A stretch of 47,266 bases of DNA from Lutibacter sp. Lineage in GTDB: Bacteria > Bacteroidota > Bacteroidia > Flavobacteriales > Flavobacteriaceae. Of the stretch, positions 1 through 47,266 are shown piece by piece. Numbering within the stretch: position 1 is the first letter of the stretch; each line of letters opens with the position of its first letter. The DNA is taken from positions 1 through 47,266 of the forward strand of contig DPCK01000113.1 in the NCBI GenBank assembly GCA_003516285.1. Direction: 5' to 3'. The notes beneath the pieces are model-generated. The model did no database searches, was not told the DNA's origin, and saw nothing but the letters and a program-made list of their open reading frames with translations. The position numbers and the translations under genes were made by a program.

Positions 1-275
1 CATTGTTAATATTAATGAATAGCGATTTTAAACGTGTGCCTTGGTTTATTGTAACTGCGGGTATTATTGTTTTAATAGGGCACTATATCGATATTTTTGT
101 GATGATTATGCCGGCAACAGTTGGCGACCAATGGTTTATTGGCATTTCTGAAATAAGTTCCCTATTGCTTATATTGGGCATCTTCATTTATGTGGTATTT
201 AACGCAATGACAAAAGCGCCATTATTGGCAAAAGGAAGTCCTTTCATTAAAGAAAGTGAGCATTTTCATTATTAA
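1..275 (+). CDS. actF: Alternative complex III membrane subunit ActF-like, C-terminal part (5' truncated by window)
   Basis: Hydrophobic helices with GHYIDIFVMIMP and C-terminal PFIKESEHFHY; lies directly upstream of cox II/I as in flavobacterial ACIII-aa3 operons. Confidence 0.75.
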   Translation, partial: LLILMNSDFKRVPWFIVTAGIIVLIGHYIDIFVMIMPATVGDQWFIGISEISSLLLILGIFIYVVFNAMTKAPLLAKGSPFIKESEHFHY

Positions 276-301
276 AATCATAAAAGGCACATAGAAAAGA
301 G

Positions 302-332
302 TCCTGAACAAAAAATATTCAGGATTTTTTTT
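302..332 (+). terminator. Putative intrinsic terminator after actF
   Basis: TCCTGAA-N9-TTCAGGA hairpin followed by T8. Confidence 0.5.
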
Positions 333-339
333 ATATTTG
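332..339 (+). promoter_or_regulatory. Bacteroidota -7 promoter element for cox II
   Basis: TATATTTG matches TAnnTTTG, 30 nt upstream of the ATG at 370. Confidence 0.5.
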
Positions 340-369
340 GCAACTCGATAACTACTAGCTTAAAAAAAT

Positions 370-1380
370 ATGACAGCATTATTTTATATTTTACTCGCAA
401 TCGTAATAGGAATTGCAATTTGGCAAATAATAAGTATTTTTAATTTGAAAGGGGCTATTGCCACCGAAAAGGATAACAATACCCAAGGAATTTTATTTGC
501 TGTTTTTGGCGTTTTCTTTTATGGATTGATGATATTTTCATTTTGGAAATATTCCGTAATTCTACTTCCTGAATCTGCTTCTTTTGAAGGCGCTCGCGTT
601 GATAATTTGTATATGGTAACGATGGTCCTCATTTTATTTGTACAAGCAATAACGCAGTTTTTACTCTTCTATTTTGCATTTAAATATCGTGGAATTAAAG
701 GAAGAAAAGCATTATTTTATGCCGACAGCCATAAGCTGGAAATGATTTGGACCATTGTTCCTGCGGTTGTTCTTGCCGGATTGGTGCTTTACGGACTTTC
801 AGTTTGGAATGATGTGATGGATTCCTCTGATGCCGAAAATCCTTTAATTGTTGAAGTGTATGCCAAACAATTTCAATGGGAAGCACGTTATGCAGGTGGC
901 GATAATGAATTGGGAAGAGCCAATGTGCGCAACATAAAGGGAATTAATACGATGGGTGTTGATATGACCGATAAAAACGCAATCGATGATATTCCAACTA
1001 GGGAATTGCGTTTGCCAAAAGGGCGACAAGTGATTTTTAAATTTCGTTCCCAAGATGTTTTGCACTCAGCCTATATGCCACATTTTAGGGCACAAATGAA
1101 CTGCGTTCCGGGAATGGTGACCCAGTTTTCTTTTACGCCGAGTATGACAACCGAAGAAATGAGGGCAAATGAAAAAACAATAGCGAAAGTTGAAGGCATC
1201 AATAAAATCAGGGCTGAAAAAGGCGAAGATCCTTACGAATTTGATTATTTATTGCTTTGCAACAAAATTTGCGGCTCCTCACATTACAATATGCAAATGA
1301 AAATAATTGTGCTGGAAGAAGCTGATTTTAACAATTGGATAAGCATTCAAAAAACGATTGCTGAAGTTGTACAAGAATAA
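370..1380 (+). CDS. coxB: Cytochrome c oxidase subunit II
   Basis: LEMIWTIVP helix, KQFQW aromatic motif, DVLHS and CNKICGSSHYNM CuA ligands. Confidence 0.95.
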   Translation: MTALFYILLAIVIGIAIWQIISIFNLKGAIATEKDNNTQGILFAVFGVFFYGLMIFSFWKYSVILLPESASFEGARVDNLYMVTMVLILFVQAITQFLLFYFAFKYRGIKGRKALFYADSHKLEMIWTIVPAVVLAGLVLYGLSVWNDVMDSSDAENPLIVEVYAKQFQWEARYAGGDNELGRANVRNIKGINTMGVDMTDKNAIDDIPTRELRLPKGRQVIFKFRSQDVLHSAYMPHFRAQMNCVPGMVTQFSFTPSMTTEEMRANEKTIAKVEGINKIRAEKGEDPYEFDYLLLCNKICGSSHYNMQMKIIVLEEADFNNWISIQKTIAEVVQE

Positions 1381-1411
1381 TTAACTACTACACTACTAAA
1401 AAATAGATAAT

Positions 1412-3163
1412 ATGTCAGATCATCACCACAAAGAAACATTTATTACAAAATACGTTTTTAGTACTGACCATAAAATGATTTCAAAACAGTATTTGGTTAC
1501 TGGGATTTTTATGGGAATTATTGGGGTATTTATGTCTATGATGTTTCGCTTGCAAATTGCTTGGCCAGATACTTCTTTTAGTATTATTGAGGCTTTTTTA
1601 GGTCGCCACCAAGACGGAGGCGTTATGTCTCCGGATATTTATTTGGCATTGGTGACCATTCACGGTACCATTATGGTTTTCTTCGTTTTAACAGCTGGTT
1701 TAAGCGGAACTTTCAGCAACTTGTTGATTCCCTTGCAAATTGGCGCACGCGATATGGCCTCAGGATTCTTAAATATGATTTCCTATTGGCTGTTCTTTTT
1801 ATCGAGTGTGATTATGGTTATTTCACTTTTTGTGGAAGCGGGCCCAGCATCAGCAGGTTGGACCATTTATCCGCCTTTAAGCGCCTTGCCGCAAGCCATC
1901 CCGGGTTCTGGAATGGGAATGACACTTTGGTTAATTTCTATGGCAATATTTATTGCTTCATCTTTAATGGGCGCATTAAATTATATCGTAACGGTGCTTA
2001 ATTTAAGAACGGTTGGAATGACGATGACTCGATTGCCATTAACAATTTGGGCGTTTTTTGTGACTGCTATTATTGGAGTGGTTTCCTTTCCTGTTTTGCT
2101 TTCTGCTGCTTTATTGTTAATTTTCGACAGAAGTTTTGGAACGTCGTTTTTCTTGTCAGATATATTTATCCAAGGGGAAGTTTTGCATTATCAAGGTGGA
2201 TCTCCAGTTTTGTTTGAACATTTGTTTTGGTTCTTGGGACATCCCGAAGTGTATATTGTAATATTGCCGGCAATGGGTATCGTTTCTGAAATTATGGCTT
2301 GTAATTCCAGGAAACCTATTTTTGGTTATCGCGCAATGATTGGGTCAATTATAGCCATTGCATTTTTATCGACAATTGTTTGGGGACACCATATGTTTGT
2401 TTCCGGGATGAATCCGTTTCTGGGATCGGTGTTTACATTTACCACTTTATTAATTGCAATTCCATCCGCCGTAAAAGCCTTTAACTGGATTACGACATTG
2501 TGGAAAGGAAACCTCCAAATGAATCCGGCTATGTTATTTTCTATAGGCTTTGTTTCTACATTTATTTCCGGAGGATTAACGGGATTGGTGCTTGGCGACA
2601 GCGCTTTGGATATTAACGTACACGATACCTACTTTGTGGTAGCCCATTTTCATTTGGTAATGGGTGTATCTGCAATTTATGGAATGTTTGCGGGTGTTTA
2701 TCATTGGTTTCCTAAAATGTATGGAAGAATGATGAACAAGGCATTGGGTTACTGGCATTTCTGGATTACGGTAATTGCAGCTTACGGGGTGTTTTTCCCA
2801 ATGCATTTTGTTGGATTGGCAGGATTGCCGCGTAGATATTATGCCAACACCGCTTTTCCTTTATTTGATGATGTGGCCGATGTAAATATTGTAATCACTT
2901 TATTTGCTATTTTAGGAGGTGCAGCACAACTCATTTTCTTGACCAACTTTTTTATGAGTATTTATAAAGGAAAAAAAGCCGAACAAAATCCTTGGAAAGC
3001 AAATACTTTGGAATGGACAACGCCTGTTGATCATATTCATGGAAACTGGCCGGGAGAAATCCCTGCAGTTCATCGCTGGCCTTATGATTACAGCAAACCA
3101 GGACAAGAAAAAGATTATGTTTCCCAAATTACGCCTTTATATGAGGGTGAAGAGGAGTCGTAA
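1412..3163 (+). CDS. coxA: Cytochrome c oxidase subunit I (A1-type haem-copper oxidase)
   Basis: TDHK, HGTIMVF, GWTIYPPLS, WFLGHPEVY, VWGHHMF, HDTYFVVAHFH and PRRY motifs. Confidence 0.97.
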   Translation: MSDHHHKETFITKYVFSTDHKMISKQYLVTGIFMGIIGVFMSMMFRLQIAWPDTSFSIIEAFLGRHQDGGVMSPDIYLALVTIHGTIMVFFVLTAGLSGTFSNLLIPLQIGARDMASGFLNMISYWLFFLSSVIMVISLFVEAGPASAGWTIYPPLSALPQAIPGSGMGMTLWLISMAIFIASSLMGALNYIVTVLNLRTVGMTMTRLPLTIWAFFVTAIIGVVSFPVLLSAALLLIFDRSFGTSFFLSDIFIQGEVLHYQGGSPVLFEHLFWFLGHPEVYIVILPAMGIVSEIMACNSRKPIFGYRAMIGSIIAIAFLSTIVWGHHMFVSGMNPFLGSVFTFTTLLIAIPSAVKAFNWITTLWKGNLQMNPAMLFSIGFVSTFISGGLTGLVLGDSALDINVHDTYFVVAHFHLVMGVSAIYGMFAGVYHWFPKMYGRMMNKALGYWHFWITVIAAYGVFFPMHFVGLAGLPRRYYANTAFPLFDDVADVNIVITLFAILGGAAQLIFLTNFFMSIYKGKKAEQNPWKANTLEWTTPVDHIHGNWPGEIPAVHRWPYDYSKPGQEKDYVSQITPLYEGEEES

Positions 3164-3186
3164 ATAGTTTAAAATATTTTTAATTC

Positions 3187-3234
3187 AAAATTCTCATAAA
3201 ATTTCTAACATGGAGGTTTATGAGAATTTTTCTT
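3187..3234 (+). terminator. Intrinsic terminator of the cox genes
   Basis: AAAATTCTCATAAA-N16-TTTATGAGAATTTT inverted repeat with T-rich tail. Confidence 0.65.
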
Positions 3235-3310
3235 TACTACTTCGGTCTTCGGACTTGCATCTTTTCAATTATTAATGATTAATTTTTAATTTTTAATTCT
3301 TTGACTTCGT

Positions 3311-3318
3311 TATCTTTG
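3311..3318 (+). promoter_or_regulatory. -7 element of ruvB (likely leaderless or very short leader)
   Basis: TATCTTTG ends 5 nt before the ATG at 3324. Confidence 0.5.
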
Positions 3319-3323
3319 TTTTT

Positions 3324-4346
3324 ATGAACGAAAACCTGAATCCTGATAAAAATACTTCTTCTCCTGAAGACTTGGAAGTTGAAAAAAAATTGCGTCCCTT
3401 ATCATTTGATGATTTTACGGGTCAGGAACAAGTGATAGACAATCTGAAAGTTTTTGTTAAAGCAGCAAACTTAAGAAACGAGGCTTTAGATCATACTTTG
3501 TTTCACGGTCCTCCCGGACTTGGAAAAACCACTTTAGCGCATATTCTGGCAAATGAACTAAACGTCGGACTTAAAATTACCTCTGGACCTGTTTTGGATA
3601 AACCCGGAGATTTGGCCGGTTTGCTTACCAATTTAAGTGAACGCGATGTATTGTTTATTGATGAAATTCACCGATTAAGTCCGGTTGTGGAGGAATATTT
3701 ATATTCGGCTATGGAAGATTATCGGATTGATATTATGATTGAATCCGGACCAAACGCACGAACCGTTCAAATAGATTTAGAACCATTTACCTTAATTGGC
3801 GCAACCACAAGATCGGGTTTATTAACTGCACCAATGCGCGCTCGTTTTGGAATTAGCAGCCGTTTGCAATATTACAATACCGAATTGTTGACCACCATTG
3901 TGCAACGTAGCGCCATCATTTTAAAAGTTCCTATTTCTATGGAATCAGCTATCGAAATAGCAGGAAGAAGTAGAGGAACACCTAGAATTGCAAATGCTTT
4001 GTTACGAAGAGTTCGAGATTTTGCCCAAATAAAAGGAGACGGAAAGATAAGTATTGAAATCGCCAAATATGCATTGAACGCCCTAAATGTTGATGCGCAC
4101 GGATTGGATGAAATGGACAATAAAATTTTGACTACCATCATTGATAAATTCAAAGGAGGTCCTGTTGGTATTAGCACCATCGCGACCGCTGTTGGGGAAA
4201 ATACGGAAACCATTGAAGAAGTTTATGAACCATTTTTGATCCAGGAAGGTTTTATAATGCGCACGCCTCGCGGAAGAGAAGTAACAGAACTCGCCTACAA
4301 GCATTTAGGAAGAATTAAAGGAAATATTCAGGGAGGTTTATTTTAA
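3324..4346 (+). CDS. ruvB: Holliday junction branch migration helicase RuvB
   Basis: [12 protein letters not shown] Walker [10 protein letters not shown] Walker [25 protein letters not shown]. Confidence 0.98.
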
Positions 4347-4354
4347 TATTTTTT

Positions 4355-4398
4355 TGTGATATGAATCACAAAACTAAAAATTGTTCAGTGTACTTTTG
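4355..4398 (+). promoter_or_regulatory. CRP/FNR-type box plus -7 element upstream of the SulP pair
   Basis: Perfect TGTGA-TATGAA-TCACA at 4355-4370; TACTTTTG at 4391-4398. Confidence 0.7.
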
Positions 4399-4428
4399 TT
4401 TGAGTAAAAATTCGAATCTTATTGGGCT

Positions 4429-6171
4429 ATGAGTTTAAAAAAAATATTTCCTTTTTTAATTTGGCTGCCTTTAGTAAAAAGCACTTGGAAAGATGATTTA
4501 ATTGCCGGTATTACAGGAACTATTATTGTAATCCCGCAAGCTGTCGCTTTTGCTATGATTGCAGGTTTACCGCCAATCTACGGTTTTTATACAGCGATGA
4601 TTACGCCAATAATTGCAGCCTTGTTCGGCTCATCATATCATTTAATTTCAGGGCCTACCACCACCAGTTCAATTGTGGTTTTTGCAGTGATAAGTAAATT
4701 TGCAAATCCGGAATCAGAACTCGAAGCTTTTATTTCATTGGCCATCGTGTTATCATTTATGGCTGGCGTTATCAAATTGGTAATGGGACTGGCAAAAATG
4801 GGTAAACTTGTTAATTTTGTTTCTAATTCCGTAGTCATAGGTTTTGCTGCCGGTGCCGGAATTTTAATTGGTTTTAAACAATTGAAATATGTTTTCGGGC
4901 TCGATGTACCTTTAGGAAGCACATTTTATGAAATTACACGCTATATAATTTCTCATATTACAGAAACTAATTTTTATGTATTTGGCGTTGCTTTAGGAAC
5001 GCTGCTCATCGCTTTTCTGATTAAGAAATTTTTTAAAAAGATTTCCAAATTATATATGTTAATTGCGATGGTGCTTGGAACTTTGTTGGCAATTTTGTTG
5101 GGCGGAAATATACACGGGATAGAAACAGTTGGCAATGTGCCATCGCATTTGCCGCCATTCAAAATTCCCAATTTTAATTATGAAGATATGCGATTGCTAA
5201 CCTCCGGAGCATTTACGCTGGCATTATTGGGTTTGGTTGAAGCGGTTTCAATTGCGCGAGCAGTTGCATTGCATTCGCATCAAAAACTAGACAATAATCA
5301 GGAATTTATTGGACAAGGTTTGTCAAATATTGTTTCCAGTTTTTTCTCCTCTTATGCAAGTTCAGGATCATTTACGCGCTCTGGCTTAAATTATCAGTCT
5401 GGTGCAAAAACGCCTTTATCCGCAATTATTTCTGCTATTGGATTGATGTTGGTGGTGTTATTTTTTGCCCGATTTGCTTCATATTTGCCAAAAGCGGCGA
5501 TGGGAGGCATTATTTTATTGGTAGGCTATAATTTAATAGATTTTGATCACATCAGGCAAATATTAAAAAGCAGCAAACGAGAACTAATTATTTTTAGCGT
5601 AACATTATTTGGCACTTTATTTTTAGAACTGGAAACAGCTTTATTTTTAGGAATATTAATTTCGTTGTTTTTCTATTTGGAAAAAACATCAAAACCAAAT
5701 ATCGCAGAAGTTGGTATCAACAAAGATGGTAAGTTTATCAATATCATTAGGGATGAAACCACACGTGAATGCCCTCAAATTAAAATTATCAGAATTGACG
5801 ACTCCATTTATTTTGGGGCCATTGAAGCCATAGCCAATTATTTTGCGGAACTATATGAGAAAAATGACAAAAAGCATATTCTAATTATAGCAAACGGAAT
5901 TAATTTTATTGATTTGGCGGGAGCCGAATTTATTGCTTATGAAGTTTTAAAATGGCAAGAAAGAGGCGGTGGCATCTATTTTGTCGGTTTAAAATTAGTA
6001 AGTCAGGAGATTCTTTTAAAAGGAGGATTTGCAGAAATGATAGGGAGCGAAAATTTCTTTAAAGATAAACATACAGCAATTGAAACAATTTATAAGAAAT
6101 TGGATAAGGAGCAGTGCAAAAATTGTGATGTAAAATTATTTCAAGAATGTAAACAAAGTGTTCAAGAATGA
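4429..6171 (+). CDS. SulP/SLC26 anion transporter with STAS domain and Cys-rich tail
   Basis: DLIAGIT..IPQAVAFAMIAGLPPIYG, GSFTRS, STAS INFIDLAG, terminal CKNC-x7-C. Confidence 0.93.
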   Translation: MSLKKIFPFLIWLPLVKSTWKDDLIAGITGTIIVIPQAVAFAMIAGLPPIYGFYTAMITPIIAALFGSSYHLISGPTTTSSIVVFAVISKFANPESELEAFISLAIVLSFMAGVIKLVMGLAKMGKLVNFVSNSVVIGFAAGAGILIGFKQLKYVFGLDVPLGSTFYEITRYIISHITETNFYVFGVALGTLLIAFLIKKFFKKISKLYMLIAMVLGTLLAILLGGNIHGIETVGNVPSHLPPFKIPNFNYEDMRLLTSGAFTLALLGLVEAVSIARAVALHSHQKLDNNQEFIGQGLSNIVSSFFSSYASSGSFTRSGLNYQSGAKTPLSAIISAIGLMLVVLFFARFASYLPKAAMGGIILLVGYNLIDFDHIRQILKSSKRELIIFSVTLFGTLFLELETALFLGILISLFFYLEKTSKPNIAEVGINKDGKFINIIRDETTRECPQIKIIRIDDSIYFGAIEAIANYFAELYEKNDKKHILIIANGINFIDLAGAEFIAYEVLKWQERGGGIYFVGLKLVSQEILLKGGFAEMIGSENFFKDKHTAIETIYKKLDKEQCKNCDVKLFQECKQSVQE

Positions 6172-7904
6172 ATTATAAAAAGATTATTCCAATTTTGGAT
6201 TGGTTGCCAAACTATAAAAAGGAATTTTTTAAAAACGACTTGGGTGCGGGATTGGCTGTTGGAATTATGCTTATACCACAAGGAATTGCCTATGCAATGA
6301 TTGCAGGATTGCCTCCAATTTACGGTTTGTATACCGCGATGATTCCACAAATGGTATACGCAATTTTCGGAACTTCCCGTCAGCTGGCTGTTGGGCCAGT
6401 TGCGATGGATTCGCTTATTGTGGCATCTGGCGTTGCAACACTGGCGGAAATAGGCTCGGAACATTTTATTGAATTTGCCATTCTTCTGGCCTTTATGATG
6501 GGGGTTTTGCAGGTATTGTTCGGGATTTTTAAATTGGGATTTTTGGTTAATTTTTTATCAAGGCCCGTTATTAGCGGCTTTACTTCGGCAGCGGCTTTAA
6601 TTATCGCGCTAAGCCAGTTAAAACATTTGTTGGGAATTGATATTCAGCGAAATAACAAAATACATAGTTTGGTTTTTGAGGCGCTTCAGCATTTAAAAGA
6701 CACTAATTTAATAACCCTTTCAATAGGCGTTATTTCAATACTGATTTTAGTGTTTTTTAATCAAATTTCTAAAAAAATACCTGCCGCTCTGGTGGTGGTG
6801 GTGGCGGGGATTGTCATTGCCAAATTTTTTAATTTGGATCAAATTGGGGTTAAAATAGTGGGTGAGATTCCAAGCGGATTGCCTGATTTTATTATTCCTT
6901 CTTTTGAAAAACAAACGCTCATTGATTTATTTCCCATTGCATTAACATTATCTTTTATCGGTTTTTTGGAAGCAATTTCTGTTGCAAAAGCCGTTGGAAT
7001 AAAGCACAATGATTATAAAGTAATTCCCAACCAGGAGTTAATTGCCCTTGGAATGGGAAATATTGTAGGCTCATTTTTTCAAACATATCCTGCTACTGGC
7101 GGATTTTCCAGAACTGCGGTGAACAATCAGGCAGGTGCCAAAACACCTATGGCCGCCATTATTTCTGGATCTGTTGTTGGACTTACCCTGTTGTTTTTTA
7201 CGCCTCTTTTTTACTATCTGCCCGAAGCCGTGCTGGCTGCAATTATTGTGGTGGCCGTTTTTGGATTGTTGGACTTTACCGTTCCAAAACAATTGTTGAA
7301 ATATTCAAAAAGAGAGCTTCTAATTTTAAACATCACACTTTTAATTACAGCCACGGTCGGCATTAAAGAAGGTATTTTTGTCGGAGTTATCTTGTCGTTG
7401 GGAATGTTGATTTATACAACCACCAAACCACATATAGCGATTTTGGGCAGAATTCCAGACACACATTTTTACAGGAACATCAAAAGATTTGAGGGATTGC
7501 TGATCACTTCCGAAGAAATTTTAATTGTGCGTTTTGACGCTCAGTTATTTTTTGCCAATGTGCAATATTTTAAAGATAAATTGGAAAAATCCGTAGCCGA
7601 AAAAGGCGATAAATTAAAATTAATCATTATTGACGGGGAAAGTATCAATAGCATCGACAGCTCTGGAGTTTATATGTTAAATGATGTGATCGCCAAGTAT
7701 CGAAGCTTGAATATAGATATCGCGTTTACCGGTATGAAAGGGCCAGTTCGCGATGTGCTGGAAAAAAGCGGCATTATAAAAAAGATAGGTTATCAAAATT
7801 GTTTTTTAAGCATTCAGGAAGCGGTTGATGCTTTTGAAGAAGGAAAAAAAAACAAAGAAACTGGAATCAAATTTTCCGATTACATAAAACAGACAAATAG
7901 TTAA
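6168..7904 (+). CDS. Second SulP/SLC26 anion transporter with STAS domain
   Basis: IPQGIAYAMIAGLPPIYGLY, GGFSRTAVN, LFFAN, IDSSG; ATGA overlap with the upstream sulP. Confidence 0.93.
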   Translation: MNYKKIIPILDWLPNYKKEFFKNDLGAGLAVGIMLIPQGIAYAMIAGLPPIYGLYTAMIPQMVYAIFGTSRQLAVGPVAMDSLIVASGVATLAEIGSEHFIEFAILLAFMMGVLQVLFGIFKLGFLVNFLSRPVISGFTSAAALIIALSQLKHLLGIDIQRNNKIHSLVFEALQHLKDTNLITLSIGVISILILVFFNQISKKIPAALVVVVAGIVIAKFFNLDQIGVKIVGEIPSGLPDFIIPSFEKQTLIDLFPIALTLSFIGFLEAISVAKAVGIKHNDYKVIPNQELIALGMGNIVGSFFQTYPATGGFSRTAVNNQAGAKTPMAAIISGSVVGLTLLFFTPLFYYLPEAVLAAIIVVAVFGLLDFTVPKQLLKYSKRELLILNITLLITATVGIKEGIFVGVILSLGMLIYTTTKPHIAILGRIPDTHFYRNIKRFEGLLITSEEILIVRFDAQLFFANVQYFKDKLEKSVAEKGDKLKLIIIDGESINSIDSSGVYMLNDVIAKYRSLNIDIAFTGMKGPVRDVLEKSGIIKKIGYQNCFLSIQEAVDAFEEGKKNKETGIKFSDYIKQTNS

Positions 7905-7927
7905 TATTTTCAAAATATTTTCTGTAA

Positions 7928-7972
7928 TGTGATGATGATTACAAATGATAGATTATTCATCTTGTAATTTTG
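7928..7972 (+). promoter_or_regulatory. CRP/FNR-type box plus -7 element upstream of MBL-rhodanese
   Basis: TGTGA-TGATGA-TTACA at 7928-7943; TAATTTTG at 7965-7972. Confidence 0.6.
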
Positions 7973-8104
7973 AGAAACAACAATTAATTTTAGTTAAATA
8001 TAAATCAATCAATTATGAAATGAGTTTATTGGATATATGAGTGAAACTCTGATTAAGATATACGAATTACATATGACCGAATTAAAACAAAAAAATAGAA
8101 CGAT

Positions 8105-9517
8105 ATGAAAGTAGAACAATTATTTACCAGCTGTTTGGCAGAAATGGCCTATTATGTTGAGTCGAATGGAGAAGCTGCCATCATTGATCCTTTGAGAGAA
8201 ACTGAACCTTATATTGAAATGGCGAAAGCCGACGGCGCTAAAATTAAATATGTTTTTTTAACGCATTTTCACGCCGATTTTGTTTCCGGACAAGTTGATT
8301 TGGCAAAAAAGACAGGGGCAACCATCGTTTTTGGCCCAAACGCCAATCCCAATTATGACATTCATAAAGGCATTGACGGGGAAGAATTTAAAATTGGAAA
8401 AGTAACCCTCAAATTATTGCATACACCCGGCCATACTATGGAATCTTCATCCTATGTTTTAATAGATGAAAAGGGAAAGAAACCTTATGTTTTCACTGGT
8501 GACTGTTTGTTTATCGGCGATGTGGGAAGACCAGATTTGGCGGTAAAATCGGATGTGACTGAAGCTGATTTGGCAGGTCATTTGTTTGATTCGCTTCGAA
8601 ATAAAATAATGACTTTACCCGATGATATTATTGTATTCCCAAATCACGGAGCGGGATCTGCCTGCGGAAAAAACATGAGTTCCGAAACTTTCGATACATT
8701 GGGAAATCAAAAGAAAACAAACTATGCTTTGAGGGCTGATATGACCAAAGAGGAATTTATTAAAGAAGTCACAACAGGTTTAAAACCGGCACCACAATAT
8801 TTTCCCAATAATGTACGAATGAATAAGGAAATTAACACGAGCATAGATGAAATTTTACATCGTGGAACAACACCAATTGATGCCGCAACTTTTAAAGAAA
8901 TGAGCGAGCGCGAGGATATTTTAGTGATTGATACGCGTTCCAAAGATGAATTTGCTGAAGAAGGCACCGTGCCGGGCGCTTGGTATATTGGTGTCGACGG
9001 TAATTTTGCGCCTTGGGTGGGTTCGTTAATCACCAACATCAAACAAAAAATTATTTTTATTGCTGAAGGCGGCAGGGAACACGAAGTGGTTACACGTTTT
9101 TCTCGTGTGGGTTACGACAATACTTTGGGTTTTTTAAGAGGCGGAATGCACGCTTGGCTTGCCGCAGGTTTTAAAGTTGATAAAATAGGCTCCATATCTG
9201 CAACGCAATTTGCCAATAAATTGAAAGCAGGAAATATTGTGGCGCTTGATGTTAGAAAAGAATCTGAATTTCTTTCAGAACACGTGGTTGGTGTTGAAAA
9301 TTTTCCGCTTGATTTTATTCATTCAAATTTTGCTGAAATAAAACCGGAAAAGGAATATTTTTTACATTGCGCAAGCGGTTATCGCTCACTTATTGCAGCC
9401 TCTATTTTTCAGGCAAACGGCATAAAAAAAGTTACGGATGTTAGAGGTGGTTTTAAAGACATTAAAGATACAGGCGTTAAATTAACCGACTATGTTTGCC
9501 CAACAACTTTGCTGTAA
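8105..9517 (+). CDS. MBL-fold persulfide dioxygenase-like protein fused to two rhodanese domains (CstB-like)
   Basis: THFHADF, HTPGHT, FTGDCLFIGDVGRPDL, HGAGSACGK; C-terminal rhodanese loop HCASGYRS. Confidence 0.88.
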   Translation: MKVEQLFTSCLAEMAYYVESNGEAAIIDPLRETEPYIEMAKADGAKIKYVFLTHFHADFVSGQVDLAKKTGATIVFGPNANPNYDIHKGIDGEEFKIGKVTLKLLHTPGHTMESSSYVLIDEKGKKPYVFTGDCLFIGDVGRPDLAVKSDVTEADLAGHLFDSLRNKIMTLPDDIIVFPNHGAGSACGKNMSSETFDTLGNQKKTNYALRADMTKEEFIKEVTTGLKPAPQYFPNNVRMNKEINTSIDEILHRGTTPIDAATFKEMSEREDILVIDTRSKDEFAEEGTVPGAWYIGVDGNFAPWVGSLITNIKQKIIFIAEGGREHEVVTRFSRVGYDNTLGFLRGGMHAWLAAGFKVDKIGSISATQFANKLKAGNIVALDVRKESEFLSEHVVGVENFPLDFIHSNFAEIKPEKEYFLHCASGYRSLIAASIFQANGIKKVTDVRGGFKDIKDTGVKLTDYVCPTTLL

Positions 9518-9602
9518 ATAGGCGTCCTGACTTGGCATACAAATCCTAATAATTCAGGATACAAGAATATAATTGCCAAAATTTTATACTAAAAGATAAA
9601 AA

Positions 9603-10025
9603 TTAAATTTTTTTATTCGCCATAAAATCTGTAATCTTTAAAGAACCTGAACCAAAAATAAAAAACACGCAAAGTAAAAATAAAACCAGGGCAGCCAGCT
9701 CAATGGATTGCCCACCCATCATTAATTTGGTATGCGAATACACAAAGAAAATGGCACTAAACAATATTGGAATTTGGATAAAAGCCCCTAATCTTGTCAA
9801 AAAACCAACTGCCAAAAGAATACCACCAAAAAGATGGGTTATCCCCACCAATGAAACCCAAACAAATAATTCTTGTTCAACTCCTAACTCAATAATAGAA
9901 TCTGGGTTTGCCAAGATAAGATAGCCTCTAATTGCCAAGGCAATTCCCAAAAAGATTCTAATGAGGCCAAAAGCAATTCCGGGTTTGGAGTCAAGTGATG
10001 ATGTGGAGGAGATAAACATATTCAT
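9603..10025 (-). CDS. DoxX family membrane protein
   Basis: Four hydrophobic segments with LIRIFLG, GGILLAVGFLTR and terminal GSG. Confidence 0.8.
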   Translation of the reverse strand: MNMFISSTSSLDSKPGIAFGLIRIFLGIALAIRGYLILANPDSIIELGVEQELFVWVSLVGITHLFGGILLAVGFLTRLGAFIQIPILFSAIFFVYSHTKLMMGGQSIELAALVLFLLCVFFIFGSGSLKITDFMANKKI

Positions 10026-10157
10026 AGTGGTGGAATTTAGAAGATTATATACTCAAAGTTATAAAAAATAATACAACAAATATTAATTTTTGTGAATTTC
10101 CTTCAAGAATTGAAGATTTTACGAAATTTTTTTAAGGTCCAATTTTTTATTCTATAA

Positions 10158-10202
10158 GGTAACTTTGGTTACTGCTAAAATTTAATTGTAACTTTACTTT
10201 TG
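10158..10202 (+). promoter_or_regulatory. CRP/FNR-like box plus -7 element upstream of the rhodanese lipoprotein
   Basis: GGTAA-CTTTGG-TTACT at 10158-10173; TACTTTTG at 10195-10202. Confidence 0.5.
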
Positions 10203-10222
10203 TAAAAAAAAATCAAAAACAA

Positions 10223-10621
10223 ATGAAAACTACTTTAAAACTATCATTTTTGGTGCTTATAACCATTTTAGGAATAAGCTGCAATACCAAATCTCAATCT
10301 CATTCTGAAGCAATAAAGGTTCTTACGCCAACTGAATTTAAGCAAAAATCGGCGAATCAAACGATAATTGACATTAGAACACCGCAGGAATTTAGTGAAG
10401 GGCATATTGAAGGCGCCGTAAATATCAATTATTACGACAGCAATTTTATGGACCAAATGGCAAAATTCGATAAAAATCAACCGATTTTTATTTATTGCAG
10501 ATCGGGAAACAGAACAACGGCTGCTTCCAAAAAGGCAGCGGATTTTGGATTTACAGAGATTTATGATTTGGAGGGAGGAATTTTATATTGGATGAAAAAC
10601 AACAATGAAACTGTAAAATAG
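10223..10621 (+). CDS. Rhodanese-domain lipoprotein
   Basis: Lipobox LGISC, IDIRTPQEF..GHIEGA, active loop YCRSGNRT, LEGG. Confidence 0.88.
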   Translation: MKTTLKLSFLVLITILGISCNTKSQSHSEAIKVLTPTEFKQKSANQTIIDIRTPQEFSEGHIEGAVNINYYDSNFMDQMAKFDKNQPIFIYCRSGNRTTAASKKAADFGFTEIYDLEGGILYWMKNNNETVK

Positions 10622-10626
10622 CATTT

Positions 10627-11187
10627 ATGAAAAATTTGTTGATTGCGATGGTTTTTATGGCTTTGGTAGCTTGCGGCAATTCGCTTACGAATAAGGAAAA
10701 GCAAGAATACGCCACTAAAGGAAATGAGATTTCGCAAGCAACATTTAAAGTATTAAGTGAAAAATTGACAGAACAAATGAAATTGGGCGGTCCGACCCAG
10801 GCAATACCTTTTTGCAATGTTGAGGCCTTGCCGCTTACCCAGCAATTATCTGAAAAGTTCAATGTAACCATAAAACGCACTTCTGATAAATTAAGAAATC
10901 AGCAAAACAAACCTTCAGAAAGGGAGCTGGAAATGATCAATAATTTTCATAAATTAATTTCAGAAAAACAAGAAATTAAGCCTGTTGTAGAAGTTGACAA
11001 TAATAATAAACAGCACTATTATGCGCCTATTATTTTAAAAGCAAATTGTTTGGCTTGCCACGGAAAAGTTGATGAGTTTGTATCAGTAAAAACCGATTCA
11101 ATCATAAATTCGCTTTACCCCAACGACAAGGCTATTGGATATAATGAAGGTGATTTAAGAGGTATTTGGAGCATCACTTTTGAATGA
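10627..11187 (+). CDS. Tll0287-like (DUF3365) c-type haem lipoprotein
   Basis: Lipobox LVAC, PFCN Cys, KLRN..N.P, CLACHG haem motif, YPNDKAIGY..GDLRG. Confidence 0.85.
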   Translation: MKNLLIAMVFMALVACGNSLTNKEKQEYATKGNEISQATFKVLSEKLTEQMKLGGPTQAIPFCNVEALPLTQQLSEKFNVTIKRTSDKLRNQQNKPSERELEMINNFHKLISEKQEIKPVVEVDNNNKQHYYAPIILKANCLACHGKVDEFVSVKTDSIINSLYPNDKAIGYNEGDLRGIWSITFE

Positions 11188-11227
11188 GAGAAATTGACAT
11201 ATTTTCACAAAAACTAAAAAGGGAAAA

Positions 11228-11503
11228 ATGACAGTTATTAAAGTATTAAATTTAAAATGCGGCGGATGTGCCAATACCATAAAAAAAGGAATTGTCACGA
11301 TTGAAGGCGTAAATGAAATTTTGATTAATTTAAATACTTCGGAAGTGAGCATCGATGCTACTGATGAATTGGTGATTCAACAAGTTAAAGAAAAATTATC
11401 AAGTATGGGATATCCTGAAGTTGGTGATGCAAACACGATGTTGCACAAGGCGAAGTCTTTTGTGAGTTGCGCCACGGGCAAAATGACTTCAGAAGAAAAG
11501 TAA
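11228..11503 (+). CDS. Heavy-metal-associated (HMA/CopZ-like) domain protein
   Basis: NLKCGGCANTI CxxC motif, GYP, C-terminal SFVSCATGK. Confidence 0.85.
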   Translation: MTVIKVLNLKCGGCANTIKKGIVTIEGVNEILINLNTSEVSIDATDELVIQQVKEKLSSMGYPEVGDANTMLHKAKSFVSCATGKMTSEEK

Positions 11504-11524
11504 TTTATTTAAACGATTATGATG

Positions 11525-11571
11525 ATACTTTTTAAACGCGGTTTAAACCGCGTTTAAAAAGTATTTTTTTG
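11525..11571. terminator. Terminator between convergent genes (perfect 40-bp palindrome)
   Basis: ATACTTTTTAAACGCGGTTT|AAACCGCGTTTAAAAAGTAT at 11525-11564 followed by a T-run. Confidence 0.75.
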
Positions 11572-13956
11572 TTAGAATTTTAAGGTTGCTCCAACCAAAA
11601 AGTTTCTTGTGGCTTGCGGATAATATCCGGATCCATCTAAAGTAGTTGTTTGATTAGGAACCGACCAAGTATCATCATAGGTGTAATAATAACCGTTTGA
11701 AATATATTCGGCATTGAAAATGTTGTTCACCAAGGCATTAAACACAATTGATTTGACAATTTTTTTCGGATTAATTTCATAAGAAATATTTAAATCGTTC
11801 ACAAAATAGCTTTCCAGTTTTGAGTTTGCATTGTCAATATTTCCCATATATTGTTCCCCGACATATTTAGACAATAAAGAAAATTGCATCTTTTCATTTG
11901 GTTGAAACACAAAAGCATTTGCCGCGATTAAATTTGGAGAAAATGCAATGTCGGTATTTCCCAAATCAACCAATTCACCATTCCAAGTGGTTAAAAAATC
12001 AACATTCTTGTTGCTGCTGATGGCAATATTTGGTTGCACATAAAATTTATCGGTCAATTTTATTTGCGCATCTATTTCCAGTCCAAGTCGGTAACTTTTT
12101 CCGCTAGTGGCTCTTATTGGCGATCCGGTATCATCAATGGCACCTGTTAAAACCAGCTGGTCTTTATAAAACATATAATAAACATTGCTGTTTATTTTAA
12201 TGGTTTCATTTATAAAGCGCCATCCCAATTCAAAATCATTTAATTTTTCTGAGGTAAAAATGCCGTTTTCAAAATCGTTGCGATTTGGCTCCCGATTTGC
12301 TTTTGCATAAGATAAATAGAAACTGTTATTTGTATTTGATTCAAAAGTCAAACCGGCTTTCGGATTAAAAAACGAATAGTTTTCATCAACATTTATAGGC
12401 GTTCTGTCTGAAGTCAATCCATTCGTGTTAAATTTCACAAATCTGCCTTGCAAATCCGTAAATAACGTCCAGAAATCATTCAAATTATAGGTCAATTTTC
12501 CAAAAATATTGGCATCATCTTTTTCGGTATTGGCATCATAATAATGGTTTCTTATTTCAGAATTGCCGGCAAATTCAGCCCAGATAATTTCTCCAAAATG
12601 TTTTCCTTTATAGTTGCTGAAAGAAGTTCCGAAAATAAACTCAATTCCATCGTTTCTATAGGTTGCATTTGCATTCGCCACATAAAAATCATTGTCCAGC
12701 CATCGTCTTCTGATCAAATCTGTTTCATCAATGGTTTCGCCGCCAATAGTGATTGGCGTTAATAAATAATCGGCAAAATCTTCACCTTCTTTAAATTGCT
12801 CAAAATAACCGCTGCCTTTGGTGTAGTTTAATCCAACATTGGTGGACCAGTTTTCCGTTAATTTTTCATTCCAATGCAATTGATAATGGTCTTGTTGGTA
12901 ATTGTCAATCTCATTTTCGTAGGAATACGGATTATATGTCCGCCCCAGAGTTTCCATTTCTTCTTTGGTAACGCCATACCAGGCCTGATAAGTTTTTTCG
13001 TGGCCGCCAAAAGTCAGTGCTTTTATCAAAGTGTTGTCATCAACATAAGTGGCTTGTAAAAAGTACGATTTTAAATCGGACCAGGCGCGGTCAATATAGC
13101 CGTCCGAATCAATTTTCGAAAAACGGCCCGCAAATTCGATATGGTCATTAATTTTACCGGTACTGAATTTTACCGTATTTTTTTTGGTGTTGTAGGAGCC
13201 AAATGAACTGCTGATTTCTCCAAAAGCATTTTCGGAAACAGCATCAGTCAACAAGTTTAAACTTGCGCCAAAAGCGCCGGAGCCGTTGGTGGAAGTTCCC
13301 ACACCACGTTGCAATTGCATACTCTCTGTGGAGGAAGTGAAATCGGGCATATTCACCCAAAAAGTTCCCTGACTTTCGGCATCGTTATAAGGAATTCCGT
13401 TGATGGTAACATTTACACGAGTGGCATCACTTCCGCGAACCCTGATTCCTGTGTATCCAACACCTGCGCCGGCATCACTTGTGGTAACTACAGAAGGCAA
13501 ATAATTCAACATAACAGGAATATCCTGTCCCAAATTGCGTTTTTCTAAATCTTTTTTGGTGATGTTGCTGTGCGTAACAGGTGATGTTGTTTTTACACGA
13601 ACCGCGGCAACAATGACTTCTTCCAAATTCATAAATTGGTCAGACAAGTCAATTGAAATAAAAACATCTTTTGTTAACGCAACCTTTACCTCCTTCGGAT
13701 TGCTGAGCGCGCTTACCAATAACGTGTAAGTTCCTTTTTTTAAGTTTAAAGAAAATGTGCCGTCTGCATTGGTCGTGGTTCCTTTGTTGGTTTCTTTCAC
13801 CACAATATTTACGTCGGGAAATGGTTTTGATCCGTCCGTCACTTTGCCCGAAAGCGTTAAAAGTTCTTGTGAATTCGCATTAAAAGAAAATGCCGTGATT
13901 AAAAAAGCTGCCAATAGGATTACTTTTTTCAGTTTCATTTTTAAATATTGTTTCAT
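11572..13956 (-). CDS. TonB-dependent receptor, probable thiamine transporter
   Basis: Signal peptide, N-terminal CarboxypepD-like domain, plug IRVRG..RVNVTINGIP, terminal Phe; directly downstream of a TPP riboswitch. Start could be 13938. Confidence 0.88.
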   Translation of the reverse strand: MKQYLKMKLKKVILLAAFLITAFSFNANSQELLTLSGKVTDGSKPFPDVNIVVKETNKGTTTNADGTFSLNLKKGTYTLLVSALSNPKEVKVALTKDVFISIDLSDQFMNLEEVIVAAVRVKTTSPVTHSNITKKDLEKRNLGQDIPVMLNYLPSVVTTSDAGAGVGYTGIRVRGSDATRVNVTINGIPYNDAESQGTFWVNMPDFTSSTESMQLQRGVGTSTNGSGAFGASLNLLTDAVSENAFGEISSSFGSYNTKKNTVKFSTGKINDHIEFAGRFSKIDSDGYIDRAWSDLKSYFLQATYVDDNTLIKALTFGGHEKTYQAWYGVTKEEMETLGRTYNPYSYENEIDNYQQDHYQLHWNEKLTENWSTNVGLNYTKGSGYFEQFKEGEDFADYLLTPITIGGETIDETDLIRRRWLDNDFYVANANATYRNDGIEFIFGTSFSNYKGKHFGEIIWAEFAGNSEIRNHYYDANTEKDDANIFGKLTYNLNDFWTLFTDLQGRFVKFNTNGLTSDRTPINVDENYSFFNPKAGLTFESNTNNSFYLSYAKANREPNRNDFENGIFTSEKLNDFELGWRFINETIKINSNVYYMFYKDQLVLTGAIDDTGSPIRATSGKSYRLGLEIDAQIKLTDKFYVQPNIAISSNKNVDFLTTWNGELVDLGNTDIAFSPNLIAANAFVFQPNEKMQFSLLSKYVGEQYMGNIDNANSKLESYFVNDLNISYEINPKKIVKSIVFNALVNNIFNAEYISNGYYYTYDDTWSVPNQTTTLDGSGYYPQATRNFLVGATLKF

Positions 13957-14039
13957 TTTTTTTTAAATAAAACGATTTAAAAAGAGGTAATTAATCGATG
14001 TTATGAATAATTAATTTGTTGTCCACGCGATTGTTATCG

Positions 14040-14118
14040 CTTAATTTCCCTAAACAGCATTACCTGTTCAGGTTCAATGGGTTTGATCTCAGCCGTTTTA
14101 GGCACCCCTTTTGAGATG
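14040..14118 (-). ncRNA. TPP riboswitch
   Basis: Minus strand reads AGGGGTGCC-TAAAAC-GGCTGAGATCAAACCCATTGAACCTGAACAGGTAATGCTGTTTAGGGAA, with the GGGGUG/CUGAGA/ACCUGA/UAAUG/AGGGAA core; -7 element TATTTTTG at 14129-14122. Confidence 0.93.
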
Positions 14119-14179
14119 GGTCAAAAATATAAATAAGAATTTAAATAAAGGAATTAAATTCAATATATTTAAAAATATT

Positions 14180-14275
14180 TTGGGCGTTCCCCGCCAACTG
14201 GCGGGTCAGGCTTTCCGTTCCAAACTTTTTTCGCTAAAAATGCGCAAAAAGGTTTTCCACTTCAATCCTTAACGA
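14180..14275 (+). ncRNA. Structured flavobacterial intergenic element, possibly a Flavo-1-like RNA or dispersed repeat
   Basis: GC-rich patch in an AT-rich spacer with hairpins CCCGCCA-AC-TGGCGGG and TTTTTCGC-N7-GCGCAAAAA, and repeated TTTCCGTTCCAA / TTTCCACTTCAA; family name recalled from memory, not searched. Confidence 0.45.
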
Positions 14276-14334
14276 ATTGTTTGCGATTTCTAATTTACGA
14301 TTTTGAAAATATCGATAAAATGTTAACCATAGCA

Positions 14335-14436
14335 AAATTGCGCCCTTTGCGTATTTCTTTGCGTTTTTTGCGGTTAAATAAATTTTGATGGAATTAATTT
14401 TTTAATAGTTTTTCTTTGCAGAATTTGTGGTAAAAA
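14335..14436. repeat. Degenerate CTTTGCG-type Bacteroidota intergenic repeat
   Basis: TTGCGCCCTTTGCGTATTTCTTTGCGTTTTTTGCGGTTAAA and TTTCTTTGCAGAATTTGTGGTAAAA; similar tract at 38596-38640. Confidence 0.45.
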
Positions 14437-14440
14437 TATT

Positions 14441-14845
14441 TTATTCAAAATTAGATTTATTTCTAAGTACTTTTTTGAAGGCTTGTTTTTTCTTTTTCTC
14501 CAAGCGTTTTACGATGCTCGATTTGCTTGGCTTTGTCGCCTTTCTTGATTTTTGAACAATTAATCCGCCTGAAATGATGTTTAAAAATCGGTCAATCACA
14601 ATTTCCTTATTTTTGTGCTGACTTCGGCTTTCGTCGCACTGAAGCAACAATACATTGTCTTTTGTGAGTTTGCTTTTAAGTTTTTGAATCAACAATGTTT
14701 TTTCTTCTTCTGTAAAGCTTTCCGAATTTCCCAAATCAAAAGTAAGTTCAATTTTTGAGGAAACTTTATTTACATGCTGTCCGCCGGCACCGCCGCTGCG
14801 CACTGCCTTAAATTTCAATTCCTTTATCATCAATTCGGTATGCAT
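14441..14845 (-). CDS. arfB: Alternative ribosome rescue peptidyl-tRNA hydrolase ArfB
   Basis: RSGGAGGQHVNK GGQ motif, RSQHKNK, basic C-terminal tail. Confidence 0.92.
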   Translation of the reverse strand: MHTELMIKELKFKAVRSGGAGGQHVNKVSSKIELTFDLGNSESFTEEEKTLLIQKLKSKLTKDNVLLLQCDESRSQHKNKEIVIDRFLNIISGGLIVQKSRKATKPSKSSIVKRLEKKKKQAFKKVLRNKSNFE

Positions 14846-14868
14846 TCGCTTCGGATTTTTTTGCTGAA

Positions 14869-15462
14869 TTATTTTCCTAAAAATCGGTGTAAATCCGACC
14901 TAGTTTGTAGAATTTTATCAATTTCACGAATGGCTGTTTCTAGCCGTTCTTTTTTATCACCTTTCAATAAAACATACCGCCGATGGTTTTTTATCAATGC
15001 ATTTTCAAAGGCGCTGAACATTTGCAGTCGTTGTTCAGGACGATCTCTTAAATCATCTTTTTTCCACGGAGCATCTATATAAGTCAAAAAATACAAGTCG
15101 TAAGTATTTTGTAATGCCGCTTTTTCCAAATCCGGATGCACAAATCCGCCATAAAATGCTTCCGAATAAACTTTAGTTTCCAGCAAATCGGTGTCGCAAA
15201 TTAAAATCTTATCGGCTTTTAGCGCCAACTCGTTTTCCGATTTCATTTGTCCTTCAGCAATGGGCAACATATCAGAAATTTCACAGGTTTTTCGCTCGTT
15301 ATTCCATTTGTTTTGTAAATAATCCCTCGCATATTCCGGAACCCAAACCGTGTTGTAATGGCGTGCCAACAATTTGGAAAGTGTTGTTTTTCCTGAACTC
15401 TCAGGTCCAAAAAGAACCACTTTTATAATATTTATGTCTGTTTGTTTAAGTTTTTCTTCCAT
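14869..15462 (-). CDS. NadR-type P-loop kinase domain protein (ribosylnicotinamide kinase-like)
   Basis: GPESSGKTT, VPEYAR, ICDTD, YDLYFLT..DAPW..DDLR; likely start MEEKL at 15462 rather than 15573. Confidence 0.85.
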   Translation of the reverse strand: MEEKLKQTDINIIKVVLFGPESSGKTTLSKLLARHYNTVWVPEYARDYLQNKWNNERKTCEISDMLPIAEGQMKSENELALKADKILICDTDLLETKVYSEAFYGGFVHPDLEKAALQNTYDLYFLTYIDAPWKKDDLRDRPEQRLQMFSAFENALIKNHRRYVLLKGDKKERLETAIREIDKILQTRSDLHRFLGK

Positions 15463-16133
15463 GCATAATACCCTTGAAAAGCCAAAATTAAAAATATGGC
15501 GTATTGAATTCCCGTAAAACCGTATCCTTTTACAAAATACAGCGGAATAGAAACCACATTGCCCGCAATCCAAAATAGCCAGTTTTCTAATTTCTTATTG
15601 GCCATTAACCACATTCCGGCAAAAAAGATTCCGGTGGTAAAAGTATCTAAAAATGGCGTAATTTTTCTAAAATCTTCTAAATTTCCGGCAGTTAAGTTGG
15701 TGATGGCGTAATCAACACTTTCCTTAAAATTCAAATGATTTGGCATCACGTTATAATATCTGTAAACGATTATTACAAAAATGGAGGTGAATAAAAAAAT
15801 GCCAAATGTCTTTAATTTATCAAGGGTATTGGTTCTTGAAATTGGCAAATGGTGTTGTTTGTCATCAACAATTCTGCTCCACATATACCAGCCATAAAAA
15901 CTCATTATCGTATAATAAATATTGATAATTAAATCGCCGTATAATGACCATTGCACCAATAAATACACATACAACGCGGTGCTGATGATGCCCGTTGGAA
16001 ACACCAAAATATTTTCTTTTTTGGCATAGAAAACACTCATAACGCCAAAAATAGCGGCAATTAATTCGAGTGAAATATGTAGCGCGCTTGCCGATTGATA
16101 AGGTTCTATAAAAAAGTTGAGGATGTCATTCAT
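15432..16133 (-). CDS. pnuC: PnuC-family vitamin transporter (nicotinamide riboside or thiamine)
   Basis: LELIAAIFG, YGWYMW, LMANKKLENWLFWI, terminal GYYAW. Confidence 0.88.
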   Translation of the reverse strand: MNDILNFFIEPYQSASALHISLELIAAIFGVMSVFYAKKENILVFPTGIISTALYVYLLVQWSLYGDLIINIYYTIMSFYGWYMWSRIVDDKQHHLPISRTNTLDKLKTFGIFLFTSIFVIIVYRYYNVMPNHLNFKESVDYAITNLTAGNLEDFRKITPFLDTFTTGIFFAGMWLMANKKLENWLFWIAGNVVSIPLYFVKGYGFTGIQYAIFLILAFQGYYAWKKNLNKQT

Positions 16134-16136
16134 AAG

Positions 16137-16853
16137 CTAAAATTGGAATGCATTATTATTTTCAAAAGCAGTGCCAACCACCACCAAATCGGCGCCACTG
16201 TTATAAGCATTGTTGAGTTGCACTTTGGTTTTTATGCCTCCGCCAACAATTAAAGGAATGTTAATGTGCTTTTTCACTTCTGAAATTAATTTTGAATTTA
16301 TAGGAACTTTCGCGCCACTTCCTGCTTCCAAATATATCAATTGTTTGCCTTTGTACATTCCTGCAACGGCCGTATCAACTGCCAACGAAATGTTTTCTTG
16401 CGAAATTGGAATGGTGTTACTAGTTTTAAATACCGATGAATTGGTTCCGCCATCAATTAAAATATAGCCTGTTGGAATAATTTCCAAAGGGGAGTTTTTT
16501 AAAAAAGGAACTGATTTAATTTGTTGTTCAATTAAATATTCCGGATTTCTACCTGAAAGCAAAGATAAAAACAACAAAGCGTCTGCGTGATTCGTGAGTT
16601 GCGAGAAGTCTCCGGGAAAAAGTACTACAGGTAATTTCGAATATTTTTTAATAGTTTCTACAAACAAATCCGTGATGCCATTTTCAACAAAACTTCCTCC
16701 CACAAAAATAAAATTTGCGTTTAATCTGTCTATTCTTGCAGAAATTTCAGGCAGTTTTTCCAAAGCAGTTTTATCGGGATCCAATAAAATAGCCAGCAAT
16801 TTTTCTCCTTTTGCTGAAGCTTCTTGAATAAATTCTAAAATGGTTTCACTCAT
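16137..16853 (-). CDS. Geranylgeranylglyceryl/heptaprenylglyceryl phosphate synthase (GGGPS/PcrB family)
   Basis: LLDPDK, FVGGS, SLLSGRNPEYLI, GYILIDGG, YLEAGSGA, VGGGI, VVVGTAFE. Confidence 0.92.
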   Translation of the reverse strand: MSETILEFIQEASAKGEKLLAILLDPDKTALEKLPEISARIDRLNANFIFVGGSFVENGITDLFVETIKKYSKLPVVLFPGDFSQLTNHADALLFLSLLSGRNPEYLIEQQIKSVPFLKNSPLEIIPTGYILIDGGTNSSVFKTSNTIPISQENISLAVDTAVAGMYKGKQLIYLEAGSGAKVPINSKLISEVKKHINIPLIVGGGIKTKVQLNNAYNSGADLVVVGTAFENNNAFQF

Positions 16854-17484
16854 TTTTTGAAGGTTCTAAAGCGTAAACCAAGGTAAATCCGCCAAGTTGT
16901 TCAAACCGAATATCATAATTTTTATCCCAGCCTTCCACTTTTATATAACCAGTGGTTTTTTTGTCAGCAATTTGAAATGAATTAATATCAATATCATTTT
17001 TAAAGGTCAATCCGCCAAAAGGATAAATTTTATACAAAGATTCTTTTGCGCCCCAAATTACTGTCAATTGTTCAATATAGTCATCATCTTTATGGATGAA
17101 TCCTTTTTCAAAATTGACAAACCGATGTTGGATGATTTTTATCTTTTCCCTGTTTTTTTCAATGTCGATTCCAACGGCAGCATCACTAATTGCTATCGCC
17201 GAAAAAGTGAAGGAATGGGTGATGGAAATATTTTTTTCGTCGGTTAAATGCGGTTTGCCGTTAACGTTGTAAAATAAATCTAAGTCGGAATAACCAGCTG
17301 CTTTTAACAAATGCCGAACACTCAAAAATCCGCGTTTGTGAAGATCGGATTTCATTGAAATGAGCCTTTCTTCGCTTCTTTCCGTCAACAGCATATTTTC
17401 AGTCAAATCACTAAGGGATTCTTCAATTTTCCACACATAAATGGTGGTATGATTATTTGGCTTAATAGTTTTATATAAAGGCAT
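16846..17484 (-). CDS. 4'-phosphopantetheinyl transferase superfamily protein
   Basis: GKPHL, SITHS, VGIDIE, WGAKESLYK. Confidence 0.88.
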   Translation of the reverse strand: MPLYKTIKPNNHTTIYVWKIEESLSDLTENMLLTERSEERLISMKSDLHKRGFLSVRHLLKAAGYSDLDLFYNVNGKPHLTDEKNISITHSFTFSAIAISDAAVGIDIEKNREKIKIIQHRFVNFEKGFIHKDDDYIEQLTVIWGAKESLYKIYPFGGLTFKNDIDINSFQIADKKTTGYIKVEGWDKNYDIRFEQLGGFTLVYALEPSKNE

Positions 17485-17493
17485 TTAGTTTTT

Positions 17494-17514
17494 CAAAGGT
17501 ATTTTGTACTTTTG
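17494..17514. promoter_or_regulatory. Back-to-back divergent -7 elements for the PPTase operon and ahcY
   Basis: TACCTTTG on the minus strand (17501-17494) and TACTTTTG on the plus strand (17507-17514). Confidence 0.6.
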
Positions 17515-17569
17515 CACATTCCTAAACAACTTGTTTTAGTTGTTTAAAATAAAAACAAATTTAAGAAAT

Positions 17570-18886
17570 ATGAGTACTAAAACATCAACTTACGTTAAAT
17601 ATAAAGTAAAAGACATCAATCTTGCTGAATGGGGACGTAAAGAAATTCAATTGGCGGAAGCAGAAATGCCAGGTTTAATGAGTTTAAGAGAAGAATTTAA
17701 AGGCAAAAACCCTTTAAAAGGAGCGAGAATTGCAGGCTGTTTGCATATGACCATCCAAACTGCTGTTTTAATTGAAACTTTGGTTGAATTGGGCGCTGAG
17801 GTAACTTGGAGCTCTTGCAATATATTTTCAACACAAGACCAGGCTGCTGCCGCGATTGCTGCTGCGGGAGTTTCCGTTTACGCTTGGAAAGGTTTAAGCG
17901 AAGAGGAATTTGACTGGTGTATTGAACAAACCTTGTTTTTTGGTGAAGACAGAAAACCTTTGAACTTAATTTTAGATGATGGTGGTGATTTAACCAATAT
18001 GGTGTTGGACAGATACCCGGAATTAGCTGCAGGAATCAATGGTTTAAGTGAAGAAACTACGACTGGTGTTCATCGTTTATACGAAAGAGTGAAAGCAGGA
18101 ACATTGCCTATGCCTGCGATAAATGTAAACGATTCAGTTACAAAATCTAAATTCGACAACAAATACGGATGCCGGGAAAGCGCTGTGGATGCCATCAGAA
18201 GAGCAACCGATTTGATGTTGGCCGGCAGGCGCGTGGTGGTTTGCGGTTATGGTGATGTGGGCAAAGGAACAGCGGCTTCATTTAAAGGTGCTGGATCAAT
18301 TGTAACCGTTACCGAAATCGATCCAATTTGTGCGTTGCAAGCCGCGATGGATGGATTTGAAGTGAAAAAATTAGATACTGTTGTTGGAAATGCTGATATC
18401 ATTATTACCACTACAGGAAATAAAGACATTGTAATTGCCCGTCATTTTGAAAAAATGAAAGATAAAACCATCGTTTGTAATATCGGTCATTTCGATAATG
18501 AATTGGATATGGCTTGGTTGAATAAAAATTATGGACATACGAAAGTTGAAATTAAACCTCAGGTTGATAAATATACGATTGGCGAAAATGAAATTTTAAT
18601 TTTGGCTGAAGGCCGTTTGGTGAATTTAGGCTGTGCAACCGGACATCCAAGTTTTGTGATGAGCAATTCATTTACCAACCAAACTTTGGCGCAATTGGAA
18701 TTGTGGAACAATAAAGAGGCTTATGAAAACCAAGTATATATGTTGCCCAAACATTTAGATGAAAAAGTGGCGCGTTTGCATTTGGCTAAAATTGGTGTTG
18801 AATTGGAAACTTTGCGTGAAGACCAAGCAAAATATATTGGTGTAACTGTTGAAGGACCTTACAAACCTGATTATTACAGATATTAA
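17570..18886 (+). CDS. ahcY: S-adenosylhomocysteine hydrolase
   Basis: [50 protein letters not shown]; ATG at 17570 preferred over TTG at 17540. Confidence 0.98.
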
Positions 18887-18894
18887 TTTTATCA

Positions 18895-18940
18895 ATAAAA
18901 ACGAAGCCGTTTCTAAATTTTGAAACGGCTTCGTTTTTAT
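18895..18940. terminator. Bidirectional intrinsic terminator ahcY/comM
   Basis: ATAAAAACGAAGCCGTTTC-N8-GAAACGGCTTCGTTTTTAT. Confidence 0.85.
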
Positions 18941-18977
18941 TTTGTAACTGATTTAGTAATTCGTATTTTTTTTATAA

Positions 18978-20513
18978 TTACCCCAGCCAACCTTCACGGT
19001 CTAAACTTCGGTATTGAATGGCTTCAGAAATATGTGATGTAGAAATCTCTGCAACACCTTCTAAATCAGCAATGGTTCTGGCAACTTTTAAAATCCGGTC
19101 GTAAGCTCTGGCAGATAAACTTAAGCGTTCCATCGCATTTTTAAGCAAGATGCTGCATTCTGGCAGCAGTTTACAATATTTTCTGATTTGTTTCACGCTC
19201 ATTTGCGCGTTGTGATGCACATTTCCAAATTCCGTAAAACGAAGGGTTTGAATTTCCCTTGCTTTGGTAACTCGTTTTCTGATTTCGGTGCTTGGTTCGC
19301 TTAATTGTTCTTCGGAAAGTTTCTCAAAAGGAACAGGATTCACTTCAATATGAATGTCAATTCTGTCTAATAACGGCCCGGAAATTTTACTGAGATATCG
19401 TTGCATTTCAAAAGGTGAAGAGGTTTTTGGCGAATCGGGATCGTTAAAATAACCGCTTGGAGACGGATTCATACTGGCCACCAACATAAAACTGCTTGGG
19501 TACGTCACCGAGAATTTCGCCCGTGAAATGGTGATTTCCCTGTCTTCCAAAGGTTGGCGCATCACTTCTAAAACGGTGCGTTTAAACTCGGGCAATTCAT
19601 CCAAAAATAAAACGCCATTGTGTGCCATAGAAATTTCTCCCGGTTGTGGATATTGTCCGCCGCCGACAAGGGCGATGTCTGAAATCGTGTGATGCGGCGA
19701 GCGAAACGGTCGCTGGCACATCAAACCGCTTTCTTTTATTTTTCCAACAACGGAATGTATTTTTGTGGTTTCAAGCGCTTCCTGCATCGTCATAGGAGGC
19801 AAAATGGAAGCCAGTCTTTTGCTTAGCATTGTTTTTCCGCTTCCCGGTGGTCCGATTAGGATGATATTATGTCCGCCAGCTGCGGCAATTTCCATAGAGC
19901 GTTTAACTGATTCCTGGCCTTTTACATCGGCAAAATCAAATTCGGGGTGCTCTAAATTTTTGTTGAATTCAAATTGGACATCAATAATTGTTTGTTCCAG
20001 TTCTGTTTTTCCGTCGAAAAAATCAATGACTTCTGTAATATTTTCAACGCCATAAACTTTTAAATCAGAGACAATTGCTGCTTCTTTGGCATTTTGTTTG
20101 GGCAGAATAAATCCTATAAAATTTTCTTCAAGCGCTTTTATGGCTATGGGCAAAGCGCCTTTTATGGGCTGTAAACTTCCGTCTAAAGAGAGTTCGCCCA
20201 TAATAATGTAGTCGCCAATTTTATTGGTATTAATTTGGTTTGAAGCGGCGAGTATGCCAATGGCCAAGGTAAGGTCGTAGGCCGAGCCTTCTTTGCGCAT
20301 ATCGGCCGGAGCCATATTGATGGTGATTTTTTTGCCCGGAAAATGGTATTTGTTGTTTTTTAATGCTGCTGAAATCCGGAAACTGCTTTCTTTTATTGCA
20401 TTATCCGGCAATCCAACTAAATGGTATCCAATACCTTTGTCAATATTTACCTCCACAGTAATATTGGTGGCTTCAACGCCGAACACGGCGCTGCCATAAA
20501 CTTTTTCCAGCAT
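18978..20513 (-). CDS. comM: YifB/ComM Mg-chelatase-like AAA+ ATPase
   Basis: [52 protein letters not shown]. Confidence 0.93.
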
Positions 20514-20679
20514 ATTTTTTAATTTTCATAAAAATAGCTAAAAATTTAATGCAATAAATTTTTACAGCAATGTTTGTTGCGTTTTTTTACTAATGTAAGA
20601 TATATTCACGTAAATATCAGCAGGAAGTATAAGAAATAAATACAATAATTAAATATTATTGAAAATAAATATAAAAAAA

Positions 20680-20733
20680 TTTGGAAAACAAAAAAAAATA
20701 ATTAAATTTACTGACTGAGTGATTAGTCAATAA
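20680..20733 (+). promoter_or_regulatory. Promoter and TetR-type operator of the catabolic operon
   Basis: TTTG (20680) N19 TAAATTTA (20703); imperfect palindrome TTAC-TGACTGA-GTGA-TTAGTCA-ATAA at 20708-20733 covering the predicted start site. Confidence 0.65.
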
Positions 20734-20737
20734 TAAA

Positions 20738-21304
20738 ATGAATACAGAAAACTTAAAAAAAAACAAGAAAAACGCCAAGCAACAAATTTTAAATGTTGCT
20801 TTAGAAATGTTTGCATCACAAGGGTATCATAAAACATCCACAGGCGCAATTTGCAAAGAAGCAGGAATATCTGCCGGTTTGTTATTTTATCATTTCTCTT
20901 CAAAAGAGATTTTGTTAAACGCCATTGTGAAAATGATACTTTCAAAAATTGACGGGACTTTGGATTATCAAGAAAACGATGATCCCAAAAAAGTGTTGTC
21001 AAACATTATAGATGTGTTCTTTAACTCTTTACAAAATGACAGGAAATATTGGGATTTGTATATGTCTTTATTGTACCAGCCCGATACTAAAGATCAAATT
21101 GGAAAAGGGGTTTTGGAACATTCGATAAAATACAGGCGGACTATTTTTCATTTGATGGAGTCTTTGGGATCGGCCAATCCAAAAGGAGATTCATTTGAGT
21201 TTGAAGTTTTTCGTGTAGGTGTTTTTGCTTCGTATTTAGCCAATCATAGCGAAGAATTGTTAAAAAAAGCTAAAGAAAAAATGAGATTGAAGTATTTAGA
21301 ATGA
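20738..21304 (+). CDS. TetR/AcrR family transcriptional regulator
   Basis: ILNVALEMFASQGYHKTS..ICKEAGISAGLLFYHFSSKE HTH. Confidence 0.95.
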   Translation: MNTENLKKNKKNAKQQILNVALEMFASQGYHKTSTGAICKEAGISAGLLFYHFSSKEILLNAIVKMILSKIDGTLDYQENDDPKKVLSNIIDVFFNSLQNDRKYWDLYMSLLYQPDTKDQIGKGVLEHSIKYRRTIFHLMESLGSANPKGDSFEFEVFRVGVFASYLANHSEELLKKAKEKMRLKYLE

Positions 21305-21332
21305 ATTATTAACTAACCAAACTATTATTATC

Positions 21333-23783
21333 ATGAATCAAAAAATTTTAACTTTCCTGTTTGTTTTTTTTATCTCAGGAGTGATTTTCGCGCAAGGCGG
21401 AATTAAAGGAACTGTTGTGGATGAATCTGGAGTGGCTATTTCACAGGCCGAAGTTTTCATTAAAAGTACAAATCAAGGAACAATCACCAACAATAAGGGT
21501 GAATTTGAACTTAGTAATGTTACAAATGGAACTTATACTGTTTCCTTTATTTATATAGGATTTGTAACAGTTGACAAAAGTGTTACCATCAATAACAATG
21601 TTGTAAATCTTGGTGTAATTACCTTAAACAGCAGTTATCAGGTATTTGAGGAAGTGGTTGTTTCCGGGTCTCGAAAAATGGAAAAAATAACGCAAGCACC
21701 GGTTACAATTAACGTAATTAGCGCGCGACAGCTGGATAATTTTGTGGGTGATCCAAGTGAATTGATTGCCCAACAAAAAGGGATTGATTTTATCAAAACC
21801 GGTGCTTTTGTGAGCGGATTTAATATTCGCGGATTTAACTCGGCATTCAATCCTAAAATGTTGCAATTAGATGATAACCGCTTTTCAACACTTATCGCAA
21901 CAGGTTTGCCATTTGGACCATTAAGTTCCATCATAAAAGAAGATATTGAAAGGGTGGAAATCGTTTTAGGACCTTCATCTGCGTTATACGGACCAAATGC
22001 CCACAACGGATTGGTAAATACCATTACAAAAACACCTTGGAAATATGAAGGAACTGAAATTGTTTTAGGAGCGGGTTCTTACGATGCTTTAAGTGCTCGT
22101 TTTAGACATGCTAATATATTGAATGATAAATGGGCTTATAAAGTGACTGGCGGTTATGCGGAAGGAACTGACGTAAATTGGACCGATTCCGTGTATGTTT
22201 ATAACCCTGGAATCGCGAAACCTGAATTGGAACTTGACCGAAAATCTAAATTTTTAAAAGCAGAAGCGTCGGTTTATTACAAACCAACTACAGACAGTGA
22301 GGTAAAAGCCATTTACGGAACAAGTAAAAGCAGCTATTTGGCAGTTACAAATGTTGGAAGGAATCAAATTAAAGATTGGGGAATTCAATTTTTGCAAGGA
22401 ACCTATACTTCAAAACGTTTGTTTGCACAACTTTATAAAACCTGGAGTTCAACAGATGATACTTATGCCATCACTACAAGAACCGAAAATTATTGGAATT
22501 TAATTAAAGCAGGAAAAACAAATGAAGAAGCTTTAGTTGGATCCTATGGAGGGAATAATCCGCCAATTTTTGTCGATAAATCAGATCGTTTAAATGCGGA
22601 GGTTCAATACAATAACAGTATTGGCGGTTTAGATTTTATTATTGGGGTACAATATCAAAAAGATAAAGCCGACAGTAGGGATACTTATTTGTTGGATGCT
22701 ACAGGGCCAATTATTATTGAACAAAAAGGATTGTACGGGCAATTGGAATACAAAATAGGGGAATCAGGCGTAAAATTAATTGCTGCAGCTCGTGGTGATG
22801 ACCACGATTTATATGGATTCAATTTTATTCCTAAAGCCGGTATTACCTATACTGTTGATAAAGGTACTTGGAGATTTACTTACGGAAAAGGAATTGCTTC
22901 ACCAACAATTTTAAATTTAAGCGGTGATTTATTTGGCGGAATTATTTTAGGTAACGGCGAAGGATTTACCTTATCCGATGGTTCAAAAATAAAGCCGGTT
23001 GAAGTTGAGACTATTCAAACGTTAGAATTAGGTTACAAAGGTTTTTTATCCGAAGGAAAATTGTTTTTGGATGCAAATACCTACTATAATATGTCTGAAA
23101 ACTTCCTAAGTCCATTGATCAATATTGTGCCAACAGGTTTGGCCGGAGGTCCGGTTGTGACACATCGTGGAGATCAGCCAATTGAAGAATTAACGGTTGG
23201 TTTGGCGCCAGGATATTATGATGCCGGCGGTTATATTTTAACGTACTTAAACTTTGGGAAAGTTGATACTTACGGATTTGATCTTGGGTTGACTTATTAT
23301 TTCAATGAAAATTATAATATGACGCTTAACTATTCCTTTTTTGATTATAAATTGGATAAAAAGGATATGGCCAATGATGGAGACAAAAATGGTGTGGTAA
23401 ATGTATTAGATTTACCAATTAATACGCCGAAAAATAAAATAAGTTCTTCTTTTAACTTTACCCGTAACAAATTTTATGGGTCAATCTTATCTCGTTACAT
23501 TCAAAAGTATGATTTCTTTTCAGGAAGAAATGTGGCTGCCAAAACCAATACAGATTTAATAATTGGAGGAGATCCTGTTGTTGAAGGCCAACGAGTTGGA
23601 AAAAAATTCAATTACGGTCAGTTAGGCGGTTTCTTCTTAAGCTTAAATTTAGGCTATAATATTAATGACCACTTTTCATTAGGTGCTTATGTAAACAATA
23701 TTTTGGACACAAACAATTATGAATTTGTGGCTTCGCCGCCAAGTGAGAGAACTTTCGGTGCAGAGTTGAAAATAAAATTCTAA
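21333..23783 (+). CDS. TonB-dependent receptor (non-SusC type, no susD partner)
   Basis: Signal peptide, CarboxypepD-like N-domain, EEVVVSG TonB box region, IERVEIVLGPSSALYG plug motif, terminal Phe. Confidence 0.92.
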   Translation: MNQKILTFLFVFFISGVIFAQGGIKGTVVDESGVAISQAEVFIKSTNQGTITNNKGEFELSNVTNGTYTVSFIYIGFVTVDKSVTINNNVVNLGVITLNSSYQVFEEVVVSGSRKMEKITQAPVTINVISARQLDNFVGDPSELIAQQKGIDFIKTGAFVSGFNIRGFNSAFNPKMLQLDDNRFSTLIATGLPFGPLSSIIKEDIERVEIVLGPSSALYGPNAHNGLVNTITKTPWKYEGTEIVLGAGSYDALSARFRHANILNDKWAYKVTGGYAEGTDVNWTDSVYVYNPGIAKPELELDRKSKFLKAEASVYYKPTTDSEVKAIYGTSKSSYLAVTNVGRNQIKDWGIQFLQGTYTSKRLFAQLYKTWSSTDDTYAITTRTENYWNLIKAGKTNEEALVGSYGGNNPPIFVDKSDRLNAEVQYNNSIGGLDFIIGVQYQKDKADSRDTYLLDATGPIIIEQKGLYGQLEYKIGESGVKLIAAARGDDHDLYGFNFIPKAGITYTVDKGTWRFTYGKGIASPTILNLSGDLFGGIILGNGEGFTLSDGSKIKPVEVETIQTLELGYKGFLSEGKLFLDANTYYNMSENFLSPLINIVPTGLAGGPVVTHRGDQPIEELTVGLAPGYYDAGGYILTYLNFGKVDTYGFDLGLTYYFNENYNMTLNYSFFDYKLDKKDMANDGDKNGVVNVLDLPINTPKNKISSSFNFTRNKFYGSILSRYIQKYDFFSGRNVAAKTNTDLIIGGDPVVEGQRVGKKFNYGQLGGFFLSLNLGYNINDHFSLGAYVNNILDTNNYEFVASPPSERTFGAELKIKF

Positions 23784-23808
23784 GATATTCAATCATGTTT
23801 TGTTAATT

Positions 23809-23843
23809 AAGAACATCGGTTTTTTTTGCCGATGTTCTTTTCT
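23809..23843 (+). terminator. Intra-operon hairpin / leaky terminator after the TonB receptor
   Basis: AAGAACATCGG-N9-CCGATGTTCTT followed by TTCT. Confidence 0.6.
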
Positions 23844-23863
23844 AAAAACTTCAAATTAACTTT

Positions 23864-24703
23864 ATGGAGCATCGCTTTTTAAAAGCCAATGGCATTGAGC
23901 TCCATTATTTGGAGAAAAACAGCAAACTTAAGCCAACCATAATTTTGTTGCACGGATTAAGCGCAAATGCCAATTCTTTTGAAAGTTATATGAAGCTTTT
24001 GGAAAATTATAGGGTAATATCAGTTGATTTACGTGGCAGAGGTTTAAGCGAAAAACCCAATAACGGATATTCGATGCAATCGCATGCAAAAGATATTATT
24101 GAAATGATGGATGTTTTAAAAATTGACGAAGTAATATTGGCAGGCCACTCTTTTGGTGGATTGTTGAGTGTTTTTTTGGCAGTGCATTATCCAAAACGTA
24201 TATCAAAAATAATTTTGATTGATGTAGCCGCAAAAATGCATCCGGAAGTTCGAGAATTGGTAACGCCATCCGTTATGAGTCGGCTAAAAAAAACATGGAG
24301 CACTTATAATGAATACATTGAAAATATGAAAAAAGCACCTTTTTTACAAGGGCAATGGTTGCCAGAAATGGAATCATTTTATAAAGCTGATTGCAAAGAA
24401 ACTGAAAACGGCATTGAGTCGAGATCAAATTTCGAGCATATTCAACAAGCAGTTGAGGCTGTTTTAAATCCCGGTATTCATTGGGAAGAACTAATCACTC
24501 AAATAAAACAGCCTTCAATTGTTATAAATGGCACAGAACCTTTTGTGAATAATCAGGTGTTGGTATCAAAACAACATGCAATGGAAACAGTTCATATGAT
24601 GAAAAACTGCAAATATATTGCAGTGGCAGGAAATCATGTAACCATGCTATTTGGTAAAGGAGCGAAACAAACAGTTTCGGCAATTACAAAATTTATAAAC
24701 TAA
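23864..24703 (+). CDS. Cytoplasmic alpha/beta-fold serine hydrolase (esterase)
   Basis: LLHGL oxyanion loop, DLRGRGLS, GHSFGG nucleophile elbow, GNH catalytic His; no signal peptide. Confidence 0.88.
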   Translation: MEHRFLKANGIELHYLEKNSKLKPTIILLHGLSANANSFESYMKLLENYRVISVDLRGRGLSEKPNNGYSMQSHAKDIIEMMDVLKIDEVILAGHSFGGLLSVFLAVHYPKRISKIILIDVAAKMHPEVRELVTPSVMSRLKKTWSTYNEYIENMKKAPFLQGQWLPEMESFYKADCKETENGIESRSNFEHIQQAVEAVLNPGIHWEELITQIKQPSIVINGTEPFVNNQVLVSKQHAMETVHMMKNCKYIAVAGNHVTMLFGKGAKQTVSAITKFIN

Positions 24704-24708
24704 AAAAA

Positions 24709-26217
24709 ATGACTTTAGCGTGGATTCTTTTTACAATATATTTACTGGGAACTTCCTATTTAGGTTGGATTGGCTATAAAAAAACAGACGGTTTTAGCAG
24801 TTTTGCCATAGGGAAAGGAGATATGTCTCCAATTGTTGTTGGAATTACTTTAGCCGCAAGTACTGCTTCAGCAGCAACATTTATTATAAATCCGGGATTT
24901 ATTTATGTTGATGGATTATCGGCTTGGATAAATATGTTTTTAGGAACCTATTCAGGATTTATGATTATGCTTATTATTTTATCTTTTAAGTTTAGGTCGA
25001 TGGGTGAAAAAATGAAAGCGTTAACTATTCCCGATTGGATTGGCAAACGCTATCTGTCCAAAGATTTTTCATTGTATTTTGCCTTTATAAATTTATTGTC
25101 TTTTGCATTTGTGGTTTTGTTGGTGGGCGGAATTTCTATTGTTATGCAAAAACTGCTTGGCGTCAATAACATCACAGCGCTCTTAATTACCTTAATATTT
25201 GTTACCGGCTATGTTTTTTTGGGCGGAACTTATGCCCATGTGTATACAAACGTTTTTCAGGGTATTTTAATGATTGTGGTTTCCTGTGCAATATTATGGA
25301 CCGGAATTGAGCTGATGATGGAAACCCATGACCCTGGATTTTGGGAGCAAATTTCACAGAAAGATCCAAATTTACTGAAACTTATAAATCCCGAAGGGAA
25401 ATTATTCAACGATTTCTTTTCAACTTATGTTGCGGGATTTTTTATTGGCGCTGCCTTAGTGTGCCAACCCCATATTTTGACAAAGGCATTGTATGTAAGA
25501 ACAAATAAGGATGTCCGAAATTATATCATTGTGGTTGGTGTTGTACTGTTGTTGTTTTTATTGTTGGTTTCTGCTGGTTTCTTCGCACACATTACGGTTG
25601 ATCCGGCGCAGCTTATAGATCCTTCAACCGGTGAGTTTAGGCAAGATTTGGTGATGACGGTTTATTTAGCAAATGCTTTTCCCGATTGGACTTTTACCGT
25701 GGTAAGTATTGTGTTATTAGCTGCAGCAATGTCAACCCTGGATGGATTGCTGGTAAGTATTTCCACAATTACCGCAAATGATTTGGTCATTAATCTAATT
25801 AATAAATTCAGTAAAAAGGAAATATCTGAAGAACAAAAAATGAAATTATCTTTTAGGGTAAGTCATTTGGTGCTTATTGTAATCGCGATTATGGTTTTTG
25901 TGGTTAACATAAATCCGCCAAAATTGTTGGGAATTTATGGACAAGTTGGTGTTTACGGATTGGTATTGGCCGCTTTAGCTCCTTTATTGGTGGGTGTTTT
26001 ACTAAAAAACTCACCATTAAAACTATTATGGACATCCTCAATTCTCGCGATAATTACGCATTTCGTGTTGTACTTTTATGGAAATGAATTATTTCCAAAT
26101 TCTGGATTTACATTTGCAAATCCTTCTGTAACAGCTGTATTGTCAATTATTTTAGTAATTTTTCCTACCTTAGTTATTGCTTGGTTTCTCAATAAAAAAA
26201 TTATTGAAAATGAATAA
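24709..26217 (+). CDS. Sodium:solute symporter (SSS, PanF/PutP-like)
   Basis: About 13 hydrophobic segments, SAATFIINPG, TIPDWIGKRY, YVFLGG, AAAMSTLDG Na-site motif. Confidence 0.9.
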   Translation: MTLAWILFTIYLLGTSYLGWIGYKKTDGFSSFAIGKGDMSPIVVGITLAASTASAATFIINPGFIYVDGLSAWINMFLGTYSGFMIMLIILSFKFRSMGEKMKALTIPDWIGKRYLSKDFSLYFAFINLLSFAFVVLLVGGISIVMQKLLGVNNITALLITLIFVTGYVFLGGTYAHVYTNVFQGILMIVVSCAILWTGIELMMETHDPGFWEQISQKDPNLLKLINPEGKLFNDFFSTYVAGFFIGAALVCQPHILTKALYVRTNKDVRNYIIVVGVVLLLFLLLVSAGFFAHITVDPAQLIDPSTGEFRQDLVMTVYLANAFPDWTFTVVSIVLLAAAMSTLDGLLVSISTITANDLVINLINKFSKKEISEEQKMKLSFRVSHLVLIVIAIMVFVVNINPPKLLGIYGQVGVYGLVLAALAPLLVGVLLKNSPLKLLWTSSILAIITHFVLYFYGNELFPNSGFTFANPSVTAVLSIILVIFPTLVIAWFLNKKIIENE

Positions 26218-27391
26218 AAATGTCCATATTATCGGTGCCTATAACACAAAGTTTGGCAATCTTAAAGATGAAACTATTTATAGCCTGTATGAAGAAGCTG
26301 CAAAAGGTGCCATTAATGATGCAGGTATTGATATCAATGAAATTGATGCGGTGTTTGTTGGTAATTATAGCGGCGGAAGCTTTAACAATCAGGAACATAT
26401 TGCGCCTTATGGCGTAAATATTTTGCCTGAACTGCGCTTTAAACCTATGTATAGAGCCGAAAATGCCTGTGCTTCTGGCACTTCCGCCATTCATTTGGCC
26501 GAAATGGCCATTAAAGCGGGGAAAGCAAAAAAAGTTTTGGTGATTGGGGTTGAAAAAATGAATTCTTTGGACACTAAAAATACTTCACTTGCACTTGCAA
26601 AAGCGTCATACTGGGAAAAAGAAGGAAATTTGGGTTACACTTTTCCAGGATTATTTGCCGAATACGGAAAAGGATGGATGAGCCATTATGGCTATTCACT
26701 AGAACAATTGCAAGAATATTTAGCCGAGATAGCTTCAAAAGCATATGATTTTGGAAGCCAGAATCCTTTAGCACATATGCAAAAATCGCGCAGTAAAGAA
26801 GAGCTTTTAAATCTACCCGATGAAAAAAATCCAATGATTGCCTATCCTTTGCGTTTGCACGATTGTTCGTTGATTTCTGACGGCGCAGCAGCCGTCATTT
26901 TATCGGCAGAAAAAACAAACAATTCAGTAGAAATAGTTGCAACAAGTTCAGCCAGTGATTATTTAAATATTATAGAAAGTAAAAGAAATAATTACTTTCT
27001 TGACGGCGCTTCCGAAGCAACAAAAAGAGCTTTGCAACAGGCTAAAATGACTATTGATGACATTCAAATTGCCGAAGTTCACGATTGTTTTACCATCACG
27101 GAATTGTTAATTTATAGCGCTATCGGATTGACAAAAAAAGGAAATGAATTTGAAGCTTTGTTAAATAATGATGTTTATTTGGGCGGAAGGTGTGTTATAA
27201 ATCCATCGGGAGGATTAAAATCAAAGGGACACCCTGTTGGTGCAACAGGTGTTTCCATGCATGCGCTGTTATACAAACAACTTACAGATAACGCCATTGG
27301 CGCGCGGGTAAAAAATGCGAATGCGGCTTTGGTATTAAATATTGGAGGTTCAGGAGCAACCAATATGGTTTCAATTTTAAAACGCAGTTAA
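26210..27391 (+). CDS. SCP2-type thiolase (acetyl-CoA C-acyltransferase)
   Basis: ENACASG, SDGAAA, EVHDCF, NPSGGL..KGHPVGATG; no C-terminal CxGGG; start at 26210 overlaps the SSS stop. Confidence 0.9.
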   Translation: MNKNVHIIGAYNTKFGNLKDETIYSLYEEAAKGAINDAGIDINEIDAVFVGNYSGGSFNNQEHIAPYGVNILPELRFKPMYRAENACASGTSAIHLAEMAIKAGKAKKVLVIGVEKMNSLDTKNTSLALAKASYWEKEGNLGYTFPGLFAEYGKGWMSHYGYSLEQLQEYLAEIASKAYDFGSQNPLAHMQKSRSKEELLNLPDEKNPMIAYPLRLHDCSLISDGAAAVILSAEKTNNSVEIVATSSASDYLNIIESKRNNYFLDGASEATKRALQQAKMTIDDIQIAEVHDCFTITELLIYSAIGLTKKGNEFEALLNNDVYLGGRCVINPSGGLKSKGHPVGATGVSMHALLYKQLTDNAIGARVKNANAALVLNIGGSGATNMVSILKRS

Positions 27392-27411
27392 TATAACTAC
27401 AAAACACAAAT

Positions 27412-28398
27412 ATGAGAAATGCAAAAATAATAGGTTCGGGAATGTATGTGCCGAAAAAGGTGATTCCCAACAGTTATTTCAATGAAATTTTGCAGGAAGA
27501 CGTAGACACTTGGTTGCGCGAAAATGTACAAATTTATGAAAGACGATGGTGTGCTGATGATGAATCTACAGCCGATTTATGTGTAAACGCGGCCAAAGAA
27601 ATTTTAAAAAATGCCAATATAAAAGTCGAAGATTTAGATTTAATTATTATTTCGACTGATACGCCGGAATATATTTCGCCTTCAACTGCTTCCGTGGTGC
27701 AAGACCGATTGGGCGCAGTAAATGCTGGGACTTTCGATTTAAATTCAGCCTGTTCGGGGTTTGTGACGGCATTGGATGTGGGGGCCAAATATATTCAGGC
27801 CGATGAAAATTATAAATATATTTTGGTGTTGGGCGCTTATGCAATGTCGAAACACTTAAATAAATTGGATAAAAAAACGGTTACGTTGTTTGCTGATGGC
27901 GCTTCAGGTGTCATTTTAAAATCAGATGAAAGCGGCGCCGGAATGTTGATGTCACAATTAAAAACGAAAGGCGAATACAGCAGTTGGATGGGCATTTACG
28001 GCGGTGGAACACACAGTCCAACGACAGAAGCCAATTTAAAAACCGGCGATCATCAATTAAAATTCGTCAGAAAATTTCCGAAGGAATTGAATTCTGTCAT
28101 TTGGAGCAATATGATTATTGATTTATGTAAGCGCATAGATTTAACGCCACACGATATTGACCATTATTTTATCACGCAAATAAATATAAATAGCATCAAA
28201 GAAACGTTGGATATTTTAGGTGTTGGAATGGATAAAACAACCACCATCATGCATAATTACGGTTATACAGGATCGGCTTGTATTCCAATGGCTTATCATG
28301 AAGCTATTCAAAAAAATAAAATTAAAGAAGGGGATACAGTATTATTTATAGGTTCTGGGGGCGGATTGGCTTTTGCGGGCTCAATATTTAAATTATAA
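27412..28398 (+). CDS. FabH/KAS III-fold protein with non-canonical active site
   Basis: GSGMYVP, FDLNSACSGF, LFADGA, GSGGGL; HQAN replaced by TQIN and GNT replaced by GYT. Confidence 0.88.
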   Translation: MRNAKIIGSGMYVPKKVIPNSYFNEILQEDVDTWLRENVQIYERRWCADDESTADLCVNAAKEILKNANIKVEDLDLIIISTDTPEYISPSTASVVQDRLGAVNAGTFDLNSACSGFVTALDVGAKYIQADENYKYILVLGAYAMSKHLNKLDKKTVTLFADGASGVILKSDESGAGMLMSQLKTKGEYSSWMGIYGGGTHSPTTEANLKTGDHQLKFVRKFPKELNSVIWSNMIIDLCKRIDLTPHDIDHYFITQININSIKETLDILGVGMDKTTTIMHNYGYTGSACIPMAYHEAIQKNKIKEGDTVLFIGSGGGLAFAGSIFKL

Positions 28399-28405
28399 AT
28401 AAACA

Positions 28406-29911
28406 ATGGAAGTTTGGCAACAGGATTGGATGGCAAAATGGGCGGTTTATTCGCCGCACAAAATTGCTTTAAAAGAGTTTGAAACAGGAAATACGCTAAG
28501 TTATTTGCAGTTGAATTCATTGGGCAATAAATTGGCCTTCTATCTAACGGAACAGTTGAATTTAATAAAAGGTGACCGTATTGCTTTTGTTGCCGAAAAT
28601 TGTTTGGAATATTTGTTATTTTTTGTGGCAGCACAAAAAACGGGGATTATTTTAGTTCCTTTAAATTATCGGTTAACAACTGTTGAATTGAATCATTTAA
28701 TAGAAATTTCAGATCCAAAATTTATTGTACACGACAAAGTTTACAAGGAAAAAGTTTCTCAAACGGAGTTTTCAAAAAACAAATTGGGTGAAGTTTTTGA
28801 GATGACCGATTTTTCTCAAATACTTAAAAATCTTGAGGTTGAAAAATGCAATGCTGATTATCCCATAAATATTGTTGATGAAAACCATCCGATTTTTATT
28901 TTATTTACTTCGGGAACAACAGGCATCCCAAAAGGCGCTATGTACACCCATAAAATGTTGTTTTGGAACAGTATCAATACAGCAATTAGTTTGGTGATTA
29001 ATTCAGAAACAAAAACTATTAATTGTATGCCGCCTTTTCATACTGGAGGCTGGAATGTATTGGTAACTCCAGTGCTTCACCACGGAGGGAGTTTGGTTAT
29101 TATTAAATCATTTTGCGCTAGAACAATATTAAAGTTAATTGAAAAAGAGCAGTTTACTTTGTTTATGGGGGTTCCAACGATGTTAAAAATGATGTCGGAA
29201 GAACCTTCATTTCAAACAACCAATTTTTCAAGTTTAATGTATTGTATTGTTGGTGGTGAAGCGATGCCAATTCCTTTAATTGAAGCTTGGAAAGAACAAG
29301 GTGTTTTAATTCGTCAGGGTTATGGATTAACAGAAGTTGGTCCAAATTTAACTTCCCTGCACCAAGATGATGCCATAAGGAAAAAAGGATCCATTGGCCG
29401 ACCAAATTTTTACGTACAAACAAAAATTGTGGATGAAAACGGTGTTGAAGTCGGTAAAAATCAAAAGGGAGAATTGTTGTTAAAAGGACCAATGGTTTCA
29501 CCTGGATATTGGAAAAATGAGCAGGCAACCAATGAATCTTTAAAAGATGGCTGGTTTTTTACCGGTGATGTGGTAATCCGCGATGATGAAGATTATTTGT
29601 TTGTGGTTGATCGCATAAAAAATATGTTTATATCGGGTGGTGAAAATGTTTATCCGGCCGAAATTGAACGTGTACTTCAAGAACATCCTTCAATTTTGGA
29701 GGTCGCTGTTGTTAGCGTTCCTAATGAAAAATGGGGTGAAGTGGGAAAAGCTTTTGTGGTTGCTTCTGAAAAATCACTTACTCAAACAGAAATATTGGAT
29801 TATTGCAAAATCAAATTGGCAAAATTTAAAATCCCAAAATATATAGAATTTATAAAGGAGATTCCTAAAAACGATACCGGAAAAATAGACAGAAAATTAT
29901 TAAAAAAATAA
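28406..29911 (+). CDS. AMP-forming acyl-CoA synthetase/ligase
   Basis: FTSGTTGIPKG, GYGLTE, TGD, DRIKNMFISGGENVYPAEIE, PKNDTGKI. Confidence 0.92.
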   Translation: MEVWQQDWMAKWAVYSPHKIALKEFETGNTLSYLQLNSLGNKLAFYLTEQLNLIKGDRIAFVAENCLEYLLFFVAAQKTGIILVPLNYRLTTVELNHLIEISDPKFIVHDKVYKEKVSQTEFSKNKLGEVFEMTDFSQILKNLEVEKCNADYPINIVDENHPIFILFTSGTTGIPKGAMYTHKMLFWNSINTAISLVINSETKTINCMPPFHTGGWNVLVTPVLHHGGSLVIIKSFCARTILKLIEKEQFTLFMGVPTMLKMMSEEPSFQTTNFSSLMYCIVGGEAMPIPLIEAWKEQGVLIRQGYGLTEVGPNLTSLHQDDAIRKKGSIGRPNFYVQTKIVDENGVEVGKNQKGELLLKGPMVSPGYWKNEQATNESLKDGWFFTGDVVIRDDEDYLFVVDRIKNMFISGGENVYPAEIERVLQEHPSILEVAVVSVPNEKWGEVGKAFVVASEKSLTQTEILDYCKIKLAKFKIPKYIEFIKEIPKNDTGKIDRKLLKK

Positions 29912-30706
29912 ATGATGAGCATAAAAAATAAAGTTGCAGTAATTACAGGAGGCGCCAGTGGAATTGGAGCAGGTGTCGCCGTAGAATTAGCTAAATTGGG
30001 TGTTAAAATTGTTCTTGGAGACATGAATGAAGAAGGCTTAAATGCCAAAGTTGAAGAAATTCGAAAAAATGGAGGTGAAGCCATTGCGGTGAAAACAAAC
30101 GTCAGCCAAGAAGCCGATGTCATTAAATTAATGGATGCAGCGATAGAAACCTATGGTGCCATAAATATTGTAGTGCCTTCCGCAGGAATATTTAGGGATG
30201 CGTTTATGGTGAGCCCAGATCGGGAAACGGGAAAAGTATTTAAAACAATGAGCACTTCGCAATTTATGGATGTGATTAACGTAAATTTATTGGGAACGTT
30301 TTTAACCATACGTGAAGCTTCTATCAGAATGATTAATCATAAGTGCGAAGGCGTATTATTTACAATTTCTTCCATTAATAAAGAAGGTCAGTTAGGCCAA
30401 TTAAATTACAGTTCAACAAAAGCTTCCGTGGCATTATGGCCAAAAATATTGGCTGGCGAGTTTCACGCAAAAAATGTAAAAGGAATTCGCGTTGTGGGTA
30501 TTGCTCCTGGTTATGTGGAAACGCCGTTATTACTGGGAATGAAACCCGAAGTGTTGGAAAGTATTGTTAAGGACGTAACCATTGGAAGATTGGTTAAAAT
30601 TGATGAAATTGTAAACGCCTTAATTTTTGCCATTCAAAATGAAGCAGTTACCGGAACTACGCTTGAAATTACTGGAGGCGTTATTTCTAGAGGACTGGTA
30701 AAATAA
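29912..30706 (+). CDS. Classical SDR, FabG/PhaB-like 3-hydroxyacyl-CoA dehydrogenase/reductase
   Basis: TGGASGIG, GDMN, SAGIFRD, YSSTK, IAPGYVET. Confidence 0.88.
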   Translation: MMSIKNKVAVITGGASGIGAGVAVELAKLGVKIVLGDMNEEGLNAKVEEIRKNGGEAIAVKTNVSQEADVIKLMDAAIETYGAINIVVPSAGIFRDAFMVSPDRETGKVFKTMSTSQFMDVINVNLLGTFLTIREASIRMINHKCEGVLFTISSINKEGQLGQLNYSSTKASVALWPKILAGEFHAKNVKGIRVVGIAPGYVETPLLLGMKPEVLESIVKDVTIGRLVKIDEIVNALIFAIQNEAVTGTTLEITGGVISRGLVK

Positions 30707-30736
30707 GAGATTTCTATTCTTTTAAATTGAAATACA

Positions 30737-31702
30737 ATGATTAAAAAAGTTCAAAAAATTATCGGGTTGTTTTTGTTGCTGACGAGTTTTCAGCTCATTT
30801 CCCAAAATAGTTTGGTTGAAATCACCGACTTTGGTGCCAACAAAGGAAATTTGGAAATGTACGTTTATAAGCCGATAAATAACGATTTGAAAGTGCCTTT
30901 GGTGGTGGTTTTGCATGGTTGCGTTCAAACAGCCAATGAAATTGCAGAACAAAGTGGATGGAATACTTTAGCGGATGCCAATAATTTTATGGTAATTTAT
31001 CCCCAGCAAAAAGTGGAGAATAATTTAAACAAATGTTTTAATTGGTATGAAAATTTGGATATTTCCAAGAATGACGGGGAATCTGAAACCATCAAAGAAA
31101 TGATTCAATATGCCATTCAGAATTTTGATGTTGATCCTTCAAAAATTTTCGTGACAGGCATTTCAGCAGGCGGAGCAATGGCAAATGTGTTAATGGCGAA
31201 TTACCCGGATTTGTTTAAATCAGGGGCTATTATGTCTGGAATTCCTTTTAAAGCAGCTAACGATTTAGCGACAGCTTATGCCGCAATGCAAGGAAAAGTT
31301 GAAAAAACACCCGATGAATGGGTGACTTTAATAAGCAATAATAATCCGAATTATGAAGGAAAATATCCAAAAATCGTTATTTTTCATGGCACTGATGATC
31401 CGTTTGTGAATGTAAAGAATGCCGAAATAATTGAAATTCAATGGAAAGGAATTCATAAAATAGCTAGCGATCCAGCAATTATTCCTGAATTTAATGGAAA
31501 TCCTGAAATTGCCAAAACCACTTACTTCAAAAATAATTGTCCGATAATTGTTAAATACGAAATTAACAACCTTGGCCACGCTATGGCGGTTGATCCCGGG
31601 ACAGAAAAACAGCAGGGAGGAAATGTCGCCAGATTTGCGTTGGATAAAAATTTTCACACCACTTATTGGACGGCCAAATTTTTTGGAATGATAAGCGATT
31701 AG
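30737..31702 (+). CDS. PHB depolymerase family esterase (scl-PHA depolymerase catalytic domain type 1 / LpqC-like), Sec-exported
   Basis: Signal peptide, FGANKGNLEM, LHGCVQ, YPQQ, CFNW, GISAGG lipase box, FHGTDD, LGHA, terminal FFG. Confidence 0.85.
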   Translation: MIKKVQKIIGLFLLLTSFQLISQNSLVEITDFGANKGNLEMYVYKPINNDLKVPLVVVLHGCVQTANEIAEQSGWNTLADANNFMVIYPQQKVENNLNKCFNWYENLDISKNDGESETIKEMIQYAIQNFDVDPSKIFVTGISAGGAMANVLMANYPDLFKSGAIMSGIPFKAANDLATAYAAMQGKVEKTPDEWVTLISNNNPNYEGKYPKIVIFHGTDDPFVNVKNAEIIEIQWKGIHKIASDPAIIPEFNGNPEIAKTTYFKNNCPIIVKYEINNLGHAMAVDPGTEKQQGGNVARFALDKNFHTTYWTAKFFGMISD

Positions 31703-31739
31703 TCTGTTTTTAAAATTTTATGAATTGTTATGAGTTTAC

Positions 31740-32774
31740 TTAAAACTTTATAAAAAGTTTTTTTGTTGACTCCCGTTCTACCAGTTTTGTTTTAACTATT
31801 TCAGTTTTAACGTCATCAAATTCAATTTTTTCTTCAATTTTATTTATCAATCGTGTTGCGGCAATTTCGCCGGTTGTATGGGCAAAACGATTCACGGCGG
31901 TTAAAGGCGGAATGGTATATCTCGATAAAATTCCGTTGGTAAAACTTACAATGGAGATATCTTCCGGTACTTTTATGCCTCGCGCATTTAAAACTTGTGT
32001 GGCAACGGCGCCCGAAACTTCGTCGATAATAAACATCCCGTCCACTAGGTTATTGTCTAACATTTTATTAATGCGTTCTTTCAAATGTGTTTCGTCTTCG
32101 AGTCTTAAAATCAGATTTTCATTAGGCGTAACATCGTGTTTTGTAAGTGCTTTTAAATAGCCGTTAACGCTAAACTGGCCAATATTTATTTCTTCGTCAG
32201 TGGAGATAAGCGCAATATTTTTACAGCCTGATTTCATTAAAAAACGGGTAGCTTTGTAACCGCTTTTAACATTGTCGGTCACAACTTTGTCACAATGAAT
32301 ATCAATATGAACGCGGTCATACAATACAATGGGCGTTCCTTCTTCCAAAATGAGGTTAAAGTGCTCGAAATTTCCAATTCGCATAGTTTCTTCTGAAATG
32401 CAGGCAATAAATCCGTCAATAGTTCCGTTTGAAAGCATTTCCATCGTGTCCACTTCTTTTTTGAAGGATTCATTGGTGATGCAGGTAATGATATTGTACC
32501 CTTTTTCAGTAGCCACTTTTTCAATACCGCGAAGCACTCTGGCAAAATAATAATTTAAAATATTAGGCAGTATGATACCAATGGTTTTTGTTTTTTTATT
32601 TTGCAAACTCAAGGCCAGTGTATTGGGCTTGTATTTGTGCAATTTGGCATATTCCTGAATTCGTTTTTTGGTATCGTCACTAATTTCATAGCTGTCGTTT
32701 AACGCTTTTGAAACCGTTGAAATAGAAACTTGCAATGCCAGTGCAATTTGCTTTATAGTGATTCTTTTACTCAT
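31740..32774 (-). CDS. LacI family transcriptional regulator
   Basis: TIKQIALALQVSISTVSKALN HTH, YKPN, VPEDISIVSF, LVEREST. Confidence 0.95.
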   Translation of the reverse strand: MSKRITIKQIALALQVSISTVSKALNDSYEISDDTKKRIQEYAKLHKYKPNTLALSLQNKKTKTIGIILPNILNYYFARVLRGIEKVATEKGYNIITCITNESFKKEVDTMEMLSNGTIDGFIACISEETMRIGNFEHFNLILEEGTPIVLYDRVHIDIHCDKVVTDNVKSGYKATRFLMKSGCKNIALISTDEEINIGQFSVNGYLKALTKHDVTPNENLILRLEDETHLKERINKMLDNNLVDGMFIIDEVSGAVATQVLNARGIKVPEDISIVSFTNGILSRYTIPPLTAVNRFAHTTGEIAATRLINKIEEKIEFDDVKTEIVKTKLVERESTKKLFIKF

Positions 32775-35158
32775 TTTTTTGGTGAAATAGTTAGTTTTGT
32801 GGAAATCTGTTTAATTTCTTCTTCATTCAATTTCATTTTTCTGAATTTGCCTTTGTTGTACATTTCAGCCTGATCTTTATAATGTTTGCTGAAAGGGTTT
32901 CCCGATTGCCCCGTCGGTACTATGCTGATGCTGTTTTCAACATCAGAAAAATCGATGATTCTTCTGGTTGAAGGACCAGCATTTACTTTATACAATCCAG
33001 AATCCGTATAGTTGAAACCCAGATTGTTAATCACTTCTCGTGCGCCATCTATTGGAAACGGACCCACATTAAAATACCGTTTTAAGGCAGCCACTTTACC
33101 AAGCGGATGTTCGTGCTCTAAGGTATGAACTTTTCCCCAATTCCAATCCAAAATGTCATTTCCAAGTTGCTTTTCCATTGATGCGACCGCTTCAGCCAAA
33201 GATCTTGACAGAATTTCTTTTCTGGTTTCTGTTTTGTTTTTGGTCGTTACATTATCCCACCAAATAGAATTTTCCTTTTCAATTTGTTCGGCAATTGTTC
33301 TTTTTGACAAATGTGTCGCTAAAAATTGGGTGAACAATTTCTCGCCCATTTCATCTTCAAAAGTGTTTTTTAAATATAGGTAAATCCATTTGTTATAAAT
33401 GGTTGGCGACACTTGGTCAACCGTATTTGAGCCGTCCCAAAGTTGAAGGATATCTATGGCTTTTTGTTCGCTTTTGCTAAAAGAACCATAATCCATAATT
33501 TTTGCAAATTCTTTGACCAATTCTGGTGCCACAGATGAAGTGACATCCGTAATCATAGCCGACATAGATTCCTTGTTCCAGTTATCTTTTGGTTCCAGCA
33601 GTTGCACAATGCGTCTGGCTCGATCTTCGGACAAATAATAACCGGGATACAGCATATTTGCAATGGAATCGGGCTGGTTGTTGGCGGAATACACATAATT
33701 CCAGGGCGGGTTTTCAGCCATCGGGTTTTCGCTGAAATCTAAATATTCAATAGGATCATCATCACCGGAAGCACCGTTTAAAATAAAATTTCTGTTAATT
33801 CCTGGCTTTAATTTGTACAATTTTCCCGTTGCCCACCAGGCTACATTTCCTGCTGCATCACCATACATAATATTCAATCCAGGCGCGTGAATCATAGATG
33901 CTCCTTTTTTAACGTCTTTCATTTCGGTTGCTCTTGAAATGGTATAAAGCGCAGCCAAAACTTCTACGTCAAATTGGGTGTAAATCCAAGACATCGCAAT
34001 GGGTTCTGTTTGCGTAATTGCTTCAAGCGCATCATTCATAATTGGACCGTGGCGCGAATTTCTTACCGTAATGGTTACATCATCGGCATCTTTTACTTTT
34101 ATGGTTTTGGTGAGCGTTTTGTAAGTTTCAAATCCGGTAGACGTTTTGTATTTTGTATTGTCTGTTGGGTCATTTTCTTCTTTATAAAAATCAATATCGT
34201 CATTTTCAAACATCGTCAATCCGTAGGCATATTTACGATTATGTCCCAATAAAGGAAAAGGAACACCCGCCAAATGATATCCGTACATTTCATAATCGGG
34301 CGTTACAATATGCGCTTCATACCAAACTGCCGGCTGCGAATAGGCGATGTGTGGATCGTTTGCAAAAAGCACTTTTCCTGTGGCCGATTTTTTAGGGGAA
34401 ACTACCCAACTGTTGCTTCCGATAAAAGGAGGAATTGGGGATTTTTCCATCACCTCATTAACATTTGCAACCATTTCAGAAAAATCGGTAATGTTTTCCT
34501 TTGAATTTTTGATGAATGTGGTATTTGGCCCGATTTCAATATTAAGTTCCTTTAAATAATCATCGCCTAATTTATCTTTTAGGATACTTAATAGCGGATC
34601 GGTTTTTTGGGCCATCGCAAAACTGAAAGACATATAGCCCAAAATATTGTAGATGTCGTTGAGTTGATAAGGTTCTTTTTCGATGCCAATTAAAGTGAAT
34701 TCAATAGGCGTTGGGCCGTTTTCAATAAATTGGTTAACACCGTTTAAATAAGCGGTTGCCAATTTGTAGACTTCCCCATTTTTGTCTAATTTTTCCATTG
34801 ATTTTCTGGATGCTTCTTCAATGCCTAAACTCACAAAAAATTGGTCGTTTTTGAGCATATCTTTTCCAAAAATTTCGGACAGTCTTCCCGGCGCAATTCT
34901 TCGCATCAACTCCATTTGCCAAAGTCGGTCCTGCGCATGAACGTAGCCTAAAGCTGTTGAAGCATCTAATTGGTTTTGAGCATAAATATGCGGAATTCCA
35001 TAATCATCAAAATATACAGAAGTCTCATTTTCAATGCCTGATAAAGCGATTTCACCTGAATAATCAGGTTTTAGGCTGTTAACATACACCCAGCCGCCAA
35101 TTAAAATCAGGGCGATTAGAACGCCAAAAATGAGTAAGATTTTTTTAAAAATGCGCAT
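32771..35158 (-). CDS. Penicillin acylase family Ntn-hydrolase
   Basis: N-terminal anchor, GIPHIYA, HAQDRLWQM, GSNSW nucleophile, ANDPH, SANN, GQSGNPFSKHY. Confidence 0.92.
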   Translation of the reverse strand: MRIFKKILLIFGVLIALILIGGWVYVNSLKPDYSGEIALSGIENETSVYFDDYGIPHIYAQNQLDASTALGYVHAQDRLWQMELMRRIAPGRLSEIFGKDMLKNDQFFVSLGIEEASRKSMEKLDKNGEVYKLATAYLNGVNQFIENGPTPIEFTLIGIEKEPYQLNDIYNILGYMSFSFAMAQKTDPLLSILKDKLGDDYLKELNIEIGPNTTFIKNSKENITDFSEMVANVNEVMEKSPIPPFIGSNSWVVSPKKSATGKVLFANDPHIAYSQPAVWYEAHIVTPDYEMYGYHLAGVPFPLLGHNRKYAYGLTMFENDDIDFYKEENDPTDNTKYKTSTGFETYKTLTKTIKVKDADDVTITVRNSRHGPIMNDALEAITQTEPIAMSWIYTQFDVEVLAALYTISRATEMKDVKKGASMIHAPGLNIMYGDAAGNVAWWATGKLYKLKPGINRNFILNGASGDDDPIEYLDFSENPMAENPPWNYVYSANNQPDSIANMLYPGYYLSEDRARRIVQLLEPKDNWNKESMSAMITDVTSSVAPELVKEFAKIMDYGSFSKSEQKAIDILQLWDGSNTVDQVSPTIYNKWIYLYLKNTFEDEMGEKLFTQFLATHLSKRTIAEQIEKENSIWWDNVTTKNKTETRKEILSRSLAEAVASMEKQLGNDILDWNWGKVHTLEHEHPLGKVAALKRYFNVGPFPIDGAREVINNLGFNYTDSGLYKVNAGPSTRRIIDFSDVENSISIVPTGQSGNPFSKHYKDQAEMYNKGKFRKMKLNEEEIKQISTKLTISPKK

Positions 35159-35321
35159 TGTTGAAAAATAGTTAATGATATTTCAAATATAATATTTTAT
35201 ATCATATAAAATTTGAATCCGCTATTTTCAATTTAATGGAAGTTAAAATTAATGAGTGTCTTAAGATTTGTTATACGTTGATATGTTATATGTAAAAAAG
35301 TAGTCAATAATAAAACTCAAT

Positions 35322-35358
35322 GCACTCTAGCGCACTTTAAGTACTCAAGTCACTTTAA
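35322..35358. repeat. Degenerate 9-10 bp tandem repeat (GCACTYWAG type)
   Basis: gcactctag-cgcactttaa-gtactcaag-tcactttaa. Confidence 0.4.
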
Positions 35359-35364
35359 CAACAA

Positions 35365-35883
35365 TTAAAGATACCGTTCCTTGATAATTTTTAAATGATG
35401 CATTTGATGGCCGGCAATGATAAAACCCAAGGCTCTTACAGTCATATCGCTTCCATTTGCGGTTCCCGACAATTGCAGCATTTCATCAGTAAAACTTTTA
35501 AATAGGGAGATGCTTGCGCGGCGGGTGCAGGTAAATTCATCAATTAAATCATTGGAATTTCTGTCGTTGCCATTTGAGTTGTCAACATACCAATTTTCGT
35601 CGAAACCTGCCAATTCCGTGGCATCATTTCTTGAAAAACGCAAGGCTCTGTAGCTCATAATTCGCTCTGTATCAATTAAATGCTGCAAAATTTCTTTGAT
35701 GGACCATTTTCCTTCCTCATAGCGAAAAACCATTTTTTCTTCTGATAAATCTTTTACGGTTTCCAATAATTCTTCAGAAGAAACCATTAAAATTTCAAAT
35801 AAATCGACATTTCCCAAGGCTGAAATGTAGCTTTTGTAATGCGGATTGTATTCGTTTTCGTTTAATTGTGATAAGTTCATCAT
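35365..35883 (-). CDS. DinB/YfiT family protein
   Basis: GKWSIKEILQHLIDTER and GHQMHH His ligands. Confidence 0.88.
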   Translation of the reverse strand: MMNLSQLNENEYNPHYKSYISALGNVDLFEILMVSSEELLETVKDLSEEKMVFRYEEGKWSIKEILQHLIDTERIMSYRALRFSRNDATELAGFDENWYVDNSNGNDRNSNDLIDEFTCTRRASISLFKSFTDEMLQLSGTANGSDMTVRALGFIIAGHQMHHLKIIKERYL

Positions 35884-38471
35884 TATGCTGAATTTCTGCT
35901 TGCGTTAATATTTCCGAACAAGGAGCGCGTTACCATTTTTTCATAGATTTTAATTAAATCTGCATCAGGATTTTCTTCATTTTGAAGTTCCTGAATTTTG
36001 CGAAGCGCGAATTGTTGAATGGTCAACAAAGGTAACACAATATTTTCACGAATAACAATAGACGCCTTTCCAACTTGGTTGCTTTGCATCAATTCGGTAT
36101 AATCTGAAAGTTTTAAAATGAGTCGTTTTGATGTTTGGTATTCCGTGTGAATAATTTCCCAAAACTCCCCAAATTCAGCGTCTTTTGCCATATATTCTGT
36201 TAATTCAAAAAACGATTTTGTAAGCGACATCATACTGTTTCCAATTAATGTTTTAAAGAAATCCGAATGATGGTAGAACTGTTTCAATTTTTCAAATTCA
36301 CCGCTGTCTTCATATTTTTTCAAAGCAGTTCCAACGCCATAAAATCCGGGAACATTTTGTTTTAATTGGCTCCAGGAACCCACAAAAGGAATGGCCCGCA
36401 AATCGGCAAAATTCAATTCTTTTGATGCTGAACGTTTAGAAGGCCGGCTTCCAATATTGGTTTTTGCGTAATATTTTAAAGTGCTCATACGCTCCAAATA
36501 CGGCATAAACTTCGGATGATTTTTAAAATCGACATAAGCTTTGTAGCTAGTCAACGCCAAATCGTCCATAATTTCCGCATCACTTTTTGTCATAATGTTG
36601 TTGGAATTGCTAAACAATTCGTTCGAAATTCCAGCACTCAACAACTGTTCAATATTAAATTGCGCAGAATCCAACGTGCCAAAATTTGAACTGATGGTTT
36701 GTCCTTGCACCGTTAATTGTATTTCTTCATCTTCAATAGTTGGCCCCAATGAAGCATAAAACTGGTGCGTTTTTCCTCCGCCGCGGGCTGGAGGTCCGCC
36801 GCGCCCGTCAAAAAATATGACTTTTATGCCGTTTTTTCTGGAAATTTCGGTCAGATTTTCTTTGGCCAGATAAATGGCCCAATTTGCCATTAAATAGCCG
36901 CCGTCTTTGGTTCCGTCAGAAAAACCAAGCATAATGGTTTGTTTGTTTCCCCTATTTTTAAGATGGTTTTTATAAGTGCTGTTTGCATATAATTTTTCTA
37001 ACACACTTGTTGAATTTGTTAAATCATCAACGGTTTCAAAAAGCGGAATAATATCAACGTTTATGTTGTGGTCAAATCCGCATAAATTAAACATCGCAAA
37101 AGTTTCCATCATATTTAAAGCCGACTGGTTGTTGCTGATGATATAACGATTTGCGCCGCGTTCGCCGTTATTTTCCTGAATGGTTTTAATGGCTTGAATC
37201 GAACCCAAAGTTTTTACCACCATTTCATCATCAAAAATGGACAAATCTACTTTGCCGGCAACTTTTGAAAGAATCTCAATTTGTTGATTTTCTGAAAGTT
37301 CCAAATAGTTTTCAGGAAAAATAATCGTTCCTTTTTCTGATAAAGTGTTGACAATTTGAACAAAAACATCGTGATGCACGCGGCTGTCCTGACGAATATC
37401 CAATGTCGCAAAATGATATCCGAACAAACGAACTTTATTGATAAAATCATTTATTTCTTCTAAATATAATGATTGATGTCTTGAAATGATAATCTCTCTG
37501 ATCTCAACTAATTTAGTCAGAAATTCGTTTAAAGGCATCATCGTGTTGATTTCTGTATTCACGCTGTTTTCGAAAAGCACAGCTTCCAATGCTGAAATAG
37601 CTTCTTCAACGCCGGCAAAAGTCAGGCGTCTTTTCAGCAAACGAATATCGCGATGGTAATTTTTTAGGATGGTTTGTTTTAAACGTTTTGCAACATCCAA
37701 AGTGATTTCTGTGGTCACAAACGGATTTCCGTCCCTGTCGCCTCCAGGCCAAAAACCCAAATTAATAATCTCATTGTCAATCGGCTGATTGTCGAAAATA
37801 TTACTTTGAATGTAATTGTAAACGCCAGAAACCGAATGATAAAATACGTTTTCCAAATACCAGATCAAACTTACGGCTTCATCAAACGGCGTAGGTTTTA
37901 CGTGTTTAAAAAACGGCGTTTTACCCAATTGCGCCAAAAGCTGATTTATTTTCAGCAAATCATTTTCCTGAATGGCTTCCGTTAAATCTGTGATAATTCC
38001 TAAAACGGCTCCAGGATAAAATTGTGTTGGATGCGCTGTTAAAACCACCCGAACCTTAAAATTTTCCAAATGCTTTTTTAAGGCTTCTTTTTTATTTTCC
38101 AAAGCTGCGGTTTCTTTGCTGTTTCGCAAAGTTCCCACACCGTCCATATTGTTTACAATGGGAAAAGCAGCATCTTCAATGGCATCAAACAACACCACTT
38201 GGCGTTCAATATATTGTATAAAACGAAAAAGTAAATTTATTTTTTCTTTTTCTGAAGGGTTTTTATGGTAGGTTTTAAAAAAAGTCTCCACTATTTCGCT
38301 TGGATTTTTTTTGTTTGAAAACCCATTTTCGCAAACTTCGTGAAAAAGCGGCAGCATAACGCCAGTTTTTGTAATGGCATCAAACGGAAGCGTCATAAAA
38401 ATACTGTTGTAAATACGGTATTTTGATAATACGTTTTCGTTGAATCTGGTAAGTTTTGGTAGTTTGTGCAT
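35883..38471 (-). CDS. ppc: Phosphoenolpyruvate carboxylase
   Basis: VLTAHPT, GGDRDGNP, LDIRQ, PLFET, MLGFSDGTKDGG, GRGG, LRAIPF. Confidence 0.97.
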   Translation of the reverse strand: MHKLPKLTRFNENVLSKYRIYNSIFMTLPFDAITKTGVMLPLFHEVCENGFSNKKNPSEIVETFFKTYHKNPSEKEKINLLFRFIQYIERQVVLFDAIEDAAFPIVNNMDGVGTLRNSKETAALENKKEALKKHLENFKVRVVLTAHPTQFYPGAVLGIITDLTEAIQENDLLKINQLLAQLGKTPFFKHVKPTPFDEAVSLIWYLENVFYHSVSGVYNYIQSNIFDNQPIDNEIINLGFWPGGDRDGNPFVTTEITLDVAKRLKQTILKNYHRDIRLLKRRLTFAGVEEAISALEAVLFENSVNTEINTMMPLNEFLTKLVEIREIIISRHQSLYLEEINDFINKVRLFGYHFATLDIRQDSRVHHDVFVQIVNTLSEKGTIIFPENYLELSENQQIEILSKVAGKVDLSIFDDEMVVKTLGSIQAIKTIQENNGERGANRYIISNNQSALNMMETFAMFNLCGFDHNINVDIIPLFETVDDLTNSTSVLEKLYANSTYKNHLKNRGNKQTIMLGFSDGTKDGGYLMANWAIYLAKENLTEISRKNGIKVIFFDGRGGPPARGGGKTHQFYASLGPTIEDEEIQLTVQGQTISSNFGTLDSAQFNIEQLLSAGISNELFSNSNNIMTKSDAEIMDDLALTSYKAYVDFKNHPKFMPYLERMSTLKYYAKTNIGSRPSKRSASKELNFADLRAIPFVGSWSQLKQNVPGFYGVGTALKKYEDSGEFEKLKQFYHHSDFFKTLIGNSMMSLTKSFFELTEYMAKDAEFGEFWEIIHTEYQTSKRLILKLSDYTELMQSNQVGKASIVIRENIVLPLLTIQQFALRKIQELQNEENPDADLIKIYEKMVTRSLFGNINASRNSA

Positions 38472-38536
38472 AATTTAAATTTCAATCGGGAAAATTACAA
38501 AAGCTTGGTTAAATGGTTGTTTTTAAAATGTTAATT

Positions 38537-38550
38537 TAACGAAATCGTTA
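38537..38550. promoter_or_regulatory. Palindrome upstream of ppc, possible LacI-family operator
   Basis: TAACGA-AA-TCGTTA. Confidence 0.3.
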
Positions 38551-38708
38551 TTTTTTGTGCAGAAATTTATTACCGCAATAAATCAGCTATTACTATTTCT
38601 TTGTGAATCTTCGTGGTTCTCTGTGAAACTTGGTGAAATAGTTTTGGCTAAAAATTCACAAAGAAAACTTGAAACCTGAAACCAGAAACTCTTTTTAAAA
38701 CTTCCGTC

Positions 38709-40055
38709 TTAATGACTTATCTTCAAAATTTTTGAAGTTGTTTTTGTGACTTTAAATCGGTCGTCTAATCGCATTCCAACCACCCAGACAATGTCGTTTT
38801 TGGAGCACAAAATCCAGGTATTTTCTTTATCAATCAACGAACATTTTTCATCTTTAAAAAATTTGCTCACTTTCTTTTTGCCATTCAGGCCAATAGGAAA
38901 AAAGAAATCTCCTTTTTGACGTTTTCTCAGAATCAAAGGAAATTCAATGTTGTCGAAATCTATGGATATGGTATTTTTATCGTCAAAAATCAATTCCTCC
39001 AACACTTTATTCTGATGATTTTTTGTGTCAAAAGTAATGGTATTTGTTTCAAATTTCAATGCAATTGGTACATTGATTTCAGTGCTATTTTCTGTAATCT
39101 CAAAGCGTTCAATTTTTTCCTGTTGTAGTATTTCCGATAAAATCAACACTTCCCGGTCTTTTAATAAACGATGTGTTTTGCTGAAAACCTGTTTTCCGCT
39201 TTGGCATTCCAGCAAATCGGCAACATCATTCCACTCGGTAAAACCATAATCTTTTAAAATTTCAAACAAATAGATTTTCGGGTTGCTCAATTTTTTTAAT
39301 TCATCAATGCTAAAATGCAATTCATTTTTGTGAATTTTAGTCATTTTTTCTTTCACATTTTGAATGCGATCCTTTACAATTTGCTGACTTCCTTTTAAAT
39401 TTTCCAAGGTGTTGTAAAAAGTCTCCAGCAAATTTGGATTTAACTCTTTCAAAACCGGGACGATTTTATGCCGAATTTTATTTCTCACATATCTAATGGA
39501 AGAATTGGTGCGATCTTCCCGCCATTGTATCTTTTTTCTGGTGGCGTAGACCATAATTTCGTTCCGCGAGAAAATCATAAACGGACGCACAATATTTCCC
39601 TGAATTTCAGGAATTCCTGTTAATCCGTCCAAACCGGTGCCGCGGGTTAAATTAATGAAAAAAGTCTCTAAAACATCATCTTTTTGGTGACCGGTTATAA
39701 TGTAATCGATATTGTTTTCTTTGGCAATTTTTTGAAACCAGTCGTAACGCAAATCACGCGCTGCCATTTGGGTTGAAATTCCCTTTTCTTCTGCGTAGGC
39801 TTCAGTTTCAAATTTGATGGTGTAAGTTTGAACCGCTAATTTTTTACCTAATTCTTTTACAAATTCCTCATCTTCATTACTCTCTTTTCCCCGCAATGAA
39901 AAATTGCAATGCGCCAGTGAAATTTTAAAATTTAATTTGTGCAATAAACGCGTAAGAACCACGCTGTCAATGCCTCCAGAAATGGCGATAAGCAGATTTT
40001 TATCATATAAAAATGAAAATTTCGCATTGATATGTTCTTGAAGTTCAGCTCGCAT
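38709..40055 (-). CDS. tilS: tRNA(Ile)-lysidine synthetase
   Basis: AISGGIDS PP-loop, AARDLRY, GHQKDD..ET, EDRTN, RNKIRH, TilS C-terminal domain. Confidence 0.96.
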   Translation of the reverse strand: MRAELQEHINAKFSFLYDKNLLIAISGGIDSVVLTRLLHKLNFKISLAHCNFSLRGKESNEDEEFVKELGKKLAVQTYTIKFETEAYAEEKGISTQMAARDLRYDWFQKIAKENNIDYIITGHQKDDVLETFFINLTRGTGLDGLTGIPEIQGNIVRPFMIFSRNEIMVYATRKKIQWREDRTNSSIRYVRNKIRHKIVPVLKELNPNLLETFYNTLENLKGSQQIVKDRIQNVKEKMTKIHKNELHFSIDELKKLSNPKIYLFEILKDYGFTEWNDVADLLECQSGKQVFSKTHRLLKDREVLILSEILQQEKIERFEITENSTEINVPIALKFETNTITFDTKNHQNKVLEELIFDDKNTISIDFDNIEFPLILRKRQKGDFFFPIGLNGKKKVSKFFKDEKCSLIDKENTWILCSKNDIVWVVGMRLDDRFKVTKTTSKILKISH

Positions 40056-40071
40056 AATTTTGTAAATATAA

Positions 40072-41406
40072 TTATTTAACGTTTACCAAAACCTGTTTCA
40101 TCGCTTTTGCTTTCAATAAACATTCTTCATATTCTTTTTCCGGAATTGATTGCGCTGTAATGGCTCCGCCAACCGAATAGGAAATGTATTTTTTAGCGGC
40201 ATTGTATAAAATACTGCGGATGATGACATTGAAGTCGAAATCGCCGTTTGGGGTAAAATAACCAACAGCGCCCGAATACAATCCGCGTTTGGTTTCTTCC
40301 AATTCCTCCATTATTTTCATCGCCGAAATTTTTGGTGCCCCTGTCATGCTTCCCATCGGAAACGTGTTTTTTATGATATCAACAGAGTGAAGTTCATTTT
40401 TTACCAAACAAGAAACGGTAGAAATAAGTTGATGCACTTGCTCAAAAGTATAAACTTTGCAAAGTTCCTCCACTTTTACGGATCCTTTTATGGCGAATCG
40501 GGAAAAATCATTGCGCACCAAATCCACAATCATAATATTTTCGGCGCGTTCTTTCGGATTTTGTTCCAATTTCGCAATCAATTTTTCGTCGGCTGTTTTG
40601 GTGGTTGCTCTTTTCTCGGTTCCTTTTATGGGCTGGGAAATGAGCATTTCATCCACTTTTTTTAGATAACGTTCGGGTGATGCCGAAAGCAAATAGTTGT
40701 TATTGAATTTAAAAAATGTCGCAAAAGGCGCTTTGGAAATTTTATTTAAATGTTGGTAAACTTCCACCGGATCAATCACAGAATTTTCGCTGTAAAATTC
40801 CTGGCAAAAATTGGCTTCGTAAATATCGCCTCTATGAATGTGATTTAAAACGGTGTTTATTTTTTTGTAATAATCGCCTTTATGAATACGGAGTTTTATT
40901 TTAATTTGATTTTTGGCTTTCGACTTTCGGCTTTCGGCTTTTGACTTTCTTATTTTTTCTAAATCAGTTTCAATTTCTTGCTCAAATGCAGAAATGTATT
41001 TTATTTCTACTGAATTTCCTTTGATGAATAACAATTTTTTAGGCTGAAAAAAGAACAAATCAGGAAAATTTAATCCGTCGAAATTAGAAGAAGTCAAGTT
41101 TTCAACATCATTTTTTAAATCGTAGCCGAGATACCCGAAAATATAATCTTTAACCTCCGATTGGTATTTTTTTAATTGTGAGAAAGCATTTTCATAAGAA
41201 AATTCAATTTTTGAAACAGCATCAACGGCCAAAACCGCGTCAAAATTTGAATATTTTTGGTCGTAGTTATTGCTGTCCAGCCAAACCGCCACTTCAAACT
41301 GTTGCGCCCAAAGCAACAATTGCTTTTTGAATTCAGAAATATTGACAATCTGAATATGAATACTTGTTCTTTTCAAAGTTAAAAAGTTAATTTCCCTTCG
41401 GTGCAA
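40072..41406 (-). CDS. pabB: Aminodeoxychorismate synthase component I (anthranilate synthase I family)
   Basis: GDIYEAN, SASPERY, PIKGT, AENIMIVDLVRND, FPMGSMTGAPK, RGLYSG; start uncertain (TTG 41406 or 41376). Confidence 0.9.
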   Translation of the reverse strand: MHRREINFLTLKRTSIHIQIVNISEFKKQLLLWAQQFEVAVWLDSNNYDQKYSNFDAVLAVDAVSKIEFSYENAFSQLKKYQSEVKDYIFGYLGYDLKNDVENLTSSNFDGLNFPDLFFFQPKKLLFIKGNSVEIKYISAFEQEIETDLEKIRKSKAESRKSKAKNQIKIKLRIHKGDYYKKINTVLNHIHRGDIYEANFCQEFYSENSVIDPVEVYQHLNKISKAPFATFFKFNNNYLLSASPERYLKKVDEMLISQPIKGTEKRATTKTADEKLIAKLEQNPKERAENIMIVDLVRNDFSRFAIKGSVKVEELCKVYTFEQVHQLISTVSCLVKNELHSVDIIKNTFPMGSMTGAPKISAMKIMEELEETKRGLYSGAVGYFTPNGDFDFNVIIRSILYNAAKKYISYSVGGAITAQSIPEKEYEECLLKAKAMKQVLVNVK

Positions 41407-41437
41407 TGTTATTAAGTTATGACTTTGACGCTCTTTT

Positions 41438-41514
41438 TTTGTCCTTCCGAGGCACGAGGAATCTCATAATGGTTAGCTAATTTGATGTGATTCCTCCTTT
41501 GTCGCAATGACAAA
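41438..41514. repeat. REP-like imperfect inverted repeat (GTCATT.CGA family)
   Basis: TTTGTCCTTCCGAGGCACGAGGAATCTCA ... TGTGATTCCTCCTTTGTCGCAATGACAAA; degenerate third arm near 41535. Confidence 0.6.
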
Positions 41515-41577
41515 TATCCCTAGCTTAATGACATTGTCCTTCGGGCCTGCCAGCAGTCGAGGTAGGGGCTAGGGGGC

Positions 41578-42978
41578 CTAAGAATGTATCGCCCTGTCAT
41601 TAACAGCCAAACAAGCTTCCTTAAATGCCTCAGTATAGGTTGGATGTGCGTGCGAGGATCGTGCAATATCTTCCGATGATGCCCTGAATTCCATCGCAAT
41701 TACCGCTTCTGCAATCATATCGGCCGCTCTGGCGCCAATCATATGAACGCCTAAAATTTCATCAGTAACAGCATCGGCCAATACTTTTATCATTCCGTCG
41801 GTATCCATACTTGCCCGCGCTCTTCCCAATGCGCGCATCGCAAAAGTTCCCGATTTGTAGTTCACTCCGGCTTCTTTCAACTGTTCTTCCGTTTTGCCAA
41901 CGGCAGCAACTTCTGGCCAGGTGTAAACAACGCCCGGAATTAAATTGTAATCGATATGCGGTTTTTGACCAGCAATCAATTCGGCCACCATCGTTCCTTC
42001 TTCTTCCGCTTTATGGGCCAACATCGCGCCTTTTACCACATCGCCAAGCGCATAAATATTTGAAACATTGGTTTGCAAATGTTCGTTGGTTTCAATTTGT
42101 CCTTTTTCGTTTACTTTGATGCCAATAGTTGCAAGTCCCAATCCGTCGGTATAAGGTTTTCTTCCCACGGAGATTAAAGTGTAATCTCCTTTAAATTTTA
42201 CCGGATTGCCTTTTTTGTCTTCAGCAATCACCACAACTTCTTTTTGGTTACTTACTGCGGAAGTCACTTTGTGGCCGGTATAAAATTTAAGTCCTTGTTT
42301 TTTTAACGATTTTTGCAATTCTTTGGAAAGCATCAAGTCCATTCCCGGAACAATGTTTGGCATATATTCAATCACAGAAACTTCTGAACCCAATCGGCTG
42401 TAAACTGAACCCAGCTCCAAACCGATAACACCACCTCCAATAACGATTAAATGTTTTGGGATTTCAGTTAAGTTTAACGCTTCTGTGGAAGTGATGATTC
42501 TTTTTTTGTCCATTTTAATAAATGGCAGTATTGCAGGTTTTGAACCGGTTGCAATAATGGTATTTGAAGCTTCAATTTTTTCTGAAGTTCCATCAGCTTT
42601 TGAGATATTAATATGTGTGGCATCGGCAAAACTTCCGACACCTTGATAAACGGTAATTTTATTTTTATCCATCAAAAAATTGATGCCGCCAGAAGTTATT
42701 GATACCACTTCGGATTTGCGGGCAATCATTTGTTTGAAATTTATTTTCAATCCCGAAACTTCAATGCCGTGTGTTTCAAAATGTTTTGTGGCTTCATAAT
42801 AATGGTGCGAAGAATCCAACAAAGCTTTTGACGGAATGCAGCCCACATTTAAACAAGTGCCGCCCAAAGTGCTGTATTTTTCGATAATGGCAGTTTTTAA
42901 TCCCAATTGTGCGCAACGTATTGCGGCAACATATCCACCGGGTCCCGAGCCTATAATGGCAACATCATATGTATTCAT
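41578..42978 (-). CDS. lpdA: Dihydrolipoyl dehydrogenase
   Basis: GSGPGG, GGTCLNVGCIPSK, GGGVIGLE, MLAHKA, HAHPTYTE. Confidence 0.97.
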   Translation of the reverse strand: MNTYDVAIIGSGPGGYVAAIRCAQLGLKTAIIEKYSTLGGTCLNVGCIPSKALLDSSHHYYEATKHFETHGIEVSGLKINFKQMIARKSEVVSITSGGINFLMDKNKITVYQGVGSFADATHINISKADGTSEKIEASNTIIATGSKPAILPFIKMDKKRIITSTEALNLTEIPKHLIVIGGGVIGLELGSVYSRLGSEVSVIEYMPNIVPGMDLMLSKELQKSLKKQGLKFYTGHKVTSAVSNQKEVVVIAEDKKGNPVKFKGDYTLISVGRKPYTDGLGLATIGIKVNEKGQIETNEHLQTNVSNIYALGDVVKGAMLAHKAEEEGTMVAELIAGQKPHIDYNLIPGVVYTWPEVAAVGKTEEQLKEAGVNYKSGTFAMRALGRARASMDTDGMIKVLADAVTDEILGVHMIGARAADMIAEAVIAMEFRASSEDIARSSHAHPTYTEAFKEACLAVNDRAIHS

Positions 42979-43310
42979 AATCTTTAAATCTTGTTGAGGT
43001 ACAAAAATAGAATTTTTATTTGGCTATTGGCTATCCGCTAAAATTATTTTGGCAGATAAATTTGAATTTGGGCTTATTTATTTATACCTATTAATAAGGT
43101 GTCATTTGTTTTGTTTAAATAATTTTTAAACTCCAATAAAATGATTTAAATAGTTGATAATTAGTAAATTAAGTAATTATGTAACAGAAATCACATTTAA
43201 CCAATTGTATTTTAAAGGCTTTTATTTACCATTTGTTGATAATTATCATCCGTTTGTTAAGTTTCTAAAAAATAGCCATTTACAAGTATTGCCATACTAA
43301 ATTTCCGTTT

Positions 43311-43318
43311 TATATTTG
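43311..43318 (+). promoter_or_regulatory. -7 element for the giant adhesin gene
   Basis: TATATTTG with TTG 19 nt upstream; implies a ~180 nt leader. Confidence 0.5.
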
Positions 43319-43500
43319 TTATGTAAAATGAAAGTTGTACCCCACAAAATTCATAAATTTTTTGCCCCACATATAGTAACACTAAGGAGTGTTATCTATA
43401 AAAGTTATCCGAAATAATGATTTTAATCGCTTAACGGAATAAGTTTTTGCGACCCCATATTTTAAGGTTTTGATACTGAAATTATTTAAATAAAAAGATT

Positions 43501-46500
43501 ATGAAAAAAATTACTCTTATTAATTTAGCGACTTTTTTAGTTTTGTTGTTTTCGACGGTGGTTGGGTATTCGCAGCAAGTCTTGATTACTACTTCCCCAA
43601 CTGAAGAAGTAGGGTGTAATCCAGCAGCTTGCGTTGCAAATGACGTAGAGTTTGGAAAGGTTTATTTAGGAGATGCCAGTGGAACACCCATAGTAGATTG
43701 TGTTGCAGGTCAAACTCTTCCACCTCTATATATTTGGGTTCAAATTACCAAAGCAAGTTCCAAATGGGATTTATATTTTCAATTTGATTTGTTAATCAAC
43801 GGGGTTAAAAAAAATATTGATGGAAATGATTTAATTGATGACACCAAATTATTAACGATTGCTATTCCAGGAGCCATTCAAGTGGCTAATTACAGAATGG
43901 CAGAAATTACAAATTATGTTTGTGGACAATCATTAGAGTTAAAAAATATTTATTTGAGTTGGGATACTTCAGGCCAAGCCGATGGAATCCCAAGTTGTGC
44001 ATCCACTTCTAAATGTAGTAAGAACTATCAATCAGGAATAGTTGTTATTACTCCAATTATTGCAGATTTCAGTGCAACTCCAGATTGTACTACAGGAGCA
44101 TATCAACAGGTGGTTTACAACAGTACAGGTACTGGTGGCTCTTTAAATAATTCTTATAGCTGGAGTTTTGGTGCTGGAGCGTCTCCGGCAACCGCAAATA
44201 CTTTTGGGCCACATACTGTTACCTATTCAAGTGGAGGCGATAAAACAGTTACCTTGACAGTTACTGATTTAGATAATCCAACAAATACTGATACAAAAAC
44301 TAGAACTGATGTGACAGTTGTAGCCTGTTGTACCGTAACAATTAGTTCCATTAACAGAACCAATGTGTTATGTTATGGAAATTCTGATGGTACAGTAACA
44401 GCGACTCATACAGGAGGAGTAGGTTTAATAACTTATAATTTATTGTATTCAGCAACTTCAGGGGGAGTTTTTACAAATGCAAGTGCAACTGATGGTGATT
44501 TAGACGGTAGCTACACTGGTTTAGGTGTTGGATTTTATAAAGTAGTGGTAACTGAGGGCAACGGATGTAATGAGACAAGTTCTGAAGTTGAAATTACACA
44601 GCCTTCAGCAGCATTAACTTCTTCAATATCTTCACAAACCAATGTGGATTGTTTTGGAAATAATAACGGAAGTGTTACAGTGGCAGGTGCTAATGGAACT
44701 TCACCTTATACTTATGCCATAGATGGAATTACTTTCGGCTCAAGCGGAACATTCAGCAGCCTCATTGCTGGTTCTTATACCATTACGGTTAAAGATTTCA
44801 ACGGCTGTACTAAAACTCAGGCAGTAACCATTACACAACCTACTGCAGCTTTATCAGCAAACGCAACAGGAGAATCACTTTATTGTGAGGGAGATTCTGA
44901 TGGAGATATTACATTGACAGTTCAAGGCGGAACAGCATCTTATACCTATTCTTGGAAGAAAACTGGAGATAATGTAACAGTTGTTTCCACAGATCAAAAC
45001 CCAAGTGGTTTATCAGCAGGAACTTATAATGTAATAGTTACAGATGCAAATGGATGTACAACTACTGCAAGTGCTACTATTATTGATGGTGATGGAATCG
45101 ACCCAGTTGTAACTGCACCAGCAGATTACACTTTAGAAGGTTGTGATACAAACGCAATTTTAGGAAGAACATATTCAGAAGCTGATGTTACTGTTGCAAG
45201 CCCTTATACTGGTTTAACCATTGTTGAAACTGGAACAGGAATAGCCTCTGTGACTTATAAAGATTCAAAATCAGGAACTTGCCCAATAGTTGTGACCAGA
45301 ACTTTTACGGTAACAGACAACTGCGGTAACATAGGAACGGATACACAAGAAATTAGCATTATTGACACAACAGCTCCAACACTATCTATTCCGGCAAATG
45401 CTGGTATAGAATGTACAGCTGACATTACTCCAAGTTCATTAGGAATGGCAACCGCTACCGACAATTGTGATGGCACCTTAACACCATCATTTACAGATGG
45501 TGACTGTTTTGGCTTGGAAAATGAAAAAGAAGTAAATGCAGGAGGCGGTATTTATCAATATTTCAATATTTCCGGAATGGCAGGTTTAAACGTGAATTCG
45601 ATAAAATCTTTCAACTTAACTTTTGAAACAAATCAAGGAAAAGGAAGAGCAGAATTCATATTGGTGGCACCAAACGGAAAAGGAATTGTTTTGGTGGGCC
45701 CTTATTGTGCAGGAGGAAATTGTGATGATTTAGATGGTGGAGTGGAAGTTTACTCACCTACATTTTATCCTAGCACCTCAGTATATCCTGCTTGGGTTAA
45801 CAGCGATCTTATTGCTGAAGGATTAGGTAACTTCGAACCAAATGGAGGAACATCTCCTAATTCAGGAAGTATTACTGGTTTAACCAATGGTTTGGTTTCA
45901 ACATTTGAAGCTTTGACGGCGGGTATGGCCAGTTTAGACGGACAGTGGTTTGTATATTCAAAAAAACAAGAAAATGTGAACGGAAACGTACGGTTTATCA
46001 GTTCTTGTTTAACACCAGCATTGAGCGCTTCTTGCGCGAATAATGATGTTATTATAAGAGAATGGACCGTTACTGATGCTTGTGGCAATGGTGCTACCAA
46101 AAATCAGGTAATTGTAATTTCCGATACAACTGCACCTTTGGTTACAGGTTCTATTACTGATACAGAGTTGGAAGGATGTTCAATTTCAGTTGCACCTGCT
46201 GCCGTAACAACAGTGGCTGCTTTAGAAGCACTGATCGGAAATTTAAGCATTTCCGATAACTGCAGTGCCGATGCTAATTTATCAGTATCTTCAAGTGATG
46301 CAGTAAACGGAACTTGTCCGATCGTCATCACCAGAACTTATAAAGTAACGGATGAGTGTTCAAATATAAGTGTGGATATTATTCACACCATTAAAATAAA
46401 TGACACCACCAAACCAACAGGTACTGCACCTGCAAATATAACTGGTTTGAAAAAAATATCAGATGTACCTGTCCCTGACGTAAGTTTGATTACTGATGAA

Positions 46501-47266
46501 GCAGATAATTGCAGTACTGCGACGGTAACATTTGTGAAAGATGAAAATAATGGAAAATCTGGATGTTCAGGTGATGCTTATATAGTTACAAGAACATATA
46601 AAATAGCAGATGATTGTGAGAATTTTATTGAAGTAACACAAACAATCACTGTTGAAGCGGATGTAGTAACAGTAGATGATCCAGCAGACGTAACAGAATG
46701 TGAAAGCTATACTTTACCTGCATTGAATTCAGGTAACTATTTCACTGGTACAGGTGGAACAGGAACAGCATTATTTGCAAATGATGTTATTACAAGTTCA
46801 CAAACCATCTATGTATATGCTGCTTCAGCTAACAATGCGAATTGTACAGATGAAAATAGCTTCTCGGTAACGATTAATGCATTACCGGCTGCGCCAAGCG
46901 CACAGGATCAAACAGTTTGTGAAACAAATCCAATACAAACTTTAACAGCAACAGCAACCGTACCGGATGGCTTTAGCGTTGTTTGGTATGATGCAGAAAC
47001 GGGTGGAGATGTAGTTCCAAGTCCGAATTTAAACACCGTTGGTGCAATAACTTATTATGCAGAAAGCGTAAATGATGCTACAGAATGTACAAGCAGCAGC
47101 AGAACAGCAGTGACCTTGACCATCAATGCAGCGCCAGTTGCACCAGAAAGTGGAGGAGACCAAACAGTATGTTCTGATGGTACAACAACACAAACTTTGA
47201 CAGCGACAGCCACAGGCGGTACTATTACTTGGTACACGACTGAAACTGGCGGAAGTCCAATAGAAG
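43501..47266 (+). CDS. Giant secreted multi-Ig adhesin-like protein (PKD, SprB repeats, HYR-like repeats, P-domain-like insert, CHU-type Ig repeats), 3' truncated; probable T9SS cargo
   Basis: Open frame from ATG 43501 to the window end: [25 protein letters not shown] signal, [42 protein letters not shown] SprB repeats, [17 protein letters not shown] repeats, WYDAETGG repeats; absent from the ORF track because there is no stop in the window. Confidence 0.92.

Follow-up and report, generated by a model that had tools for sequence, protein, structure and literature searches.

A nine-gene cassette found in a groundwater Lutibacter, whose gene content, order, boundaries, active-site residues and distribution are reported here, is probably a scavenging system for soluble poly-(R)-3-hydroxybutyrate (PHB) oligomers, or those of a similar short-chain PHA, which it would break down via CoA esters, not by the textbook BdhA route. 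On the basis of sequence comparison, we put the probability of this reading at roughly 0.65. The cassette lies at positions 20738-31702 on the plus strand of the window, which is the whole stretch of 47,266 nucleotides that was analysed (Table 1). The first-pass annotation had described a co-oriented gene cluster behind a palindrome, and all the genes that it named were found, intact and on the plus strand. Its count of nine genes behind the TetR gene includes the TetR gene itself, so that eight co-oriented genes follow. The intergenic gaps are, from 5' to 3', 28, 80, 5, -8, 20, 7, 0 and 30 nt, with the thiolase start codon set at the ATG at 26210.

Table 1. Features of the cassette (window positions).
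Feature	Position	Strand	Family or model	Remarks
Putative TetR operator palindrome	20708..20733	.		core TGACT-N8-AGTCA at 20712-20729; 4 nt before tetR start codon
TetR-family regulator, 188 aa	20738..21304	+	PF00440 (E 6.7e-17)	
TonB-dependent receptor, 816 aa	21333..23783	+	PF00593, PF07715, PF13715	not SusC-type
Cytoplasmic alpha/beta hydrolase, 279 aa	23864..24703	+	PF00561	GHSFG (Ser96)
Sodium:solute symporter, 502 aa	24709..26217	+	PF00474 (E 4.7e-40)	
SCP2/archaeal-type thiolase, 393 aa	26210..27391	+	PRK07516	ACASG, HDCF and GHP motifs
FabH/KAS III-like protein, 328 aa	27412..28398	+		Cys114 retained; Thr255 in place of His, Tyr285 in place of Asn
Acyl-CoA ligase, 501 aa	28406..29911	+	PF00501	medium/long-chain type
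SDR, 264 aa	29912..30706	+		YSSTK catalytic motif (YxxxK); Asp after beta-2
Type 1 scl-PHA-depolymerase-family esterase, 321 aa	30737..31702	+	NF050058, TIGR01840	catalytic domain only

The same nine-gene order was found in four relatives, and a fifth relative is represented by a partial contig. The FabH-like gene is present in 5 of 36 same-genus genomes, and exactly these five carry a depolymerase scoring above 260 bits. Since the flanking genes, yifB and lacI, are adjacent in 5/5 Lutibacter genomes checked that have no cassette, the cassette is an insertion in one Lutibacter clade. The palindrome TGACT-N8-AGTCA matched once in the window and not at all in 100 shuffles. A genome scan for TGACTNA-N4-TNAGTCA with one mismatch allowed returned the cassette site and three weaker sites elsewhere, and the core is identical in the two of the five relatives whose upstream region was compared (L007 and L008). 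We infer that the TetR protein, for which no NCBIfam equivalog over cut-off was found, binds this palindrome.

In the pathway that we propose, oligomers released by the depolymerases of other cells or by lysis would enter via the TonB-dependent receptor and be trimmed in the periplasm by the depolymerase, an enzyme with no domain for polymer binding or secretion. Monomers to trimers would then be imported by the Na+ symporter and made into CoA esters by the ligase. Ester bonds still left at this stage would be a target of the cytoplasmic hydrolase and, most probably, of the FabH-like enzyme, for which we propose a CoA-dependent ester thiolase reaction: (3HB)n-CoA + CoA -> 3HB-CoA + (3HB)n-1-CoA. 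The SDR would convert (R)-3-hydroxybutyryl-CoA to acetoacetyl-CoA with NAD+, from which the SCP2-type thiolase would release two acetyl-CoA.

The esterase passed the cut-offs of both NF050058 (269.7 bits; cut-off 150) and TIGR01840 (189 bits; cut-off 108). It shows the motifs HGCVQ (residues 60-64; oxyanion, H60), GISAG (141-145; S143), D221 and H281, in the order that defines type 1 scl-PHA depolymerases: first the oxyanion motif HGCxQ, next the lipase box G-(L/I)-S-(A/S)-G, and after these Asp and finally His (PMC9601781). The type 1 motifs claimed by the first-pass annotation were therefore located. The characterised LtPHBase, which has the HGCxQ motif, is active and is close in size, at 322 aa (PMC9601781). 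The corresponding oxyanion motifs are HGCLG in the feruloyl esterase and HYCTG in the xylan esterase, so that HGCVQ is PHBase-like, and the second disulfide of the fungal feruloyl/xylan esterases is missing. The Asp motif, GTDDPFV, deviates from the GxxDYTV consensus (PMC9601781). The best PDB match was 8daj (E 2.9e-37), while a fungal feruloyl esterase matched at E 4e-32. Foldseek with the model, a single 298-residue domain, barely separated PHB depolymerase from feruloyl/xylan esterases (E 4e-27 vs 5e-25), and the target TM-score was higher for the fungal enzymes; the Esterase_phb family takes in all three activities (PMC12103068). The N-terminus is signal-peptide-like, and no linker, substrate-binding domain, lipobox Cys or T9SS-type tail was found. 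These features predict a periplasmic, not a secreted, enzyme. Some homologs of the esterase do have a lipobox Cys or a T9SS-type tail. The cytoplasmic hydrolase, with no signal peptide and no specific family over cut-off, is likely to be an oligomer or ester hydrolase.

The FabH-like gene is the most conserved part of the cluster. Its product scored 218 bits against TIGR00747 (cut-off 292), and its structure model (pLDDT 89.7) has the FabH fold. The Cys-His-Asn triad of KAS III condensing enzymes is not present, whereas C114, Q256, N258 and Y285 are invariant in 33/33 homologs. The protein was rightly called an atypical FabH in the first-pass annotation, whose pathway gave it no role. It is predicted to be a non-condensing acyltransferase. 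The function we favour, at somewhat less than even odds, is that of a CoA-dependent ester thiolase on (3HB)n-CoA; that of a 3-oxoacyl-CoA thiolase is conceivable but doubtful. If CoA-dependent thiolysis of 3HB-3HB bonds is true, one ATP-dependent activation would yield several 3HB-CoA. In databases, the gene is named as a fatty-acid synthesis enzyme.

For the ligase, the best NCBIfam match was PRK06839 (441 bits; cut-off 748), and the best PDB match was feruloyl-CoA synthetase (8wev, E 6e-94), followed by FadD13. In a quick ligase tree with a long branch, a Rhizobium feruloyl-type ligase and a Ralstonia ligase share one clade, sister to the cassette-type ligases; the tree therefore cannot assign the substrate. 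The SDR, previously called PhaB-like, fits PRK08217 best (235 bits; cut-off 298) and falls below the cut-off of the PhaB model TIGR01829 (143.8 bits vs 302.1). With (3R)-hydroxyacyl-CoA dehydrogenase 2et6 as its best PDB match (E 4.8e-40), it is likely to be an (R)-3-hydroxyacyl-CoA dehydrogenase of the FabG/MFE-2-like kind. An Asp after beta-2 in SDRs goes with NAD preference. The thiolase is not of the PhaA/FadA type first assumed, but SCP2/archaeal-type: its best NCBIfam match is PRK07516 (399 bits; cut-off 412), and it has the ACASG motif with the N-terminal Cys, HDCF at 291 and GHP at 340, which we take to be the marks of SCP2-type thiolases. Acetoacetyl-CoA thiolase 6esq was the best PDB match (E 1.2e-56), and this is also its likely function; an OB-fold partner was not found in five genomes.

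Profile search matched no cassette gene to the acyl-CoA dehydrogenase or enoyl-CoA hydratase families. Related loci were traced by a core made up of a CoA ligase, a FabG-type dehydrogenase, transporters, a hydrolase and a FabH-like protein in which the condensing His and Asn are missing. With the FabH-like gene as marker, 43 of 300 Bacteroidota genomes and 53 of 201 Saprospiraceae genomes proved to carry the core. Enoyl-CoA hydratase occurred in 0/114 non-Lutibacter core loci, acyl-CoA dehydrogenase in 1/114 and a MaoC-family hydratase in 7/114. The lack of the first two enzymes, already pointed out for this cluster, is thus a conserved trait; like the MaoC genes and the best match of the SDR, it speaks for (R)-specific chemistry. 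Receptor homologs (43-52%) occur in related Saprospiraceae clusters, and the inner-membrane partners across related clusters are SSF, MFS or Liv-type ABC transporters. The unit would serve to take up and catabolize an acyl ester that already carries the (R)-3-hydroxyl group, PHB fragments being the most likely substrate.

No depolymerase or oligomer hydrolase was found in the non-Lutibacter core loci (0/114). In Saprospiraceae, a close depolymerase homolog is present in 8/53 core-positive vs 1/148 core-negative genomes (Fisher p 1.1e-4, kin not being independent); that is, 8 of the 9 genomes with the homolog carry the core, against a base rate of 53/201, and a FastTree built from the FabH-like gene places these eight in about five groups. 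The homolog was not found in the other 45/53 core-positive Saprospiraceae, nor in 46/50 other core-positive genomes. The co-occurrence of depolymerase and core expected from the first-pass annotation therefore appears as linkage in the Lutibacter clade and as genome-level association only in Saprospiraceae, and is missing from 114/114 non-Lutibacter core loci; the lack of co-occurrence that the annotation had named as a ground for rejection is thus partly observed.

Dedicated PHB genes adjoin sister-clade ligases: a 3HB-oligomer hydrolase in three loci, PhaZ in one and a PhaC-like gene in one. The order in Ralstonia (L096) is TetR-LivABC-ligase-MaoC-3HB-oligomer hydrolase-PhaZ; the oligomer hydrolase follows the ligase in L156 and L212, and in L171 the ligase is followed by a class III PhaC-like gene that scores 221 bits (cut-off 365). 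MaoC-family hydratase genes adjoin such ligases in Alpha- and Betaproteobacteria, and in L163 a FabH-like gene of the window type stands together with a Ralstonia-type ligase, MaoC and FabG. Among related clusters, L093, L152 and L161 contain butyrate-class CoA transferases. Only 3 of 80 metagenome ligase loci have a PHA gene, and the ligase has aromatic-type neighbours in L159, L223 and L227. In the 89.5%-complete cassette genome, no BdhA was found over cut-off (best 195 bits; cut-off 307), in agreement with the route first proposed, and a ScoAB-type CoA transferase pair is present. PhaC was not found there either; the substrate would therefore be external. BdhA is present in at least 4 of the 53 core-positive Saprospiraceae, with at most 12 candidates scored per genome.

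The scarcity of the depolymerase homolog in most core-positive genomes also fits another interpretation, in which the core serves to recover longer fatty acids of the (R)-3-hydroxy or 3-acyloxy type from dead bacteria (from lipid A, from ornithine or serine lipids, or from rhamnolipid-type esters), the Lutibacter depolymerase being either a broad esterase or a local addition. The (R)-specific chemistry would suit it equally well, the acyloxyacyl bond being chemically that of a 3HB dimer, and the ligase is of medium/long-chain type with FadD13 as its next PDB match. The inner-membrane partners, however, belong to families used for small polar solutes, and the butyrate-class CoA transferases and the PHB genes linked in several lineages also speak against it; we consider it unlikely. 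The use of hydroxycinnamoyl (feruloyl/coumaroyl) esters, with ferulate freed by the exported esterase, activated by the ligase and shortened in its side chain by SDR and thiolase, is suggested by the 8wev match, by the Rhizobium ligase in the sister clade and by the resemblance of the esterase to fungal feruloyl esterase in sequence and fold. Such a pathway needs the enoyl-CoA hydratase that the cassette and the core loci do not have. The oxyanion motif also argues against it, and among the five cassette-bearing genomes, intradiol dioxygenase (0/5) and GH10 xylanase (0/5) are absent and a LigB-family enzyme is present in 2/5. It is thus quite improbable.

FabH and FabG folds are usually anabolic, and the FabH-like, FabG-like and thiolase proteins might build an acylated metabolite for export. 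This is very improbable: the condensing His and Asn are replaced, the transporters are of importer families, two of the proteins are hydrolases, and the SDR has the Asp expected for NAD use. Among the listed ORFs of at least 90 aa, the cassette also showed no ACP gene.

Scavenging of PHB fragments therefore remains our preferred reading. The utilization system first proposed is retained as an (R)-3-hydroxyacyl-ester unit with PHB fragments as the most likely substrate, but no depolymerase is linked to the 114 non-Lutibacter core loci, and the system does not belong to the polysaccharide utilization loci (PULs). If the reading is true, the cassette points to candidate importers for both the outer and the inner membrane and to a route independent of BdhA, and the Cys/Thr/Tyr FabH-like gene is a sequence marker for PHB-fragment consumers missed by depolymerase-based surveys, which is relevant to bioplastic biodegradation and the recycling of microbial biomass. 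Only tentatively would we go further, to a widespread undescribed pathway in which the mis-annotated FabH-like enzyme thiolyses 3HB-3HB oxoester bonds with CoA. Its carriers would then be secondary consumers, so far hidden, of natural PHB and of PHA bioplastics. Roughly one in seven of the Bacteroidota genomes sampled has the marker gene, and the pathway would have counterparts in Proteobacteria, Bacillota and Chloroflexota.

No description of such a cassette was found in the literature searched, as the first-pass annotation had supposed. It resembles Bacteroidota PULs in its logic: one locus combines a regulator, uptake by a TonB-dependent receptor, trimming in the periplasm, a symporter in the inner membrane and catabolism in the cytoplasm. 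Classification as a PUL was rejected: the receptor scored 73.7 bits against the SusC/RagA model (cut-off 368), there is no susC/susD pair, none of the nine genes matched a SusD, GH or PL family, and the substrate would be a polyester. The sphingomonad polyethylene-glycol (peg) operon likewise has a TonB-dependent receptor (PegB) and a permease (PegD) for a non-glycan polymer (PMC11644497, Fig. 10 legend), but attacks a synthetic polyether oxidatively and contains neither a depolymerase nor a FabH-like protein. In hydroxycinnamate CoA pathways, in which feruloyl-CoA synthetase works with a hydratase/lyase (Rhizobium L098, PDB 8wev), the ligase is the nearest one with a solved structure and belongs to the same broad clade; hydratase/lyase, aldehyde dehydrogenase and ring-cleavage genes are all missing from the cassette. 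With FabH/KAS III (S. aureus 1zow, E. coli 1hn9) the FabH-like protein shares the fold (query TM about 0.9) and the nucleophilic Cys, but it has Thr for His, Tyr for Asn and no fab operon context. A chemical precedent for its thiolysis is R. eutropha PhaZ1, an unrelated protein on intracellular granules, which releases 3HB-CoA from PHB esters with CoA (PMC3430594). In the available parts of the reviews, PHB breakdown consists of depolymerase and BdhA, and no transporter is named for 3HB or its oligomers. Classical extracellular degradation employs secreted PhaZ, the 3HB-oligomer hydrolase PhaY, BdhA, CoA transferase and thiolase (PMC13373117, PMC3430594). The cassette shares with it the type 1 depolymerase family and probably the substrate and end product, and in Ralstonia- and Cupriavidus-like loci a ligase of the sister clade lies next to the oligomer hydrolase. 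The cassette differs in its depolymerase, which has no binding or secretion domain, and in its dedicated outer- and inner-membrane importers; no BdhA was found, and its place would be taken by the CoA ligase together with the (R)-type SDR and the non-condensing FabH-like enzyme.

The cassette is a real unit, probably for the uptake and catabolism of polyester fragments. Its nine genes, tetR included, are intact and lie on one strand behind a palindrome, with intergenic gaps of -8 to 80 nt. The palindrome showed one match in the window and none in 100 shuffles. Pfam and NCBIfam assigned the genes to TetR, a TonB-dependent receptor, an alpha/beta hydrolase, a sodium:solute symporter, an SCP2-type thiolase, a FabH-like protein, an acyl-CoA ligase, an SDR and an esterase of the type 1 scl-PHA-depolymerase family (hereafter the depolymerase), the last of which alone exceeded a specific curated cut-off. 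The closest named relatives are Lutibacter MAGs, and sequencing runs with this DNA came from groundwater, sediment and rock porewater. The FabH-like gene was present in 5 of 36 same-genus genomes; in four of them all nine genes stand in identical order, while the fifth copy lies on a short contig. A high-scoring depolymerase was present in exactly the same five genomes, and yifB and lacI, which flank the cassette, were adjacent in 5/5 tested genomes without it. The depolymerase therefore belongs to the inserted unit, and the cassette is one mobile unit. A promoter and terminator scan of the region gave results near chance level. RNA contigs from one groundwater sample partly cover several genes of the cassette as well as the flank on either side, which is no proof of transcription or induction.

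The combination of FabH-like protein, ligase, FabG-type SDR, transporters and hydrolase (the core; genomes with it are core-positive) was examined in 114 non-Lutibacter loci, not dereplicated, 90 of them at least 14 kb and 24 below 14 kb. A ligase was found in 104, a FabG-type SDR in 93 and a hydrolase in 89, and the transporter was SSF (89) or MFS (11); MaoC and thiolase were found in 7 and 14 loci, respectively. Enoyl-CoA hydratase occurred in 0/114 and acyl-CoA dehydrogenase in 1/114, which agrees with the earlier claim that these steps are missing. Of the 90 large loci, 85 had an outer-membrane module, which was the receptor or a lipoprotein and membrane-protein pair, with both in one locus only. 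Roughly half the core loci have an unnamed lipoprotein of ~178 aa and a ~520 aa protein without Pfam or NCBIfam match instead of the TonB receptor. These two proteins are a candidate for a new outer-membrane uptake pair; Atlas gave only a weak alginate-export lead for them (17% of members), and no clue to the cassette substrate.

The depolymerase carries all four PHB (poly-(R)-3-hydroxybutyrate) depolymerase motifs defined in PMC9601781, the Asp motif being deviant. It shares the HGCxQ motif with LtPHBase and lacks the second disulfide of the compared fungal esterases. Its expected co-occurrence with the other cassette genes held only in part. The genes are linked in the Lutibacter clade, and among 201 Saprospiraceae genomes a close homolog was found in 8 of 53 core-positive versus 1 of 148 core-negative ones, but the depolymerase was absent from all 114 non-Lutibacter core loci. 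In four such Saprospiraceae genomes, the surroundings of which were read, it was unlinked to the core and was a predicted lipoprotein or T9SS cargo; the eight bearing genomes fell into about five groups of a quickly built tree that covered 20 of the 53. Only in the Lutibacter clade is the depolymerase linked to the core. Most core-positive genomes have no close homolog; they would then belong to secondary consumers, unless the core acts on another substrate. Across the phylum, the FabH-like gene marks 43 of 300 Bacteroidota genomes. Its association with matches over the cut-off of NF050058, a family model of the depolymerase (8/43 vs 10/257), was rejected as evidence, because seven of eight examined regions were of another subfamily or too weak to label (identity to the window esterase at most 28%) and the one close homolog of this set (G145) came from a core-negative genome, where it stood by itself. 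Cluster hydrolases matching the i_nPHAscl model scored 83-113 bits, far below its cut-off of 300, and were not counted.

A search with the ligase brought up a locus on a Ralstonia megaplasmid with TetR, a Liv-type ABC transporter, ligase, double MaoC, a 3HB (3-hydroxybutyrate)-oligomer hydrolase and PhaZ. Related clusters, judged by eye, were found in about 30 of 80 metagenome loci of the Ralstonia ligase group. An oligomer hydrolase follows the ligase in two of the 80, and in one a class III PhaC-like gene, which might run in the degradative direction, comes directly after it. One locus (L163) bridges the window-type and Ralstonia-type clusters, and Niveispirillum has a TonB-receptor version. 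Alphaproteobacterial clusters have MaoC and enoyl-CoA hydratase in place of the Bacteroidota FabG-type SDR; we infer two ways of handling (R)-3-hydroxyacyl-CoA. Four (L140-L143) of five other examined plasmid loci with the oligomer hydrolase had no such cluster, and this hydrolase is therefore not always linked. L140 keeps the hydrolase but not the uptake cluster that surrounds it in L212, and this suggests that the cluster has been lost; L212 presumably corresponds to the phaY1 locus of C. necator H16. The Bacillus PRK06839/PRK06840 locus did not show the expected PHB depolymerase: the adjacent gene encodes an NHL-repeat protein. Nothing on H16_A2252 was found in the literature or in the searched supplement of PMC3734047.

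Features of the window and of compared loci (L numbers)
Feature	Location	Remark
Cassette, nine genes	window 20738-31702	+ strand
Palindrome core	window 20712-20729	upstream of tetR
Thiolase	window 26210-27391	
Depolymerase	window 30737-31702	
LacI regulator and penicillin-amidase-family gene	window 31740-35158	- strand; conserved Lutibacter neighbours, outside cassette
Lipoprotein and ~520 aa protein	L080:14064-14600, L089:14421-15983	about 55 related loci
Conserved ~468 aa protein, no Pfam match	L046:5932-7338	beside cluster SDR or hydrolase; Saprospiraceae and Cytophagales, 18 loci
Tandem ORFs, presumably flagellin-like from N-terminal sequence	L125:15649-19899, L129:1-4273	near cluster in two genomes of phylum draw
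PRK06840 FabH-like clade	L134:4368-5390, L136, L095:11894-12889, L152:12399-13454	Cys/His/His-type rewiring; related clusters
Class III PhaC-like gene	L171:11473-12495	221 bits, under cut-off; inside uptake cluster
Large NHL-repeat protein	L095:12883-14748, L099, L185, L188, L209	found repeatedly in ligase clusters (Bacillus, Brevibacillus, several metagenome loci)
3HB-oligomer hydrolase, Ralstonia record	L140:11989-14163	before clpB

The FabH-like protein was modelled with a FabH fold, and fold searches with it and the esterase gave nothing beyond the expected folds. At least 5776 of 8000 scored candidates belong to the family of this protein. In the window protein Cys114 is kept, and Thr255 and Tyr285 stand where FabH has the His and Asn residues that stabilise the enolate. 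The Cys, Gln256, Asn258 and Tyr285 were invariant in 33/33 aligned homologs; the residue count over 112 core-locus rows is partly circular, these being pre-filtered on the Cys and Gln/Asn motifs, and invariance is claimed from the other alignments (the 33 homologs and the tree set). We tentatively favour an ester thiolase, because the enolate-stabilising residues are lost, a true thiolase coexists in the same cassette and KAS III homologs that form esters exist. A further reason is the precedent of PhaZ1 for the thiolysis of PHB (PMC3430594). The main alternative is a ketothiolase, since 100 of the 114 core loci have no thiolase; we regard this role as somewhat less likely. The PRK06840 clade, rewired differently from the window type, was found together with it in 2/114 core loci. 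In the few Burkholderiales-like loci this clade and the oligomer hydrolase never occurred together, a weak hint that the two fill the same slot.

The best PDB match of the SDR is a (3R)-hydroxyacyl-CoA dehydrogenase, and the thiolase best matches an archaeal acetoacetyl-CoA thiolase. Since ordinary 3-hydroxyacyl-CoA dehydrogenases are encoded elsewhere in this Lutibacter genome, the cassette SDR likely provides the other stereochemistry. An OB-fold partner gene of this thiolase type was found in L093, L119, L160, L182 and L186, and none in the five cassette-bearing Lutibacter genomes. Neither PHA synthase nor BdhA, the 3HB dehydrogenase of the textbook route, was found in this Lutibacter genome, and BdhA was found in only 4 of the 53 core-positive Saprospiraceae genomes. 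With a probability of about 0.65, we infer a route in which polyester fragments would be taken up, trimmed in the periplasm, carried into the cytoplasm by symport and activated to CoA esters; the remaining ester bonds would be cleaved, with FabH-like ester thiolysis favoured, and the 3-hydroxyacyl-CoA would undergo (R)-specific oxidation and thiolysis. An aromatic substrate, a hydroxycinnamate ester, is suggested by the nearest structure of the ligase, a feruloyl-CoA synthetase. A Rhizobium feruloyl-type ligase also groups with the Ralstonia one in a quick tree, which was rejected as a substrate guide as it fails to split PHB from hydroxycinnamate contexts. Moreover, the esterase family contains feruloyl and xylan esterases (PMC12103068), from which Foldseek did not separate PHB depolymerase for the window esterase. 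The case for an aromatic substrate is weakened, however, because enoyl-CoA hydratase is missing and no intradiol dioxygenase or GH10 was found in the five cassette-bearing genomes, though two of the five carry a LigB-family gene.

The first-pass annotation knew of no description of this architecture, and we found none in the full-text literature, where subscription journals and classical PHB work are thinly covered; the cassette is likely undescribed so far. Its proposed likeness to a polysaccharide utilization locus (SusC/SusD) stands for the way of working and not for membership: the cassette works like such a locus, yet it is not one of them.

Follow-up and report, generated by a model that had tools for sequence, protein, structure and literature searches.

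The window, i.e. the whole analysed stretch of 47,266 nucleotides from Lutibacter sp. (contig DPCK01000113.1), carries nine same-strand genes at 20738-31702 (+), which form an operon:

20738..21304, +, TetR-family regulator at the operon head (PF00440), found in the same place in Lutibacter loci
21333..23783, +, TonB-dependent receptor (PF00593/PF07715), likely the outer-membrane entry for oligomers
23864..24703, +, cytoplasmic alpha/beta hydrolase (PF00561) with GHSFG and Ser96, likely a hydrolase of 3-hydroxybutyrate (3HB) oligomers
24709..26217, +, sodium:solute symporter (PF00474)
26210..27391, +, SCP2-type thiolase with intact ENAC, HDCF and GHP motifs (PRK07516, 399 bits vs. a cut-off of 412)
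27412..28398, +, FabH-fold enzyme with Cys114, Asp83, Tyr143, Asn227, Trp231, Thr255, Tyr285, Cys290 and Ser315
28406..29911, +, acyl-CoA ligase (PF00501), nearest to PRK06839 (441 bits vs. a cut-off of 748)
29912..30706, +, FabG-like SDR of the NAD type with a GDM motif (best match PRK08217), likely an (R)-3-hydroxyacyl-CoA dehydrogenase
30737..31702, +, catalytic domain of a secreted type-1 short-chain PHA depolymerase with LHGC and GISAGG (NF050058, 269.7 vs. 150; TIGR01840, 189 vs. 108)

The thiolase was read from the ATG at 26210 instead of the TTG at 26177 given by the ORF caller; its top PDB matches were 6esq and trypanosomatid SCP2-thiolases. The ligase was closest to feruloyl-CoA synthetase and FadD13. 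A family search of the nine operon proteins gave no match to ACP or FabD families, in agreement with the preliminary description of this DNA, and the + frames of 20000-32000 contained no G.DSL motif. Rfam yielded nothing within the operon, the hydrolase had no match when compared with plasmids, and a promoter scan returned 61 sites against 45.9 ± 6.7 in shuffled sequences, none of which was assigned.

Elsewhere in the window a penicillin-amidase-family gene and a LacI regulator (32771-35158, -) converge on the operon end, an arrangement whose conservation is limited to Lutibacter loci. The stretch 4429-11503 looks like a sulfur-handling cluster, with two SulP transporters, an MBL-rhodanese fusion, DoxX, a rhodanese, Tll0287 and an HMA protein. 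A Flavo-1 RNA (Rfam RF01705, 62.5 bits) is located at 14200-14278 (-). At 14869-17484 (-) a PcrB-family gene is flanked by a PnuC-type transporter, an AAA_28 protein and a 212-aa ORF without a Pfam match at 1e-8. At 43480-47266 (+) an open frame extends over 1262 codons or more and continues past the window end; it looks like a large secreted protein.

The ORF at 27412-28398 encodes a FabH-fold protein of 328 aa. Its nucleophilic Cys114 (codon at 27751) is retained, but the His of HQAN and the Asn of GNT are absent. HMMER alignments to the solved FabHs 1zow, 2ebd, 8vd9 and 4nhd set TQIN with Thr255 (28174) opposite HQAN, and YGYTGSAC with Tyr285 (28264) opposite GNTSAAS; Cys290 has its codon at 28279. 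The three residues had been read in this way from the sequence beforehand, and coordinates and alignments agree with that reading. For comparison we used E. coli FabH numbering, which we take to be H244, N274, F304, R36, R151 and R249. An AlphaFold model built from a 32-sequence alignment (mean pLDDT 96.2) superposed on FabH over its entire length, best on 4ryb with Z 47.5, an rmsd of 1.7 Å and 318 aligned residues. This bears out the FabH fold assigned earlier; the solved structures nearest to the model were FabHs.

On the other hand, the protein missed the curated FabH cut-offs (TIGR00747, 218 vs. 292.1; PRK09352, 248.6 vs. 249). It scored 18.9 with the classical thiolase profile TIGR01930 (cut-off 240.55), 30.3 bits with the HMG-CoA synthase profile TIGR01835 (cut-off 360) and 147.3 bits with PRK06840 (cut-off 315), from whose His..GHxxxxD motif it differs. 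The nearest named loci were from Lutibacter at 88-96% identity, ESM Atlas matches were confined to clusters labelled KAS III, and viral contigs gave 56 matches of at most 38% identity. Three more FabH-type genes of the same genome contain HQAN (one is interrupted in the assembly), so that the gene at 27412-28398 is dispensable for fatty-acid synthesis. A FabH and two thiolases of this genome (G000; C22:44621-45640, C145:10100-11400, C47:14092-15200) are broken at or near Ns or frameshifts, probably by assembly errors.

A first homologue search gave 5917 matches among 8000 candidates. In the best 120 of these 5917, with 62-96% identity, C114, D83, Y143, N227, W231, Y285 and S315 were each present in 120/120 and T255 and C290 in 119/120, while H281 was found in only 81/120 and N282 in only 28/120. 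The second set comprised 119 proteins of 46-55% identity from 7232 matches at E 1e-60, its named members being Bdellovibrionota. D83, C114, Y143, N227, W231, T255, Y285 and S315 were each conserved in 119/119, position 290 was C in 100, A in 16 and S in 3, and the slots of H281 and N282 were occupied by D in 119 and R in 117 proteins. Since T255 and Y285 are kept across both sets, the Thr/Tyr replacement is neither chance nor a sequencing error. A takeover of the missing roles by His281 and Asn282, named beforehand as an outcome that would overturn the assignment, was ruled out because both positions vary. Cys290, to which attention had been drawn as an extra Cys, is present yet dispensable; its candidacy as a second catalytic Cys is weakened by A or S in 19/119. 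The conservation expected of TQIN and GYTGSAC accordingly held for T255 and Y285, but not strictly for C290. The invariant Asp83 and Ser315 had been overlooked and are better mutagenesis targets than Cys290.

A tree was built on an alignment of 129 distant sequences, from which 9 had been excluded for their broken C-termini. The sequences without His/Asn formed a single clade of 23 leaves (support 0.985) versus 97 His/Asn FabHs. Within this clade Y285 was found in 22, T255 in 19, D83 in 21 with E in one more, S315 in 19, C290 in 20 and C114 in 21 members, the other two having S or G, and the clade no longer has the basic residues that FabH typically carries at positions 38, 154 and 260. Among the named members are Anaerolineales, Caldisericia, Bipolaricaulota, a spirochaete and Thermofilum, and the gene also occurs in the cultured Chondrinema litorale; altogether the clade amounts to thousands of related sequence clusters from Bacteroidota, Bdellovibrionota, Chloroflexota and archaea. 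It has no member in the PDB, where the best matches were His/Asn FabHs of about 30% identity. Searches of the open-access literature, judged by titles and the start of abstracts, found no description of the Thr/Tyr clade or its cassette. The site of the clade is rebuilt, with Asp83, Tyr143, Asn227, Trp231, Thr255, Tyr285 and Ser315 in common beside Cys114. That invariant polar residues were gained together argues for an altered reaction rather than decay.

How does this site compare with known enzymes? Y285 presumably lies in the same loop as Tyr344 of Ltp2. The thiolase-fold aldolases Ltp2 and Sal employ a Tyr for acid/base catalysis, and Ltp2 Tyr344 protonates an acyl-CoA enolate (excerpt of PMC12329534). 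The likeness would consist in Tyr (and Tyr/Cys) with an acid/base role in a thiolase-superfamily site put to a new use. Yet Sal is without the nucleophilic Cys and both Ltp2 and Sal need DUF35, whereas the FabH-fold protein keeps its Cys and has no DUF35. S315 stands where the GFGGG of FabH has Phe (GSGGG), and by FabH numbering we take the Gly two residues after it to be the oxyanion-hole Gly. The acid/base Cys of thiolases is likewise two residues ahead of the oxyanion Gly (excerpt of PMC6790690). However, a profile alignment to classical thiolase, which was weak (E 1.6e-7), put the CxG Cys opposite F312 instead of S315 and the GHP His opposite H281, which is variable among homologues. The thiolase fingerprints NEAF/HDCF, GHP and CxG are absent, with TQIN, GYT and GSGGG in their place.

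D83 aligned to the Glu of the GTES motif in an HMG-CoA synthase homologue (confidence 9). This Glu is a member of the E-C-H-N tetrad (excerpt of PMC12960953) and has been given a general-base role (excerpt of PMC13412983). The corresponding residues here are D83, C114, T255 and Y285; the protein is like HMG-CoA synthase in its Cys and its carboxylate in the Glu slot, and differs in the replaced His and Asn and in its catabolic context. Y285 and C290 aligned to the H and D of the PRK06840 motif GHxxxxD (probability 100), and the five-residue spacing of this motif equals that of His296/Asp301 in ChlB3 (excerpt of PMC9573744). The Cys-His-Asp triad of the CerJ/ChlB3 type, placed via PRK06840 at ChlB3 spacing, is absent, its slots being occupied by Y285 and C290. 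CerJ and ChlB3 are FabH-fold enzymes with altered triads that transfer acyl groups to hydroxyls, and ChlB3 without an acceptor hydrolyses its own acyl-enzyme (excerpt of PMC9573744). They have in common with our protein a FabH fold without the decarboxylation pair and, as proposed here, a ping-pong acyl transfer between thioester and hydroxyl ester, but they are biosynthetic tailoring enzymes with a His-Asp pair. Judged by its residues the FabH-fold protein would not be a CerJ-type member, though it may work alike; the analogy to CerJ drawn earlier thus stands for function and not for the His-Asp pair.

In both FabH and PKS enzymes a His/Asn clamp accompanies decarboxylation (excerpt of PMC5506619). 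Fold, nucleophilic Cys and about 30% identity connect the protein to FabH/KAS III (1zow, 2ebd, 4ryb, 1hn9). In contrast to these, His is replaced by Thr, Asn by Tyr and the Phe of GFGGG by Ser, Asp83 is new, the basic residues contacting CoA/ACP are gone, and the gene resides in a catabolic import operon without ACP. OleA presumably retains His/Asn plus Glu117 as a base, whereas His/Asn are absent here. We consider it very probable that the FabH-fold protein is not a decarboxylating FabH.

The surroundings of the clade gene were surveyed in 98 related loci, which are mostly from Bacteroidota, not independent and in many cases truncated by contig ends. They had an SSS/MFS transporter in 89, an SDR in 80, a ligase in 78, a hydrolase in 65, a thiolase in 34 (SCP2-thiolase in 15), a depolymerase in 9, PRK06840 in 4, DUF35 in 1 and a 3HB dehydrogenase in 0 cases. 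For 42 loci both flanks were scored as present, although L096 is actually cut by a contig end. Among these the SDR occurred in all 42, the transporter in 41, the hydrolase in 39, an outer-membrane channel in 39 (the TonB receptor or, in its stead, an unnamed outer-membrane protein), the ligase in 37 and a thiolase in 17; the ligase is absent from 5 and the thiolase from 25. According to a signal-peptide heuristic every hydrolase is exported in 28/43 flanked loci, and 13/43 have a cytoplasmic one. Intact thiolases, 2-4 per genome, were found elsewhere in 5/5 genomes checked whose cassette has none. Strand beta2 ends in an acidic residue in 73/75 scored SDRs (78 examined), an Asp in the case of the window SDR, and not in the FabG of the Lutibacter genome. 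By an established rule for SDRs such a residue signifies NAD preference, suggesting that the cassette SDRs use NAD and work oxidatively.

We searched 401 Bacteroidota genomes, calling the clade gene at E ≤4e-127 (ordinary FabH about 1e-72) with motifs checked in part. The clade gene was found in 53, the ligase in 52 and both in 51 genomes; in one genome beyond these 51 (G198) the ligase is split across contigs. The ligase is the tightest partner of the FabH-fold gene across genomes. The clade gene of G289 is an orphan copy, and G391 keeps the ligase without a clade gene, showing that the ligase can function without the FabH-fold enzyme. The ligase is shared widely (51/53); the depolymerase is a local neighbour: the type-1 enzyme occurs in only 1/53 clade-positive genomes and was discarded as a family-wide marker.

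Outside the core pattern, a Chloroflexota locus (L018) has a CoA-transferase, a thiolase with DUF35 and a Liv-type ABC importer, and MaoC adjoins the clade gene in a single locus (L058). In Bacillus and Brevibacillus the family of the cassette ligase is found together with MaoC, uptake genes and PRK06840, an uncharacterised FabH-like family; the Bacillus stretch is listed without a thiolase. PRK06840 differs from the clade in keeping its own His and GHxxxxD, and since both share an operon in 4/98 loci they are not simple substitutes. For PRK06840 (L144:6084-8990, L083:4639-5658, L145:9001-10035) the label '3-oxoacyl-ACP synthase' looks doubtful, given its His and its GHxxxxD with ChlB3-like spacing. 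The same applies to the label 'o-succinylbenzoate-CoA ligase' of the Bacillus PRK06839 protein (1014.9 bits), which sits in a TetR-ligase-MaoC-PRK06840-NHL-Liv cassette. A suspected ligase fusion in G003 was dropped, as no second Pfam domain was found. In 42-45 loci the place of the TonB receptor is filled by a 177-aa lipoprotein and a 520-aa predicted outer-membrane protein (L010:12177-14323, L045:13422-14981), neither with a Pfam/NCBIfam match; they are likely an undescribed uptake pair. A conserved protein of about 475 aa without a family match, possibly a regulator, occurs in 17 loci and G391 (L037:5047-6477, L209:10288-11703). L030, L038 and L054 combine SDR, hydrolase, TonB receptor and a FabH-like gene, with no CoA ligase in the fetched stretch.

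Because the depolymerase is a local neighbour, the link of the cassette to 3HB rests on other neighbours. Besides the depolymerase of the window operon, which scored above two curated cut-offs, a 41%-identical homologue of the window hydrolase directly follows a 3HB dehydrogenase in G323. The best PDB match of a second cassette hydrolase was the B. thuringiensis PHB depolymerase 8ynv (5e-17), and its 44%-identical Deinococcus orthologues cluster with 3HB dehydrogenase in 2/2 records opened; two records of Streptomyces and Halalkalicoccus orthologues showed no 3HB context. Finally, the cassette of G391 has a cytoplasmic hydrolase and a 3HB dehydrogenase (340 bits vs. a cut-off of 307) replacing clade gene and SDR, and retains symporter, ligase, secreted hydrolase and TonB receptor. 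Across the 401 genomes a 3HB dehydrogenase match occurred in 5, with an overlap with the clade gene of 0/53 where about 0.7 is expected by chance; with only 5 positive genomes this anti-correlation is uninformative. The commonest cassette hydrolase matched meta-cleavage hydrolases in the PDB and not PHB enzymes. As the ligase is nearest to feruloyl-CoA synthetase/FadD13, esters of other hydroxy acids are possible substrates. We think that catabolism of 3HB/PHB oligomers is probably the role of the cassette. Residues and neighbours both support the initial proposal of a non-decarboxylating, ACP-independent enzyme in this context.

From the observed fold, residue changes, conservation and operon make-up we infer a pathway and a mechanism. 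Tentatively, and in line with the initial proposal, we favor a transacylase without decarboxylating activity, which would cleave the esters of imported 3HB oligomers with CoA to give 3HB-CoA, a reading that is quite possible but falls short of being probable. The depolymerase would produce oligomers outside, which would be imported via TonB receptor and symporter and receive CoA at their acid end by the ligase. The FabH-fold enzyme would then cut the ester and release 3HB-CoA for oxidation by the NAD-type SDR, with a thiolase completing the sequence. In the active site the ester carbonyl would be attacked by Cys114, assisted by the oxyanion hole of the backbone, and Tyr285 would supply a proton to the departing 3-hydroxyl. 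Asp83 might bind the 3-OH of the 3HB-Cys intermediate or serve as a base before the acyl group passes to CoA. A single ligation would suffice for the whole oligomer. Such ester thiolysis requires only a Cys, a backbone oxyanion hole and an acid/base, all of which are plausibly present. The PhaZ1 depolymerase of Ralstonia eutropha is presumably unrelated to the FabH-fold protein. It is alike in the proposed type of reaction, CoA splitting a PHB ester to 3HB-CoA, but acts on the cell's own granules, whereas a FabH fold would act here on imported fragments. Thiolysis of PHB by CoA thus has a precedent (excerpt of PMC3430594).

The swap in G391 of the clade gene for a hydrolase and of the SDR for 3HB dehydrogenase suggests a match with ester thiolysis. 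The same reading leaves the thiolase step to other genes, which explains why thiolases are optional in the cassette and present elsewhere. The pairing of the ligase family with MaoC and PRK06840 in Bacillus and Brevibacillus is also counted in its favor. Where the hydrolase is only exported (28/43 flanked loci by the heuristic), no cytoplasmic cutter would exist besides the FabH-fold enzyme. Against this, G391 is a single genome and retains the ligase, which in turn is missing from 5/42 flanked loci and from the orphan copy in G289. A type-1 depolymerase in only 1/53 genomes and a hydrolase and ligase nearest to non-PHB enzymes count against it as well. Exchange of an ester for a thioester is, moreover, uphill. 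The window offers a candidate for each step between PHB and acetyl-CoA even if the FabH-fold gene is left aside, and the cytoplasmic hydrolase here (and in 13/43 flanked loci by the heuristic) could split oligomers unaided.

The main competitor, which we regard as unlikely, is a new degradative thiolase: Thr255 and Tyr285 would stabilise and protonate the enolate when the C-C bond of an SDR product, acetoacetyl-CoA or a different 3-ketoacyl-CoA, is cleaved. The SDR as the most constant neighbour (42/42), the 25/42 flanked loci without a thiolase, the enolate protonation by Tyr344 of Ltp2 (excerpt of PMC12329534) and the presumed thiolase-like spacing of S315 (excerpt of PMC6790690 for the thiolase side) are in line with it. 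Yet the NEAF, GHP and CxG residues are all absent, the weak profile alignment does not place S315 on the CxG Cys, enolate stabilisation would have to come from hydroxyls alone, and an acetyl-enzyme leaves the invariant D83 without an obvious role. Intact thiolases adjoin the gene (17/42) or lie elsewhere (5/5 genomes checked and the Lutibacter genome), and G391 would still form acetoacetyl-CoA but does without the clade gene. With ester thiolysis redundant to the cytoplasmic hydrolase of the window and C-C thiolysis redundant in many loci neither reading is clean. It is rather improbable that the enzyme acts as a transacylase or thiolase on a different hydroxy-acid ester taken up by the cell (of longer 3-hydroxy fatty acids, a lactone or an aromatic ester), in which case the PHB links would be local additions. 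The rare depolymerase (1/53) and the non-PHB best matches of ligase and common hydrolase would fit, but four separate 3HB links in different lineages speak against it.

Asp83 in the slot of the HMG-CoA synthase base could alternatively act on the acyl-enzyme or acyl-CoA and drive an elimination, oligomer-CoA giving crotonyl-CoA and a shorter acid, or a hydrolysis instead of transfer to CoA. MaoC beside the clade gene in L058 and in PRK06840 operons and the acyl-enzyme hydrolysis by ChlB3 (excerpt of PMC9573744) would agree, but the constant partner is a dehydrogenase of the 3-hydroxyacyl-CoA type and not a hydratase, MaoC adjoins the clade gene in one locus, and nearly all cassettes already have hydrolases; we hold this to be improbable. 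A catalytically inactive scaffold subunit, like PhlA/MucA of HMGS/thiolase/DUF35 complexes or PqsB, is very improbable. Inactive subunits of such complexes exist (excerpt of PMC12960953), the adjacent SCP2-thiolase has the archaeal complex 6esq as its best PDB match, L018 combines thiolase and DUF35, and C114 is S or G in 2/23 distant members. However, C114 is kept in 239/239 nearer homologues alongside new invariant polar residues, SCP2-thiolase and DUF35 occur in 15/98 and 1/98 loci, and one DUF35 query of the Lutibacter genome, which is 89.5% complete, had no match. A normal malonyl-dependent FabH that uses other residues is highly improbable. Database labels, the near miss with PRK09352 (248.6 vs. 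249) and the FabHs as nearest solved structures point that way, but Thr/Tyr fill the His/Asn slots, H281/N282 are variable, the basic residues at 38, 154 and 260 are lost, the operon is without ACP, and three other HQAN FabH-type genes are in the genome.

Returning to ester thiolysis of 3HB oligomers, its wider form is more speculative still. The ligase might activate an oligomer once and the Cys/Asp/Thr/Tyr/Ser site of the FabH-fold enzyme might peel off 3HB-CoA units, a spiral resembling beta-oxidation. In Bacteroidota, the predatory Bdellovibrionota, Chloroflexota and some archaea it would take the place of the textbook route by hydrolase and 3HB dehydrogenase. This would amount to a widespread, undescribed scavenging of other cells' PHB.

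The protein is a real and widespread member of the KAS III/thiolase superfamily with a new set of residues and a putative reaction. Because the named relatives found here are labelled ketoacyl-ACP synthase III, their genomes are credited with a fatty-acid enzyme that is probably not theirs. If the favored reading is true, the superfamily would gain a new catalytic arrangement, and heterotrophs would have an ATP-sparing way of recycling PHB, its gene being present in 53/401 Bacteroidota genomes compared with 5/401 for 3HB dehydrogenase. The enzyme would then be relevant to the degradation of bioplastics and to obtaining 3HB-CoA from polyester waste.
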